Notes under the pieces: generated by a model
Told to the model about the DNA's origin: nothing
What the model saw: the letters and a program-made list of their open reading frames with translations, nothing else
The model's database searches: none
Assembly: GCF_036880965.1 (NCBI RefSeq)
Contig: NZ_JBAJMV010000002.1
Span: forward strand, 191,707-223,706
Reading direction: 5' to 3'
From: Roseateles microcysteis
GTDB lineage: Bacteria; Pseudomonadota; Gammaproteobacteria; Burkholderiales; Burkholderiaceae_C
DNA: 32,000 nucleotides
Shown here: one piece after another, positions 1-32,000 of the stretch
How the letters are laid out: the number at the start of each line of letters is the position of its first letter
Numbering within the stretch: position 1 is the stretch's first letter
Made by a program: the position numbers and the translations under genes

Positions 1-196
1 GCATGAAACCGCCAAAGCTCAGCATGTAGGCATTGACCACCCAGACCAGCGAAGTCTCGGTAAAGCCCAGGTCGGCACGGATGGAGGGCAGGGCGACATT
101 CACGATGGTCGTGTCCAGCACGATCATCAGCACGCCCAGGCACAGCACCATCAGGGCCAGCCAGCGGCGGCGGGGATGCAGGTCTTGTTCTGTCAT
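1..196 (-). CDS. MFS transporter, DHA2 (EmrB/QacA-like) family, N-terminal fragment cut by the window edge
   Basis: Minus-strand translation from the ATG at 196 reads MTEQDLHPRRRWLALMVLCLGVLMIVLDTTIVNVALPSIRADLGFTETSLVWVVNAYMLSFGGF. The LDTTIVNVALPSI motif and TM1 are typical of DHA2 MFS exporters. Not in the supplied ORF track because it runs off the window. Confidence 0.75.
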   Translation of the reverse strand, partial: MTEQDLHPRRRWLALMVLCLGVLMIVLDTTIVNVALPSIRADLGFTETSLVWVVNAYMLSFGGFM

Positions 197-321
197 GGAG
201 TTCCTGTTTTCGACGGTCGGCGAGGTTAGCAGGCCGCTTGGCCGGCAGTTGCAGACACGACGATCAGGATGCTTGGACTTCGACAGGCAAAGACAATCTC
301 CAGGAATGGCTTCCGCCAGCC

Positions 322-1710
322 TCAGCACTCGACGATGTTCACCGCCAGCCCGCCGCGGGCCGTTTCCTTGTACTTGGTCATCATGTCGGCGCCGGTGTCG
401 CGCATGGTCTTGATGACCTTGTCCAGGCTGACGAAGTGCGTGCCGTCGCCGCGCAGTGCCATGCGAGCGGCGTTGATGGCCTTGACCGAGGCAATGGCAT
501 TGCGTTCGATGCAGGGTATCTGCACCAGGCCGCCCACCGGGTCGCAGGTCAGGCCCAGGTGGTGTTCCATGCCGATCTCGGCGGCGTTCTCGACCTGCTC
601 GGGTGTGCCGCCCATGACCTGGCAGAGTGCCGCGGCAGCCATCGAGCAGGCCACGCCGACTTCGCCCTGGCAGCCCACTTCGGCGCCAGAGATGGATGCG
701 TTTTCCTTGTAGAGGATGCCGATGGCGGCGGCGGTCAACAGGAAGTCGATCACGCCGTCGTCATTGGCATGGTGGACGAAGCGCGAGTAGTAGTGCAAGA
801 CGGCGGGCACGATGCCGGCCGCGCCGTTGGTCGGCGCCGTGACGACACGACCGCCTGCCGCGTTCTCTTCGTTCACGGCCAGCGCGTACAGGTTGACCCA
901 GTCCATGACCTGCAGCGGATCTCGCAATGCGGCTTCGGGGTTGGCAGTGAGATCGCGGTGCAGCTGCGCGGCTCGGCGCTTGACCTTGAAGCCGCCCGGC
1001 AGGATGCCTTCGGTCTTGCAGCCGCGCGTCACGCAGTCCTGCATCACCTGCCAGATTTTCAAGAGGCCGGTTCGGGTCTCTTCATCGCTGCGCCAGTGAC
1101 GCTCGTTGCGGCGCATCACCTCGGCAATCGTGATGCCGTGCTCCTTGGTCAGGGCCAGCAGCTCGTCGCCGGTCTTGAAGGGGTAGGGCAGTACCGTGGC
1201 ATCGGGCGCGATGACCTTCTGCTTCGAGCCGTCCGCCGCGACCTCGTCGCTGACGATGAAACCCCCACCGACCGAGTAGTAGATGCGGTTGGCGACTTCG
1301 TTGCCCTCGGCATCGAAAGCCAGGCAGCGCATGCCGTTGGCATGGAACGGCAGGGATTCGCGGCGCTTGAAGACCAGGTCCTTGGCCTCGTCGAACCTGA
1401 CCACCTGCTTGCCAAGCAAATTCAGGTCGCCAGCGCGGATCGCTGCGAGCAGCGAAGGGATGGCCTCGATGTCCACCGTGTCCGGCTCATGGCCGGCCAG
1501 GCCCAGCAGCACGGCCGTGTCGCTGCCATGGCCCTTGCCGGTGGCGCCGAGGCTGCCGTACAGGATCACCTGCACGCGGGCCACGCGGGCCAAGAGGCCT
1601 TCGTGGTCCAGGCGCAGGCCGAACAGGCGCGCGGCGCGCATCGGGCCCACGGTATGCGAGCTCGATGGCCCGATGCCGATCTTGAAAAGGTCGAAGACCG
1701 AGACTGCCAT
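322..1710 (-). CDS. sdaA: L-serine ammonia-lyase (L-serine dehydratase, single-chain 4Fe-4S type)
   Basis: 462-aa ORF. N-terminus [24 protein letters not shown] is the signature SdaA start. Full-length alpha+beta domain architecture. Sits directly downstream of gcvP. Confidence 0.93.
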
Positions 1711-1784
1711 GCTGGCTCCTCCATGGAGCCTCTGGTGGAGGCTCTTCTAGGTTCTAGGCGATTGATCCGGTCTGATCGACCAAC

Positions 1785-4661
1785 TTACTCGTACGAGGAG
1801 ATCGGCGGGCAGGAGCAGACCAGGTTGCGGTCGCCGTAGACGTTGTCCACGCGGCCGACCGGCACCCAGTACTTCTGGCGGCGCAGTGTGGCCACCGGAT
1901 AGGCTGCGACTTCGCGGCTGTAGCCATGGGCCCATTCGGCCTTCATCAGGCTTTCGGCCGTGTGCGGCGCATTGACCAGCGGGTTGTCCGTGGCCGTCCA
2001 GGTGCCGGCTTCAACTTGTGCGATCTCGGCGCGGATGGCCAGCATCGCGTCGCAGAAACGGTCCAGCTCGTACTTGGATTCGCTCTCGGTCGGCTCGACC
2101 ATCAGCGTGCCGGCCACCGGGAAGGACAGGGTCGGTGCATGGAAGCCATAGTCGATCAGGCGCTTGGCCACGTCTTCGGCGCCCACACCGGTCGCGTCTT
2201 TCAGCGGGCGGATGTCCAGGATGCACTCGTGCGCCACGCCACCGCCCTTCACGCCGGCGATATTGCCGCTGAAGTGGATGTCGTAGGCATCAGCCAGGCG
2301 GGCGGCCACATAGTTGGCGGCCAGGATGGCCACTTCGGTCGCGGCGGTCAGGCCTTCCGCGCCCATCATGCGGACATACATCCACGAGATCGGCAGCACG
2401 GCGGCATTGCCCAGCGGCGCGGCAGACACAGCGCCGATGGCGGTATCGCTCACGTAGCCAGCCGAGCGGTGCGTGGGCAAGTAGGGCACGAGGTCGGCGA
2501 CCACGCAGACCGGGCCGACACCGGGGCCGCCACCGCCGTGGGGGATGCAGAAAGTCTTGTGCAGGTTCAGGTGGCTCACATCGCCGCCGAACTCACCCGG
2601 TGCCGCCACGCCCACCAGGGCGTTCATGTTGGCGCCGTCCACGTACACACGGCCGCCATGCGAGCGCACCAGGGCGCAGATTTCCTTCACATGCGTGTCG
2701 AACACACCGTAGGTGGAGGGGTAGGTGATCATGATCGCGGCCAGATTGGCGCTGTGCTGCTCGCACTTGGCCTTCAGGTCCACGAGGTCGATGTTGCCTT
2801 CCTTGTCGCACTTGGTGACCACGACCTGCATGCCCACCATCTGGGCCGATGCGGGGTTGGTGCCGTGAGCCGACTCGGGGATCAGGCAGATCTTGCGATG
2901 GCCTTCGTTGCGCGCCTCATGGAAGGCCTTGATCGCCAGCAGGCCGGCGTACTCGCCCTGCGAGCCAGCGTTCGGCTGCAGCGAGATGCCGGCATAGCCG
3001 GTGGCCTGGCACAGCCAGGCCGTCAGCTGCTCGTTCAGGAGCGCATAACCCTTCAGTTGGTCGTGCGGTGCGAAGGGGTGGATGTTCGCGAACTCGGGCC
3101 AGGTGATGGGGATCATCTCGCTGGTGGCGTTCAACTTCATGGTGCACGAACCCAGCGGGATCATCGTGCGGTCCAGCGCCAGGTCCTTGTCGGACAGCGC
3201 GCGGATGTAGCGCAGCATCTCGGTTTCCGAGTGGTGCGTGTTGAAGACCGGATGCGTCAGGTACTCGCTCGTGCGGACCAGCTCGGCCGGGACCAGGGAA
3301 GCGACGCCCTTCTCGAACTTGGACAGGTCCAGCGACTTGCCGAAGGCAGTCAGGATGGCTGCCAGGTCAGCGCGCGTCGTGGTCTCGTCCAGCGAGATCG
3401 AGACGCTGGTGCCGGAGGCGCGGCGGAAGTTCATGCCGGCCTTCAAAGCGGCGGCCAGGATGCTGTCAGTCTTGTCGCCGGTGTTGATGGTCAGCGTGTC
3501 GAAGGCAAAGCCATTGCCCTTGCGGTCGCCCAGGGCCTCAGCCAGCACAGCCGTGTAGCTGGCCACGCGCTGGGCGATGCGCTTGAGGCCTTGCGGGCCG
3601 TGATAGACCGCGTACATGCTGGCGACAACGGCCGGCAGCACCTGGGCGGTACAGATGTTCGAGGTGGCCTTTTCGCGGCGGATGTGCTGCTCGCGCGTCT
3701 GGAGCGCCAGGCGGTAGGCCGGGTGGCCGTGTACGTCCACCGAGACGCCGACCAGGCGGCCGGGCAGGTTGCGCTTGTACTCGTCCTTGCAGGCCATGAA
3801 GGCGGCGTGCGGGCCGCCATTGCACATAGGCATGCCGAAACGCTGGGTCGTGCCCACGGCGATGTCGGCGCCTTGCTCGGCGGGCGACTTAAGCAGTGTC
3901 AGGGCCAGCAGGTCGCAGGCGGCGATCAGGAGGCCGCCTTGGGCGTGCACTGCATCGGCAATGGGCTGCAGCGAGCGGATCTCGCCGCTCACGGCCGGGT
4001 ACTGCACCAGCGCCGCGAAGCACTCGGTCTTGCCAGCGTCAGCAGCCGGGCCGACCTGCACCGTGATGCCCAGCGGCTTGGCGCGGGTGTTCACCACTTC
4101 CAGCGTCTGCGGCAGCACGTCGTCGGCCACGAAGAAGACCTGGCTCTTGCTCTTGCCCACGCGGGCCGCCAGCGTCATGGCCTCGGCGGCGGACGTCGCC
4201 TCGTCCAGCATCGAGGAGTTGGCGATGGCCATGCCGGTCAGGTCGCAGACCATGGTCTGGAAGTTGACCAGTGCCTCCATGCGGCCTTGCGAGATTTCGG
4301 CCTGGTAGGGCGTGTAGGCGGTGTACCAGGCGGGGTTCTCGAGGATGTTGCGCAGGATGACGCCAGGCGTCAGCGTGTCGTAGTAGCCCTGGCCGATGTA
4401 GCTCTTGAGCACCTTGTTCTGCGCAGCCACGGCCTTCATTTCGGCCAGCGCCTGGGCTTCCGAAGCCACGGGCAGCAGGTCCATGCCGCGCGAGCGCTTG
4501 ATGCTGGCGGGCACGATGGATTCGATCAACGCGCGACGCGAAGCAGCGCCGATGACGGACAGCATCGCGGCTTCATCAGCGGCATCGGGGCCGATGTGGC
4601 GGGCTTGGAATTCGGCGGCGTTCTCGAGCTCGGCGAGCGGCTTCAGGGCGGACATCAGCAT
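1785..4661 (-). CDS. gcvP: Glycine dehydrogenase (decarboxylating), glycine cleavage system P protein
   Basis: The ORF track gives 1785..4751. The conserved protein begins at [14 protein letters not shown] (in-frame ATG at 4661), and the 30 upstream codons are Arg/Pro-rich and look non-native. About 958 aa, the typical GcvP length, with gcvT-gcvH-gcvP synteny. Confidence 0.93.
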
Positions 4662-4780
4662 GGCAACAATCCTTGTGCGTCGACCGGCTCGTGGCCGGCG
4701 GACGCGAAATCTGGGGTGGCCCGGATGCCCGGGCGATAAAACAGCGGGCACCCAGTGCCCGCTTCAAAACAATCAGCCGA

Positions 4781-5155
4781 TCAGCTGTTCTTGACCAGCT
4801 CGTCGTAGGCGGTCCCGTCCATCAGGCCGTCCAGCTGGGCCGGATTGCTGAGCTTGACCTTGAAGAACCAGCCGGCGTTCAGCGGGTCGCTGTTGGCCAG
4901 CGAAGGGTCGTCGCGCAGGCCTTCGTTCACTTCGGTGATCTCGCCGTCGACCGGCATGTAGACGTCGGCGGCGGCCTTCACGGACTCGACCACGCCGGCC
5001 ACTTCCTTCTCGGCAAAGGCCTTGCCGACTTCGGGCAGGTCGACGAAGACCACGTCGCCCAGCGCATCCTGCGCGTGGACCGTGATGCCCACGGTGACGA
5101 TGCCGTCGGCTTCGATCTTGACCCACTCGTGGTCGGGCGTGTACTTGATGCTCAT
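4781..5155 (-). CDS. gcvH: Glycine cleavage system H protein (lipoyl carrier)
   Basis: MSIKYTPDHEWVKIE... with the lipoyl-lysine context VESVKAAADVY. 124 aa from the ATG at 5155, preceded by GGAG. The track ORF start at 5206 adds 17 unlikely residues. Confidence 0.93.
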   Translation of the reverse strand: MSIKYTPDHEWVKIEADGIVTVGITVHAQDALGDVVFVDLPEVGKAFAEKEVAGVVESVKAAADVYMPVDGEITEVNEGLRDDPSLANSDPLNAGWFFKVKLSNPAQLDGLMDGTAYDELVKNS

Positions 5156-5213
5156 GGAGTGCTCCGTGTTGGTCGGATGAGGAAAAGGGAAAGAGTTCTG
5201 AATCAACCGCGAA

Positions 5214-6329
5214 TCAACCGCGGTAATAACCGTTGGGCGTGAAAGGCGTGCTGGAAACCGTCATCGGCGTGCGCTTGTCGCGGACCACGGCAAAGACTTG
5301 CGTGCCCAGTGCAGCGTGAGCAATGTTCAGATAGGCCAGCGCCACCGGCTTGTTGACCGTAGGGCCCAGGGTGCCGCTGGTGACGACGCCGATCTCGATG
5401 CCGGCTTCGTCAACAATTCTGGCGCCTTCGCGCACCGGCATGCGCTCACTGCCGACCAGGCCTACGCGCTTGCGCGAAGCGCCGCTGGCCAACTGCTGGT
5501 CGATGACGGCAGCGCCGGGGTAGCCGCCGGCACGGGCGCTGCCGGCGCGGCGCACTTTCTGGATCGCCCAGGTCAGCGAGGCTTCGACCGGTGTGGTCGT
5601 GGTGTCGATGTCATGGCCGTAGAGGCACAGACCCGCTTCCAGGCGCAGCGAATCGCGGGCGCCGAGGCCGATGGGGGCGACTTCCGGCTGGGCCAGCAGC
5701 TTGCGGGCCAGGGCCACGGCCTGGTCTTGATGGACCGAGATCTCGAAGCCGTCTTCGCCGGTGTAGCCGGAGCGGGTCAGGAAGGTGGGGATGCCGTCGA
5801 GCTCGAAAAAGCCGCCGGTCATGAAGGTCAGCTTGGCCACATCCGCGTTCAGGCGGGAGAGGGCGGTCACAGCCTGCGGGCCTTGCAGCGCCAGCAGTGC
5901 CTGTTCGGGCATGGGAATGACTTCGCACTTGCTGCCAATCGTGGCTTGCATGTGGGCGATGTCCTGCACTTTGCAGCCGGCGTTGACGACCACGAACAGG
6001 TCGTCCGGGCGGCGGCAGATCATCAGGTCGTCCAGGATGGCGCCTTGCTCATTCGTGAACAGGGCGTAGCGCTGCTTGAACACGCCCAGATCGATCACGT
6101 CCACCGGCACGATGGTCTCCATCGCGGCGGCGGCGCCAGCGCCCACGAGGCGCAGTTGGCCCATGTGGGAGACATCGAACAGTCCGGCCGAGGCGCGCGT
6201 GTGCTTGTGCTCGCCCATCACACCCATCGGGTATTGCACGGGCATGTCGTAGCCGCCGAAGGGCACCATCTTGGCGCCAAGTTCGATGTGGAGGGCGTGC
6301 AGGGGGGTCTTGAGCAGTTCGGCGGACAT
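5214..6329 (-). CDS. gcvT: Glycine cleavage system T protein (aminomethyltransferase)
   Basis: MSAELLKTPLHALHIELGAKMVPFGGYDMPVQY is a typical GcvT N-terminus. The ATG at 6329 is preferred over the upstream in-frame GTG at 6365. Confidence 0.9.
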   Translation of the reverse strand: MSAELLKTPLHALHIELGAKMVPFGGYDMPVQYPMGVMGEHKHTRASAGLFDVSHMGQLRLVGAGAAAAMETIVPVDVIDLGVFKQRYALFTNEQGAILDDLMICRRPDDLFVVVNAGCKVQDIAHMQATIGSKCEVIPMPEQALLALQGPQAVTALSRLNADVAKLTFMTGGFFELDGIPTFLTRSGYTGEDGFEISVHQDQAVALARKLLAQPEVAPIGLGARDSLRLEAGLCLYGHDIDTTTTPVEASLTWAIQKVRRAGSARAGGYPGAAVIDQQLASGASRKRVGLVGSERMPVREGARIVDEAGIEIGVVTSGTLGPTVNKPVALAYLNIAHAALGTQVFAVVRDKRTPMTVSSTPFTPNGYYRG

Positions 6330-6399
6330 GGCGGAGAGGCTTTCGAGGGCAGTCGTCTGGCCCACCCCATCAGATGACGGAAGGTGGGTGTTGATGCCC

Positions 6400-6612
6400 T
6401 CGCTGTCCTTGGTACTTGAGAGATTCGCCGCCAGCGTCTCGCCGGCAACTTGCCCCTTCAGTGGACGGATTCGATGACCCGCCTCTCTCCAGTGAGGAAC
6501 GCCCCGGTCGGAGCGTCTTGTCAGTCCTTTTGCCTGAGCGTTTGAAGCGTGGGATCAACCAGTGCTTCTGCGCCTTCGGCGGTTCTCGCTAGAAAACTCT
6601 CTCCTGACGGGC
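6400..6612 (-). promoter_or_regulatory. Tandem glycine riboswitch (two aptamers) in the gcvT leader
   Basis: The minus-strand RNA contains aptamer 1 (CAGGAGAGAG...ACCGCCGAAGGCGCAG...CUCAGGCAAAAGGACUG). It also contains aptamer 2 (CUGGAGAGAGG...CCACUGAAGGGGCAAG...CUCUCAAGUACCAAGGACAG). Both match the conserved GGAGAG / GAAGGGGCA / AAGGAC cores of the glycine riboswitch, and the position upstream of gcvTHP is canonical. Confidence 0.85.
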
Positions 6613-6673
6613 GGGATTGTAGCCACGGTTTTAAGCCTCACCTAAGGCGGCCATGCAGAATTGCCTCCCAAAC

Positions 6674-7333
6674 ATGCGCATTCTTCTGGTCGAGGACGAT
6701 TCAATGATCGGCGAGCAGCTGCTGGACCTGCTGCGCGCCGAAGACTATGCGGTCGACTGGGTTCGCGACGGCGAGCTGGCCGATGCCGCCCTGCAGGCGC
6801 AGGCCTACGACCTGGTGCTGCTCGACCTGGGCCTGCCGCGCAAGGACGGCATGAGCGTGCTGCGCTCGCTGCGGGCCCGCAAGCAGGCGATGCCGGTGCT
6901 GATCATGACGGCCCGCGATGCGGTGGAACAGCGCATCGCCGGCCTTGACGCGGGCGCCGACGACTACGTGCTCAAGCCTTTTGACCTGGACGAGCTGCTT
7001 GCGCGCATCCGCGCCTTGCTGCGCCGTGCAAGTGGTCGGGCCGAGCCGGTCTACAGCCACAAGGGCGTCAGCATCAACCCGGTCAGCCGCGAAGTGCTGG
7101 CTGAGGGCAGGCCAGTGACGCTGTCGGCTCGCGAATGGGCGGTGCTGGAGCCGCTGCTGGCACGGCCGGGCCTCGTGCTCTCGCGCCAGCAGCTTGAAGA
7201 AAAGCTCTACAGCTGGAAGGACGAGATCTCCAGCAACGCGGTCGAGGTCTACATCCATGGCATCCGCAAGAAGCTGGGCGCCGGCCTGATCGAAAACGTG
7301 CGTGGCGTGGGCTACCGGGTGCCGCGCGAATGA
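6674..7333 (+). CDS. OmpR/PhoB-family response regulator (QseB/BasR-like)
   Basis: MRILLVEDD start, receiver motifs (DLVLLDLGLP, KPF) and a C-terminal winged-helix (VEVYIHGIRKKL...RGVGYRV). The ATG at 6674 is preferred to 6653. The stop overlaps the kinase start (ATGA). Confidence 0.9.
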   Translation: MRILLVEDDSMIGEQLLDLLRAEDYAVDWVRDGELADAALQAQAYDLVLLDLGLPRKDGMSVLRSLRARKQAMPVLIMTARDAVEQRIAGLDAGADDYVLKPFDLDELLARIRALLRRASGRAEPVYSHKGVSINPVSREVLAEGRPVTLSAREWAVLEPLLARPGLVLSRQQLEEKLYSWKDEISSNAVEVYIHGIRKKLGAGLIENVRGVGYRVPRE

Positions 7334-8691
7334 ACAAACTGCTCGACTGGGGCCTGATGCCGCGCTCCTTGCGCTACCGACTGATCGTGTCGCTGATCGT
7401 CCTGCTGTCGGTGGCCGCCTTGCTGCAAGGCCTGAGCGCCTACCGCAATGCCCTGGCCGAGACCGATGAAATCTTCGACTACCAGATGCAGCAGATGGCC
7501 TTCTCGCTGCGCGGCAACCTTGGCGGTGCGTCAGCCAGCGGCACCTTGAGCGTGCCGGTGGGCGAAGACCGCAGCTTCGACTTCCTGGTCCAGGTCTGGG
7601 GTTTGGACGGCGCACCGCTGTTCCGCTCGCCAGGTGAAGACGGGCTGCCGGCGCGCGCGGTGCTGGGCTTCTCCGAGGTCGAGTCGCGCGGCAAGCGCTA
7701 CCGCGTGTTCTCGATGCAGACGCGCTACCAGGTCGTGCAAGTCGCGCAAGACCTTTCGGTGCGTCGACGCATGGCCAGCCAGCTGGCACTGCGCACCGTG
7801 GCGCCGATTGCGATGATGCTGCCCATCCTCGCGCTCGTGGTCTGGTGGGTGGTCAGCAGCTCCCTGGTGCCGGTGGCGCGGGTGCGCTCGCAGTTGGCTG
7901 CGCGCAAGGTGGAGGAGCTATCGCCATTGCCTGAACAAGAGCTGCCGGCCGAGGTGCAGCCGCTGGTGCGCGAGATGAATTCGCTCCTTGAGCGGGTGCG
8001 CGGCGCCTTCGAGGCGCAAGAGCATTTCGTGGCCGATGCTGCGCACGAGTTGCGCTCGCCCCTGGCCGCCTTGAAGCTGCAACTTCAGGGCTTGCAACGG
8101 GCCGAGTCAGTCGCGGATCGTGAACTTGCCACGCAACGCTTGTCGGCCGGCATCGAGCGTGCCAGTCACTTGATCGAACAACTGATGCTGCTGGCGCGCG
8201 CCGAGGGGCGCGAGCCGCAGCTCATGAAGGCTGTTGACCTGGAAGCCCTGTGTCGCGATGCCGTGGTCGAAGCCAGCCAGGCCGCGCAATTGCGCAGCAT
8301 CGACATCGGATTGGCCGCCAGCGAGCTTGCAACAGTGCAAGGCCAGCCCGAAGCATTGCGCATCCTGGTGCGCAACCTGTTGGACAACGCAATCAAGTAC
8401 AGCCCGCCTGGCTCCAGGGTCGACCTGAGCTTGCGGCTCGAAGGCCGGCAAGCCGTGCTTTGCGTGGAGGACAGCGGCCCTGGAATATCGCCCGGGGAGC
8501 GTGAGCGCGTGTTCGACCGCTTTTATCGCGGCCAGGGTCAGGCGCAGGCCGGCGGCGCAGGCCTCGGGCTGGCCATTGTTCGTGCCATTGCCGAGCGGCA
8601 CGGCGCCCGGCTCTCGCTGTCGTCGTCGCCGCGGCTCGGTGGCCTGGACGTTTGCTTGCGCATGCCACTGGCCGATTTAAGACACGCCTAA
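7330..8691 (+). CDS. Sensor histidine kinase (QseC/BasS-like), two TM segments
   Basis: H-box FVADAAHELRSPLAAL, N-box LLDNAIKYSP and G-box GGAGLGLAIV. Translationally coupled to the upstream regulator. Confidence 0.9.
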   Translation: MNKLLDWGLMPRSLRYRLIVSLIVLLSVAALLQGLSAYRNALAETDEIFDYQMQQMAFSLRGNLGGASASGTLSVPVGEDRSFDFLVQVWGLDGAPLFRSPGEDGLPARAVLGFSEVESRGKRYRVFSMQTRYQVVQVAQDLSVRRRMASQLALRTVAPIAMMLPILALVVWWVVSSSLVPVARVRSQLAARKVEELSPLPEQELPAEVQPLVREMNSLLERVRGAFEAQEHFVADAAHELRSPLAALKLQLQGLQRAESVADRELATQRLSAGIERASHLIEQLMLLARAEGREPQLMKAVDLEALCRDAVVEASQAAQLRSIDIGLAASELATVQGQPEALRILVRNLLDNAIKYSPPGSRVDLSLRLEGRQAVLCVEDSGPGISPGERERVFDRFYRGQGQAQAGGAGLGLAIVRAIAERHGARLSLSSSPRLGGLDVCLRMPLADLRHA

Positions 8692-8746
8692 GTCTTGAGC
8701 TTCAAAGTTCACGGCATCCCTTCACTTTCTTCCAGAGAGGATTGCC

Positions 8747-10285
8747 ATGAACAAGAGTCAACGACTGATTCCGGCCAAGCGCCTGGTCTGGGCCCTGGCC
8801 GCCGGTGGTGTGCTGGGCCTGGGTTCGGGAGCGCTGGTCATGCAAAGCGCTGCAGCCGGCTTGAAGACAAGCGCTGCGGCCGCACCCGCGGTGGTCGCAG
8901 CGGCCGTGGCAACGCCTGTTGCAGCAGCTGCGCCAGCAACGGCGGTGCAGGGCAATCTCGTGACCCTGCCCGACTTTGCAGCCATCGCGGCCAAGCAGGG
9001 CGCTGCCGTCGTCAACATCAGTGTGACCGGCGCGGTCAAGGCGACAGCAAACCGCCGTCAACAGCAACCGCAGTTCGACGAGGACGATCCGTTCAGCGAG
9101 TTCTTCCGCCGCTTCCAGATCCCGAACCAGCCAGGCCAGCGCCAGATGCCGATGCGCGGCCAGGGCTCAGGCTTCATCATCAGCGACGACGGCGTGATCC
9201 TGACCAATGCGCACGTGGTGCGCGACGCGCAGGAGGTGAGCGTCAAGCTGACCGACCGCCGCGAGTTCCGCGCCAAGGTGTTGGGCACCGACCCCAAGAC
9301 CGACGTGGCCGTGTTGAAGATCGAGGCCAAGAACCTGCCCGTGGTCCAGCTAGGCGCCACCAAGGACCTGCGCGTGGGCGAATGGGTGCTGGCCATCGGC
9401 TCGCCCTTCGGCTTCGAGAACAGCGTCAGCGCTGGCGTGGTGAGCGCCAAGGGCCGTGCCCTGCCGCAGGAAAGCTTTGTGCCCTTCATCCAGACCGATG
9501 TGGCGATCAACCCCGGAAATTCCGGTGGCCCACTGTTCAACACGCGCGGCGAGGTCGTGGGCATCAACTCGCAGATCTACAGCCAGAATGGTGGCTACCA
9601 GGGCCTGTCCTTCGCCATTCCGATCGAAGTGGCCAAGCGCGTTCAGCAGCAGATCGAGAAGGGCGGCAAGCCGCAGCATGCGCGGCTGGGCGTGGTGATC
9701 CAGGACGTGAACCAGGGCTTTGCTGATTCCTTCAAGCTCGACAAGCCCGAGGGCGCGCTGGTCGCCTCGGTGGAGGAGGGCGGTCCGGCCTCGAAGGCCG
9801 GCCTGCGCTCGGGTGATGTGATCCTGAAGCTCGACGAGCAGCCCATCGTTGCGAGCAGCGATCTGCCGGCCATGCTTGGCCAAAGGGTGCCGGGCGAGCA
9901 GGTGAAGCTGGAAGTCTGGCGCAAGGGCAAGCGCGAGAGCATCTCGGCCAAGCTGGGTGATGCCAACGCCAAGGGTGAGCAGCTTGCCGAGGGTGAGGAC
10001 GACGAGGCCGGCGCGCCGCAAGGCAAGCTGGGCCTGGCCCTGCGGCCCTTGCAGCCGGCTGAGCGCCGCCAGAGCGGTGCCCGCGATGGCCTGCTGGTGC
10101 AGGATGCTGCGGGCCCGGCCGCCATGGCCGGCGTTCGGGCCGGCGACGTGCTGCTGGCCGTGAATGGCAGCCCGGTCACCAGCGTGGAGCAGGTGAGGGC
10201 GGCCGTGGCCGATTCAGGCAAGTCCGTCGCGCTACTGGTTCAGCGGGGCCGCGAGAAGATCTTCTTGCCGGTGCGCATCGGCTGA
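8747..10285 (+). CDS. Periplasmic serine endoprotease, Do/DegP/MucD family with two PDZ domains
   Basis: Signal peptide, catalytic motifs TNAHVV and GNSGGPL, and two PDZ-like segments. RBS AGAGAGG lies upstream of the ATG at 8747. Confidence 0.9.
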   Translation: MNKSQRLIPAKRLVWALAAGGVLGLGSGALVMQSAAAGLKTSAAAAPAVVAAAVATPVAAAAPATAVQGNLVTLPDFAAIAAKQGAAVVNISVTGAVKATANRRQQQPQFDEDDPFSEFFRRFQIPNQPGQRQMPMRGQGSGFIISDDGVILTNAHVVRDAQEVSVKLTDRREFRAKVLGTDPKTDVAVLKIEAKNLPVVQLGATKDLRVGEWVLAIGSPFGFENSVSAGVVSAKGRALPQESFVPFIQTDVAINPGNSGGPLFNTRGEVVGINSQIYSQNGGYQGLSFAIPIEVAKRVQQQIEKGGKPQHARLGVVIQDVNQGFADSFKLDKPEGALVASVEEGGPASKAGLRSGDVILKLDEQPIVASSDLPAMLGQRVPGEQVKLEVWRKGKRESISAKLGDANAKGEQLAEGEDDEAGAPQGKLGLALRPLQPAERRQSGARDGLLVQDAAGPAAMAGVRAGDVLLAVNGSPVTSVEQVRAAVADSGKSVALLVQRGREKIFLPVRIG

Positions 10286-10314
10286 TCTTGATGAATTGAC
10301 GACGAAGAAGTTGA

Positions 10315-10349
10315 CAGGGCGGGCGCCGCAAGGCCCCGCCCTGTTTTTT
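10315..10349 (+). terminator. Rho-independent terminator downstream of the DegP-like gene
   Basis: Perfect 9-bp GC-rich stem CAGGGCGGG / CCCGCCCTG (10315-10323 and 10335-10343) followed by TTTTTT (10344-10349). Confidence 0.8.
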
Positions 10350-10363
10350 CTCTCGCGCCGAAC

Positions 10364-13300
10364 TCAGTCGCCGTGGCTGCCGTGACCGTGACCAGTCAGC
10401 TCCAGGTCCACCGGCATGCCCTTGGCATCAGCGCCGTCGAAGAAGAAGGGCTTGCGCGGCTTGTTGCGCGAGACCACTTCATTCATCGTGCCAGCCTCGT
10501 ACAGGCGGCCGTTGATCATCACGTGGCTGATGCGGTCGCTCTGGCGGATGTCCTTGAGCACATCGCCCTCGATGATCACCAGGTCAGCCAGCTTGCCGGC
10601 CTCCAGCGAGCCGATGTCCTTGTCCAGGCCGAGGTAGCGCGCCGGGTTGATGGTGGCGCTGCGCAGCGCTTCCAGCGAGTTCATGCCGCCGAGGCCGAAC
10701 ATCCACATTTCCCAGTGCGCGCCGAGGCCTTCGCGCTGGCCGTGGGCACCGATATTGGTCTGCACACCGGTGCGCTGCAGCTCGGTCGCCGTCTTGGCCA
10801 CCTGGATGACGTTGAAGTCTTCCTCGGGTGCAGTGACGCGGCGGATGCTGCGCGGTTCCAGCACGCTGCGCGGCACGTACTTGGTCAGCAGCGGATGCTT
10901 CCAGACCTCGGTGCGCGAGTACCAGTAGTGCTCGCCGTCCAGGCCGCCGTAGGCCACGTTCAGCGTTGGCGTGTAGCCGACCTGCGTCTGGCTCCAGAAC
11001 TGCTTCACGTCGTCGTAGACCTTGGCAATCGGCAAGGCATGTTCGACGCCGGTATGCCCGTCAACCACCATGCTCATATTGAGCTGGAACATCGAGCCGC
11101 CTTCGGGCACCACCATCATGCCGGTCTGGCGCGCGGCCTCGATCACCTGCTGGCGCTGCTCGCGGCGCGGCTGCTGGTAGCTCTTCACGCTGATGGCGCC
11201 ATTGGCCTTCATGCGCTTGAGGTGCGTCAGCGCGTCGTCGTAGTTGTTGATGACCGCGGTGAAGGATGTCTTGGCGCCGTAGAGGATGGTGCCGGTCGAA
11301 TAGATGCGCGGGCCGACCACCAGGCCGGCGCGCTGCATCTCCGACTGCGTGAAGATCTCGCCGCTGCTGTTGCTGGGGTCGTGGATCGTCGTCAGGCCGA
11401 AGGCGAGCGAGGCGTAGTTGACCCAGCTCTGCTGCGGGATCAGCGCGCTCTCGCCCATGCCACCATGCCAGTGCGCGTCGATGAAGCCCGGCACGATGGT
11501 CTTGCCTTTGGCGTCCACGGTCTTGGCGCCGGCCGGCACGGCGACCTGGCCCGCCCGGCCGACAGCGGCGATGCGGTTGCCGTCGATGACGATCACGCCG
11601 TCTTCGATCACCTCGTTGCCGCGCATCGTGGCAATGCGTGCGCCGGTGATGGCGATCTTGCCGCTCGGCTTGTCGGTCGCCTGCATGAAGCCGATCTTCA
11701 CGCCGTTCTCGCTGGCCTTGTAGCTGGCCTTGCCGTCGGCGCCCACAGCGAATGCTGCCGACAGCGGCGTGGTGAACAGCTCATTGCCCATCGAAAAATG
11801 CAGCTTCTGGCTGTCGCCCGACCAGTGCATGCCGTCAGCCGCGTTCACGTCCAGCTGGCGCACGGGCAGCGCGTCCATCCTGGGGCCGACGGTGATGGCC
11901 TTGCCGGTCTGGGGCAGGGGTGTCACGTAGGCGTGGAAGCGCTCGGTGAATCCGAGCCACTGGCCATCCGGCGAGACCGCATAGTCGGCGCCGTTGTCGT
12001 TGCGGGCGATCTCGATTTCGCTGCGGTCGTTCAGGTCGATGCGGACCAGCTTGCGGACGCTGTCCACCTCGCTGGTCGACTGGCTGCGGTTGACGAAGAG
12101 CTGCTCGTTGCTGGCACCGAACTGCGGCGTGTCGCCGCTCTTGGTCACGAGCTTGGGCGTGCCCTTGCCGTCGGCCGAGACGATGAAGATGCCGGTTTCC
12201 AGGCCATGCCAGGGTGTCGTCAGGTAGCCACCGCGCGACTTGCTGAACACCACGCTCTTGCCATCCGGCGAGAAGCGCGGCGACAGGTACTTGCCCAGCG
12301 CGGTGGTCAGCACGGTTTCGCGGCCGCTGGCGATGTCGAGCTTGCGCACGCTGCCCAGCTTCTCGTCGTTCCAGGTCACGAACACCAGCTCCTTGCTGTC
12401 GCGCGAGAAGCTCGGATAGAACTCGAAGGCCTCAGCCTGCTTGGTCAGGCGGCGTGGCTGCGTGTTGCCCGCCAGGTCCTTGATGTAGAGGTGGCCCATC
12501 GCCGAATAGACGACGTTTTTGCCGTCTGGCGAAACGCTGACCCAGCGGAGTTGCTTGACCTCGAACTCGTCCGGCGCCACCACCTGCGGCACGCGCACGG
12601 CCTCGCGCACCTCACGCGTGTCCTTCACGTGGAAAGCGATCTCGCTGGCCGAACCCTTGAACGGATCGACTCGCCAGAGCTTGCCTTGCGCCCAGACGAC
12701 GATGTTCTTGGCGTCCGGCGTCCAGGCGAACGACGGGTACACGCCGTAGACCGACCAGGCTTCCTGCAGGTCGCGTTCCAGGTGGCCCCAGGCGGCGAAC
12801 TCGCGGCCGGTCTGCAGGTCCTTCAGGAAGAGGGTGCTCTGGTTGCGAACACGGCGCACAAAGGCCAGATACTTGCCATCGGGAGAGGGCGTCGGGCGAA
12901 CCGCGCCACCGGCGCCCTGCACAAATGCTTCGGTGGAGCCGTCCCGCAGGTCCTGGCGGAAGATCTTGAAGATCTCGGCATTGCTGTCCTTGTTGTACTC
13001 GAACACGCGGCCCGGTGTGGCGTCGTTCGAGTAGTAGAGGTACTTGCCGTCGGGCGAGATGGCCGGCTCGCCCAGGTCCTTCTGCCAGTTCGGCTTCTCA
13101 TTCAGCTGCACGCCCTTGCCGCCATCCACGTGGTACATCCAGATCTCGCCGGAGCCGGCCGAGCGGGTGCCGGTGTAATGCTTGCGAGCCAGCAGGTACT
13201 TGCCGTTCGGATGCCAGACGGGGTTGTTCAACAGCCGGAAATCTTCCTTGGTCACGGCCTTCGCGCCGGTGCCGTCGGCGTTCATCAGCCAGACGTTGTC

Positions 13301-13714
13301 GCCACCGCCCGCGTCGCTCAGGAAAGCGATCTGCTTGCCGTCTGGCGACCAGCGGGCCTGGTGCTCCCAGGCCATCGAATGCGTCAAGGCCTTGGCCTCG
13401 CCGCCGCCAATGGGCAGGGTGTAGAGGTCGCCCAGCAGGTCGAACACCACGGTCTTGCCGTCCGGGCTCACGTCCACGCTCATCCAGCTGCCCGTGCGCA
13501 CATCGATGTTGACGGTCTTGCTCGGGCCGGGCGGGTTGTTGACGCTCCAGGCCGGCTTCTTGGCGGCGCTGGCGGCCGAGGCCGCATCTGCGGCTGGTGC
13601 GGTGGTCTGGGCATTTTGCGCGTTGGCGCCGAGGTTCAAGCCCAGGGTCAGGGCGGCGGCCAGCAGGCTCAGGCGCGGGTGGCGCGGCGCGGACTGGACA
13701 GCGAAAGTGATCAT
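10364..13714 (-). CDS. Secreted TolB-like beta-propeller (PD40 repeats) / amidohydrolase-domain fusion protein
   Basis: 1116 aa from the ATG at 13714 (MITFAVQSAPRHPRLSLLAAALTLGLNLGANAQ signal peptide). Repeated xSPDGKxhxF propeller motifs, and a C-terminal metal-dependent amidohydrolase signature GFIDAHWHG. The track ORF extends to 14536, but that extension overlaps a better plus-strand gene. Confidence 0.85.
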   Translation of the reverse strand: MITFAVQSAPRHPRLSLLAAALTLGLNLGANAQNAQTTAPAADAASAASAAKKPAWSVNNPPGPSKTVNIDVRTGSWMSVDVSPDGKTVVFDLLGDLYTLPIGGGEAKALTHSMAWEHQARWSPDGKQIAFLSDAGGGDNVWLMNADGTGAKAVTKEDFRLLNNPVWHPNGKYLLARKHYTGTRSAGSGEIWMYHVDGGKGVQLNEKPNWQKDLGEPAISPDGKYLYYSNDATPGRVFEYNKDSNAEIFKIFRQDLRDGSTEAFVQGAGGAVRPTPSPDGKYLAFVRRVRNQSTLFLKDLQTGREFAAWGHLERDLQEAWSVYGVYPSFAWTPDAKNIVVWAQGKLWRVDPFKGSASEIAFHVKDTREVREAVRVPQVVAPDEFEVKQLRWVSVSPDGKNVVYSAMGHLYIKDLAGNTQPRRLTKQAEAFEFYPSFSRDSKELVFVTWNDEKLGSVRKLDIASGRETVLTTALGKYLSPRFSPDGKSVVFSKSRGGYLTTPWHGLETGIFIVSADGKGTPKLVTKSGDTPQFGASNEQLFVNRSQSTSEVDSVRKLVRIDLNDRSEIEIARNDNGADYAVSPDGQWLGFTERFHAYVTPLPQTGKAITVGPRMDALPVRQLDVNAADGMHWSGDSQKLHFSMGNELFTTPLSAAFAVGADGKASYKASENGVKIGFMQATDKPSGKIAITGARIATMRGNEVIEDGVIVIDGNRIAAVGRAGQVAVPAGAKTVDAKGKTIVPGFIDAHWHGGMGESALIPQQSWVNYASLAFGLTTIHDPSNSSGEIFTQSEMQRAGLVVGPRIYSTGTILYGAKTSFTAVINNYDDALTHLKRMKANGAISVKSYQQPRREQRQQVIEAARQTGMMVVPEGGSMFQLNMSMVVDGHTGVEHALPIAKVYDDVKQFWSQTQVGYTPTLNVAYGGLDGEHYWYSRTEVWKHPLLTKYVPRSVLEPRSIRRVTAPEEDFNVIQVAKTATELQRTGVQTNIGAHGQREGLGAHWEMWMFGLGGMNSLEALRSATINPARYLGLDKDIGSLEAGKLADLVIIEGDVLKDIRQSDRISHVMINGRLYEAGTMNEVVSRNKPRKPFFFDGADAKGMPVDLELTGHGHGSHGD

Positions 13715-13861
13715 GAGACAGCTCTTTCGTGGTTGGAAAAGTGTGGAAAGAAACGGGCGGCGCGTGAGCATAGCGGCCCCTCGCAAAAGTGACCAAAGAC
13801 AGGGGCTTGCGTGGCTAAACTGGGCAGGTTCGACAATGCATCGATCAGGGAGAAAGCAAGC

Positions 13862-14596
13862 ATGGACCAACGAGTCATCGGCGTGCCAACGCGGCTCTGC
13901 GCATGGCTGAGCCTGATCTGCTTGGGGCTGGGGCAGCCGGCCCCGGTAAAGGCCTTCGACGCGGGCGATCGGCGACCGGTGGCTTCGGCCGAAGCCGACC
14001 GGCGCGTCTGGTTGCGAGCCGTGATGCACTTTGATCTGACCGGGCAGGCCCGAGTGGTGGAGTTTCGCAATATCGACGGGCAGGTGCCTGCCGGTTTCAT
14101 CGAAGTTCTTCAGCAGCGCTTGCTCAACGTGAAGCTGCAGCCGCCTGTGATCGGCGAGCAGGCCGTTGATTGGCGCACCGGCGCCATGGTGGAAGTGGAG
14201 ATTCAGCGCAAGGACGACGGCGCCGGCCAGCTCACCATCAAGCAGCTTCGCTTTGCACCTTTGCTTGTGCGCCAGGTGCTGCAGGATCTGCCGCGCGCGC
14301 TGTCCGCGGCCCGGGCCTACGACCACCAGTTCATGGTGGTCTGCGACATCGATACGCAAGGCCATTGCGATCCCTCGATCGAGGCGCCGGTGCCCATGCC
14401 CGAGCCCGTGCGCAAGTGGGCGCTGGACAGTGCCAAGACCTGGCTGTTCGAGCCTCAGCAACTCGCCGGTCAGGCGGTGCCGGGCCGTGTCAAGCTGCCG
14501 ATGCGGCTGCACACGCCGTTCGGCGAAGAAGGCCAACGCCCGATCGACTTCCGGGTGATCGATCCGATCAATCGGATGAGGTCATCGCGGGAATAG
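13862..14596 (+). CDS. Hypothetical secreted protein
   Basis: ATG at 13862 preceded by GGGAGA. N-terminal signal-like segment PTRLCAWLSLICLGLGQPAPVKA. No motif I recognise with confidence. Confidence 0.55.
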   Translation: MDQRVIGVPTRLCAWLSLICLGLGQPAPVKAFDAGDRRPVASAEADRRVWLRAVMHFDLTGQARVVEFRNIDGQVPAGFIEVLQQRLLNVKLQPPVIGEQAVDWRTGAMVEVEIQRKDDGAGQLTIKQLRFAPLLVRQVLQDLPRALSAARAYDHQFMVVCDIDTQGHCDPSIEAPVPMPEPVRKWALDSAKTWLFEPQQLAGQAVPGRVKLPMRLHTPFGEEGQRPIDFRVIDPINRMRSSRE

Positions 14597-14691
14597 CCTC
14601 CGCCACCGAATGCCGCCGGCTCCAAAGTTCGAGTGATTGGTCCTAGGGGGGGAATCATTGATGACAGGATTTGCTGTACGAATTCGCTTGT

Positions 14692-15054
14692 TTACATAAT
14701 ACACACACGGTCCGTCACATAACTGTTAGGATTTGCGGCTGCCTCGTTGCTTGGGAAAGCAATTAGGGCGGCCACTACGCAAGCCGCGACCTTTGCAGGC
14801 ATGCCGAAGAGTCGGGCCATGCGCTCACGCTCTGCCGGGTCTTTTTCCTGCGAAACGATGGCGGCTAGCGCTGCTTCTCGCGGGTCCAGGCCGGCGACCT
14901 CGGCCAGTTTGGCGGCGATGTTTGGGCTGAGCTGCTTTTCACCTCGTGCGATGCGGCCGAGAAACGAATGGTTCTCGCTGATGGCATCAGCCAGCTTTCG
15001 CCTGCTGCCGAACTTTTCTTCAGCGGCTGCGATAAGGGTTTCTACGGATGACAT
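14692..15054 (-). CDS. HTH DNA-binding regulator (phage repressor/Cro-like candidate) with a hydrophobic C-terminal segment
   Basis: ATG at 15054 preceded by GGAG with a 6-nt spacer. MSSVETLIAAAEEKFGSRRKLADAISENHSFLGRIARGEKQLSPNIAAKLAEV has an HTH-like pattern. The last five codons and the stop lie inside the 12-bp terminal repeat. Confidence 0.6.
   Translation of the reverse strand: MSSVETLIAAAEEKFGSRRKLADAISENHSFLGRIARGEKQLSPNIAAKLAEVAGLDPREAALAAIVSQEKDPAERERMARLFGMPAKVAACVVAALIAFPSNEAAANPNSYVTDRVCIM
14694..14705 (+). repeat. Direct repeat ACATAATACACA, left copy (candidate dif-like att core)
   Basis: Exact 12-nt match to 23268-23279, in the context tgTTTACATAA-TACACA-cacggtccgtc. ACATAA resembles the inner part of a Xer-binding arm, and TACACA differs from the reverse complement (TATACA) of the E. 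coli dif central hexamer TGTATA by one base. Confidence 0.6.
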
Positions 15055-15098
15055 GTGCACCTCCGGTCGTCATAGTTCGCCACATTGTGTGCACCTCC

Positions 15099-15115
15099 GG
15101 TGCACGAGCACCTAA
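15099..15115. promoter_or_regulatory. Candidate operator: palindrome GTGCACC-TCC-GGTGCAC, with a 13-nt half-site copy at 15055-15067
   Basis: 7-bp perfect inverted repeat with a 3-nt spacer. GTGCACCTCCGGT recurs exactly at 15055-15067, overlapping the start of the HTH gene. Confidence 0.4.
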
Positions 15116-15139
15116 GGTCAACATGCGCCGCAATGTACA

Positions 15140-15601
15140 TCAACCTGGTGAGGATGCAAACGCCTTCAGCACGTCTGCCGTGTCGGGCACGTTTTTGAAG
15201 CGCAGCACTCGATATCCGGCCTTGGCGAGCAATGTGTCTCGCGCTGCATCGGCGGCCGCCCGGTTCTTGTGTGAGCTGTCGTCCAGCTCAACGACGGCCA
15301 GCACCTCGAAGGCTTTGGAGCACACGACGAAGTCAGCGACTTTTCGGTCGAACGTTGCTCGGGTAGGGCGGTCCTTTGTGTCGAGCAGAGCCGAGAACGC
15401 CACCTGTGCCAAGACCAATGTGTCGGGCATCGCTTGCGAAAGCCTGAAGAACATTGCCTGCTCTCGCTCCGTTAGCGGTCGCTTTGCGAACAGAGTTCCG
15501 GTGGCCTTGCCGCCTGCTTCATTCGTTCGGAGCTTGGCCGTCACGAGGAACGCAAGGGCTGCCACGGCGAGCAGGACGGCTGCAAAAAATATCAGCTTCA
15601 T
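15140..15601 (-). CDS. Membrane-anchored DUF2726/Vsr-like (PD-(D/E)xK fold) nuclease-domain protein
   Basis: N-terminal TM MKLIFFAAVLLAVAALAFLV. Core ADFVVC...AVVELDDSSH...D..RD..L...GYRVLRF matches the DF / E-x-D-x-x-H / VLRF pattern of DUF2726 and DUF559-type endonuclease folds. Confidence 0.65.
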   Translation of the reverse strand: MKLIFFAAVLLAVAALAFLVTAKLRTNEAGGKATGTLFAKRPLTEREQAMFFRLSQAMPDTLVLAQVAFSALLDTKDRPTRATFDRKVADFVVCSKAFEVLAVVELDDSSHKNRAAADAARDTLLAKAGYRVLRFKNVPDTADVLKAFASSPG

Positions 15602-15613
15602 GGTGGGTGGTCA

Positions 15614-15976
15614 GTGATGAGCGCGCAAAGCATACCGGTTAGCGACGCGCCTACCTATAGGGATTGGCTGACTGCACGCCTGGGTGAGCCATTGGACGGT
15701 GGTATCCGCACGGTCTATGTTCAGTTTCGTAAGCGGGGCGCTGTTCTCTGTGGCGTTGCGATTGAGGCCATCCCGGCTCAGCAGGGCCAAGACTGGTTTC
15801 GGATCAAGTCGAGCTTGGGGCTTTGCTCGGCCCCAGCTGCGAACGTACGCATCTGCGGCGGCGAAGGGTGCAGCTGTGCGCCTGACGCGCCAGCCGCGGG
15901 CGCTTGCGCCGCGCCTGGCGCGTCTCGCGCTGTCCCCCTCGGTAACACGGGGACAACAATCGGGGCAGGGGCATGA
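15614..15976 (+). CDS. Hypothetical protein upstream of rep (coding status uncertain)
   Basis: 120-aa ORF whose stop overlaps the rep ATG (ATGA). No recognisable motif. The same interval contains hairpins (about 15811-15838 and 15930-15955) and could instead be an origin or promoter region. Confidence 0.35.
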   Translation: MMSAQSIPVSDAPTYRDWLTARLGEPLDGGIRTVYVQFRKRGAVLCGVAIEAIPAQQGQDWFRIKSSLGLCSAPAANVRICGGEGCSCAPDAPAAGACAAPGASRAVPLGNTGTTIGAGA

Positions 15977-17139
15977 GGACAGAAGCCCGCCCGGTCCTTG
16001 CCGGAAGGCACCTGAAATGGACGCTGGAACAGCGCCAGGCCAAAACGGGTTGGATGGTGCATATCGACTGGCTCCGGTTCACGGTTCCGCTCGATGCCAT
16101 CGTCAAGCGTGAGCCTGCGCTGGTGGACCTGACGGCGCTTGACCTCCTTGAGCAGTCCGCCCGCGATGTGGTTCGCATGGCGGCAGGGGTTGAGTGCGCA
16201 GAGTACACCTCGGCTCACAAGGTTGCGGAAGCAGGGGCGCGGCTGATAGCCAGTTTGCTGGACTGTGGCATTGAGCCAGGCGAAGCGCTGGAAAAGGGCA
16301 TGGACTTCTACTCTGCCCGTGCGCCTCTCGTGTTCGCTGGCGAAACGGTCGGCTTTGTGCTGGCTGGCGGCAAGGCGACGACGCAATCCGGCACGGTTCA
16401 CGTGAACTTGTTCGGCTCTGCAATGCTGCATGTGCCGGTGGATCGCCTTGACGGCTTGCGGGAGTTCCTCGTTGCCAATGACGGCAACATAACGCGGGTT
16501 GACCTGGCGCTTGATGTGTTCGAGGGTCGGTGCATCGATGAGGTTCGCATGGCCTACCTGGCCGGCGATTTCGACGTTCGGGGCAAGCGGCCTGGTCAGC
16601 GTGAGATTGGAAGCTGGACCCTCGGGCACTCGCGCACGTTTGAGGTTGGCTCACGCCAAACCGGCAAGATGATGCGCGCCTATGAAAAGGGCGATGAAAA
16701 GCTCGGCCCGGAAGCGGACGACCCGTGGATTCGGTATGAGGTCGAGTTTCGGGACAACCATCGAATTATCGATCTTGATGTGTTGACCCGTCCGTCTGAC
16801 TTCTTCGCAGGAGCGTATGAGTTCTGCGCGGACATGCTTGAACAGTTACGCGTCAACGCCAACGCCTGCCGGATCCCGACAGTCCCGGAAGTCGCTGACA
16901 AAACAGAAGAGGCCGCAGTGCTTCGCGTTGCGCGCTGGATCAAGCGCACGGCTGCGCCGGCTCTCTCAGTTGCTCTGAGCCTGGGCGGTGATCTGCTCGG
17001 CCAGATTCTTGACCAAGAGGGTCATCGGATGCCTAAGCGCTTGCGCGGCATCAAGACGGACGCTCTCCGGTCTGCATTCGAAAAAGTCGCCGAAGCAATG
17101 GCCCCCGCTTCGTCGCCGTCGTTGAGTGGGGCTGTGTAG
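15973..17139 (+). CDS. Rolling-circle replication initiation protein, Rep_trans (pfam02486-like; RstA/gpII analogue)
   Basis: N-terminal MVHIDWLRFTVP motif characteristic of Rep_trans initiators of filamentous phages and pT181-type plasmids. First gene of the plus-strand phage operon. An alternative start is at 16054. Confidence 0.8.
   Translation: MRTEARPVLAGRHLKWTLEQRQAKTGWMVHIDWLRFTVPLDAIVKREPALVDLTALDLLEQSARDVVRMAAGVECAEYTSAHKVAEAGARLIASLLDCGIEPGEALEKGMDFYSARAPLVFAGETVGFVLAGGKATTQSGTVHVNLFGSAMLHVPVDRLDGLREFLVANDGNITRVDLALDVFEGRCIDEVRMAYLAGDFDVRGKRPGQREIGSWTLGHSRTFEVGSRQTGKMMRAYEKGDEKLGPEADDPWIRYEVEFRDNHRIIDLDVLTRPSDFFAGAYEFCADMLEQLRVNANACRIPTVPEVADKTEEAAVLRVARWIKRTAAPALSVALSLGGDLLGQILDQEGHRMPKRLRGIKTDALRSAFEKVAEAMAPASSPSLSGAV
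16331..16346. repeat. parS-like palindrome copy S1 (tgTTCGC-TG-GCGAAAC, 12/14)
   Basis: Matches GTTTCGC-NN-GCGAAAC at 12 of 14 specified positions. Lies inside rep. Confidence 0.5.
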
Positions 17140-17154
17140 TTTCGCAAGCGAAAC
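17139..17154. repeat. parS-like palindrome copy S2 (GTTTCGC-AA-GCGAAAC, perfect)
   Basis: Perfect 7-bp arms. Overlaps the last base of the rep TAG stop and sits 14 nt before the gV-position ATG. Confidence 0.75.
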
Positions 17155-17167
17155 AAAAGGAATCGAC

Positions 17168-17470
17168 ATGAAGTTTCAATCGCAGATCACCGTCGTCGGC
17201 ATGAAGGCCAACAAAGGCACGATGGAAAACGGCCAGGCGTATGACAGCACCAAGGTTTATGCGCTGACCGACCTTGACAACAGCAAGGGCATGTCCGTTG
17301 GTCAGGCGACCTCGGAATTCAACATCGGCACCAGCGATGAACTGGCGAAATACAAGCATCTGCCGTTCCCGTTCGTCGCCATGGCCGACTGCGAAATCGT
17401 CACCAGTGGCAAGGCCACGAAGACGGTGATTCACGCCATCAAGCCGTTGGAACCGGCAAAGAAGTCCTAA
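17168..17470 (+). CDS. Candidate ssDNA-binding protein (gV position)
   Basis: 100-aa ORF directly after rep, with RBS AAGGAA 6 nt before the ATG at 17168. Assignment rests on position and size only. Confidence 0.5.
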   Translation: MKFQSQITVVGMKANKGTMENGQAYDSTKVYALTDLDNSKGMSVGQATSEFNIGTSDELAKYKHLPFPFVAMADCEIVTSGKATKTVIHAIKPLEPAKKS

Positions 17471-17479
17471 GGCTTCCCC

Positions 17480-17683
17480 ATGGCGCGCTACCTCATTCAG
17501 AGCGGCTACACGTTTGAGTTCCTGCACTGGGACGAACGAACCGGGGGCGTGAATTGGACGCCTAGCCTTGCCGTCGCAATCCGTCACGGGGTCGCGTCCG
17601 ACCTGGAAGAGGTAGATCAGCTTATGCAGGATCACTGCGACCCTGGGCAGGCGTTCTATGTCGATTTGGACATGGAAACCTAG
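17480..17683 (+). CDS. Hypothetical small phage protein
   Basis: 67-aa ORF starting 10 nt after the previous stop, in the same operon. Confidence 0.45.
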   Translation: MARYLIQSGYTFEFLHWDERTGGVNWTPSLAVAIRHGVASDLEEVDQLMQDHCDPGQAFYVDLDMET

Positions 17684-17846
17684 CGTTAGGCAATGGTTCT
17701 TTGCGCCTTGCTGGCTAGTGCACCAGTAAACGCGTTTCTTGTCGCACTGTGAGGGGTTTGATATGTGGCCGTTTGCTCTGTGGTACTCGGAACCGTTCTG
17801 GTGCTTCTTCCCTGCGTTTTTCTGACGCGGTAGGTAGGTCGTCGCC

Positions 17847-18116
17847 ATGATTTGCATCCCACCGCCGCCGTCTGAAGTCATGTGTGAACCTGGGTTCGTT
17901 TGTGACCCTAGCGGCGGGGGTGCGCCTTATCGGCTTGCGGCTGGTGAGACTTGTGCGGGCTTGACCGTGTTAGAGCCTAACGATGTCCCGCCTAACCCGT
18001 TTGTGATGACGACGGAAGATGGCTTGCTTGTTAGCTCTGCCGTGGCTTCCGTGTGGTGCCTGGCGTGGGCGCTCAAGGCTATTCGCTCTGTTCTCAGTGA
18101 CAACTCGTTGGAGTAA
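17847..18116 (+). CDS. Small membrane protein, minor coat (pVII/pIX-like) candidate
   Basis: C-terminal TM plus basic tail LLVSSAVASVWCLAWALKAIRSVL. An internal ATG at 18006 would give a 36-aa product of pVII/pIX size. The stop lies 2 nt before the next gene. Confidence 0.45.
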   Translation: MICIPPPPSEVMCEPGFVCDPSGGGAPYRLAAGETCAGLTVLEPNDVPPNPFVMTTEDGLLVSSAVASVWCLAWALKAIRSVLSDNSLE

Positions 18117-18118
18117 TC

Positions 18119-18424
18119 GTGGCTGATATCACTTTGATTCAAGGGGCTGGTGTGACGGTTGCGGCGGTTGGTGCGGCTGTGTTTGTTGTTCATGTCACGT
18201 TGGCCATTAACCGTTGGCTGCGCGATGTGTTGGGCTACGGATGGGACTACACGGCTACAGATTTGCACGGGGATGCTTCAGGTGAGGGGCCGCCTCCGGA
18301 CGAATGGGGGGATACGGAGCCTGCTGAAGAAGTGGGTGGGAATCCCAATCCAACGTTTGAAGATGACGACGGCAGAACGTGGGTTGTCGATCACAACGGC
18401 GACTGGGTTGTGAAGTCATCGTGA
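18119..18424 (+). CDS. Leaderless coat-protein paralog with an acidic Pro/Gly/Asp-rich C-terminal tail
   Basis: GTG start. Residues 2-38 (ADITLIQGAGVTVAAVGAAVFVVHVTLAINRWLRDVL) align with the mature major coat protein (TDLTAITGAGTEIAAVGGAVFVVMVGIKLVKWIRRAL) at about 19 of 37 identities. Confidence 0.6.
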   Translation: MADITLIQGAGVTVAAVGAAVFVVHVTLAINRWLRDVLGYGWDYTATDLHGDASGEGPPPDEWGDTEPAEEVGGNPNPTFEDDDGRTWVVDHNGDWVVKSS

Positions 18425-18492
18425 ATTTACGAATCGGGCTCGACGCCGATACGGCTCGATTCGTCCATACCTTTTCGGCGCGGAGATTGAAG

Positions 18493-18678
18493 ATGAACAA
18501 GAACCTCGTTCGCGGCCTGGTTGCCGCTGGTGCCCTGGTTGCCGCTGGCGCTTCGCAAGCTGCAACGGACCTGACCGCCATCACTGGCGCGGGTACTGAA
18601 ATCGCGGCTGTGGGTGGCGCGGTGTTCGTTGTGATGGTCGGCATCAAGCTGGTCAAGTGGATCCGCCGCGCCCTGTAA
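18493..18678 (+). CDS. Major coat protein (pVIII-like) precursor
   Basis: 61 aa with RBS GGAGA. Signal peptide MNKNLVRGLVAAGALVAAGASQA, then a short N-terminal segment, a Gly/Ala/Val TM helix and a basic C-terminus KLVKWIRRAL. This is the classic inovirus coat architecture. Confidence 0.85.
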   Translation: MNKNLVRGLVAAGALVAAGASQAATDLTAITGAGTEIAAVGGAVFVVMVGIKLVKWIRRAL

Positions 18679-18691
18679 GCGCAGCTGGTCC

Positions 18692-18709
18692 GGCCCTTCG
18701 GGGCCTTTT
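18692..18709 (+). terminator. Short hairpin terminator after the coat gene
   Basis: GGCCC-TTCG-GGGCC followed by TTTT, 14 nt after the coat stop codon. Inoviruses commonly attenuate transcription after gVIII. Confidence 0.5.
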
Positions 18710-18711
18710 CC

Positions 18712-18727
18712 AATTCGCATGCGAAAC
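18712..18727. repeat. parS-like palindrome copy S3 (aaTTCGC-AT-GCGAAAC, 12/14)
   Basis: Contains the 12-bp perfect palindrome TTCGCATGCGAA. Lies between the coat terminator and the pIII-like start. Confidence 0.6.
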
Positions 18728-18790
18728 GTGCGCATTGCAAAAGAGGCAAGTCATGGGAATTTGGGTATGTGTCGCGCTGCTGGGGGGTCT

Positions 18791-20248
18791 ATGGATCGTG
18801 CTTCGCGATTAGTCGCTTGTGTCATGGTGTGGGCGCTTCTAGCGTTTGCGCTGGTGGCGCTTTGCTCGCCGGCCTATGCCATAGGGCTTGCTTCGCGTGA
18901 AACCGTGACGACGTATGTAGGTAAGTGCAGTTCGTCGAGCGTTGCCGACGTAACCTCTTCTTCGTCTGCCGGTGCGACGGCCGCGTGTCTTGCTAATTGG
19001 ACTTGGACGGGCTCCGTCTACATTAACGGCTGCACGCGGGCTGTCACGCATGTGGCCTTCATTCATCACGTCGACGCCCTTAGCACGCCTGGAAATTTCA
19101 GGCATTTCATTTACGCCAATCGGACGTATGCCACGCCTGGGACGTGCCAGCCGCAGCCGGCAGACGTGGCGCAGTTTGGGCATGTGGACGTGCTAGCGAC
19201 GACGGCAACGAGTTGCGTTTCGGGCTCGTCACTTATCGCCGGGACCACGGACAAATGTCAGTGCGATCTTGGGCAGAAGCCTGACCCCGCAAACCCCGGT
19301 AAGTGCGTGCCTTACACATGCGCGGCGCCTGGCACGTACTCGGCTGTCACTCAGCCGGACCAACTCGTGCCAAATGCTGGCGATCTGCAATGCGATCAGG
19401 GCTGCGAGAACAAGCCGTCAAGCTGGAAGGCTGGCGCGGACGGCAAGATATGGGCTACGTGGCCGTTTGTGTCTACCGGGAAGACCTGCGGCGGCGCTAA
19501 GTCGGCAACGGCACCGGCTTACGACACGGGGGATTTGAATAATCTCAATCCTGCGCCCGTTGCGTGTCCGGCGAATCAATGTCCGGGCTCAGTTAACGGC
19601 ACAAATGTTTGTGTGGCCTGTTCTGGAACCAAGGTCGAAGGGCCTAGCACGGCTGCGAGTGGCACCACGCCGGCCAATGATGGCTCGGGGTCGATCAAGT
19701 CCGAGAACAAAACAACCGAGTGCACGGGCACCAGTTGCACGACGACGACCACGTACAAAGACGCGAGTGGAAACACAGTCGGCACCAAGACGGAAACCAA
19801 GGATCAGAAGTCCTTCTGTCAGGAGAATCCGACTCTGAGCATCTGCAAAGAATCCGCTTTTGGCGGTAATTGTGCGGGTGGCTTCACCTGTAACGGGGAC
19901 GGCGTGCAATGCGCGCTCGCTCGCGAAGTGCACCGGAACAACTGCGAATGGGCGAAGCAAGACCCGGGCATGAAAGGCGCATGGGATAGCGCCGTCGCAA
20001 ATGCCGGCCAGGCTCAACCCCCAGGGCATCCAGGCGCAGAAGGTGAAGTTACGTCTATGTCGTTCGCGTCTGCCATTGATCAAACAAACCGCCTGGGTGG
20101 CGGCTGTCCCTCGGATGTGTCTATTTCCTACGCTGGCAGAAGCTGGGTAATTCCATGGTCCCAGCACTGCGACAAGCTGCAACTAATCGGTAATTTGATG
20201 GTGTCCGTCTGCATGCTTGCGGCTGCCTTCATCGTCTTTAGGAACTGA
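18791..20248 (+). CDS. Minor coat / host-attachment protein (pIII-like)
   Basis: ATG at 18791 with a G-rich RBS. Signal peptide MDRASRLVACVMVWALLAFALVALCSPAYA, Cys-rich domains separated by Thr/Ser/Gly linkers, and a C-terminal membrane anchor LIGNLMVSVCMLAAAFIVFRN. Sits between the coat and pVI-like genes. Confidence 0.7.
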   Translation: MDRASRLVACVMVWALLAFALVALCSPAYAIGLASRETVTTYVGKCSSSSVADVTSSSSAGATAACLANWTWTGSVYINGCTRAVTHVAFIHHVDALSTPGNFRHFIYANRTYATPGTCQPQPADVAQFGHVDVLATTATSCVSGSSLIAGTTDKCQCDLGQKPDPANPGKCVPYTCAAPGTYSAVTQPDQLVPNAGDLQCDQGCENKPSSWKAGADGKIWATWPFVSTGKTCGGAKSATAPAYDTGDLNNLNPAPVACPANQCPGSVNGTNVCVACSGTKVEGPSTAASGTTPANDGSGSIKSENKTTECTGTSCTTTTTYKDASGNTVGTKTETKDQKSFCQENPTLSICKESAFGGNCAGGFTCNGDGVQCALAREVHRNNCEWAKQDPGMKGAWDSAVANAGQAQPPGHPGAEGEVTSMSFASAIDQTNRLGGGCPSDVSISYAGRSWVIPWSQHCDKLQLIGNLMVSVCMLAAAFIVFRN

Positions 20249-20249
20249 T

Positions 20250-20552
20250 ATGCCAGCACTACTTATCGCGGCCCTTTGGGGTGGTCTGATTCAGGTTCTA
20301 GGTACGCTCGTCGGTAAGGTGCTGGTGTCCCTTGGCATCGGTTATGCCGTTTTCTCGGGGGTCGATACCTCGATCACCTGGGCACGCGATTACGTCATTT
20401 CGCAGATTTCGGCGCAGCACGCCCAGACCGTGGCAGCCGCAAGCGCCTGTAAGGTCGGGGTGTGCATCTCGATTCTTACTAGCGCGCTAGTGGCACGGCT
20501 GACCATCAACGGCCTAACGGGTGGCAGCCTGAAGCGCTTCAAGGTGAAATAG
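20250..20552 (+). CDS. pVI-like minor coat protein (DUF2523-like)
   Basis: 100-aa multi-TM protein MPALLIAALWGGLIQVLGTLVGKVLVSLGIGYAVFSG, starting 1 nt after the pIII-like stop. Size, hydrophobicity and position match the DUF2523 proteins that precede zot in inoviruses. Confidence 0.65.
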   Translation: MPALLIAALWGGLIQVLGTLVGKVLVSLGIGYAVFSGVDTSITWARDYVISQISAQHAQTVAAASACKVGVCISILTSALVARLTINGLTGGSLKRFKVK

Positions 20553-20561
20553 GGCGGGGCG

Positions 20562-20577
20562 GTTTCGCTTGCGAAAC
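20562..20577. repeat. parS-like palindrome copy S4 (GTTTCGC-TT-GCGAAAC, perfect)
   Basis: Perfect arms, in the 24-nt gap between the convergent pVI-like and zot stops. Overlaps the last base of the zot TAG stop. It is the reverse complement of S2, with identity extending over 19 nt (GTAGTTTCGCAAGCGAAAC). Confidence 0.75.
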
Positions 20578-21566
20578 TACTCGACCTTTCGCTCGTTGTG
20601 TGTCGGCACGGCGTGCACTGCCTGCTGCTGCCAGGCGATGAAGAACCCGCCATCAGCAATGCGCCTACACAGGTCCTCCACCATTTCTAGCGCCGTTCCC
20701 TGCTGGCTGTAGCACCTGCACTTGTCTTTGTTGGCAATGCAGGCCGCAGGGTAGGGCGCCTGCGTCGGTTTCGTCACTTCGTCGTAAATTGGCGCGGTGT
20801 GGGGCAGGCCGTCAACGCGGGGCGTGTGGGCCTGCGCATATTGAACCGGCGTTAGTGTCTCGCGCTGGGCTGGCCGCTGGTTATTGCCTCCCATGGATTG
20901 GCGTTGGTCGGCAGTTATGCCTGCCTGTGCATCCATCCGCGCTTGTACGTTTTCTGGCTTCATCCGGTGGTACGCAAACCAGACAAGTGCGGCTAGAACT
21001 ACAGGCAGGGCTAGCAGGATCCAAACGCGCATGGGAATGCGCCGTTTCACCGTGTGAAGCTCTGCCGACTGGTACAGGTCAAAAACGTCTTTCGGATACT
21101 TCCACTCATGGCGGATCGATCCATCGCGGCTCGATGCGACGTTCTCTTTTACGCCGTTCGGGAATTCATGGATCGTCGCTCTGTGCGTGCCGAACTTGCG
21201 CACTACGTGAAAATGCCGGTCCACCAGACGCCGGACAAAGCTGTCCATCAGCATCGGGTTTTGCGTGATGACGACGAAATCCAGCCCCAGGTGGCGATGG
21301 GTTGCTAGGTTGTTGATATGTGGCGGCGGCTCGCCTCGGCCACGAACCGGAAACGGTTTCTGGCACTCGTCGATGACCATGATTGCGCCAGCTGGGAGCT
21401 TTTCCCAATCCTCGGCCGGCCACTCTTGCCATCCGGGGATATTCAGGCCGCGAATGCTGTTGTGAAAGACCGGCCGTCCTTCCTTGATGGCCGAGTCTTT
21501 CCACCGGGCGAGCGCATACAAGGTCTTGCCGTGGCCTGGCAGGCCGGTGATGAGCGTAATCGGCAT
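20577..21566 (-). CDS. zot: Zot / pI-like phage assembly P-loop NTPase
   Basis: MPITLITGLPGHGKTLYAL Walker A, VIDECQ Walker B, central TM VWILLALPVVLAALVWFAY and a Cys-containing C-terminal domain. The ATG at 21566 is 1 nt after the parB-like stop. It is on the opposite strand to all other morphogenesis genes. Confidence 0.85.
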   Translation of the reverse strand: MPITLITGLPGHGKTLYALARWKDSAIKEGRPVFHNSIRGLNIPGWQEWPAEDWEKLPAGAIMVIDECQKPFPVRGRGEPPPHINNLATHRHLGLDFVVITQNPMLMDSFVRRLVDRHFHVVRKFGTHRATIHEFPNGVKENVASSRDGSIRHEWKYPKDVFDLYQSAELHTVKRRIPMRVWILLALPVVLAALVWFAYHRMKPENVQARMDAQAGITADQRQSMGGNNQRPAQRETLTPVQYAQAHTPRVDGLPHTAPIYDEVTKPTQAPYPAACIANKDKCRCYSQQGTALEMVEDLCRRIADGGFFIAWQQQAVHAVPTHNERKVE

Positions 21567-21567
21567 G

Positions 21568-22407
21568 TCAGACCTCGGCGCCGTCGATCTGTTCGCGGAT
21601 CCAGTCGTGTCCGCCGAGTGCTTGCAGCTTGCGGAACTGTTCCGGCGATAGGTCAAGCTGCACCTTATTGAACAATTCGGTCTGTTCTTCGCTTTCGTCG
21701 GTGCCTTCGTCGTCTGCCTGTTCTGCGGCGGCTTCGTCCACCGGATCCGCCTTCAGTTTCGCAAGCGAAGCGCGAACGTCTGCGCGGGCCAGCTGCTCAT
21801 TCATGGCGCGGGTGAGGAGGGCGTTAAGCACTCGCGGCGCGTCTTCGTTCTTGCTCTTGGCAATCTGATTGAGCGTATGCAGAATTTCGACATCGTTCAC
21901 GGCATCGCTGTCGATCAGCGTGCGGACGCGGCTGTCAAAACTCGGGCTTGTCAATGCAAGGTGTTTGCTCACCCATGCCGGCGACTTGTTCACGCGCTTC
22001 GCGACCTCGGCGGGCTTCTTGTAAACGTTGAACAGCTTGCGCACGCCGTCTGCGGTGTCGGCCAGGTTCAAGCCTTCGCGTTGCAGGTTCTCGGCCAGCT
22101 GCACCTCAGTGATGGCGACGGGCTCCTGGTCGACGATCATTGCCGGGATGCGCTCCAGCTTTGCCAGGCGAGCGGCTGCGGTGCGGCGGTGACCATACAA
22201 GACGATGAAGCCTTCATCGGCTTCGGGATCGCGGCGGATCACGATAGGCTGCAAGACGCCATATTGCTGGATCGATTCGGCCAGCTGGCGCAGGCTCTCT
22301 TTGTCGAACCCGTTTCGCGTGCGAATCTGTTCGTGGGTGGTGATGAGGGAAAGCGGAACCAGCTTGACGGCGGCGAGGTCGGCGACTGCATGAGTAGCGG
22401 TGTTCAT
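21568..22407 (-). CDS. ParB/KorB-family protein (N-terminal ParB/Srx domain plus HTH); no cognate ParA
   Basis: ATG at 22407 with AGGAGA 7 nt upstream. Motifs LQPIVIR, YGHRRTAAARLAKLERIPAMIV (the GxRR arginine patch) and HTH PAEVAKRVNKSPAWVSKHLALT. Acidic C-terminal tail. Confidence 0.8.
   Translation of the reverse strand: MNTATHAVADLAAVKLVPLSLITTHEQIRTRNGFDKESLRQLAESIQQYGVLQPIVIRRDPEADEGFIVLYGHRRTAAARLAKLERIPAMIVDQEPVAITEVQLAENLQREGLNLADTADGVRKLFNVYKKPAEVAKRVNKSPAWVSKHLALTSPSFDSRVRTLIDSDAVNDVEILHTLNQIAKSKNEDAPRVLNALLTRAMNEQLARADVRASLAKLKADPVDEAAAEQADDEGTDESEEQTELFNKVQLDLSPEQFRKLQALGGHDWIREQIDGAEV
21756..21771. repeat. parS-like palindrome copy S5 (GTTTCGC-AA-GCGAAgC, 13/14)
   Basis: One mismatch. 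Lies inside the 3' part of the parB-like gene. Confidence 0.6.
22312..22327. repeat. parS-like palindrome copy S6 (GTTTCGC-GT-GCGAAtC, 13/14)
   Basis: One mismatch. Lies inside the 5' part of the parB-like gene. Confidence 0.6.
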
Positions 22408-22545
22408 GTGCGAATCTCCTGAAGTGAGGCGCCCGGGATGGGATACCTTCAGAAGATGCTTCCTCGCTCCCGCCTTGGGGCGGGCGGGGGGTGGGGGCGT
22501 CGCGCTAACGTACAAAAGGGCGCAGCTGCCGCTACACCCGATTAA

Positions 22546-22597
22546 AAAACACCCCCATCGCGCCCCTCGCTCTGCATGGGGACGATGGGGGTGTTTT
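22546..22597 (-). terminator. Long perfect hairpin: terminator of the upstream HTH gene and/or a phage ssDNA structural signal
   Basis: 15-bp perfect inverted repeat AAAACACCCCCATCG / CGATGGGGGTGTTTT around a 22-nt loop that has an internal CCCC/GGGG pairing. Flanked by an A-run and a T-run, so it reads as stem plus U-tract on both strands. Lies in the largest noncoding gap of the prophage (22408-22705). Confidence 0.5.
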
Positions 22598-22705
22598 CAG
22601 GGTGTTGCGGTGGCTGAGCCCTTTTGAGGCTGTCCAGGCCTGGCGCCCGGCGATGACCGTGACACAAAGCCTGCGACTGGCGCGGGCATTGCAGCCAGGC
22701 CGGGT

Positions 22706-23155
22706 TTACCGTGAGGCGGTGGCAGCTGGTGCGATAGGGATCGTTACCCGGACGGGCCGAGATCCTCGAGGAGCTTGGTGGCGAAGCCATAGAGCCCGGC
22801 CCGAAGGGATCGCCGGTCCTGCGTCGTTGGCGCATCCGAAGTCGGCGATTCGGGCCAGCTGCGCGAGCTGGGCGCGTAGACGGCGGTTCTCTGACTTCTC
22901 GGCCATGGCCTGGCTGTACATCATCTTCGCCTGATTTTCGGCGTCGGCATTGGCCGCGGATCGGCCCCAGCGTGTGAGCCAGAACAGCGCGAGCAATACG
23001 GGGCGCGGCGCGAAATTTTCGCGGCGGTAGGTCTGCACGGTGCGGACGGAAATCCCGAGCGCCTTGGCGATCGCGGCGTTTGAGGGCTGGCCGAGGTCGT
23101 CCAGGATCTGGCAGAAGTCGGGCGTACAGGTCGGGCTAGGCAATTTGTGGGGCAT
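22706..23155 (-). CDS. HTH protein, candidate XafT-like (HTH + DUF3653-like) Xer activation factor, inovirus copy
   Basis: ATG at 23155 preceded by AAGG. HTH AAIAKALGISVRTVQTYRR followed by APRPVLLALFWLTRWG. About 40% identical over roughly 100 aa to the divergent ORF at 23314-23781. Confidence 0.55.
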   Translation of the reverse strand: MPHKLPSPTCTPDFCQILDDLGQPSNAAIAKALGISVRTVQTYRRENFAPRPVLLALFWLTRWGRSAANADAENQAKMMYSQAMAEKSENRRLRAQLAQLARIADFGCANDAGPAIPSGRALWLRHQAPRGSRPVRVTIPIAPAATASR

Positions 23156-23267
23156 GGCGAATACCTTCGTCAAGCCAGGCGCGCTGCCTTAGGTGTACGT
23201 CTTGCGTATTGCAAACGGGCCAGGATTCGTGCCAAGAGCCGTGCCATGTAGGCCCATTTGGCAGTTG

Positions 23268-23279
23268 ACATAATACACA
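23268..23279 (+). repeat. Direct repeat ACATAATACACA, right copy (junction between the two prophages)
   Basis: Exact copy of 14694-14705, in the context aGTTGACATAA-TACACA-ttgtcgtgaaa. Lies in the 158-nt divergent gap between the two paralogous HTH genes. Confidence 0.6.
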
Positions 23280-23313
23280 TTGTCGTGAAAAGGTAGGCAG
23301 TGTATGGTCTTCC

Positions 23314-23781
23314 ATGTTAGCGGCTACTACGAAACTCCCAAGTCAGGCAATAAGCAAAAAACCAAGTTGCCCCAGGGAGTCCGAATTGATAGCCAGCTTA
23401 AACCGCCAATCCTTGCCCGATCTGGTCACACTTCTCGCCGATCTTGGGAACCCGCCGCCACGGTGCATCGCCCGTGCGCTAGGCGTTACAGAACGAACCG
23501 CCAGGCGCTGGATTCAGGCCGAGCATGCGCCACGCGCCGCCATGCTGGCCTTGTTCTTCTGCTCGACCTGGGGGCTTTCCAGCGTCAACGCGCAGGCCGT
23601 GAACGAAGCACAGCACGCTGCGGCCATGGCCGCAGCGCTGGCCCGCGAGGTTGCGCAGTTGCGCCGCGAGCTGGCTCGGCTCGCGGCAATTGGTGAGTTC
23701 GGTTCGGCCAACGCTCCCGCGTTCAATGCCGACACGCCCGCGCAGCTCTTGCGGCGCAGGCCGATGCTCAACGGCGCTTGA
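23314..23781 (+). CDS. HTH protein, candidate XafT-like (HTH + DUF3653-like) factor, second-element copy
   Basis: RCIARALGVTERTARRWIQ HTH, then APRAAMLALFFCSTWG and a coiled REVAQLRRELARLAAIGEFG segment. Paralog of 22706-23155. An alternative TTG start at 23386 (GGAG 6 nt upstream) would match the paralog's length. Confidence 0.55.
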   Translation: MLAATTKLPSQAISKKPSCPRESELIASLNRQSLPDLVTLLADLGNPPPRCIARALGVTERTARRWIQAEHAPRAAMLALFFCSTWGLSSVNAQAVNEAQHAAAMAAALAREVAQLRRELARLAAIGEFGSANAPAFNADTPAQLLRRRPMLNGA

Positions 23782-23837
23782 AGCGGCCGTTCTTTGCTCG
23801 TGCTGGGGTCTTGCTCTTGCGCTTCTTTGCCATGGCT

Positions 23838-23996
23838 TCAGCCTTTCAGGTTGTCGATTCGTGCGTGTGCTGCGCGGGCGCTCTCCAGCGCATGCGATGC
23901 CCGTTCATTGAGCCGCGCCAGGTCGGCCCGAATGCCGGCATAGACGCTGGCAGCGAGCGCCGCCTGTGGCAGCAGTTGCAGCAGCCAGTCAGGCAT
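23838..23996 (-). CDS. Small protein (52 aa), hydrophobic N-terminus plus coiled segment; lysis-module candidate
   Basis: MPDWLLQLLPQAALAASVYAGIRADLARLNERASHALESARAAHARIDNLKG. Its ATG overlaps the upstream stop (TGATG). Below the ORF-track length cutoff. Confidence 0.4.
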   Translation of the reverse strand: MPDWLLQLLPQAALAASVYAGIRADLARLNERASHALESARAAHARIDNLKG

Positions 23997-24163
23997 CAGC
24001 TCTGCGCCTTCTCGGGCGCCAGGACGGCCACCAGGCCGGCCACGCCGGCAATGACCTGGCCGGCCAGGTCAACGGTGCCAGGCGGCAAACCGAAGATCAG
24101 GCCGAGGGCCGAGATACCGGCCCAGGTGCTGGGCTCGCGCAGGCGCTTCAAAAATTGCTTCAT
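23996..24163 (-). CDS. Small membrane protein (55 aa)
   Basis: MKQFLKRLREPSTWAGISALGLIFGLPPGTVDLAGQVIAGVAGLVAVLAPEKAQS. Two hydrophobic segments. Starts 3 nt after the upstream stop. Confidence 0.45.
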   Translation of the reverse strand: MKQFLKRLREPSTWAGISALGLIFGLPPGTVDLAGQVIAGVAGLVAVLAPEKAQS

Positions 24164-24166
24164 GGT

Positions 24167-24454
24167 TCAGCTCCAGAGGTAGGAAAGAAAGTCCTTTGCC
24201 GGACAGGCAAAGGATGCGTCCCAGGTGCGGCCCTCGGCCTTCGCCTTCTCGCACTCGGTGAGATTGGTTTCAGGGATGCCAACGGCCTTTCCGATGGCGA
24301 TGGCGCCACCTGATACGGTGCCGTCCACCAGGTCAACGGCCGCGCCGCCAATGGCCGCGCCGGCTCCCTTGAAGCCGCCCTTGTAGGCCACCCAGGCGAG
24401 CGCCAGGACGACTGCGCCGCCGGCTGCCAGGTAGACGGGTGGAATGCGCGCCAT
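24167..24454 (-). CDS. Small membrane protein (95 aa)
   Basis: N-terminal TM PPVYLAAGGAVVLALAWVAY and a Gly/Ala-rich segment. Starts 2 nt after the upstream stop. Confidence 0.55.
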   Translation of the reverse strand: MARIPPVYLAAGGAVVLALAWVAYKGGFKGAGAAIGGAAVDLVDGTVSGGAIAIGKAVGIPETNLTECEKAKAEGRTWDASFACPAKDFLSYLWS

Positions 24455-24456
24455 GG

Positions 24457-24639
24457 TCAGAAATAGACCTTCGTCGGGTCCCAGTTGGGGTTGTCGGACG
24501 GGTTGACCCGGCCGCCGCCAGCGCGCACGCCGGCCGCCGTTTTGGCGGTGCCGCCCGATGCCTTGACGATCATCCAGACAGCCACGGCGGCCAGGCCCAG
24601 GACGATGAGTTCTGTTTTCTTCATGGTCACGCCTTTCAT
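24457..24639 (-). CDS. Small membrane protein (60 aa; alternative start at 24624), holin-like candidate
   Basis: MKGVTMKKTELIVLGLAAVAVWMIVKASGG. The ATG at 24639 overlaps the SLT stop (ATGA), and a second ATG at 24624 has an AAAGG RBS. The track ORF extension to 24780 overlaps the SLT gene. Confidence 0.5.
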   Translation of the reverse strand: MKGVTMKKTELIVLGLAAVAVWMIVKASGGTAKTAAGVRAGGGRVNPSDNPNWDPTKVYF

Positions 24640-25235
24640 GCGTAGTCGGTGCCGGCCGTGCTGTTCACGTCCGCGAGGATTTGCCCGAAGTAGTTGCGGG
24701 TTTCGCGTGGCGCCGCCTCCAGGCCCTTGCGCGACACATTGCCCATTCCCCAGTTGTAGGCGGCCAGCGCTTCCGACCAATTGCCGAAGCGGTTGAACAG
24801 GCTTCGCAGGTAGCGCGCAGCGGCCGGGATTGCCTGGGCCGGGTTCAGCGGGTCGATGCCCATATCCCGCGCCGTGGCGGGCATGAACTGGGCGATTCCC
24901 AGCGCGCCGGCAGGGCTGCGCGTGGCGCCGCTGATGATGTCTTCTCTGTACCGGCTCTCTTGGTACAGCAGGCGCTCGAGCATCAGCGCCGGCAGGCCGT
25001 TGTCCTGCTCGGCCTGCGCGATCAAGCCTGCGTAGCGTTCAGGCGCCCGCCAGAGCTGCAAAAGGTTCACCGTCTTGCTCACAATCGTGTCTCCCACATC
25101 TGCGGCCGACTCAAGCCAGCCGCCACCATCTGCCGGCGCCGCATCCGGCGCCGCCTCTTCTTGTCGCTGCCGGTACATGACCCACGCGCCCACGGCCAGC
25201 AGGCCGGCAGCACCGATCAGTACAGAGCCGCGCAC
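24636..25235 (-). CDS. Membrane-anchored lytic transglycosylase (SLT domain)
   Basis: GTG start and an N-terminal TM. Catalytic and structural motifs LLYQESRY, GALGIAQFMPATA and AAYNWGMGNV. Confidence 0.85.
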   Translation of the reverse strand: MRGSVLIGAAGLLAVGAWVMYRQRQEEAAPDAAPADGGGWLESAADVGDTIVSKTVNLLQLWRAPERYAGLIAQAEQDNGLPALMLERLLYQESRYREDIISGATRSPAGALGIAQFMPATARDMGIDPLNPAQAIPAAARYLRSLFNRFGNWSEALAAYNWGMGNVSRKGLEAAPRETRNYFGQILADVNSTAGTDYA

Positions 25236-25238
25236 CCG

Positions 25239-25574
25239 TCAGCCCCCTCGCCGCGTGCGCGCAGCCTTGGCGGCCGTTTCCTTGCCCTCCAGATAGGCCA
25301 CGTCGGCGCCGACCTTCTTTGCGATGGCGATAAACACCTCGCGAGCCGTGCGGCTCATGCCGGTGTCTCGGTCGATCTGTTCTAGCTCGACGCTCGCCGC
25401 CTCGGCATCGCTGGGAGGAACCGCAGCGACTGCAACGAAGGCCGCACCGTCCCAGCGCTTGCCGATAGGTGCCGCGCCTGGTGCGAGTTCGATCATGGTC
25501 GGGCTGTCCACCTTGCCGCCCAATTCAGACACGCCAACGCAGATGCCGGCGCCGTTGATCTGTGCGTATCGCAT
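25239..25574 (-). CDS. Hypothetical protein (111 aa)
   Basis: ORF coupled to both neighbours (1-nt and 3-nt junctions). No recognisable motif. Confidence 0.5.
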   Translation of the reverse strand: MRYAQINGAGICVGVSELGGKVDSPTMIELAPGAAPIGKRWDGAAFVAVAAVPPSDAEAASVELEQIDRDTGMSRTAREVFIAIAKKVGADVAYLEGKETAAKAARTRRGG

Positions 25575-25915
25575 CAGTTGCTCTCCTGGATCTGCCAGCG
25601 CACAACCATTCGCTTGTACGTGTTCAAGGTGCCCGAGAAAATCCGCATCGTCGTGGCGTTCACAAAGTAGGCCTTCGGCAGGCTGGCGCTTGTGTTGAAT
25701 CGGCCCACGCGGCCCGCTGTGTTTGCTGTCGTTGTGGCTGACGCATCGTCACCCACCACACCATTCAAAAGAATCACCGCCTTGGCCGTATTGACGGCCG
25801 CGACTGTCACGTCGATGTAATGGCCCTCAGGTTCAGTTCCTGCGGTCAACCCCGCCTGGTCAACGTCCACCAGGCCAGATTGCACCTTGAAGCCGCTGCT
25901 TGCACCAATGCCCAT
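25574..25915 (-). CDS. Beta-rich hypothetical structural protein (113 aa), vertex/spike candidate
   Basis: Alternating hydrophobic pattern typical of beta-sandwich proteins. Lies within the structural operon. Confidence 0.5.
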   Translation of the reverse strand: MGIGASSGFKVQSGLVDVDQAGLTAGTEPEGHYIDVTVAAVNTAKAVILLNGVVGDDASATTTANTAGRVGRFNTSASLPKAYFVNATTMRIFSGTLNTYKRMVVRWQIQESN

Positions 25916-25918
25916 GCG

Positions 25919-26500
25919 TCAGCCCTCCAGCACGGCAACGGCCGTCGTTGCGCCGCTGCCGATCACATTGATTTGCCCCGTAGGCGCTCGGCCCTGGATC
26001 TCCAGGGATTGACCGGGCGGGAGCTTCACGCCGTTCGCCACGGTCGCGGCCGTGCCGTCCAGGCGCAGATAGATGGTCACGCCCGCATCGTTGTTCTGGA
26101 TCAGCAGATAGCGGCGGTTCGCATTGGCCGCCAGCAGCTGGCCGGATGCGCCGGTCACGTTGCCCAGCGTCTGACTGAAGCCGCCGTTCTCGTTTTTCAC
26201 GGTCACGGTGCCGGTGATGTTCACGGCGCCAACTGCGCGGTCGTAGCTGACCTGGCCGCCCATGCGCGTGACGATGGAGACCACGCCGCCCGCCACGCTG
26301 GTGATTCGCACGCGATCAAACTTCAGCGACTCGCTGTACCCGGCGCCGACGTTTTGCACGTCGGCGACTTCGCGGCCCTGAAAGTAGAACTTGAGCGCCA
26401 CATCCTCGGCCGCGCTGGACAGGACCCGCAGGAAGTCACCGGCCTCGTTTATTTCCTTGGCGCCAGCGGCGCCGGCCCCCATGTTCTCGTTGAAGTACAT
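25919..26500 (-). CDS. Beta-rich hypothetical structural protein (193 aa), spike/receptor-binding candidate
   Basis: Gly/Val/Thr-rich beta-strand pattern (VNITGTVTVKNENGG, YLLIQNNDAGVTIYLRLDG). Lies within the structural operon. Confidence 0.5.
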   Translation of the reverse strand: MYFNENMGAGAAGAKEINEAGDFLRVLSSAAEDVALKFYFQGREVADVQNVGAGYSESLKFDRVRITSVAGGVVSIVTRMGGQVSYDRAVGAVNITGTVTVKNENGGFSQTLGNVTGASGQLLAANANRRYLLIQNNDAGVTIYLRLDGTAATVANGVKLPPGQSLEIQGRAPTGQINVIGSGATTAVAVLEG

Positions 26501-26509
26501 CGCGTGCCT

Positions 26510-27268
26510 TTACTTCTTCCAGGCCATGAGCGCGAAGGCCGCAGCCGCCGCCAGGCCCAGGATGGTGATGGTCTTGTTATCGAGGCTGCCGCTCTTCTCG
26601 GTGGTCGCGCTGCGGTAAGCCTCGGTGGTCAAGGCGCCGACGTTCTCAACGGCCTTTATGTTGCTGTCGAACATGGATTTACCCAGCGATAGCAACTGCG
26701 AGAAGCCGGCTCCGACCGTGGCGTTTGACTTCTCTGCAAACGCAAAGGCTTTGTCCTGCGATTCGCGCTGGGCGTCAGCCAGTTCGCTCGCCGACGAACG
26801 AGCGAACCCGAGCGCGTCTTTGTTGGCCGTGGCAGCAAAGCCGAAGGCTTCAGAGCCGAAGCTAAACGCCCGGTCCGTGGTCTTGGTGTTGGCCGTGATC
26901 GCGGTTTCCATGGCGCGCAGCGCGCCAGGGTCGAACTGGTTGACCGATCGGTTGCTGTTGTCGGTGTACTTGACCGACGAATCCGAAGACGACGACGACG
27001 AGCGGTTGCTGCTGTCGTTAACCGTCAAGTCCATCATGGTTGACAGGTTGCGGCTGTCGTTCACGTTGACCGATTGGTCCCGCGTGTCGGTGATGGCAAT
27101 GGAGCTGCCGCCCGTGGCGCCCAGGCTTCCATCCCCCAGCACCAGGCGGTTATCCAGCGCCGTGCTGGTGTTTTGGGTGGATGACGAAGAGTTCGTCCCG
27201 CCCGAGTCGCCTCCGAAGCTCAGCCGGAAGGCCAGCGCCGGTATGAAGAATTTGAACAGTGCTTTCAT
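26510..27268 (-). CDS. Ser/Asn/Thr-rich membrane-associated protein (252 aa)
   Basis: N-terminal signal-like MKALFKFFIPALAFRLSFGG, low-complexity SSNRSSSSSSDSS region and a C-terminal TM ITILGLAAAAAFALMAWKK. ATGA overlap with the upstream gene. Confidence 0.55.
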   Translation of the reverse strand: MKALFKFFIPALAFRLSFGGDSGGTNSSSSTQNTSTALDNRLVLGDGSLGATGGSSIAITDTRDQSVNVNDSRNLSTMMDLTVNDSSNRSSSSSSDSSVKYTDNSNRSVNQFDPGALRAMETAITANTKTTDRAFSFGSEAFGFAATANKDALGFARSSASELADAQRESQDKAFAFAEKSNATVGAGFSQLLSLGKSMFDSNIKAVENVGALTTEAYRSATTEKSGSLDNKTITILGLAAAAAFALMAWKK

Positions 27269-27660
27269 GCGATCTGCTTTTCCAGAATGAACCCACGGCC
27301 GACGCTGCCGGCGATGCTGTATCCCAGGGCTAACGCCTTATGAACGAGCCCGCGCCTCATGGTCTGAAACGCAACGCTTGCGCAGCCCACGGCCCGCGCT
27401 TGCGCCTCAATGACGGACAAGCCCGCCTCGGTCATGCCCTGGCCGGTGCCGGCTGCCGCGTGTATCCAGCAACGGCCCGCCGCCCTGGCGCTCAGCGTGT
27501 AGATGCACGCGCCGGAATCTGTCTCGACCTTGAAGGACTCACCCGCGAGCGCCGCACTCATTGGCGTGGCCCTGCCCTGCGGGTCCAGGCCTGCGCAAGC
27601 CTTGAAGGCTTCCGCCGCCTGTTCCACGCTGGCTCTGGTCAGCGCCGCACGATGGCCCAT
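27265..27660 (-). CDS. Hypothetical protein with a possible GNAT-like acetyltransferase core
   Basis: CWIHAAAGTGQGMTEAGLSVIEAQARAVGCASVAFQTMRRGLVHKALALGYS resembles GNAT motif A/B (a Q/R-x-x-G-x-G/A-like loop, then helix-strand, then a GY/GF ending). Weak, by eye only. Confidence 0.4.
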   Translation of the reverse strand: MGHRAALTRASVEQAAEAFKACAGLDPQGRATPMSAALAGESFKVETDSGACIYTLSARAAGRCWIHAAAGTGQGMTEAGLSVIEAQARAVGCASVAFQTMRRGLVHKALALGYSIAGSVGRGFILEKQIA

Positions 27661-27950
27661 ACCGCCACCAGAGCCAGGCCCATCAAGGCCATGGTTTGCC
27701 AGTCGCCGCCCAGGCCCAGGCCCGAGGCCATGCCGTCCGCGCTGATCGGGTTGCTTTCGGTCTTGGTCTTTGTCGACGTGCTGTCGATGGTCCCGCCGCC
27801 GAAATTGACATTCCAGCCCGAGTGATCGGCCTCGAAGTCGTAGGTTCCCGTCAGGTGCGATTCGGAAGGCCCGGTAGGTGGCGTCGTGAGCGCCTTGCCG
27901 AGCACTTGGGTGCCGCCGTTGATGAGGGCGCCCATGGTCATCGGGTCCAT
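27639..27950 (-). CDS. Small virion-membrane protein candidate (103 aa)
   Basis: RBS AAGGA 5 nt upstream of the ATG. C-terminal TM WQTMALMGLALVAVWAIVRR. Confidence 0.55.
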   Translation of the reverse strand: MDPMTMGALINGGTQVLGKALTTPPTGPSESHLTGTYDFEADHSGWNVNFGGGTIDSTSTKTKTESNPISADGMASGLGLGGDWQTMALMGLALVAVWAIVRR

Positions 27951-27959
27951 GGGGGTCCT

Positions 27960-28229
27960 TTATCGCTTGGCGAGCAGCAGCACAAGCACAAGGCCCGCGC
28001 CGCCAATCAACAGCATCGTTTTCGGGTTCATGCCCGCCACGGTGCCCTGAGGCACTCCATTGCGCTGACCTTCCGCGTAATAGCTGCCCGTCTGGCCCAG
28101 GGCCTTGAGGCGCATTTGCTCAGTCTCGTAGGGCTGGACCCACTTTGCCTCGACCGCCTTGCTGATGGCGTTCCCGGCAATGTTCTGGACCCAATCGGAC
28201 CACGAGCCGGAGGTGTTTTCTCCGTCCAT
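27960..28229 (-). CDS. Small virion-membrane protein candidate (89 aa)
   Basis: C-terminal TM MLLIGGAGLVLVLLLAKR. Immediately downstream of the capsid candidate. Confidence 0.55.
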   Translation of the reverse strand: MDGENTSGSWSDWVQNIAGNAISKAVEAKWVQPYETEQMRLKALGQTGSYYAEGQRNGVPQGTVAGMNPKTMLLIGGAGLVLVLLLAKR

Positions 28230-28241
28230 GTGGTCCGTCCC

Positions 28242-29072
28242 TTACAGGTTGCCCAGCACGTCGATGTATTCGACGATCACGCTGCCGGTGTCGGCCGCGC
28301 TGAAGTCGAACAGCCATTCCAGGCTGCGCGCATCGCGGGTGTCCAGCGCCTTGCGCACGTCGCCGTCAACCACGAAGTCAATCGTGTAGACGTTGGCCTG
28401 CGGAACGCGCTTCTGGCGAGTCTGCTCCTGCTGGTTCTCAGCGGCGATGCTCTCATGCACAACGAGGCCGTCTTGCTTGACGGTCGCACCGGTCATGTTG
28501 CCGCCGTGGAACACGTGAACCCGCTTGATGATGGCGCCGTTTTGCGGGCCAAAGGGAACCGTGATCGGCAGCTTGCCGCCCGAGCTGATGTTGTACGGGT
28601 ACTTGAGGATTTTCGCCAGCAGCGGTGCGAAGGGCTGGTACTCGCCGCCCTGCGACTTCTGAGCTGCGGCCTCGGTCACGATGGGCGTGAGGATCGGGGC
28701 CGTAGCGCCCGCGATGCTCACTTCCGTGGTGATGTTGGCGATACCGATTGAGGTATCGAAGGCCGAGACCATCCGGTCAAACTCATTGTTCAGCGAGTAG
28801 TCGGCGAACGGAATGTCCAGATAGGCCGCGTTCGCAGCATCGCCGCGATAGGCGTTGATCTTGTCCAGCTCGGTGCCCGTGCCTTCGATGATGACCTTGC
28901 CGTTGGCCTTGATCTTGATGGCCGTGAGCATGGCTTTCGTCAGCGCAGTGCCGGCGAGCTTCAGCTTGAAGTTTTCCAGCGTGCGGCCGGGGGTGATGTT
29001 GTTGGTTGCGGTGCCAGTGGCGACCACATTTGCGAACGGCAGGCCGTAGCGGGTGAGTTTTCCGACGCTCAT
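28242..29072 (-). CDS. Candidate major capsid protein (PM2 P2-like double jelly-roll size class)
   Basis: 276 aa, beta-strand-rich throughout, with no TM. It is the largest soluble protein of the operon. It lies between the packaging ATPase and a run of small membrane proteins, as in corticovirus-like genomes. The fold cannot be confirmed from sequence by eye. Confidence 0.5.
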   Translation of the reverse strand: MSVGKLTRYGLPFANVVATGTATNNITPGRTLENFKLKLAGTALTKAMLTAIKIKANGKVIIEGTGTELDKINAYRGDAANAAYLDIPFADYSLNNEFDRMVSAFDTSIGIANITTEVSIAGATAPILTPIVTEAAAQKSQGGEYQPFAPLLAKILKYPYNISSGGKLPITVPFGPQNGAIIKRVHVFHGGNMTGATVKQDGLVVHESIAAENQQEQTRQKRVPQANVYTIDFVVDGDVRKALDTRDARSLEWLFDFSAADTGSVIVEYIDVLGNL

Positions 29073-29086
29073 GCTTCAGCCCTCAC

Positions 29087-29266
29087 TCAAACCACGTCTT
29101 TGACGTAGGGAACACGCTTGGCGACCGCGCCAGCAGCCACGGCCAGGGCCGCAGCCTTGACCATCGGATTGCCGTACTTGTAGGCCGCAAACAGGATGCC
29201 GCCAGCAATGGCGAGCTTCTTCAGCGATTCGGAGTCCACGTTGATTTCCTTTGAACAGTTGCACAT
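29087..29266 (-). CDS. Small membrane protein (59 aa from ATG 29266, or 50 aa from GTG 29239)
   Basis: ...VDSESLKKLAIAGGILFAAYKYGNPMVKAAALAVAAGAVAKRVPYVKDVV. AAGGAA lies 6 nt before the GTG. This replaces the implausible Arg/Cys-rich track ORF 29076..29318 in another frame. Confidence 0.45.
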   Translation of the reverse strand: MCNCSKEINVDSESLKKLAIAGGILFAAYKYGNPMVKAAALAVAAGAVAKRVPYVKDVV

Positions 29267-29320
29267 ACAGGGTTGGCCGCATCGGTTGCCCCGGTGCTGG
29301 CGTCTTGCAAGGCCTCATTC

Positions 29321-29353
29321 AAAGGAAAACGAGAACCGGGCACGAGGCCCGGT
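29321..29353 (-). terminator. Rho-independent terminator after the ATPase gene (boundary between early and structural units)
   Basis: The minus strand reads ACCGGGC-CUCGU-GCCCGGU followed by UCUCGUUUUCCUUU, 34 nt downstream of the ATPase stop. Confidence 0.6.
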
Positions 29354-29386
29354 ATCTCTTCCCGTTACCGTATGGCTCGGGCGCCG

Positions 29387-29998
29387 TCAGAAGCTCAGTT
29401 TTCCGCGCTGAATGCCTCCCGTAAGGGCATCCATGTGGACGAACTGCAACGGGGCCAGTCCGTTGATTTCCTCTATGGCTATCCGGGTCTTGCGCGCCAG
29501 GTAGGCCGCGTCGTCGCCGCTCGACTGCCGGAAGACCACGTAGTCCGAGGCATTGCCAAACGCGGTCTTGTCGGCCTCGCTCCAGCGCTGCGAGATGCAG
29601 CGCAGGGTGATGCCGCGCTTGAGGCCCCGGCGCACCAGAATGCCCCAGTTCCCCGGCGCCTTGCTTGGCGTGGTCACGTCGGCCAGCTCTTCCGCGATGG
29701 CCTCAAGCGGCTCGACATAGCGGCCCGCGTACATGACGCACCCGGCCCAGAAGTCAAACTCACCCGCCAGGCTTCCGCCCGCCACGTAGGCCACGCGCTG
29801 CGCGCCTGGCTTCTGTGCCGCTTCGAGCAGTTGTTTTCGTGTCGTGACCTTGCGCCAGCCTGGCAGCTCGCACCATTGGGCCTCAGGGTCCCACGCGAAG
29901 ATTCGCCGCGCCTTCTTGACCTGGCGGGCGGTCCATGCGGTCTTGCCGGAGCGCGAGGCCCCGGCGATCACGTACAGGCGGCCGTCCTGTGTCTTCAT
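29387..29998 (-). CDS. Genome-packaging ATPase candidate (FtsK/HerA-like, PM2 P9 / PRD1 P9 class)
   Basis: 203 aa from the ATG at 29998 (ATGA overlap with the upstream stop). Walker A YVIAGASRSGKT, Walker B-like LEAIAEELAD and no TM. The track ORF's 74-aa Gly/Arg-rich extension is rejected. Confidence 0.65.
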   Translation of the reverse strand: MKTQDGRLYVIAGASRSGKTAWTARQVKKARRIFAWDPEAQWCELPGWRKVTTRKQLLEAAQKPGAQRVAYVAGGSLAGEFDFWAGCVMYAGRYVEPLEAIAEELADVTTPSKAPGNWGILVRRGLKRGITLRCISQRWSEADKTAFGNASDYVVFRQSSGDDAAYLARKTRIAIEEINGLAPLQFVHMDALTGGIQRGKLSF

Positions 29999-30474
29999 GC
30001 CTCGACGGTCCCGATTACGACGGACTTTGAGCCCTGCGCCACCGGTGGCGGTGCCTCCAGCGCCTGCGCCGGCTTGGGCTTGTTCAGCACCTGCACGGCC
30101 ACGAACCCGCCCAGCGGAAGCAATGCCATCGTCAGGCGGCCCCATGGGGTGCGCATCCAGTCCACTGACGTGCCGTAGTGGTCCATGATGACCGCGATCC
30201 CCTCGGGGATGGGCTCCCAATAGTCGTCTGGCGCCTCGCGCAGCGCCGGCAGCGCCACCGTCGCCAGCGGTCGCAGTTGCTTGATGAGGACCTTTGCCGC
30301 TGCCAGGGCCTGCGGGCTTGGGGGTGGAAGCGGCGCATCTTCTGCCTGGCCCTGGGCCGGCACTGCCGCACCCGTTACCGTAGCTGTAGCGCCATCGGCC
30401 GCCGCTTGCAGCGCGGCCAGGTCGGCGGCCTGCTCGACGGCTGGCCCCTTGTCGTTCTCGGTGTCTTGGTTCAT
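29995..30474 (-). CDS. Hypothetical protein (159 aa), Ala/Pro-rich N-terminus and one TM
   Basis: Coupled by ATGA overlaps at both ends. TM LTMALLPLGGFVAVQVL. Confidence 0.5.
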   Translation of the reverse strand: MNQDTENDKGPAVEQAADLAALQAAADGATATVTGAAVPAQGQAEDAPLPPPSPQALAAAKVLIKQLRPLATVALPALREAPDDYWEPIPEGIAVIMDHYGTSVDWMRTPWGRLTMALLPLGGFVAVQVLNKPKPAQALEAPPPVAQGSKSVVIGTVEA

Positions 30475-30782
30475 GTCTTCAGGAATGCAAAGGGGTCATA
30501 GGGGGCCGGTGCCGCAGGCTTGACCGGGGCCGGCTTGGGCGCTGGCTGCTGTACCGGTGCCGGTGCCGTTACCGTAGGTGCCGCCGCTTTTCCAGCGGCC
30601 CAGGGATAGCGGGCCAGGAACGCGGCCACGCGGTGTTTCTTGCCGCCTATGCGCATCTGCTGATCGCAGTTCGCTTCGCAGTAGCCGAAGGGCTCTCCGT
30701 TGCGGTCATGCGTGATGCGCATTCCTTTGGCGGTGCCGCAGGTTGGGCAGTCGATGTGCCCGAGGATTTCCCGCGTCTTCAC
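30471..30782 (-). CDS. Zinc-ribbon protein (CPxC...CxxxC) with a Pro/Ala-rich tail; possible transcription factor
   Basis: GTG start overlapping the upstream stop (GTGA). HIDCPTCGTAKGMRITHDRNGEPFGYCEANCDQQ supplies four Cys ligands. Confidence 0.55.
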   Translation of the reverse strand: MKTREILGHIDCPTCGTAKGMRITHDRNGEPFGYCEANCDQQMRIGGKKHRVAAFLARYPWAAGKAAAPTVTAPAPVQQPAPKPAPVKPAAPAPYDPFAFLKT

Positions 30783-30964
30783 AGCGGGGCGTGTTCCAGT
30801 TGGGCCGGCTTGAGCCAGGGTTGCGCGTCGATGGACTCGCCATCGACCACGCCGGCAATGTGAACCTGCACCGACGACGGGCGCACGTCCACGACGGTGC
30901 CCACCAATCCTTGGTACTTGCCTGATCGGACCTTGACGGCTTCATGGGGGCGGAATTTCTGCAT
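30779..30964 (-). CDS. Small KOW/SH3-like hypothetical protein (61 aa)
   Basis: MQKFRPHEAVKVRSGKYQGLVGTVVDV resembles a KOW-type motif. Overlaps the 3' end of rep by 23 nt. Confidence 0.45.
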   Translation of the reverse strand: MQKFRPHEAVKVRSGKYQGLVGTVVDVRPSSVQVHIAGVVDGESIDAQPWLKPAQLEHAPL

Positions 30965-32000
30965 GGTCGTTACCCTCTTTGAGCCCCCCGGCCCTCGATT
31001 TCCAGCGGTGCCAGCGGCCCCGCTTCTTGATCCGCTCGACCGATGGCGCGAAAAGCGGCGCCGGCCGCGTGCAGTTATTGACAGGACTCCAAGGGCGAGC
31101 GGCTGCGCCGCCCGCCTGGGAACCCTTCAGGCGCTGGCGCGCCTGCTCGACGAACCCACCCGGCACGATGAGCCAGGTTGCCCGCTCGCTCTCGACTTCG
31201 CGGCGCACCTGGCGCGTTTGCGGGTAGGCCTTGACGATGCCGAACGCCGGCACGATTTCTCGGACGGTCTCAGCAGTCACCACGCCCACAGCTCGGGGCG
31301 GCATGGCCTCGCCATAGCGGCCCAGCTCGCCAGTCGACTCGCGCAGCACCTTGAGGCGCAGGCTGCCACGCTTGGGCCGGTGGCCGCCTTGGAGCATCAC
31401 ATACCCGGCCCATCCGTTCGCCGCCGTGTATCGCTGCATTGGCTCGCTGGCGGACTCTTGCGCCATGGCTGTGAGGTTCGCGGCATCTAGCCCGAACGCG
31501 ACAACAGCAGAGGCCGCGGCCTGTTCAGGATGCAGCCGGCGCAGCTCTCGCCACACTCCCACAGGCGCCCCGCCGATCTGCTGGAATTGGCGAATCCGCC
31601 ATGTGCTGGCCCAGGCATCGACGCGCTGCGAGCTGGTCAGGGTGTCATTTCCGTACAGGTCTTTTTCGACCTTGTAGCCGTCGATGTTCTTGGCGACGTA
31701 TTTCGCTATGTATCCGGCTGCGCTTCCGCGCTGCCAGTCGATGCGTTCAACCTTGCAGCGGTGCCGACGAGCACCACGCTCGTTTGCCGAATCGTTGTGC
31801 AGAAAATAGCGCCGCAGCAAACGCACCATGACTCGGTACGCTTCACGCGGCCGTCCAGGCTGACGACGCCCCCGAGGAACCGCAGTTTCTGGGAAGAACA
31901 ACAGCGCATGCCAGTGGGGGGTGGCGTCATGGTTTGGCTCTGCGATCCGGAATCCGTACAAGTCAAGGCCGGCTCTGTCGGCCGCAGCCCTGAAGCGGCG
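30942..32000 (-). CDS. Rolling-circle replication initiator, phage GPA (P2 gpA / PM2 P12-like) family; N-terminus outside the window
   Basis: DLYGFRIAEPNHDATPHWHALLFF contains the HUH-type metal-binding motif (HWH plus a hydrophobic stretch) of the GPA family. The reading frame stays open from 31961 to 32000 with no stop. The track start at 31961 is an internal TTG. Confidence 0.7.
   Translation of the reverse strand, partial: RRFRAAADRAGLDLYGFRIAEPNHDATPHWHALLFFPETAVPRGRRQPGRPREAYRVMVRLLRRYFLHNDSANERGARRHRCKVERIDWQRGSAAGYIAKYVAKNIDGYKVEKDLYGNDTLTSSQRVDAWASTWRIRQFQQIGGAPVGVWRELRRLHPEQAAASAVVAFGLDAANLTAMAQESASEPMQRYTAANGWAGYVMLQGGHRPKRGSLRLKVLRESTGELGRYGEAMPPRAVGVVTAETVREIVPAFGIVKAYPQTRQVRREVESERATWLIVPGGFVEQARQRLKGSQAGGAAARPWSPVNNCTRPAPLFAPSVERIKKRGRWHRWKSRAGGLKEGNDHAEIPPP

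Follow-up and report, generated by a model that had tools for sequence, protein, structure and literature searches.

In the 32,000-nucleotide stretch of Roseateles microcysteis DNA analysed here (the window), two direct dif-type XerC/XerD sites likely represent the junctions of an integrase-less inovirus inserted at the chromosomal dif, with a PM2-like prophage adjoining it (Table 1). The locus extends the theme of the IMEX arrays known from Vibrio (2025) to a new host clade, with an accessory factor that is possibly new.

Table 1. Features of the prophage array (positions in the window)
Feature	Position	Strand	Basis or remarks
Site 1, prophage-host junction	14689..14716	-	GACGGACCGTG / TGTGTA / TTATGTAAACA
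XRE-type HTH repressor-like gene, terminal inovirus gene	14692..15060	-	Pfam HTH_3; phrog_638 transcriptional regulator
Accessory gene, DUF2726/DUF559 (endonuclease-like) type	15140..15601	-	Pfam
Rolling-circle replication initiator, RstA-like (Rep_trans)	15973..17139	+	Pfam PF02486, E 2.6e-20
Inovirus structural block	17126..20552	+	PHROG matches
First ORF of the block (phrog_4994), followed by small ORFs	17126-17470	+	
Major coat protein gene	18379-18678	+	structural block, PHROG
pIII-like gene	18719-20248	+	structural block, PHROG
pVI-like gene	20217-20552	+	structural block, PHROG
Zot/pI assembly ATPase	20577..21566	-	Pfam PF05707, E 4.6e-23
ParB_N/KorB-domain gene, between HTH1 and zot	21568..22515	-	Pfam
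HTH1 (HTH-155 family), other terminal inovirus gene	22706..23173	-	adjoins the inovirus XerD arm
Site 2, junction between the two prophages	23263..23290	-	TTTCACGACAA / TGTGTA / TTATGTCAACT
PM2-like (corticovirus-type) prophage, runs past the window end	23291..32000	-	Pfam P2_N/P2_C, SLT, Phage_GPA
HTH2, HTH1 paralogue, terminal gene of the corticovirus-like prophage	23314..23781	+	adjoins the corticovirus XerC-type arm
SLT lysin of the corticovirus-like prophage	24636-25235		Pfam SLT
P2 double jelly-roll capsid protein	28242-29072		Pfam P2_N/P2_C
ATPase of the corticovirus-like prophage	29387-30220		PHROG terminase-like ATPase
GPA-type Rep, open at the right end	from 30942 to 32000		Pfam Phage_GPA

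Direct repeats at the borders of the inovirus

The 12-mer ACATAATACACA occurs exactly at 14694-14705 and 23268-23279, both on the plus strand and 8,574 bp apart as the earlier note had reported, and has no third copy in the window even at one mismatch. The note had also placed the two copies at the compositional and gene-content borders of the filamentous prophage, and the GC content and the gene limits agree with this placement. The GC content drops from ~0.655 to ~0.59 at 14.5 kb and goes back up at ~23.5 kb. The last host gene ends at 14536, the inovirus genes span 14692-23173 and the genes of the PM2-like corticovirus start from 23314.

Exact 12-mer repeats as such are common in this window, which holds 252 repeated 12-mer pairs vs. 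~78 in mononucleotide shuffles, and the repeat might be taken for a chance match between unrelated positions. However, ACATAATACACA is the sole repeated 12-mer in the window with at least eight A/T bases (base-composition expectation of 1.2e-4 per window), and none of 100 dinucleotide shuffles contained two or more copies of it. The match stretches to 15 of 16 bases (gTTtACATAATACACA vs. gTTgACATAATACACA), the copies lie exactly on both prophage borders, and both fit a dif architecture that is conserved beside homologous genes elsewhere. A chance match is thus extremely improbable. It is the comparison with other loci, rather than the repeat statistics, that carries the weight of the evidence and already effectively refutes such a match.

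Architecture of the two dif-type sites

Both copies of ACATAATACACA sit inside 28-bp dif-type sites in direct orientation, and comparison with other loci supports the proposal that each repeat is half of a dif-type Xer site. Read on the minus strand, site 1 consists of the degenerate XerC-side arm of the inovirus, the central hexamer and a host XerD-type arm, the same layout as in the related loci L006 at 18896 (GCAGCTCGGTC TGTATA TTATGTTAACT) and L061 at 8594. Site 2 consists, in the same order, of the XerC-type arm of the corticovirus, the central hexamer and the XerD arm of the inovirus, the last having the same sequence as the phage-side arm in L006, L010, L015, L020 and L028. The published Comamonadaceae dif from Rhodoferax (ACTTGATACGA TGTATA TTATGTTAAGT) has arms that match the sites here (PMC2731167). 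The XerC and XerD arms had been considered undecidable; they can provisionally be assigned, because the shared arm on the ACATAA side aligns as XerD-type with published dif sites.

The right-hand arms of both copies had been described as unrelated and degenerate. This holds for site 1 but not for site 2, whose right arm TTGTCGTGAAA, when reverse-complemented, gives TTTCACGACAA. This is the XerC-type arm that accompanies 34 homologous genes (consensus nnnnGCGACAA), and it is similar to the XerC arm of the Rhodoferax dif. Site 2 is both the best dif match in the window and its sole complete dif-like site. With its clade-typical XerC arm, it is the best candidate for the live chromosomal dif and probably serves as such.

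Gene content of the two prophages

The element between the repeats is an RstA-type inovirus of 8,574 bp, the initiator of which shares ~30% identity with the Rep/RstA proteins of phiSHP2, SMA6 and CTXphi. Homologues of the structural block adjoin zot in L002, and a ParB-domain homologue has an equivalent position in L006. The start of HTH1 is placed at 23155 in the NCBI annotation (WP_334276756.1). The repressor-like ORF crosses the degenerate arm and the central region of site 1 and terminates at a TAA within the host XerD arm. Across the reconstructed circular junction it encodes 154 aa and ends in a TGA that overlaps the HTH1 start codon TTG. Similar read-through of the site by the repressor ORF was found in L006, L025, L026, L027, L061 and L002. 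An exception is L011, a 6.7-kb viral contig in which the repressor homologue lies just upstream of the site rather than through it. The sequence CGGGGCCCCTC-TGTATA-TTATGTCAACC between this repressor homologue and the HTH gene of L011 looks like an unintegrated attP.

The array continues rightward as the earlier note had expected, the second element being a PM2-like prophage at the same locus. In agreement with the claim that neither element encodes an integrase within the window, the annotated ORFs and the long antisense ORFs from 14.7 to 32 kb yielded no integrase or recombinase domain. No additional dif-type site is present within 23291-32000. By analogy with related elements, the third junction beyond 32000 would most likely combine TACACA with the XerC arm of the host, its XerD side being degenerate. 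Such a junction would probably lack the full 12-mer, so that a complete copy followed by a TTATGTTAAAT-like arm is not expected there.

Related loci with both ends or attP seen

The inovirus prophage of L006 resembles the one here, with identities of 51% for Rep, 50% for the HTH protein and 42% for ParB. It is flanked by ATTTCGCACAA-TGTATA-TTATGTCAACT and GCAGCTCGGTC-TGTATA-TTATGTTAACT, from which an empty site of ATTTCGCACAA-TGTATA-TTATGTTAACT was reconstructed. This site is a near-canonical dif, with one mismatch per arm to the consensus. At the far end of all eight XerC-arm-proximal elements with both ends seen, the XerC arm and the core are joined to a degenerate XerD side. They comprise an inovirus (L010), a 10.2-kb corticovirus with the P2 capsid protein and GPA Rep (L039) and six HTH-only elements of 1.1-1.7 kb (L014, L030, L047, L054, L059 and L066). 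A divergent HTH pair flanking a complete site, as at site 2, is also present in L010 and L020.

These loci bear on whether a dedicated recombinase, either an integrase (tyrosine or serine) with its gene just beyond the window or the rolling-circle Rep, generated the repeats as target-site or att duplications, the resemblance to dif being coincidental. The second element is cut by the window end and could have an integrase past 32000, and integrases are carried by some Vibrio tailless prophages at dif (PMC11630473). However, the repeats enclose a complete inovirus in which no recombinase domain is encoded, and the complete analogue L039 also has no integrase. Dozens of loci share the 28-bp architecture, combined with host-specific central hexamers, and the attB reconstructed for L006 is dif-like as described above. 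A dedicated recombinase is therefore very unlikely.

Linkage of the HTH-155 family to dif-like sites

HTH1 and HTH2 are paralogues with 43% identity that diverge from site 2, one belonging to each prophage. HTH-155 is an unannotated helix-turn-helix family of 1,013 representative proteins. Loci totalling 421 kb were retrieved via this family, and 47 of the 49 occurrences of the core-plus-XerD-arm motif in them are located at most 250 bp upstream of an HTH-155 gene. Conversely, a dif-like site lies within this distance upstream of the gene in 42 of the 49 loci with enough upstream sequence. The sites exhibit two mirror layouts, XerD-arm-proximal (13) and XerC-arm-proximal (34); the former, with XerD arm and core, is that of PM2 and the inovirus here, and the latter, with XerC arm and core, that of TLCΦ and the corticovirus here. 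The central hexamers of the fetched loci vary by host (TGTATA, TGTGCA, TGTGCG and TGTGTA), yet are identical at both ends of any element.

HTH-155 has no Pfam match to DUF3653 and no Pfam or PHROG match that would place the HTH regulator in a known family. Its profile showed marginal similarity to the PM2 P15 family (hhalign probability of 65%), and a search with the predicted fold retrieved no protein annotated as P15 or XafT. By analogy with these two proteins, the HTH-155 protein is a candidate element-encoded Xer accessory or activation factor. It is also possible, though less probable, that the sites are Xer/dif att sites and HTH-155 is just a lysogeny or transcription regulator beside attP. 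In that case the protein would be placed like PM2 P15/P16 as regulators, and no phage factor would be needed, as in the VGJ and CTX types. The missing DUF3653 match fits a regulator of this kind, as do the detection of generic HTH domains alone, the predicted model of a four-helix HTH with a single long helix, and the name 'AlpA-like regulator' given by JGI to some members. However, the extreme linkage between HTH-155 genes and dif-like sites speaks against a mere regulator, as do at least six independent mini-elements flanked by dif-like sites, one of them a tandem duplicate, in which HTH-155 is the sole conserved gene. In addition, one-armed attPs are poor Xer substrates, and the sole tested one-armed case, TLCΦ, needs a factor encoded exactly at the position of HTH2.

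Proposed integration of the two prophages

Integration of both prophages would be carried out by the host XerC/XerD at the chromosome dimer-resolution site of R. microcysteis. The inovirus attP pairs the central hexamer with a good XerD arm, its XerC side being just the 3' end of the repressor-like gene (a 'left-armed' attP of PM2 layout). We know of no mechanism for Xer recombination of an attP without a XerC arm. The corticovirus attP has the clade-typical XerC arm and the central hexamer, with a XerD side that may be degenerate as in its relatives (TLCΦ layout). Elements with the two kinds of attP would accumulate on opposite flanks of the live dif, leaving site 2, with one arm from each phage, as the only complete site. 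Site 2 would probably now work as the dif of the chromosome. Because site 1 is crippled, FtsK-driven excision should be hindered. While the inovirus is circular, a single read-through unit would comprise the repressor-like gene, attP and HTH1; integration splits this unit, so the factor could be switched off in the lysogen.

The array might instead occupy a secondary dif-like site, a decoy or a relic of earlier elements, rather than the dimer-resolution site. In the window, the GC skew (+0.044) and GGGNAGGG (4:1) are only weakly consistent with a terminus, and the skew of the flanks in relatives is uninformative. The central hexamer is TGTGTA rather than the common TGTATA. However, every IMEX array studied restores the live dif and carries it (PMC12715192, PMC6744903), and hexamers differ among hosts without differing between the ends of an element. 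A secondary site is thus unlikely, and the chromosomal dif remains the preferred target.

Comparison with known systems

Inovirus and DJR arrays of Vibrio share a common repressor / XafT-P15 / attP module, and the order in PM2 is p16, attP (XerD arm and core) and p15 (PMC12715192). The locus here resembles these arrays in having an inovirus and a PM2-like prophage at one locus, neither with an integrase, and one-armed 17-bp attPs in both orientations. The terminal genes of each prophage are likewise a repressor-like gene and a small HTH regulator, with attP between them in the circular form; the inovirus follows the PM2 order of repressor, attP (XerD arm and core) and regulator. In contrast to the Vibrio and PM2 arrays, the host is a betaproteobacterium (Roseateles, Burkholderiales) with another XerC arm (…CGACAA / …ACGA). 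The regulator, marginally similar to P15, is not recognisable as DUF3653, and the repressor showed no BLASTP similarity to PM2 P16.

TLCΦ, a satellite phage of Vibrio cholerae, has an attP whose XerD arm is poor, and the gene of its Xer activation factor XafT lies beside the XerC arm (Midonet et al. 2019, PMC6744903; Miele et al. 2022, PMC9226527). The corticovirus-side element similarly carries a good XerC arm and core with the HTH gene directly beside this arm; the degenerate XerD side at the far junction is shared by the eight analogues, and integration regenerates a complete dif next to the factor gene. Unlike XafT, the putative factor has no detectable DUF3653 domain. The carriers also differ, being a corticovirus, inoviruses and 1-kb mini-elements, whereas TLCΦ is a satellite encoding Cri.

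The IMEXs of the VGJΦ/Cf/Lf and CTXΦ types are likewise filamentous phages with RstA-like or related Rep proteins and use host XerCD at dif (PMC4246890). However, their attPs retain a good XerC arm and depend on catalysis by XerC, whereas the inovirus attP here is without a XerC arm. The CTXΦ attP is a folded ssDNA of two inverted sites; no inverted partner site was found for the inovirus attP.

Unlike in the Vibrio and PM2 arrays, the zot gene here is inverted and coupled to the parB-like gene via TGAcATG. Its location on the strand opposite to the pIII and pVI genes is unusual, and because of this odd orientation the inovirus may be rearranged.

Two directly oriented dif-type sites bracket the inovirus

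Exact searches of the whole window located ACATAATACACA at 14694 and 23268 on the plus strand, 8,574 bp apart, with no third copy in the window even when one mismatch was allowed. The match between the two copies stretches to 15 of 16 bases. The window contains 252 pairs of repeated exact 12-mers vs. ~78 in shuffled sequences, of which ACATAATACACA is the only one with at least eight A/T bases; its occurrence as a repeat is expected from base composition ~1e-4 times per window. At the left copy the GC content falls from ~0.655 to ~0.59, and it rises again shortly beyond the right copy. The exact search and the GC profile thus confirm the earlier note, which had placed an exact 12-bp repeat at the compositional borders of the inovirus.

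Both copies lie within 28-mers of dif architecture (sites 1 and 2, see the table), which are in direct orientation and have in common the central hexamer and the inner half of the XerD-type arm. Site 2, the junction between the inovirus and the adjoining corticovirus, is the best dif match of the entire window. The dif of Rhodoferax (Comamonadaceae) is ACTTGATACGA TGTATA TTATGTTAAGT (PMC2731167), showing that XerC arms ending in …ACGA or …ACAA are normal for this clade. By this standard, the left arm qualifies as a plausible XerC arm at site 2 and not at site 1. The comparison with the Rhodoferax dif allows the XerC and XerD arms to be assigned provisionally, which had been thought undecidable from the window, and the right-hand arm of site 2 on the plus strand, previously taken as degenerate, fits the XerC arm of the clade.

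The host is a betaproteobacterium (Roseateles), and the host flank is weakly terminus-like, with a GC skew of +0.044 and KOPS-like motifs in a ratio of 4:1. The GC skew values around the sites in long relatives were too small to place the terminus. A contig scan for an empty site with the flanking amidohydrolase gene retrieved only Pelomonas sp. V22, in which the gene is 62% identical and non-syntenic and has no dif-like site upstream.

Features of the window, and positions of the mini-elements in the loci named
Feature	Position	Strand	Remarks
Host genes	1-14.6 kb		
PD40/amidohydrolase gene	10364-14536	-	1,390 aa; last host gene
Site 1	14689-14716		minus-strand reading: XerC-side GACGGACCGTG / TGTGTA / XerD TTATGTAAACA
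XRE-type repressor-like gene	14692-15060	-	inovirus terminus
DUF2726/DUF559 gene	15140-15601		Vsr-like endonuclease fold; between repressor-like gene and replication module
RstA-like Rep_trans initiator	15973-17139	+	Pfam; ~30% identity to phiSHP2, SMA6 and CTXphi Rep
Coat, pIII-like and pVI-like genes	between Rep and Zot		PHROGs
Zot	20577-21566	-	Pfam
ParB_N/KorB-like gene	21568-22515	-	
HTH1	22706-23173	-	155 aa; other inovirus terminus
Site 2	23263-23290		minus-strand reading: XerC-type TTTCACGACAA / TGTGTA / XerD TTATGTCAACT
PM2-like corticovirus prophage	from 23314, past window end		also SLT lysin
HTH2	23314-23781	+	43% identical to HTH1
P2 double jelly-roll capsid protein of corticovirus			Pfam P2_N E 1.3e-25, P2_C E 6.6e-39
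Packaging ATPase of corticovirus			PHROG phrog_2666
GPA-type Rep of corticovirus			Pfam Phage_GPA; ORF open at window end
Mini-element, L014	9913-11362		
Mini-element, L047	9935-11624		
Mini-element, L054	3873-4981		
Mini-element, L059	8542-9738		
Mini-element, L066	9931-11059		
Mini-element, L030	1551/2943/4335		

No integrase domain in either element within the window

Pfam and PHROGs assignments show a complete inovirus at 14.7-23.2 kb, with a rolling-circle Rep, a Zot/pI ATPase, a small major coat protein and pIII/pVI-like genes. When the 14-24 kb segment was compared with phage records by megablast, nothing matched. The helix-turn-helix protein HTH1 at the end of the inovirus is 100% identical to WP_334276756.1, a hypothetical protein of Roseateles microcysteis. 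The DUF2726/DUF559 gene is possibly accessory or defence cargo. As the earlier note had foreseen, the array continues to the right, where a PM2-like corticovirus prophage begins with HTH2, a paralogue of HTH1. HTH2 was also considered as a mini-element distinct from the corticovirus behind it, but 23291-32000 contains no additional core with a XerC-like arm, and this reading was dropped.

The absence of an integrase gene from both elements within the window, already claimed from the sequence, held in a search for integrase and recombinase domains, which found none in the annotated ORFs and ten long antisense ORFs of 14.7-32 kb. The corticovirus is cut at 32000, and its complete analogue in locus L039 is likewise without an integrase. 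[quoted passage not shown]

HTH-155 genes are linked to dif-like sites in two layouts

HTH1 and HTH2 belong to a family (HTH-155) with 81 relatives in a word-indexed search and 1,013 representatives (50%-identity clusters) in an exhaustive search at E<=1e-3. About 60-65 loci were fetched through this family, and 421 kb were scanned with the motif TGT[AGT][TC][AG]TTATG[TC]. The motif occurs 49 times, 47 of them within 250 bp upstream of an HTH gene. Counted by locus, 42 of the 49 with enough upstream sequence have a dif-like site no more than 250 bp before the HTH gene. Together with the architecture of the two 28-mers, these loci bear out the interpretation of the repeats as dif-like attachment sites.

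The loci fall into two layouts. In class A (13 loci and HTH1) the XerD arm, conserved as TTATGTCAAnT, is followed by the gene; in class B (34 loci and HTH2) it is a XerC-type arm, of the form nnnnGCGACAA or …ACGA, that precedes the gene. The start of HTH2 and the XerC-type arm of site 2 are 24 bp apart, where ~60 bp is typical of class B. L010 and L020 likewise have two divergent HTH genes flanking a complete site, the arrangement of the window.

Class A is illustrated by L006, a related inovirus (identities of 51% for Rep, 50% for HTH and 42% for ParB) with the junctions ATTTCGCACAA-TGTATA-TTATGTCAACT and GCAGCTCGGTC-TGTATA-TTATGTTAACT. The empty site (attB) reconstructed from these junctions is therefore a near-canonical dif, and the phage attP has a XerD arm and no XerC arm. 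The class A locus L061 shows the same pattern. In class B, all eight loci with both ends (L010, L014, L030, L039, L047, L054, L059 and L066) have a far junction composed of a XerC arm, the core and unrelated sequence; they include an inovirus (L010) and a 10.2-kb corticovirus with a P2 capsid protein and a GPA Rep (L039). In the window, the XerC-type arm TTTCACGACAA of site 2 comes from the corticovirus, whose XerD side lies beyond 32000. By analogy with these eight loci, the third junction, predicted earlier to have a full core and a good arm, would instead have a degenerate XerD side. Another array of an inovirus and a PM2-like prophage is present in Roseateles aquatilis (L002, NIOF01000019.1, 567-16918), where Zot, pVI and pIII share 48-55% identity with their counterparts in the window and the corticovirus has the class A layout.

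Six elements of 1.08-1.66 kb have an HTH-155 gene as their sole conserved gene and are bounded by a complete dif-like site and a junction of a XerC arm, the core and degenerate sequence. The mini-element of L030 is present in two tandem copies. These mini-elements could be satellite-like mini-IMEXs or decayed prophages.

A proposed path of integration and its precedents

We propose that both elements of the window were integrated via the host XerCD. Irrespective of the order of arrival, the live dif would always have class A elements on its XerD side and class B elements on its XerC side. On this model, site 2 would combine the XerC arm of the corticovirus with the XerD arm of the inovirus and would be the only complete site; it is probably the working dif. 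Site 1 would be crippled, and this should shield the prophage from FtsK-driven excision.

The repressor-like ORF of the inovirus crosses the degenerate arm and the core of site 1, ending with a TAA stop within the host XerD arm. When the circular junction is reconstructed, the repressor ORF lengthens to 154 aa and ends in a TGA overlapping the TTG at which the HTH1 ORF starts. The prophage and episomal forms of the repressor-like protein (122 aa vs. 154 aa) would thus differ by 32 residues. Similar read-through of the repressor was found in relatives, and a 117-aa ORF crosses the site of the L002 corticovirus, with a TGA stop in the XerD arm. The order in the reconstructed circle is repressor, attP, regulator, the two genes becoming the prophage termini; this order is seen directly in L011, a 6.7-kb viral contig with an apparently unintegrated attP between a repressor homologue and the HTH gene. 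Because the repressor ORF reads through attP, integration splits the repressor-attP-HTH unit, which could silence the HTH factor in the lysogen. A promoter scan found no sigma-70-like promoter between site 2 and HTH1, which is weakly in line with expression by read-through.

Both layouts have precedents. In the attP of TLCΦ a good XerC arm is paired with a poor XerD arm, and xafT flanks the XerC arm (PMC6744903), which is the layout of class B, with the factor gene beside the XerC arm as for HTH2. XafT itself consists of an HTH and a DUF3653 domain and activates XerD independently of FtsK (PMC6744903). [quoted passage not shown] In PM2, the attP consists of a XerD arm with the core and is flanked by p16 and p15, which is the layout of class A. 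The locus adds a host clade and a variant to this recently described theme but is not a system of a new kind. The lysogeny module of PM2 and CTX-I shares with the inovirus the gene order repressor, attP, regulator. In contrast, CTXΦ has two inverted dif-like sites that fold into a forked ssDNA attP, and no such inverted partner site was found near either junction.

HTH-155 proteins as candidate Xer factors

IMEXs shape genomes at the one site needed by every circular chromosome, and CTXΦ and TLCΦ of cholera are the textbook case. To our knowledge, mechanistic knowledge of IMEXs comes almost entirely from Vibrio. The arrays described here point to the same strategy in freshwater and soil Burkholderiales, with stacked inovirus and PM2-like prophages and mirror-image one-armed attPs. 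The associated HTH-155 proteins form a large family currently annotated as "hypothetical", and a dif-like 28-mer no more than 250 bp upstream of an HTH-155 gene can serve as a marker of dif sites and IMEX borders in this clade.

Annotation of HTH-155 gave nothing beyond generic HTH domains. DUF3653 (PF12375), the family of XafT and of P15 from PM2, is absent among the Pfam matches at E<=1 of 30 members, no PHROG matched HTH1 or HTH2, and tblastn of HTH1 against phages gave no match. Searching PDB sequences with the family profile yielded nothing but generic HTH matches (E >= 0.036). The AF2 model (pLDDT 78) shows a four-helix HTH and one long helix; a BFVD fold search with it gave no hit at E <= 0.001, the best being an uncharacterised Corticoviridae protein (E 2.8e-3). 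Alignment of the HTH-155 and PM2 P15 families by hhalign gave a probability of 65.5% (E 5.8e-5, 81 columns), the aligned region taking in the HTH, a 'PR' motif and the C-terminal helix. HTH-155 shows no clear equivalent of the P15 segment W-G-F-x-I-C-R-x-G-Y-L-W-T-P-R-G; its own conserved motif, APRPVLLALFWLTRWG, precedes a coiled coil and GDFGCAND. Members as long as 300-390 aa exist, and Pfam finds no additional domain in them. A rough NJ tree puts the mini-element proteins in a clade of their own and the corticovirus class-B proteins, including HTH2, with class A. Judged by sequence, HTH-155 is not a recognisable DUF3653 protein; it occupies the position of XafT and P15 and may be their remote relative.

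A further-reaching proposal, which we consider possible though somewhat doubtful, is that HTH-155 proteins are previously unrecognised Xer accessory or activation factors that let XerCD recombine dif with attPs missing either arm, even those without a XerC arm, and are the sole gene needed by minimal IMEXs. If so, HTH-155 would be either independent of DUF3653 or too divergent a branch of it, with ~1,000 representatives mostly in Burkholderiales-like hosts, and the working dif of a chromosome could become wholly phage DNA, derived from two phages. The HTH-only mini-elements of ~1.1 kb are a compact candidate for how Xer handles sites without a XerC arm. If HTH-155 is merely a regulator, the locus is a well-documented yet ordinary new example of an IMEX array.

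Unusual gene arrangement of the inovirus

The zot gene is on the opposite strand to the pIII and pVI genes, whereas all three are co-oriented in the relatives L002, L006 and L011. It is translationally coupled to the upstream ParB_N/KorB gene (TGAcATG at 21564-21570), and the resulting HTH1-parB-zot operon is an unusual layout for an inovirus. A perfect 15-nt inverted repeat has its arms at 20564-20578, within a palindrome that separates pVI from the convergent zot gene, and at 21755-21769. A recent inversion between these arms is an unlikely origin of the zot orientation because the second arm is inside parB and parB is coupled to zot. The parB-HTH1 intergenic region (22513-22626) contains two strong hairpins, with 90% complementarity over 20 nt and 85% over 27 nt. 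A role as terminator, origin or packaging signal is possible for the inverted repeat or these hairpins.

Follow-up and report, generated by a model that had tools for sequence, protein, structure and literature searches.

The 32,000-nt stretch of DNA analyzed here (the window) contains a filamentous prophage delimited by a direct repeat of 12 bp, ACATAATACACA, whose copies at 14694 and 23268 enclose 8,574 bp, in line with the 8.6 kb given in the first-pass annotation of this DNA; the prophage is putatively integrated at a dif-like site. The following features are relevant here (the palindromic sites, S1 to S6 and a weak candidate, are unstranded):

14694..14705, + strand: left 12-bp direct repeat ACATAATACACA, putative attL, dif-like context
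14841..14856: weak candidate seventh site CTTTTTCCTGCGAAAC, 204 nt inside an HTH_3 repressor-like gene
15973..17139, + strand: replication initiator gene rep (Rep_trans, RstA-like; Pfam Rep_trans, 73.3 bits)
16331..16346: site S1 TGTTCGCTGGCGAAAC, 358 nt inside rep
17139..17154: site S2 GTTTCGCAAGCGAAAC, perfect copy, rep/gV junction
18712..18727: site S3 AATTCGCATGCGAAAC, directly past the coat-gene terminator, before the pIII module
20562..20577: site S4 GTTTCGCTTGCGAAAC, perfect copy, 3' end of zot, convergent pVI/zot junction
20577..21566, - strand: zot (pI assembly ATPase; Pfam Zot, 82.6 bits)
21568..22407, - strand: parB/korB-like gene, 279 aa (Pfam and NCBIfam profile matches)
21756..21771: site S5 GTTTCGCAAGCGAAGC, 636 nt inside parB, coding for S-L-A-K-L
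22312..22327: site S6 GTTTCGCGTGCGAATC, 80 nt inside parB, coding for I-R-T-R-N
22706..23173, - strand: gene for a 155-aa HTH protein, on the same strand as and upstream of parB (weak HTH matches)
23268..23279, + strand: right 12-bp direct repeat ACATAATACACA, putative attR, dif-like context

The zot gene runs counter to the remaining structural genes, and 1 nt separates its start from the parB stop (TGAcATG), so that the two genes probably form one operon; the parB-zot order is the same in two related inoviruses (L001 and L002).

The 279-aa protein, initially described as a ParB-family protein with a GxRR patch and an HTH, produced profile matches to Pfam ParB_N (63.9 bits) and KorB (34.4 bits), to NCBIfam parB_part (114.8 bits), and to the structures of Spo0J, ParB, Noc and KorB; the NCBIfam Noc score (89 bits) is far under the cut-off of 315. 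From N to C terminus, the protein comprises a CTP-binding ParB_N domain, an HTH domain that scores as KorB rather than HTH_ParB in Pfam, an acidic linker and, at the end, a short domain of two helices. Across 50 homologues, G72, R74/R75 (GxRR), E106, N107 and R110 are invariant, and Q109, within the ENLQRE motif, is nearly so. The AF2 model (pLDDT 87) is closest to KorB among solved folds (top Foldseek match, 8qa9, TM 0.72). These matches place the protein among the KorB-type ParB CTPases, with the CTPase motifs intact. The absence of ParA, noted originally, extends beyond this element: no ParA/CbiA-type gene was detected in a profile search of 10 of the larger ORFs of the window phage, nor any ParA among the called genes of seven ParB-seeded inovirus genomes, and the N-terminal ParA-contact peptide (LGALLRG) of ParA-linked homologues is absent from the phage protein.

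The first-pass annotation reported six copies of the palindrome GTTTCGC-NN-GCGAAAC, far above chance and all confined to the inovirus. A pattern scan of the window with GTTTCGCNNGCGAAAC found exactly these six at up to 2 mismatches (none at 17139 and 20562, one at 21756 and 22312, two at 16331 and 18712), compared with an average of 0.28 and at most 2 in shuffled windows (at least six in 0 of 100 shuffles), and no matches at this level in the 23 kb of non-inovirus DNA of the window. Relaxing the threshold to 3 mismatches adds three matches, two inside the phage (14841 and 15427) and one outside (28539). The core TTCGC-NN-GCGAA is common to all six sites. The proposed arms hold, but the free NN center does not: the two central bases are constrained, and the family consensus reads GTTTCGCATGCGAAAC. 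The candidate at 14841 differs from the strict pattern at 3 positions and from GTTTCKCNNGMGAAAC at 2; in the homologous HTH_3 repressor-like genes of L001 and L002, a site lies 198 nt from the start.

The assignment of three copies to gene boundaries (rep/gV, coat/pIII and pVI/zot, at 17139, 18712 and 20562, respectively) and of two to the parB-like gene (21756 and 22312) is accurate, and many of these positions are conserved. The final base of the rep stop codon falls within S2, with the gV-like start 13 nt further on, and the equivalent junction holds a site in L001, L002, L004 and L009. S3 lies 26 nt ahead of a conserved 19-codon mini-ORF that precedes pIII and is kept, along with its flanks, in L001. 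S4 is located between the stops of the convergent pVI and zot genes; a site at or just past the zot 3' end is present in all seven compared genomes and, in L007, L008 and L009, is also 0-20 nt past the parB operon. S5 has a counterpart in L002 (at 4287), and rep-internal sites like S1 are found in L002, L007, L008 and L009. Syntenic sites across the relatives occupy the 5' end of parB, the 3' end of zot or the position just past parB, the junction of rep and gV, the coat region, and the stretch upstream of the resolvase gene, where they are 17-35 nt from its start.

Homologues of the ParB-like protein (36-62% identity) are encoded in inovirus genomes of 7.6-9.5 kb, some of them circular, and the palindrome recurs with parB: in most of these genomes, it is the commonest palindrome, with 4-7 copies at syntenic positions. 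In an unbiased palindrome count, TTCGC-N2-GCGAA ranks first in L001, L002, L004, L007, L009, L015, L017 and L097; L008, L011, L019 and L020 carry variants, and the ParB-encoding inovirus L005 has the intragenic copy only. Variant sites (TTCTC half-site, 1-bp spacer) come without a matching change in the recognition helix. Judging from these comparisons, the gene-plus-sites module is shared by a whole clade of uncultured filamentous phages. In line with the initial suggestion that ParB lies outside the standard inovirus gene set, we detected no full-length homologue among the deposited phages in INPHARED and found no paper on ParB in inoviruses.

Among 79 inovirus contigs retrieved via the replication protein, all six that encode ParB contain at least four sites, compared with 3 of the 73 ParB-less contigs that contain at least three (Fisher P = 3e-7); the three exceptions are fragments that end where their relatives have parB. 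A complete ParB-less relative, L013, as well as L012, yielded no matches even at 3 mismatches. Thus, within the Rep_trans clade, the sites vanish without parB, and hence the reader is cis-encoded in that clade. No other gene family follows the sites as ParB does: the repressor, Rep, gV, pIII and Zot families fail to track them, and L013, L019 and L020 dissociate orf120 from them.

The site within parB provides a further link between gene and palindrome. The S6 position is occupied in 10 of the 11 ParBs with the RTRN motif; the rare CGA codon at this position is retained in 10 of 11 (background 12%, P = 7e-9), and the ATT codon in 8 of 8, while adjacent synonymous positions vary. S6 is under selection at the nucleotide level, with rare codons fixing its sequence.

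The initial pairing of gene and sites stands, but the motif is not exclusive to ParB-encoding phages: the complete, circular, ParB-less inoviruses L105 and L132 carry 4-7 conserved copies. Given that, in four such genomes (92-95% identical), the copies vary only at tolerated positions, the site can function without ParB in cis, and a reader supplied in trans must exist there. Outside inoviruses, the 16-mer is found 0-20 nt past parB in classical parA-parB operons on contigs with 25-71% GC, and the variant TTTTCGTTAACGAAAA is present in four copies, one of these 2 nt past parB, in the Acinetobacter plasmid pALWED2.2. The exact 16-mer in IMG/VR is almost confined to inovirus-sized contigs.

A close parallel is the conjugative Nitrosospira plasmid pNRS527-2, for which we found no experimental literature. 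Consistent with the suggestion that the phage layout resembles dispersed KorB operators, this plasmid contains six dispersed copies identical to GTTTCGCATGCGAAAC, with copies ahead of both mobC and the ssb-parA-parB operon, and its control region is of the TrfB(KorA)-like/ParA/ParB, that is, KorA/IncC/KorB-like, type. The ParB proteins of the plasmid and the phage are only about 30% identical, but the recognition helix (KSxxWVSKHL) is nearly the same, KSKSWVSKHL vs KSPAWVSKHL; unlike in the phage, the ParB gene of the plasmid has neighbors coding for ParA and a TrfB/KorA-like protein.

The KorB proteins of RK2 and RA3 share with the phage protein the ParB-family CTPase architecture with a KorB-type DNA-binding domain and several dispersed operators, one of these at their own operon, and RK2 KorB (8qa9) is the top structural match. 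The RK2 operator OB, TTTAGCGGCTAAA (PMC11790492), is, like the phage site, a short palindrome of the form TTT-x-GC...GC-x-AAA, from which the phage sequence departs at the inner base and in having a 2-bp center. KorB of RA3 (IncU) is both a centromere binder and a global repressor (PMC7414963). In contrast to these systems, the phage lacks an IncC/ParA partner, and its protein has no demonstrated KorA partner, lacks the long N-terminal disordered ParA-contact peptide, and ends in a short two-helix unit; the element is an 8.6-kb single-stranded-DNA filamentous phage, with approximately one site per 1.5 kb compared with 12 sites in the 60 kb of RK2 (IncP-1). The similarity to chromosomal ParB-parS (Spo0J/ParB, TGTTTCACGTGAAACA) encompasses the N-terminal CTP-binding fold and motifs and, as originally pointed out, the outer arms GTTTC...GAAAC, with an altered inner half-site and a center 2 bp longer; the phage domain is KorB-type, not HTH_ParB, ParA is missing, and the window contains no canonical parS beyond a single 3-mismatch match of chance quality. 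A binding site within the parB gene itself, as predicted for the phage, is present in B. subtilis spo0J. Phage N15 also carries scattered palindromic sites for a ParB-family protein, SopB, that affect phage gene expression, but N15 is a tailed double-stranded-DNA phage with a linear genome kept as a low-copy plasmid and has a full SopA/SopB partition system. Noc, which is among the profile and fold matches of the phage protein, and VirB are ParA-less ParB CTPases that bind dispersed specific sites, as proposed here for the phage protein; Noc, however, has a membrane-targeting helix and a chromosomal role, and VirB counteracts H-NS silencing. Neither is known to be phage-borne.

On balance, it appears probable that the phage protein is an orphan KorB-like silencer and autoregulator of the double-stranded form of the phage, the palindrome being its predicted cognate loading and operator site. 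A clade of Rep_trans inoviruses from Betaproteobacteria would have acquired a KorB-type ParB with no accompanying ParA. ParB dimers would recognize the six sites, whether in the prophage or in the double-stranded replicative form, bind CTP, close as clamps, and slide or build up around the sites, which, at one per about 1.5 kb, would put most of the 8.6-kb genome within reach. The clamps could repress or block the parB-zot operon via the site 80 nt into parB, resulting in autoregulation and also limiting the assembly ATPase, as well as transcription at the rep-to-gV, coat-to-pIII and convergent pVI/zot junctions. The net effect would be to hold back the change from quiet carriage to the production of single strands and virions; the module is most likely a genome-wide switch over phage gene expression. 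In this scheme, physical binding to DNA, its dependence on CTP, the spreading and the sign of the effect on expression are inferred.

Nucleic-acid structure, with the palindromes forming hairpins in mRNA or single-stranded phage DNA that serve as terminators, processing, stability, packaging or priming signals, is a highly improbable explanation. Several sites do lie at gene junctions immediately 5' of ribosome-binding sites, and T runs follow some of those in the L110 group, but the predicted folds are weak (-4.4 to -7.7 kcal/mol, most z-scores non-significant), and two sites fold without using the palindrome at all. None of the six palindromes scored as a terminator (a call at 16336-16353 overlaps S1 via different pairing), and an Rfam search of the region gave no match. 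Furthermore, imperfect copies lose one-arm symmetry without compensating change, the sequence is conserved beyond pairing across unrelated elements, and the sites track parB. A role of the same sites in partition or maintenance is more plausible, if still unlikely: bound to its scattered sites, ParB would build a complex akin to a centromere that retains the double-stranded replicative form at division, either alone, by condensation or tethering, or via a ParA borrowed from the host or a resident replicon. The 16-mer directly past parB in parA-parB operons is a centromere-type site, the relatives have one site in this usual plasmid-centromere place, their circular contigs of 7.6-9.4 kb suggest episomal life, and the phage-plasmid N15 is a known case of dispersed centromere sites. 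Nevertheless, rolling-circle replicative forms are multicopy, so that partition matters less, the copy in the window is a prophage at a dif-like site, and sites at operon junctions and before the resolvase start suit operators better. The lack of ParA in the inovirus genomes examined and of the LGALLRG peptide, together with the location of the sites 17-35 nt upstream of the relatives' resolvase gene, favors regulation over partition.

The copies in ParB-less genomes raise the question of whether the palindromes are read mainly by a host protein or by the KorB/ParB of a plasmid or chromid resident in the cell, the phage ParB being a mimic that enters or overrides that network, for example, by sensing or manipulating a conjugative plasmid. 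The complete ParB-less inoviruses L105, L132, L110 and L114 and the Rep_1/Zot element L108, all with several conserved copies, have only Zot in common with the window phage proteins, pNRS527-2 uses an identical predicted operator, and the near-restriction of the exact 16-mer to inovirus-sized contigs in IMG/VR fits as well. We nonetheless consider such reading in trans quite improbable for the window phage: the sites are lost along with parB within the Rep_trans clade, the site held by rare codons inside parB ties it to the gene, the host has no known resident plasmid, and the 23 kb of flanking chromosome contain no sites.

Regulation by the KorB-like protein may also involve the 155-aa HTH protein as a possible accessory partner of ParB; L004 and L002 have homologues of it (49% and 41% identity, respectively) encoded upstream of parB, and, in the window phage, a terminator-like hairpin (22518-22539) lies between the two genes.

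The filamentous prophage in the window carries inovirus hallmarks, namely, profile matches for Zot and for an RstA-like Rep_trans replication protein, in an element of 8.6 kb between direct repeats; Phage_Coat_B and DUF2523 were found in syntenic homologues of its genes. The gene map is as follows.

14692-15060, minus strand, HTH_3 repressor-like gene
15140-15601, minus strand, DUF2726 gene
15614-15976, plus strand, orf120
15973-17139, plus strand, Rep_trans (profile match)
17168-17470, plus strand, gV-like gene
between gV and coat, plus strand, small ORFs
18494-18678, plus strand, coat gene
18719 or 18791 to 20248, plus strand, pIII-like gene
20251-20552, plus strand, pVI
20577-21566, minus strand, zot
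21568-22407, minus strand, parB-like gene

Only 1 nt separates the parB stop from the zot start; therefore, the two genes probably form a single operon, convergent with the structural genes. The zot gene is inverted relative to every other morphogenesis gene, an arrangement shared with two ParB-bearing relatives (L001 and L002), and appears to be co-transcribed with parB; in five other relatives (L004, L005, L007, L008, and L009), zot has the usual orientation, and parB converges on it. The direct repeat consists of 12 bp, ACATAATACACA, at 14694-14705 and 23268-23279, bracketing 8,574 bp. Its surroundings resemble the XerD arm and central region of dif, which suggests XerCD-mediated integration; no integrase gene is encoded by the window phage. 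The endonuclease-like DUF2726/DUF559 gene (15140-15601, minus strand), located between the repressor and the replication module, is missing from the related phages compared and has no match to known defence families (PADLOC detected no defence system); it looks like an accessory gene. A hydrophobic mini-ORF of 19 codons (MGIWVCVALLGGLWIVLRD; 18753-18812, plus strand), situated between the coat terminator and pIII, is conserved in nucleotide sequence in L001, L002, and L004 and may encode a small minor coat protein.

The 279-aa product of the parB-like gene had been assigned to the ParB family in the first-pass annotation, on account of a GxRR patch and an HTH, and profile searches bear this out: the protein scores above the cut-offs for ParB_N (PF02195, 63.9 vs 26.3 bits) and the KorB domain (PF08535, 34.4 vs 22.3 bits) in Pfam and for parB_part (TIGR00180, 114.8 vs 58.45 bits) in NCBIfam, with no score for the chromosomal HTH_ParB model of Pfam. 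A profile search of PDB matched Spo0J, ParB, Noc, and KorB, and the best Foldseek match of the AlphaFold2 model (pLDDT 87) was RK2 KorB (8qa9; TM 0.72, rmsd 3.8 Å), the KorB operator-binding domain (1r71) matching at TM 0.77-0.80. In alignments of 11 and 50 homologues, G72, R74, and R75 of the GxRR box are invariant, as are E106, N107, and R110, and Q109 of the ENLQRE box is nearly so; both boxes line up with the GERR and ENLQRE boxes of Spo0J/ParB structures. In the recognition helix, KSxAWVSKHL, residues K141, S142, W145, S147, and K148 are invariant in both alignments, and V146 and H149 are invariant among the 11 sequences and nearly invariant among the 50. The model ends with a confident short two-helix C-terminal unit (residues 255-276) that follows a disordered acidic linker. 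Judged by sequence and predicted fold, the phage protein is a member of the ParB/KorB family, with the motifs for CTP binding and hydrolysis intact. The closest database protein is annotated from Roseateles microcysteis.

The lack of ParA, also noted at first reading, held up as well: CbiA, AAA_31, and ParA gave no match among the window phage ORFs scanned, and no ParA-type gene was called on seven inovirus genomes retrieved through ParB. About 13 residues precede the first strand in the model of the phage protein, and the N-terminal ParA-interaction peptide (LGALLRG-type) that is kept by ParA-linked homologues is not present. The TrfB/KorA family had no match in the window phage among Pfam and NCBIfam profiles. 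A 155-aa HTH protein, a possible partner of the KorA/TrbA type, is encoded upstream of parB in the window, as are its homologues in L002 and L004, and is missing from most relatives.

Scanning the window with GTTTCGCNNGCGAAAC at ≤2 mismatches yielded six matches, at 16331, 17139, 18712, 20562, 21756, and 22312 (sites S1-S6), compared with a mean of 0.28 and a maximum of 2 in shuffled windows, and zero copies in the 23 kb of non-inovirus DNA of the window; both the six copies and their confinement to the inovirus, as claimed in the first-pass annotation, were thus reproduced. At three mismatches, weak extra copies appear, two in the phage and one outside it. All six sites share the core TTCGC-NN-GCGAA. 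The placement proposed for the sites agreed in every case with the gene map: these are multiple candidate operators spread over the element, two of them within parB and one ending the parB-zot operon, with the perfect site S4 accompanying the 3' end of zot.

A single-sequence search of IMG/VR with ParB found nothing, and profile-based searches were required to retrieve homologues. These share 36-62% identity and are encoded on contigs of 7.6-9.5 kb that also carry Rep_trans, gV-like, coat, pIII-like, DUF2523/pVI, and Zot genes; several of the contigs are circular, their ends overlapping by 20-30 nt, and L002 and L003 represent one sequence, circularly permuted. The palindrome proved to recur across this group, most of the ParB-bearing relatives containing 4-7 syntenic copies. 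In an unbiased count, TTCGC-N2-GCGAA ranks first among short palindromes in eight contigs (L001, L002, L004, L007, L009, L015, L017, and L097), with 4-7 copies in each. Variants include TTCTC-N2-GAGAA in L008, a mixture of both half-sites in L011, and a 15-bp form with a 1-bp centre in L019 and L020, and in L005 the intragenic copy alone is kept; no covariation of these variants with the ParB recognition helix was seen in the alignments. The family consensus, derived from 100 sites in 23 loci, is GTTTCGCATGCGAAAC; the 2-bp centre described at first reading is retained, but it is not free, AT being preferred.

The positions of the sites are syntenic even though Rep identity is merely 46-72%. 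One site lies 68-95 nt within parB (in L008, 4 nt before the parB start) and another at the 3' end of zot, a position that in most genomes also lies 0-20 nt after the parB operon; further syntenic sites occupy the rep/gV junction, the vicinity of the coat gene, and the interior of rep. Where a resolvase gene (small serine recombinase) adjoins parB, a site is found 17-35 nt before its start (L007 and L009) or 33 nt inside it (L008), so that a gene for integration or excision may be under ParB control in these three phages.

The association between sites and ParB was assessed in 79 IMG/VR contigs retrieved through Rep alone. All six ParB-positive contigs contain 4-7 sites, and 70 of the 73 ParB-negative contigs contain 0-1 site (Fisher P = 3e-7); the three exceptions (L014, L016, and L022) end exactly where relatives have parB, and in L021 a truncated parB is located at the contig end. 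No site was detected, even at three mismatches, in L013, a complete circular ParB-less relative with 54% Rep identity, or in L012. In bacterial genomes, nearly all prophage sites lie within ~8 kb of parB, with a few weak 2-mismatch matches in the flanks. Other candidate readers were rejected: the HTH_3 repressor is encoded by 24 site-bearing contigs and by 56 that lack sites; when all ORF families are profiled, the distribution of the Rep, gV, pIII, and Zot families does not follow that of the sites; and orf120 is present in L013, which has no sites, and missing from L019 and L020, which do have them.

The site inside parB encodes I/V-R-T-R-N. The second Arg codon of RTRN is the rare CGA in 10 of 11 genes, against a background of 12% (P = 7e-9), and the Ile codon is ATT in 8 of 8, whereas the adjacent Gly, Asp, and Gln codons are free to vary. 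This pattern of codon usage shows selection acting on the DNA sequence of the site itself.

The resemblance to dispersed KorB operators that had been pointed out for the window phage has a direct counterpart on plasmids. In a scan of metagenomes, classical parA-parB operons were found to have the exact consensus 0-20 nt downstream of parB, on contigs of 25-29% GC (L142, L168, L197, and L202) as well as 60-71% GC (L156, L183, L203, and L226). The conjugative-type Nitrosospira plasmid pNRS527-2 (NZ_AP024517.1; L256), which encodes a type IV secretion system, a relaxase, and an ssb-parA-parB-TrfB-like-repA region, has six dispersed identical 16-mers (16394, 22306, 24660, 28825, 33951, and 37107) vs 0.62 expected, some of which precede mobC and the ssb-parA-parB operon; its ParB is ~30% identical to the phage protein and has the helix KSKSWVSKHL. 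The Acinetobacter plasmid pALWED2.2 (L257), with a TrfB-like/ParA/ParB region and Trb genes, contains four copies of the variant TTTTCGTTAACGAAAA, one of them 2 nt after parB. For comparison, the RK2 operator is TTTAGCGGCTAAA, present at 12 sites, and RK2 KorB combines an N-terminal IncC-binding peptide with a CTP-dependent clamp cycle (PMC11790492); RA3 KorB acts as a global repressor as well as binding the centromere (PMC7414963). Given the same 16-mer beside parAB operons and on KorB-type plasmids, the phage system is therefore placed, by sequence comparison, in the KorB-like class. Co-occurrence, synteny, codon-level selection, and the presence of the same site beside parAB operons jointly identify the palindrome, at the level of comparative genomics, as the predicted cognate site of the ParB encoded by the same element.

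The best-supported model is that of an orphan KorB-like clamp that silences and autoregulates phage DNA. On double-stranded phage DNA, such a clamp would load at the six sites, and the loaded clamps would repress or block transcription, gating the rep/gV, coat/pIII, and pVI/zot junctions and autoregulating parB-zot. The main rival is a partition device, a reading favored by the fact that the identical site is a centromere elsewhere; against it, no ParA was found in the phage, the ParA-contact peptide is missing from its ParB, and the sites are placed like operators, which together make partition the less favored function.

That the palindromes act primarily as structural hairpins is unlikely for symmetric sequences whose predicted folding energies are this weak, and the hairpin was rejected as their main function on these energies; moreover, the imperfect copies lose symmetry without compensation, none of the six was scored as a terminator, and Rfam had no match in the region or elsewhere within the phage. 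Promoter and terminator scans of the phage stayed at chance level. The half-site also resembles the XerC arm of dif (TTCGCAT), and this candidate was rejected, too, by inference: the arms, 2 bp apart, are too close for an Xer core, and many ParB-less inoviruses lack the motif.

The silencing clamp does not account for every occurrence of the site. The exact 16-mer was detected in just 34 of 2.9 million IMG/VR contigs, nearly all inovirus-sized, and 8 of the 34 encode ParB. Among the rest are L105 and L132, both complete circles with terminal repeats of 125-127 nt, and their relatives L110 and L114; these four have a different Rep (Phage_CRI/G2P) and gV family and have Zot alone in common with the window phage, yet their gene junctions contain 4-7 sites, immediately 5' of ribosome-binding sites. 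ParB was not found in any of the four by any search, and for L132 no hidden copy was found by HMM search with filters off, phmmer, or hhalign. The four ParB-less genomes are 92-95% identical, and their sites vary solely at the tolerated G/T position or the outermost base, a restriction that suggests that the sites are maintained. Another carrier, L108, an element with Rep_1, Zot, and an integrase, has four perfect GTTTCGCATGCGAAAC copies in 1.2 kb (1053-2211) that separate small cassettes encoding toxin-antitoxin components (PIN toxin and ParD-like antitoxin). For these ParB-less carriers, a reader has to be supplied in trans, either by a ParB of a resident plasmid or chromid or by a host protein. 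The pairing in cis within the Rep_trans clade still stands despite them; what they do mean is that the 16-bp site is a signal common to several mobile elements. A further element (L137, 1-12916) encodes a protein-primed family-B DNA polymerase and an orphan 266-aa ParB_N/KorB protein; the palindrome is present in 15 copies in its 12.9 kb and in 9 copies in the 6.1 kb of its relative L216, and no virion hallmark genes were recognised in L137 with Pfam and PHROGs.

The plasmid KorB operator is carried by inoviruses with or without ParB and by a protein-primed-polymerase element. That it amounts to a regulatory code common to conjugative plasmids and small neighbouring phages, with plasmid KorB silencing or sensing the phages and a phage KorB mimic reprogramming plasmid genes, is a speculative scenario that we consider improbable. 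If it were true, the phage mimic could act on plasmid type IV secretion or pilus genes, which often serve as phage receptors. With the identical operator in use by plasmids, by ParB-less inoviruses, and by a further small element, regulatory cross-talk among mobile elements can be tested directly.

The usual description of filamentous phages is one repressor plus a fixed complement of about ten genes, and the suggestion that ParB departs from the standard inovirus gene set is in accord with our searches: deposited phages contained no full-length homologue of the phage ParB and no megablast match to the prophage, no paper was found linking ParB or KorB to inoviruses, and the site sequence led only to an unrelated NRF1 paper. 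Neither the protein family nor its mode of action is new. The novelty lies in the setting, a filamentous phage with single-stranded DNA that lacks ParA, has its sites at very high density, and couples the module to zot, and in the single operator common to plasmids and phages. A whole uncultured clade seems to have added a plasmid-type ParB/KorB clamp, with predicted loading sites spread over a genome of only ~8 kb. This would be a very small natural system for CTP-dependent ParB clamps that silence or organise DNA without ParA, and it may give inoviruses an extra control step between chronic infection and quiescence; in the window phage, this possible control layer would be coupled directly to the gene for the assembly ATPase.

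Immediately next to the dif-like repeat at the end of the inovirus, a PM2-like (corticovirus-type) prophage occupies 23300-32000, with the following recognizable genes.

24636-25235, minus strand, lytic transglycosylase
28242-29072, minus strand, PM2-like double jelly-roll coat protein (P2_N and P2_C domains)
30942-31961, minus strand, Phage_GPA replication protein

The junction of the two prophages is flanked by divergent genes for 155-aa HTH proteins (22706-23173, minus strand, and 23314-23781, plus strand) that are 43% identical. In the chromosomal flank, a tandem glycine riboswitch is located at 6393-6616 (minus strand), its two aptamers scoring 54.7 and 56.6 bits.

Follow-up and report, generated by a model that had tools for sequence, protein, structure and literature searches.

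Integrase-less phages and islands subvert the host recombinases XerC and XerD, and how they do so is understood almost wholly from Vibrio cholerae and its DUF3653 proteins XafT and XafV. The locus described here raises the question of whether a comparable factor serves such elements in Betaproteobacteria. At a junction between two prophages of Roseateles microcysteis, two divergent genes with a helix-turn-helix (HTH) flank a dif-like site. These genes, A and B, are members of one protein family, which we named F0. A preliminary description proposed them as candidate XafT-like Xer activation factors of the DUF3653 family, carried by two unrelated viruses as a portable integration module. The analysis was based on 32,000 nt of contig NZ_JBAJMV010000002.1 (positions 191,707 to 223,706, forward strand), referred to hereafter as the window, and all coordinates are those of the window.

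Two prophages adjoin each other at dif

The window is chromosomal DNA in which host genes (64-67% GC) extend to ~14.6 kb and are followed by two prophages with a GC content of 57-64%. The cumulative GC skew has its turning point at ~24-25 kb, as is expected near the replication terminus, and the two prophages adjoin each other at the dimer-resolution (dif) site of the chromosome. No integrase was found among the scanned ORFs of the window.

The left element is an inovirus. Its left junction (attL, 14689..14716, plus strand) consists of a host XerD-type arm TGTTTACATAA on the outer flank, the central region TACACA and an inovirus-derived degenerate arm CACGGTCCGTC. The 3' end of a repressor gene with an XRE-type HTH (14692..15060, minus strand; phrog_638, E 2.5e-11; Pfam HTH_3) overlaps this site; phrog_638 is also matched by VGJ orf154 (E 8e-50) and XacF1 ORF12 (E 5e-43). 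Profile matches identified a replication and structural block on the plus strand (15973..20552) that encodes a Rep_trans initiator (15973-17139), a phrog_4994 protein (17126-17470), a pIII-like protein (18719-20248) and a pVI-like DUF2523 protein (20217-20552). The genes for a Zot-like assembly ATPase (20577-21656) and a ParB/KorB-like protein (21568-22515) lie on the minus strand, convergent with the structural block and co-oriented with gene A. Gene A (22706..23155, minus strand, 149 aa) comes last in the inovirus; 108 bp separate it from the XerD-type arm of the next junction. The same order, an A-like gene and then ParB, is found in a lone inovirus at another locus (L008). On the circular phage genome, the repressor is followed by attP (overlapping the 3' end of the repressor gene) and then by F0. 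With dif-like flanks at the chromosomal dif (bounds 14689 and 23263) and no integrase among its scanned ORFs, the inovirus belongs among the IMEXs (integrative mobile elements exploiting Xer).

The inovirus ends at a hybrid dif-like junction of 28 bp (23263..23290, plus strand), in which the inovirus XerD-type arm AGTTGACATAA is followed by a TACACA centre and by the XerC-side arm of the right element, TTGTCGTGAAA. The sites at 14689-14716 and 23263-23290 have the XerD-type arm and the central region in common, and their other arms are unrelated. A scan for promoter and terminator consensus sequences around the hybrid junction found nothing. The right element is a PM2-like DJR (corticovirus-like) prophage. 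Gene B (23314..23781, plus strand, 155 aa as annotated) is its first gene and is convergent with all of the others. The body of the prophage (23838..32000, minus strand) includes genes for an SLT lysin (24636-25235), a major capsid protein (28242-29072; phrog_8536), a packaging ATPase (29387-30220) and a GPA-type Rep (Phage_GPA; 30942 to beyond 32000). It runs off the window, and the right end of the element is beyond it.

The order of integration can be read from locus L040, which comes from another sample and sequencing run and is 99.86% identical to window 23264-32000. The left end of L040 reads GCTTGTTTACATAA-TACACA-TTGTCGTGAAA; the host flank of the window's left site is fused straight to the DJR arm and B, the inovirus is absent, and the host arm replaces the inovirus arm at the junction. 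A lone DJR prophage at the same host flank means that the junction at 23263-23290 parts two independent elements, and that B is part of the DJR element and A part of the inovirus. A DJR prophage whose F0 gene lies beside the XerC-side arm was already resident, and the inovirus, whose F0 gene lies beside the XerD-type arm, entered its left junction, which gave rise to the divergent A/B pair. L040 thus confirms that the inovirus ends with A and that the corticovirus-like element starts with B, as was proposed at the outset, and the genes do point away from the dif-like core, diverging from 23263-23290. The attP of each element is made up of a canonical arm beside the F0 gene, a shared central region and a degenerate far arm.

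L040 also bears on the annotation of the DJR prophage. Its copy of the major capsid gene carries Pfam P2_N/P2_C, and it has AGG in place of the window's ATG at 23314, which makes the TTG at 23386 the likelier start of B. This TTG (131 aa) is probably the true start, and it also fits the N-terminus of the family. L040 ends before the right junction of the DJR prophage is reached, and exact-protein look-ups with the capsid protein and B, together with a metagenome pattern scan, gave no matches for that junction.

F0 is a family of helical HTH proteins

The paralogy of A and B was confirmed by BLASTP (A, 149 aa, against B, 155 aa), which gave 45/105 identities (43%) with an E of 3e-22. The family is large, with 992 clusters at 50% identity (E<=1e-3). 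Protein A, which is 100% identical to an NCBI protein of R. microcysteis, comprises an XRE-like HTH (~12-46), a helix (51-64) that bears the invariant LALFWLTRWG motif, a long helix (62-103), a DFGCAND motif and a disordered tail. Its AlphaFold model (pLDDT 83) contains helices only and no strands, with a three-helix HTH at 14-46, a short helix at 51-58 and the long helix at 62-103. The most conserved residues in the family alignment fall outside the DNA-recognition helix. Long members of the family (300-500 aa) have low-complexity extensions only and no extra Pfam domain.

Database searches placed the protein in no named family. A tblastn search with A had no match among 50,697 GenBank phage records, and scans of A and B against PHROGs, NCBIfam and Pfam returned only weak, sub-threshold matches to generic HTH profiles. 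Two F0 members are annotated as AlpA-like by JGI. When the model of A was compared with the PDB by Foldseek, the matches were to generic HTH structures (E>0.5) and none was to an Xis or AlpA structure. The best match in BFVD was an uncharacterised Corticoviridae protein (E 1.5e-3). No XafV-type protein was retrieved from BFVD by the model of A, a negative result that carries no weight because the P15 model likewise retrieved none.

F0 lacks the DUF3653 hairpin but resembles PM2 P15

Membership of DUF3653 (PF12375), which the preliminary description had suggested from an AL...W segment behind the HTH, was not borne out. Neither A nor B matched PF12375 at E<=1, nor did any of 39 family members at E<=10; the positive controls XacF1 ORF11 (E 4.5e-4) and VGJ ORF136 (E 6.4e-4) were matched. 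The AL...W segment turned out to be the last helix of the XRE-like HTH together with a short invariant motif, and not the Pfam domain. DUF3653 is a hairpin with LTG/WAGFxF/TPE motifs (bioRxiv 10.1101/2024.03.19.585677), and this WxGF...TPxG hairpin is missing from the F0 alignment, in which hhalign places gaps at that position. VGJ ORF136/XafV, XacF1 ORF11 and PM2 P15, taken from public phage records, served as references for DUF3653. In hhalign comparisons, the F0 alignment scored a probability of 0.14% against Xanthomonas DUF3653 (a few HTH columns at most) and 0.3% against XafV (HTH columns only). In a six-frame search with a profile of DUF3653 and XafV, neither the window nor 38 related loci yielded an ORF of this type, which leaves F0 without a rival candidate there.

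In PM2 Orf a (P15), WGGFYICRGGYLWTPRG stands between the HTH and a coiled coil; relatives of this protein are annotated as DUF3653. Against the P15 family, the F0 alignment reached a probability of 89.5% (E 2e-6) over 85 colinear columns that run from the HTH to the long helix, with F0 lacking a segment of 15 residues and another of 6 residues (LWTPRG). Control comparisons with reversed and 30 column-shuffled alignments gave probabilities of <=1.2%, and bona fide DUF3653 groups score lower with one another (9% for P15 and XafV, 17% for P15 and Xanthomonas). When the signal was split, the HTH alone gave 52% and the coiled coil alone 4.7%; as most of the signal comes from the HTH and the coiled coil, homology is probable, not proven. 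The AlphaFold model of P15 (pLDDT 73) has the same layout of HTH, helix and long helix as F0, with strands at 67-87 that are inserted in P15 only. By these profile comparisons, F0 is probably a hairpin-less remote relative of the P15/XafT/XafV proteins that lies outside Pfam DUF3653.

One-armed sites accompany F0 genes in Burkholderiales

A scan seeded by one conserved peptide pattern, with one genome per species, yielded 34 F0 loci. All of them are in Burkholderiales (Roseateles, Rubrivivax, Ideonella, Methylibium, Aquabacterium, Curvibacter, Pelomonas and others). At 23 of the 34, a dif-like site lies just upstream of the F0 gene (~30-200 bp), and these dif-type elements contain no integrase. 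Their att sites come in two mirror-image forms. The A-type has a degenerate XerC-side arm, the central region and a canonical XerD arm, followed after ~90-190 bp by the F0 gene; it was seen in the inovirus of the window, in the lone inovirus L008, in L044 and in DJR prophages of R. aquatilis, R. violae and Methylibium. The B-type has a degenerate XerD arm, the central region and an XerC-side arm, followed after ~30-95 bp by the F0 gene, and it was seen in the DJR prophage of the window, one DJR prophage of R. violae, the inovirus L043 and many small elements. L044 is a complete, circularly permuted inovirus of 6709 nt, whose Zot ORF is continuous over the contig ends, and its intact attP, CGGGGCCCCTC-TGTATA-TTATGTCAACC, is placed between the repressor gene and F0. 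L008 shows a canonical XerC arm, TTGTGCGAAAT, and its outer arm, ATTTCGCACAA, is the canonical host XerC arm. Some XerC-side arms begin with TTGTCGC. The notion that these are degenerate was dropped, since such arms are found at both ends of the mini-elements described below and thus seem to be functional in those hosts.

The gene-plus-attP unit is common to inoviruses, DJR prophages and tiny elements, and a divergent F0 pair recurs in R. violae, there between two DJR prophages. The idea of a portable module in two virus realms is upheld as regards sharing, the unit being present in inoviruses and DJR prophages alike, but recent exchange seems less likely. In a crude NJ tree, F0 proteins cluster by the kind of element that carries them (DJR, inovirus, integrase-type, mini), and both orientations of the att site occur inside the DJR group and inside the inovirus group. 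This pattern suggests old sharing of the module rather than recent exchange. The same crude tree does not support a division of the A-type and B-type proteins into separate clades specialised for XerD and XerC.

F0 is also found in mini-elements and beside integrases

At 12 loci, the first site is followed by a second one, 0.84-2.9 kb downstream; its XerD arm is fully degenerate, and its central region and XerC-side arm are the same. Between the two sites is F0 alone, F0 with one 120-aa gene of no assigned function, or F0 with a long low-complexity extension. L021 contains two 873-bp units in tandem (866/873 identical) with an intact gene in each, and L022 contains an intact copy of F0 followed by a pseudogene. 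Among 14 degenerate XerD arms, the innermost A was kept in 11 (p 1e-6) and the fifth C in 9 (p 0.013). XafT-dependent sites need the first or fifth innermost base to match dif (PMC9226527). The mini-elements may be minimal integrating elements, or else decay products. Pseudogene copies and 5' fragments of F0 adjoin them, and the presence of F0 fragments beside the innermost site favours a history of repeated integration and erosion.

Six of the 34 loci are of another kind. Here F0 is inside elements that have their own tyrosine integrase and excisionase and are located at tRNA genes, in the order GPA-Rep, F0, excisionase (DUF4224/phrog_4764), tyrosine integrase, tRNA. None of the six has a dif-like site, and F0 is 1.4-2 kb away from the att site. 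F0 does not qualify as the excisionase or as an AlpA-type protein of these elements, which have a separate DUF4224/phrog_4764 gene between F0 and the integrase. The F0 proteins of these elements retain every motif of the family, which indicates that the conserved function is not exclusive to Xer recombination.

DISCUSSION

We propose that F0 is an accessory or activation factor for Xer recombination, possibly a regulator as well, and put the probability of this at about 0.5. F0 would be the att-adjacent component of a lysogeny module in elements that use the host XerC/XerD and have no integrase of their own. The protein is predicted to dimerise via the long helix and to bind DNA near attP with the HTH, and the invariant surface outside the HTH (LALFWLTRWG..N, FGxANxP) would recruit or activate XerC/XerD. 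Recombination of a one-armed attP with dif might then be FtsK-free, as with XafT and XafV in Vibrio. F0 may additionally regulate transcription. Since the start codon can lie only ~30 nt past the arm, expression of F0 probably depends on sequence across attP and would hence be altered upon integration. The functional analogy with XafT, XafV and P15 is well supported by position, synteny, the anatomy of the att sites and the probable remote homology. Indirect support for the activating role comes from the one-armed attPs, the mini-elements and the two bases kept in the degenerate XerD arms. The missing DUF3653 hairpin counts against XafT-like activation, for it is to this part of XafT that XerD activation is ascribed (PMC6744903). 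In a bolder version, F0 would be a third kind of Xer activation or synapsis factor, one that works without the hairpin, licenses sites that lack either the XerC arm or the XerD arm, and forms with a 28-bp site self-sufficient units of ~0.85 kb. These would be the smallest IMEXs, accumulating near dif in Burkholderiales. We offer this version tentatively and consider it less likely than not.

A serious, if less probable, alternative is that F0 does no more than regulate transcription in the lysogeny switch, like Cro, CII or P15. Its position beside att would then result from the clustering of lysogeny genes, and Xer recombination would proceed without a phage factor or via FtsK. An HTH with a dimerising helix is typical of regulators, the Pfam matches of F0 are to generic HTH profiles only, and the integrase-type elements carry F0 in addition to an excisionase. 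Repressor-like genes are commonly retained in prophage remnants. P15 itself has been termed a transcriptional regulator (PMC12715192). A regulator alone accounts poorly for the att sites: those with one fully degenerate arm are poor Xer substrates without a helper, and 'XerD failed to bind TLCphi attP' in vitro (PMC9226527). Nor does it explain why the minimal units end precisely at attL/attR-like sites, not at random deletion ends, or why the most conserved residues of F0 are off the recognition helix, and the homologous slot in VGJ is occupied by a proven Xer activator.

The unchanged motifs in dif-type and integrase-type elements, and the AlpA-like annotation of two members, could also mean that F0 assists tyrosine recombinases in general, XerCD or the element's own integrase, as an architectural or directionality factor that acts for example by bending att DNA. 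We consider this improbable, as the integrase-type elements already have an excisionase between F0 and int, their F0 gene does not adjoin att, and no known Xis or AlpA structure resembles the model of A. Finally, A and B are adjacent and divergent, as they would be after a local tandem or inverted duplication in one element or through an assembly artefact. There is next to no chance of this. In L040, B and its DJR prophage occupy the same host flank with no inovirus beside them, and the A-type module is found in the lone inoviruses L008 and L044; the lone DJR prophage and the circular inovirus refute a local origin of the pair. In addition, A and B are merely 43% identical, and the pair between two DJR prophages of R. 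violae has the same divergent arrangement.

If F0 is an Xer factor, several things follow from where it is found. A protein in the same slot and with the same layout as the Xaf factors, without DUF3653, would reveal which part of them is truly needed. F0 occurs in freshwater and soil Betaproteobacteria, tied to att sites that miss either arm, and would extend the lysogeny module of inoviruses and membrane viruses past marine Gammaproteobacteria. It would be a simple marker for dif-integrated elements, and the sub-kilobase units of gene plus site would make a very compact experimental system. Should F0 be a regulator and nothing more, the result shrinks to the annotation of a new family and a well-resolved tandem prophage array.

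Comparison with known systems

The closest parallel is the PM2-like system. For Vibrio, a lysogeny module common to inoviruses and DJR prophages was reported in 2025, together with tandem arrays at dif (PMC12715192). In that work, the P16-attP-P15 module of dif-type DJR prophages shares ancestry with RstR-attP-XafT of Vibrio CTX-I inoviruses, the Vibrio DJR counterparts of P15 are treated as XafT homologs, and PM2 has a one-armed attP, ATTTAACATAATATAAA, between p16 and p15 (PMC12715192). F0 resembles PM2 P15 in the colinear HTH, core and long coiled-coil helix. The modules are alike in that the gene converges on the end of the late or structural genes and in the one-armed attP, which has the XerD-type arm next to the gene and the repressor across attP; tandem arrays of inovirus and DJR prophage at dif are common to the PM2-like DJR system and the window. 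Unlike P15, F0 lacks the WxGF...LWTPRG segment (gaps of 15 aa and 6 aa) and fails to match PF12375. Its hosts are Burkholderiales, whereas those of P15 are Vibrio or Pseudoalteromonas. It also has a mirror-image form, in which the gene is beside the XerC-side arm and the XerD arm is degenerate, and it occurs in integrase-type elements and in elements of <1 kb.

Both Vibrio factors have been shown by experiment to activate Xer recombination, XafT of TLCphi (PMC6744903; PMC9226527) and, in June 2026, XafV, which is VGJ ORF136 (bioRxiv 10.64898/2026.06.12.731946). They share with F0 an N-terminal HTH and a gene directly beside attP. The order in VGJ, orf154 (phrog_638), attP, orf136 (XafV), is that of the window, repressor (phrog_638), attP, F0, and TLC-like attPs keep the first and fifth innermost bases as do the degenerate XerD arms at F0 loci. 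XafV has DUF3653 and F0 does not, and a sequence relation beyond the HTH is undetectable (hhalign 0.3%). The DUF3653 proteins of Xanthomonas and Stenotrophomonas (XacF1 ORF11 and PSB15 of phiLf-UK) are likewise encoded by a minus-strand gene after a phrog_638 repressor in a dif-integrating inovirus, but they have no HTH, their DUF3653 is N-terminal, and no similarity to F0 was detected. PSB15 binds the packaging signal, and integration does not require it (bioRxiv 10.1101/2024.03.19.585677). Set beside these systems, what is new here is the family without the hairpin, its occurrence in Betaproteobacteria, the one-armed sites in two mirror-image forms, the units of less than 1 kb and the relatives in integrase-type elements.

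F0 genes in related loci

A single dif-like site (4878-4905) separates two DJR prophages, related yet distinct and arranged head to head, in a 9739-nt contig of Roseateles violae (L007). A gene of F0, the family of ORF A and its paralog B, adjoins the site in each prophage; one is in the A-type orientation, beside the XerD-type arm, and the other is in the B-type orientation, beside the XerC-side arm. At locus L021 (9919-11730), three dif-like sites with a spacing of 873 bp bound two near-identical gene-plus-site units. Just 38 nt from the 5' region of F0 lie between the third site and host sequence.

Integrative elements of ~6 kb were present at tRNA genes in L010 (6200-12130), L013, L009, L024 and L012. 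In addition to F0, these encode a rolling-circle Rep of the GPA type, an excisionase and an integrase. They are apparently integrase-type relatives of the dif-type elements, which lie at dif-like sites and have no integrase of their own. In P0042, a 265-aa protein of the F0 family, two complete F0 domains are naturally fused in tandem in a single polypeptide, an arrangement that fits the predicted action of F0 as a dimer.

Other features of the inovirus and the window

Zot and a ParB/KorB-like gene (20577-22515, minus) are read in the same direction as ORF A (22706-23155, minus) and lie on the strand opposite the Rep/pIII/pVI block, which is unusual for an inovirus. In the lone inovirus of L008 an A-like gene is followed by ParB, as in the window, and Zot was not detectable at this locus. 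In the complete circular inovirus L044, Zot is located on the usual strand.

The 3' tail of ORF A contains two blocks, TGCGATAGGGATCGTTACCCGgAcGGGCCGAGA and ATAGAGCCCGGCCCGAAGGGATCGCC (22730-22814, plus), with ~79% identity to Pseudomonas inoviruses of the Pf1/Pf4 type, where the counterparts are located at the PA0719/PA0720 (gene 5) boundary. Because the blocks are able to pair around a variable hairpin, this region is possibly a conserved element of single-stranded DNA, for example an origin or a packaging signal. The pattern was not found in the other loci, Rfam gave no family match for the blocks and their fold z-score was unremarkable (-0.44). Elsewhere, a tandem glycine riboswitch with two aptamers (56.6 and 54.7 bits) occupies 6393-6616 (minus), upstream of the minus-strand gene 5214-6365.

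The reading frame of the repressor passes through the attachment site in the window (14692-14716) and in L044 (4797-4869), so integration swaps out the last residues of the repressor. The same holds for orf154 of phage VGJ, a repressor that likewise overlaps attP and belongs to the same PHROG family (phrog_638) as the window repressor (14692-15060, minus).

Follow-up and report, generated by a model that had tools for sequence, protein, structure and literature searches.

Vinavirales phages and prophages are known from several settings. PM2, a Pseudoalteromonas phage of the family Corticoviridae (order Vinavirales), is lytic and marine and has a gammaproteobacterial host. PM2-like prophages of Betaproteobacteria were reported in 2007 from Methylibium petroleiphilum, Methylobacillus and Ralstonia (PMC1950889); a 2022 study placed them in Vinavirales clade D, proposed the name 'Neaeraviridae' and left the integration mechanism open (PMC9502842). 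In Vibrio, double-jelly-roll prophages of the 'dif-type' and their arrays with inoviruses were described in 2023–2025 (PMC9966536, PMC11630473, PMC12715192). Phage NO16 and its kin (proposed 'Asemoviridae') are temperate and carry no integrase (PMC9966536, PMC12715192); they have dif-like att sites with terminal regulator genes, and stand in tandem with inoviruses that bear a related lysogeny module. The integrative mobile elements exploiting Xer (IMEX) that form arrays at dif, such as CTXphi, TLCphi and VGJphi, likewise lack a recombinase of their own, stack several elements at one site, encode a small HTH protein beside attP, and leave 28-bp dif-like junctions with one arm conserved and the other degenerate (PMC6744903).

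Here we describe a PM2-like element of the order Vinavirales, of the internal-membrane icosahedral dsDNA phage type, in the chromosome of Roseateles microcysteis, a freshwater bacterium of the family Sphaerotilaceae, class Betaproteobacteria. The evidence as a whole is very probably best explained by a temperate, tailless prophage that was integrated at dif by the host Xer system, beside an inovirus-like element. It shares its host class and the Vinavirales core gene set with clade D, of which it is most likely a member, and Methylibium is a close relative of Roseateles. An earlier note on this DNA had proposed a useful addition and perhaps a new lineage. This is not borne out, because of the 2007 report, the 2022 grouping, and the NCBI name of the identical capsid protein, 'major capsid protein P2 [Roseateles microcysteis]'. 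The locus is thus nothing new in kind; both PM2-like betaproteobacterial prophages and dif-type double-jelly-roll/inovirus arrays had already been described.

Extent and gene order of the element

The window, meaning the whole 32,000-nt stretch that was analysed, ends inside the element, so that about 8.7 of some 11 kb are visible. It stops short of the far (right-hand) junction, of about 338 N-terminal Rep residues and of the expected XRE repressor, all past 32000; we therefore infer completeness and a third dif-like site from the closest of 15 related genome loci, L001 (Roseateles). From 23.3 to 32.0 kb, the minus-strand block holds the PM2 gene set, colinear with PM2 in both gene order and gene sizes (Table 1). 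Rep is followed by two small regulators, ORF h, the P9 ATPase, the P7-position gene and the P2 capsid, then by small membrane proteins, a P10-like gene, the vertex protein, the lysis region and a divergent regulator at the P15 position. An identical order in the 15 loci, with capsid identities of 56–83%, argues that these are real genes rather than chance ORFs. Nearly all of the closest relatives are genomes or bins labelled Betaproteobacteria, including Nitrosovibrio (L004), Methylophilaceae (L009) and Propionivibrio (L002); labels from elsewhere are Geobacteraceae (L008) and Leptospira (L014).

Table 1. Features of the R. microcysteis locus, in window coordinates
Feature	Position	Strand	Basis or context
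dif-like site A, GACGGACCGTG TGTGTA TTATGTAAACA	14689..14716	-	junction of inovirus-like prophage and host DNA
Inovirus-like prophage	14692..23173	.	Pfam and ORFs
dif-like 28-mer, site B, TTTCACGACAA TGTGTA TTATGTCAACT	23263..23290	-	junction of inovirus-like and PM2-like elements
HTH regulator, 155 aa, PM2 P15 position	23314..23781	+	weak HTH, profile match
Four small proteins, 52/55/95/57 aa	23838..24630	-	position of PM2 lysis/small membrane genes
Membrane-anchored lytic transglycosylase, 199 aa (lysin or entry muralytic enzyme)	24636..25235	-	PF01464
Two proteins, 111 and 113 aa	25239..25915	-	ORFs
Penton (vertex) base protein, 193 aa	25919..26500	-	homology to NO16 gp14
Ser-rich protein, 252 aa, C-terminal hydrophobic anchor	26510..27268	-	PM2 P10 position (gp j/P10)
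131-aa protein, putative, Vinavirales GNAT-like gene position	27265..27660	-	position, weak phrog_610
Two small membrane proteins, 103 and 89 aa, PM2 P8/P3 positions	27639..28229	-	C-terminal hydrophobic segments
Double jelly-roll major capsid protein, 276 aa	28242..29072	-	Pfam, AF2 model, Foldseek
Small protein, 59 aa, PM2 P7 position	29087..29266	-	between ATPase and capsid genes
Genome-packaging ATPase, FtsK/HerA (P9) type, 203 aa	29387..29998	-	homology to NO16/PM2 P9
Three small early/regulatory proteins, 159, 103 and 61 aa	29995..30964	-	size and order
Rolling-circle initiator Rep (PM2 P12 / P2 gpA type), C-terminal 352 aa	30942..32000	-	PF05840, P12

All genes listed in the earlier note are present on the minus strand, at or near the coordinates it gave. 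Its view that portal, terminase, tail and scaffold genes are missing agrees with a scan of all ORFs against Pfam and PHROG, which returned no portal, tail, scaffold or integrase gene; the sole terminase-named match (phrog_2666, 'terminase large subunit') falls on the P9-type ATPase itself. Tail or portal genes just past the window, which the note had raised as a possibility, have no counterpart in L001, whose element ends at the host xth gene.

It is unlikely that the locus is a decayed, non-inducible cryptic remnant fixed at the dif region with no functional virus behind it. The element is only partly visible, its inducibility is something that we only infer, and the odd layout of the neighbouring inovirus, in which Zot and ParB are encoded on the other strand, hints at rearrangement of the array. 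However, every visible gene is intact and can be aligned over almost its full length with its L001 homologue, and the conserved set is free of frameshifts and interrupting stop codons. Moreover, L012, a close relative, is a circular contig of 10.6 kb whose ends overlap by 127 nt, and its one dif-like site lies within the 3′ end of the XRE repressor gene.

Dif-like junctions and the inovirus-like neighbour

Site B agrees with the dif consensus of proteobacteria in 25 of its 28 positions, and in 11/11 of those in the XerD arm, in keeping with the Xer-site association that the earlier note had proposed; position 23268, where it began the element, falls within this site. Site A has the central region and XerD arm in common with site B, its XerC arm being degenerate (4/11), and coincides with a drop in GC from 0.65 to about 0.6, with host metabolic genes to its left. 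A 17-nt core of site B is present in two copies in the window, where chance alone would give 0.02. KOPS-like motifs are biased towards the array by a count of only 4:1, and we call the sites dif-like rather than chromosomal dif. The DNA between the two sites encodes an XRE repressor, Rep_trans, ssb-like, coat-like and pIII-like proteins, DUF2523 (pVI-like), Zot, ParB/KorB and a paralogue of the HTH regulator (HTH155). The Rep_trans, DUF2523, coat-like and Zot genes identify the neighbour at 14.7–23.3 kb as inovirus-like, as had been claimed, and its use of the same site suggests a tandem IMEX array.

The HTH regulator, pointing away from site B, is the terminal gene of the PM2-like prophage. 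Its Pfam matches (HTH_23/HTH_29) are weak; a profile of its relatives matches PM2 gp a (E 5.5e-5), and in a BFVD structural search its sole significant match was an uncharacterised Corticoviridae sp. protein. The paralogue in the inovirus-like prophage (22706–23173) is 43% identical to it. Homologues of the regulator adjoin dif-like sites in L001, L003, L006 and L014, and the XRE repressor abuts such a site in most related loci.

Could the element carry an integrase or transposase of its own in the unseen 2–3 kb past the window, with the dif-like sites belonging to the inovirus alone? The far end is outside our view, and some PM2-like prophages do encode tyrosine integrases or IS630 transposases (PMC1950889, PMC9502842, PMC12715192). 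We nevertheless regard this as very unlikely. Neither the portion of the element inside the window nor L001 contains an integrase; in L001, all that stands between Rep and the dif-like junction at xth is the XRE repressor and a pair of small ORFs. Paired dif-like sites 9.5–11.9 kb apart bracket the prophage L001, the prophages L002, L004 and L009 on longer contigs, and also L005 and L013 on short ones, and the 24-nt spacing between site B and the terminal regulator gene is the same in L001. Most bracketing pairs combine a good dif match with a site in which one arm is degenerate; neither L001 site is near the consensus.

Since the betaproteobacterial relatives are bracketed by dif-like sites and lack an integrase, the host XerCD recombinases are likely to have inserted the element, as part of a tandem array. 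The element would have no recombinase of its own and would carry a dif-like attP between the XRE repressor, outside the window, and the HTH regulator; host XerC and XerD would insert it at dif, giving the order host, site A, inovirus, site B, PM2-like phage and an unseen third site. This arrangement shares the IMEX features set out above and the att sites, terminal regulators and inovirus partners of the dif-type Vibrio prophages. Differences from IMEX arrays are that DUF3653, the defining domain of XafT, was undetected in the HTH regulator, that Xer dependence is here a prediction, and that one array partner is an icosahedral dsDNA phage. The locus differs from NO16 in its high-GC, freshwater, betaproteobacterial setting, in an attP-adjacent regulator that is weakly P15-like, again with no DUF3653 detected, in a dif site shape with a TGTGTA central region, and in a Rep of PM2 P12 type. 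Dif-like junctions also set it apart from clade D as described, and integration at such a site from lytic PM2.

Capsid, packaging and replication proteins

The claim that the 276-aa protein is a double jelly-roll capsid protein is upheld by its structure. It matches Pfam P2_N (1e-25) and P2_C (7e-39), and its AlphaFold (AF2) model (pLDDT 81, nearly all beta strand) superposes best on PM2 P2 (2vvf_A; Foldseek E 1.7e-19, TM 0.80/0.82), followed by STIV, PBCV-1 and PRD1/PR772. Sequence identity to PM2 P2 is only about 19% in the structural alignment; by phmmer against the PDB, the match to P2 is weak (0.024) and that to the 9t9v capsid protein is 1e-12. The family comprises 1047 matches in 466 clusters at 50% identity, and among the 120 nearest homologues, 41 have a longest contig of 9.7–11.5 kb.

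The ATPase, with Walker A motif GASRSGKT and no hydrophobic segment, matches the 'putative ATPase' of NO16 (gp21) at 1e-23 and PM2 P9 at 6e-9 by tblastn, and at 2e-50 and 8e-37, respectively, in profile searches. Similarity to HerA in the PDB is weak. Among 50,697 phage records its matches are confined to the NO16-like group and to P9 from PM2 and from Cr39582, and it has no match to conjugation ATPases, which supports the P9-like assignment made earlier. The Rep fragment likewise proves to be the predicted GPA-family rolling-circle initiator: it matches PF05840 (Phage_GPA, E 3e-28), phrog_91 (positions 384–648 of 852) and PM2 P12 (2e-35, profile search), and carries the HUH motif HWHALLFF (31893–31916) and the YxxxY motif YIAKYVAKN (31686–31712). 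The full-length homologue in L001 has 690 aa.

A different double jelly-roll lineage, either a tectivirus/autolykivirus-like element or a FLiP-like ssDNA phage, would share the fold and, in the FLiP-like case, a rolling-circle Rep and a genome of about 9 kb, but is extremely improbable: family-B DNA polymerase and terminal protein are absent, the Rep is of PM2 P12 type, the capsid is specific to P2_N/P2_C with PM2 P2 as its top structural match, the gene order is colinear with PM2, and a P9-type packaging ATPase is present, which FLiP-like phages are not known to have. The Rep, ATPase and capsid are homologous to those of PM2, and the Corticoviridae assignment of the earlier note holds as far as a PM2-like member of Vinavirales; membership of Corticoviridae in the strict sense is not demonstrable. 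By sequence, the closest cultured relative is Vibrio phage NO16, with 26% identity in the capsid (E 1e-10 to 2e-9) and 33% in the ATPase; penton base GP14 and gp09 are homologous too.

Smaller genes and a proposed life cycle

The remaining genes also correspond to those noticed earlier, namely three tiny regulators or adaptors, small single-TM proteins, proteins of 113 and 193 aa, a Ser-rich membrane protein and a transglycosylase. The three small proteins beside Rep occupy the positions of ORF h (159 aa; gp h, 143 aa), P14 (103 aa, zinc ribbon; 101 aa in PM2) and P13 (61 aa, KOW-like; 64 aa). The 103-aa protein has the pattern CPTCG...C..C (CPTCG at 30735–30749) and the 61-aa protein a weak KOW match; a profile search gave no direct match of the three to PM2 proteins. 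Seven small proteins are hydrophobic (59, 89, 103, 57, 95, 55 and 52 aa), four of them flagged by a strict Kyte–Doolittle test and the others judged by eye. The 59-aa protein is kept in 11 loci at a position that agrees with PM2, and the 103- and 89-aa membrane proteins are conserved across related loci, as are all four proteins near site B, most of which have a hydrophobic segment; the 55-aa one matches NO16 gp09 (9e-8) and phrog_38447.

The 131-aa protein, with homologues in L001 and L014, is placed as in the Vinavirales gene map (PMC9502842). The Ser-rich protein (hydrophobic segment at residues 232–250) is kept in most loci. The 193-aa protein is conserved in 12 loci, and its profile, built without NO16, matches NO16 gp14 (E 6e-8), which PDB entries 9t9r/9t9v name 'Penton base'; PM2, in contrast, has a spike protein, P1, of 335 aa. 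The transglycosylase (PF01464 SLT, E 7e-21; hydrophobic segment at residues 1–19) has homologues in L001, L004, L006, L008 and L014; PM2 has a P5-type lysin instead, and a T4-lysozyme-like lysin was reported for clade D (PMC9502842).

From homology with PM2 and NO16, we envision that the P12-type HUH initiator would nick the circular genome for rolling-circle replication, and that small factors at the P13/P14 positions would switch on the late operon. Capsid-protein trimers and the 193-aa penton base would then assemble round a lipid vesicle that bears the small hydrophobic proteins. The P9-type FtsK/HerA ATPase would package the DNA, and the membrane-anchored SLT transglycosylase and small membrane proteins would breach the cell wall during entry, exit or both.

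The 111-aa protein has conserved counterparts in L001 and L002. Its 113-aa neighbour has a homologue in 0 of the 15 related loci and, being unique to this element, may be a candidate host-recognition protein.

Gene content and capsid of the element

Tightly packed ORFs fill the minus strand from 23.8 to 32.0 kb, with sizes as listed in the earlier note, which had read the block as a PM2-like prophage. The same genes recur in the same order in 15 related loci of other genomes, with capsid identities of 56–83%, and hence these ORFs represent true genes rather than chance reading frames. The element is also colinear with the PM2 record in order and sizes. All ORFs of the block were scanned against Pfam and PHROG, and no portal, tail, scaffold, integrase or transposase gene was found in the visible 8.7 kb; the sole terminase-named match is phrog_2666, a label that PHROG gives to the family of P9-type ATPases.

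Features of the PM2-like element, the flanking dif-like sites and the inovirus-like neighbour (window coordinates, strand in brackets)
Feature	Coordinates	Size	Position or assignment	Evidence
Rep			First in PM2-colinear order; C-terminal GPA-type fragment	PF05840 E 3e-28; phrog_91 positions 384–648 of 852
HWHALLFF motif	31893–31916		Rep
YIAKYVAKN motif	31686–31712		Rep active site (YxxxY)
Small protein		61 aa	P13 position (PM2 P13 64 aa)	Weak KOW match
Zinc-ribbon protein		103 aa	P14 position (PM2 P14 101 aa)	Zinc ribbon
Small protein		159 aa	gp h position (PM2 gp h 143 aa)
ATPase		203 aa	P9 position	Walker A GASRSGKT
Walker A motif	29939–29962		ATPase
Small protein		59 aa	P7 position
Capsid protein		276 aa	P2 position
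Small membrane proteins			P3/P8 positions, after capsid gene
Small protein		131 aa	GNAT position in Vinavirales map (PMC9502842)
Anchored protein		252 aa	P10 position
Vertex protein		193 aa	After P10-position gene
Variable-slot protein	25574–25915 (-)	113 aa	Directly downstream of penton base gene
Lysin			SLT lytic transglycosylase	PF01464 E 7e-21
Small membrane proteins			After lysin gene
Regulator (HTH155)	23314–23781 (+)	155 aa	P15 position; divergently transcribed
Site B	23263–23290 (-)	28 nt	dif-like
HTH155 paralogue	22706–23173 (-)	155 aa	Inovirus-like neighbour
ParB/KorB-like gene	21568–22515 (-)		Inovirus-like neighbour
Zot	20577–21566 (-)		Inovirus-like neighbour	PF05707 5e-23
Rep_trans, coat-like, pIII-like and DUF2523 genes	15973–20552 (+)		Inovirus-like neighbour	Rep_trans PF02486 3e-20; DUF2523 (pVI-like) PF10734 2e-13
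Coat-like ORF	18379–18678	99 aa	Inovirus-like neighbour
DUF2726/DUF559 gene	15140–15601 (-)		Inovirus-like neighbour	Vsr-like endonuclease fold
Site A	14689–14716 (-)	28 nt	dif-like
Repressor end '...RVCIM*'	14692–14716		XRE repressor of inovirus-like neighbour

The capsid protein spans both halves of the PM2 coat family (Pfam P2_N, 1e-25; P2_C, 7e-39), and an identical 276-aa protein from an 887-kb contig carries the NCBI name 'major capsid protein P2 [Roseateles microcysteis]'. Its AlphaFold2 model (pLDDT 81, pTM 0.83) is nearly all beta strand and forms a double jelly roll, whose top PDB match in Foldseek is PM2 P2 (2vvf_A, E 1.7e-19, TM 0.80/0.82), followed by the capsid proteins of STIV, PBCV-1 and PRD1/PR772. 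At the sequence level PM2 P2 is a distant relative (phmmer E 0.024), and NO16, a temperate Vibrio phage, is closer. The capsid family comprises 1047 hits at 90% clustering, or 466 clusters at 50%.

The remaining core proteins point to the same group of phages. In a tblastn search of 50,697 phage records, the ATPase found matches in NO16-like Vibrio phages (33%, 1e-23) and in P9 of PM2/Cr39582 (33%, 6e-9) and in no others, and profiles built from relatives and then searched against the NO16 and PM2 proteins gave E values of 2e-50 and 8e-37. Its gene precedes the capsid gene, the 314 nt between them holding one small ORF. The profile of the 193-aa protein matches NO16 gp14 (6e-8), deposited as 'Penton base (GP14)' in PDB 9t9r/9t9v, and NO16 gp09 is the match of a 55-aa protein. 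For the Rep, phmmer gave PM2 P12 (2e-35); its phrog_91 match is partial, so the gene must run on past the end of the window. Thus, in every point that could be checked (capsid fold, ATPase, Rep, gene content), the PM2-like identity proposed in the earlier note was correct. The HWHALLFF motif that it quoted is present, as is the Walker A motif of the ATPase.

Between six and nine small proteins have hydrophobic segments; with the penton base homologue, they make up the vertex and membrane-protein set of PM2-like phages, which would serve a predicted internal lipid membrane. The 61-, 103- and 159-aa proteins gave no direct sequence match to PM2 P13, P14 and gp h, and are assigned only by position, size and the zinc-ribbon motif. 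None of the 15 related loci encodes a homologue of the 113-aa protein; its slot is variable, and we regard it as a candidate receptor-binding protein.

The closest relative, L001 from a Roseateles MAG (83% capsid identity), encodes a Rep of 690 aa; ahead of it come two small ORFs, an XRE repressor and finally host xth. Judged by this layout, about 338 Rep residues, and about 2.6 kb altogether, are missing from the window copy. For the complete element we expect about 11 kb, a size extrapolated from its relatives: L001 spans 11.4 kb between its junctions, and L012, by its 127-nt terminal overlap, is a circular genome of about 10.6 kb. Among the 120 closest capsid homologues, 41 have a longest contig of 9.7–11.5 kb.

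Placement among tailless phages

Roseateles belongs to the Sphaerotilaceae (Burkholderiales, Betaproteobacteria), and the element bears the marks of Vinavirales, namely a double jelly-roll P2 homologue, a P9-type FtsK/HerA ATPase, and a vertex protein with small membrane proteins. Its betaproteobacterial host agrees with clade D of this order, and its nearest relatives are betaproteobacterial prophages. Since the similarity to PM2 P2 is remote and below that to NO16, and since these nearest relatives are betaproteobacterial, membership of Corticoviridae in the strict sense (genus Corticovirus) appears doubtful on sequence grounds. An affiliation with Tectiviridae or Autolykiviridae was rejected, as the element has no polymerase B, replicates by a P12-type HUH Rep and carries a P9 ATPase. 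A FLiP-like reading was likewise rejected, given this ATPase and the missing polymerase B.

The further suggestion of a new lineage does not hold: PM2-like prophages were reported in 2007 from Methylibium petroleiphilum PM1, Methylobacillus flagellatus KT and Ralstonia eutropha H16 (PMC1950889), and a 2022 phylogenomic survey assigned betaproteobacterial prophages to Vinavirales clade D, proposed as 'Neaeraviridae' (PMC9502842). The same survey noted a T4-lysozyme-like lysin for the betaproteobacterial host group (PMC9502842), whereas the present element encodes an SLT transglycosylase (PF01464) instead. A T4-lysozyme-like lysin is typical of clade D, not defining. Lysins are exchanged between Vinavirales-type phages. 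The one modest addition is that the dif-type, array-forming lifestyle probably reaches the betaproteobacterial clade, and the picture of what PM2-like viruses are is unchanged.

Paired dif-like sites and probable Xer-mediated integration

The visible end of the element is marked by site B, a dif-like 28-mer (TTTCACGACAA TGTGTA TTATGTCAACT) whose distance to the regulator gene is 24 nt. Its score against the proteobacterial dif consensus is 25/28, and the XerD arm matches perfectly. Site A shares the central region and XerD arm of site B, has a degenerate XerC arm, and coincides with a fall in GC from 0.65 to about 0.6 and with the end of the host genes. The 17-nt core shared by the two sites occurs twice in the window, against 0.02 occurrences expected by chance. 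With an E. coli-type dif pattern, allowing up to 3 mismatches, no site was found; the dif-like sites surfaced only with the degenerate proteobacterial consensus.

One junction of the window copy, site B, is visible, and the other lies outside the window. In the relatives, two dif-like sites 9.5–11.9 kb apart bracket the loci from Nitrosovibrio (L004), Methylophilaceae (L009), Propionivibrio (L002) and the Roseateles MAG, as well as two short contigs, L005 and L013. Most pairs consist of one good dif match and one site with a degenerate arm, the pattern of Xer-mediated insertion of an attP with one poor arm; in L001 neither site is near consensus. No recombinase was found in the visible ORFs or anywhere in L001, whose element also covers the counterpart of the unseen region. 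Given the paired sites in relatives and the lack of a recombinase, integration by host XerC/XerD at dif is the most likely mechanism.

We envision an array in which the host is followed by site A, the inovirus-like prophage, site B, the PM2-like phage and a third site beyond view. Site B would then be a hybrid that combines the XerC arm of the PM2-like phage with the XerD arm of the inovirus. We infer both this hybrid site and the Xer model from sequence comparison.

The XRE repressor gene abuts a dif-like site in most related loci, the repressor of the inovirus-like neighbour ends inside site A, and in the circular L012 the repressor ORF (3825–4271) reads through the dif-like site ('GSICIM...'). 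These observations place attP within the 3'-terminal part of the repressor coding sequence, so that integration would swap the C-terminal tail of the repressor. In L003 (Comamonas suwonensis), each end of the related prophage (4500–5200 and 15617–16277) has an XRE repressor, a dif-like site and a copy of HTH155, the family of 155-aa HTH proteins that flank site B, which indicates that this genome also carries a multi-unit array at the site.

The host flank (1–14600) contains sdaA (serine dehydratase), gcvP, gcvT, a two-component pair, and genes for a DegP-like protease and a 1390-aa PD40/amidohydrolase protein. The KOPS-like GGGNAGGG has four plus-strand copies and one minus-strand copy here, a bias directed towards the array, and GC skew is positive; both the 4:1 count and the skew hint at most weakly that the locus is the true chromosomal dif.

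Similar arrangements are known from Vibrio. For NO16, dif-like sites and XerCD integration were proposed (PMC9966536), and dif sites are shared by filamentous and some tailless Vibrio prophages (PMC11630473). In 2025, 'dif-type' double jelly-roll prophages were described in tandem arrays with inoviruses, the lysogeny module common to both being P16/RstR, P15/XafT and a dif-like attP (PMC12715192). The 2022 survey took the P16 and P15 homologues as prophage boundaries and left open the integration mechanism in the betaproteobacterial host group (PMC9502842). The window shows the same arrangement as the Vibrio arrays in another bacterial class. It thus provides a clean example, easy to annotate, that beyond marine Vibrio the tailless PM2-like phages of freshwater Betaproteobacteria also live as integrase-free 'dif-type' prophages, lie stacked beside filamentous ones and have a lysogeny module in common with them. 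Standard tools tend to miss such prophages. The XRE repressor, the dif-like site and the P15-position regulator can serve as boundary markers for annotation.

HTH155 regulators and the inovirus-like neighbour

The two HTH155 paralogues are 43% identical and divergent, oriented away from site B, and each prophage owns one of them. Across the family, a long helix follows the conserved segment 'APRxxxLALFWxTxWG', and no Pfam family beyond the HTH is matched. The copy of the PM2-like phage weakly matches the 157-aa product PM2 gp a in a profile search (5.5e-5), which we take to be P15. Neither paralogue has a tblastn match in the 50,697 phage records or a relative in the PDB, and the sole significant structural match is an uncharacterised Corticoviridae sp. 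protein.

XafT, a Xer activation factor, is defined by DUF3653 (PMC6744903). In contrast to the Vibrio arrays, the HTH proteins here show no such domain: Pfam gave no DUF3653 match for any of the 24 family members, the two paralogues and 22 homologues. Even so, HTH155 may be functionally analogous to XafT. A second difference is the lysin, an SLT transglycosylase. A bolder reading, which we consider unlikely, is that HTH155 is a new family of non-DUF3653 Xer-recombination helpers, exchanged as one module between filamentous and icosahedral betaproteobacterial phages and directing FtsK-independent integration at dif. Such a module would consist of the XRE repressor with attP in its 3' end, followed by the helper gene. 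The XRE repressor of the inovirus-like neighbour resembles that of the L001 element (29% identity, E 1e-6), and apart from the repressor and HTH genes no inovirus homologues were found near the related elements.

In relatives without HTH155, a second, unrelated family sits next to attP (L012 3285–3728; L004 15194–15406; L015 17155–17430; L013 9883–10104), so that the P15 slot holds at least two alternative families. This second family has no DUF3653 match either; Pfam gave none for the 147-aa protein beside attP of L012, which had been suspected of being DUF3653-like.

The neighbour, which lies between sites A and B, is inovirus-like in its Zot, DUF2523 and Rep_trans matches and its coat-like ORF, and also encodes an XRE repressor, an ssb-like protein and a pIII-like protein. 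Its minus-strand block of Zot, ParB/KorB-like and HTH155 genes (20577–23173) runs opposite to the replication and structural genes. Inoviruses do not usually have such a convergent layout, which here points to either an inversion or a composite made of two elements. The DUF2726/DUF559 gene, inside this prophage on the opposite strand, is probably cargo.
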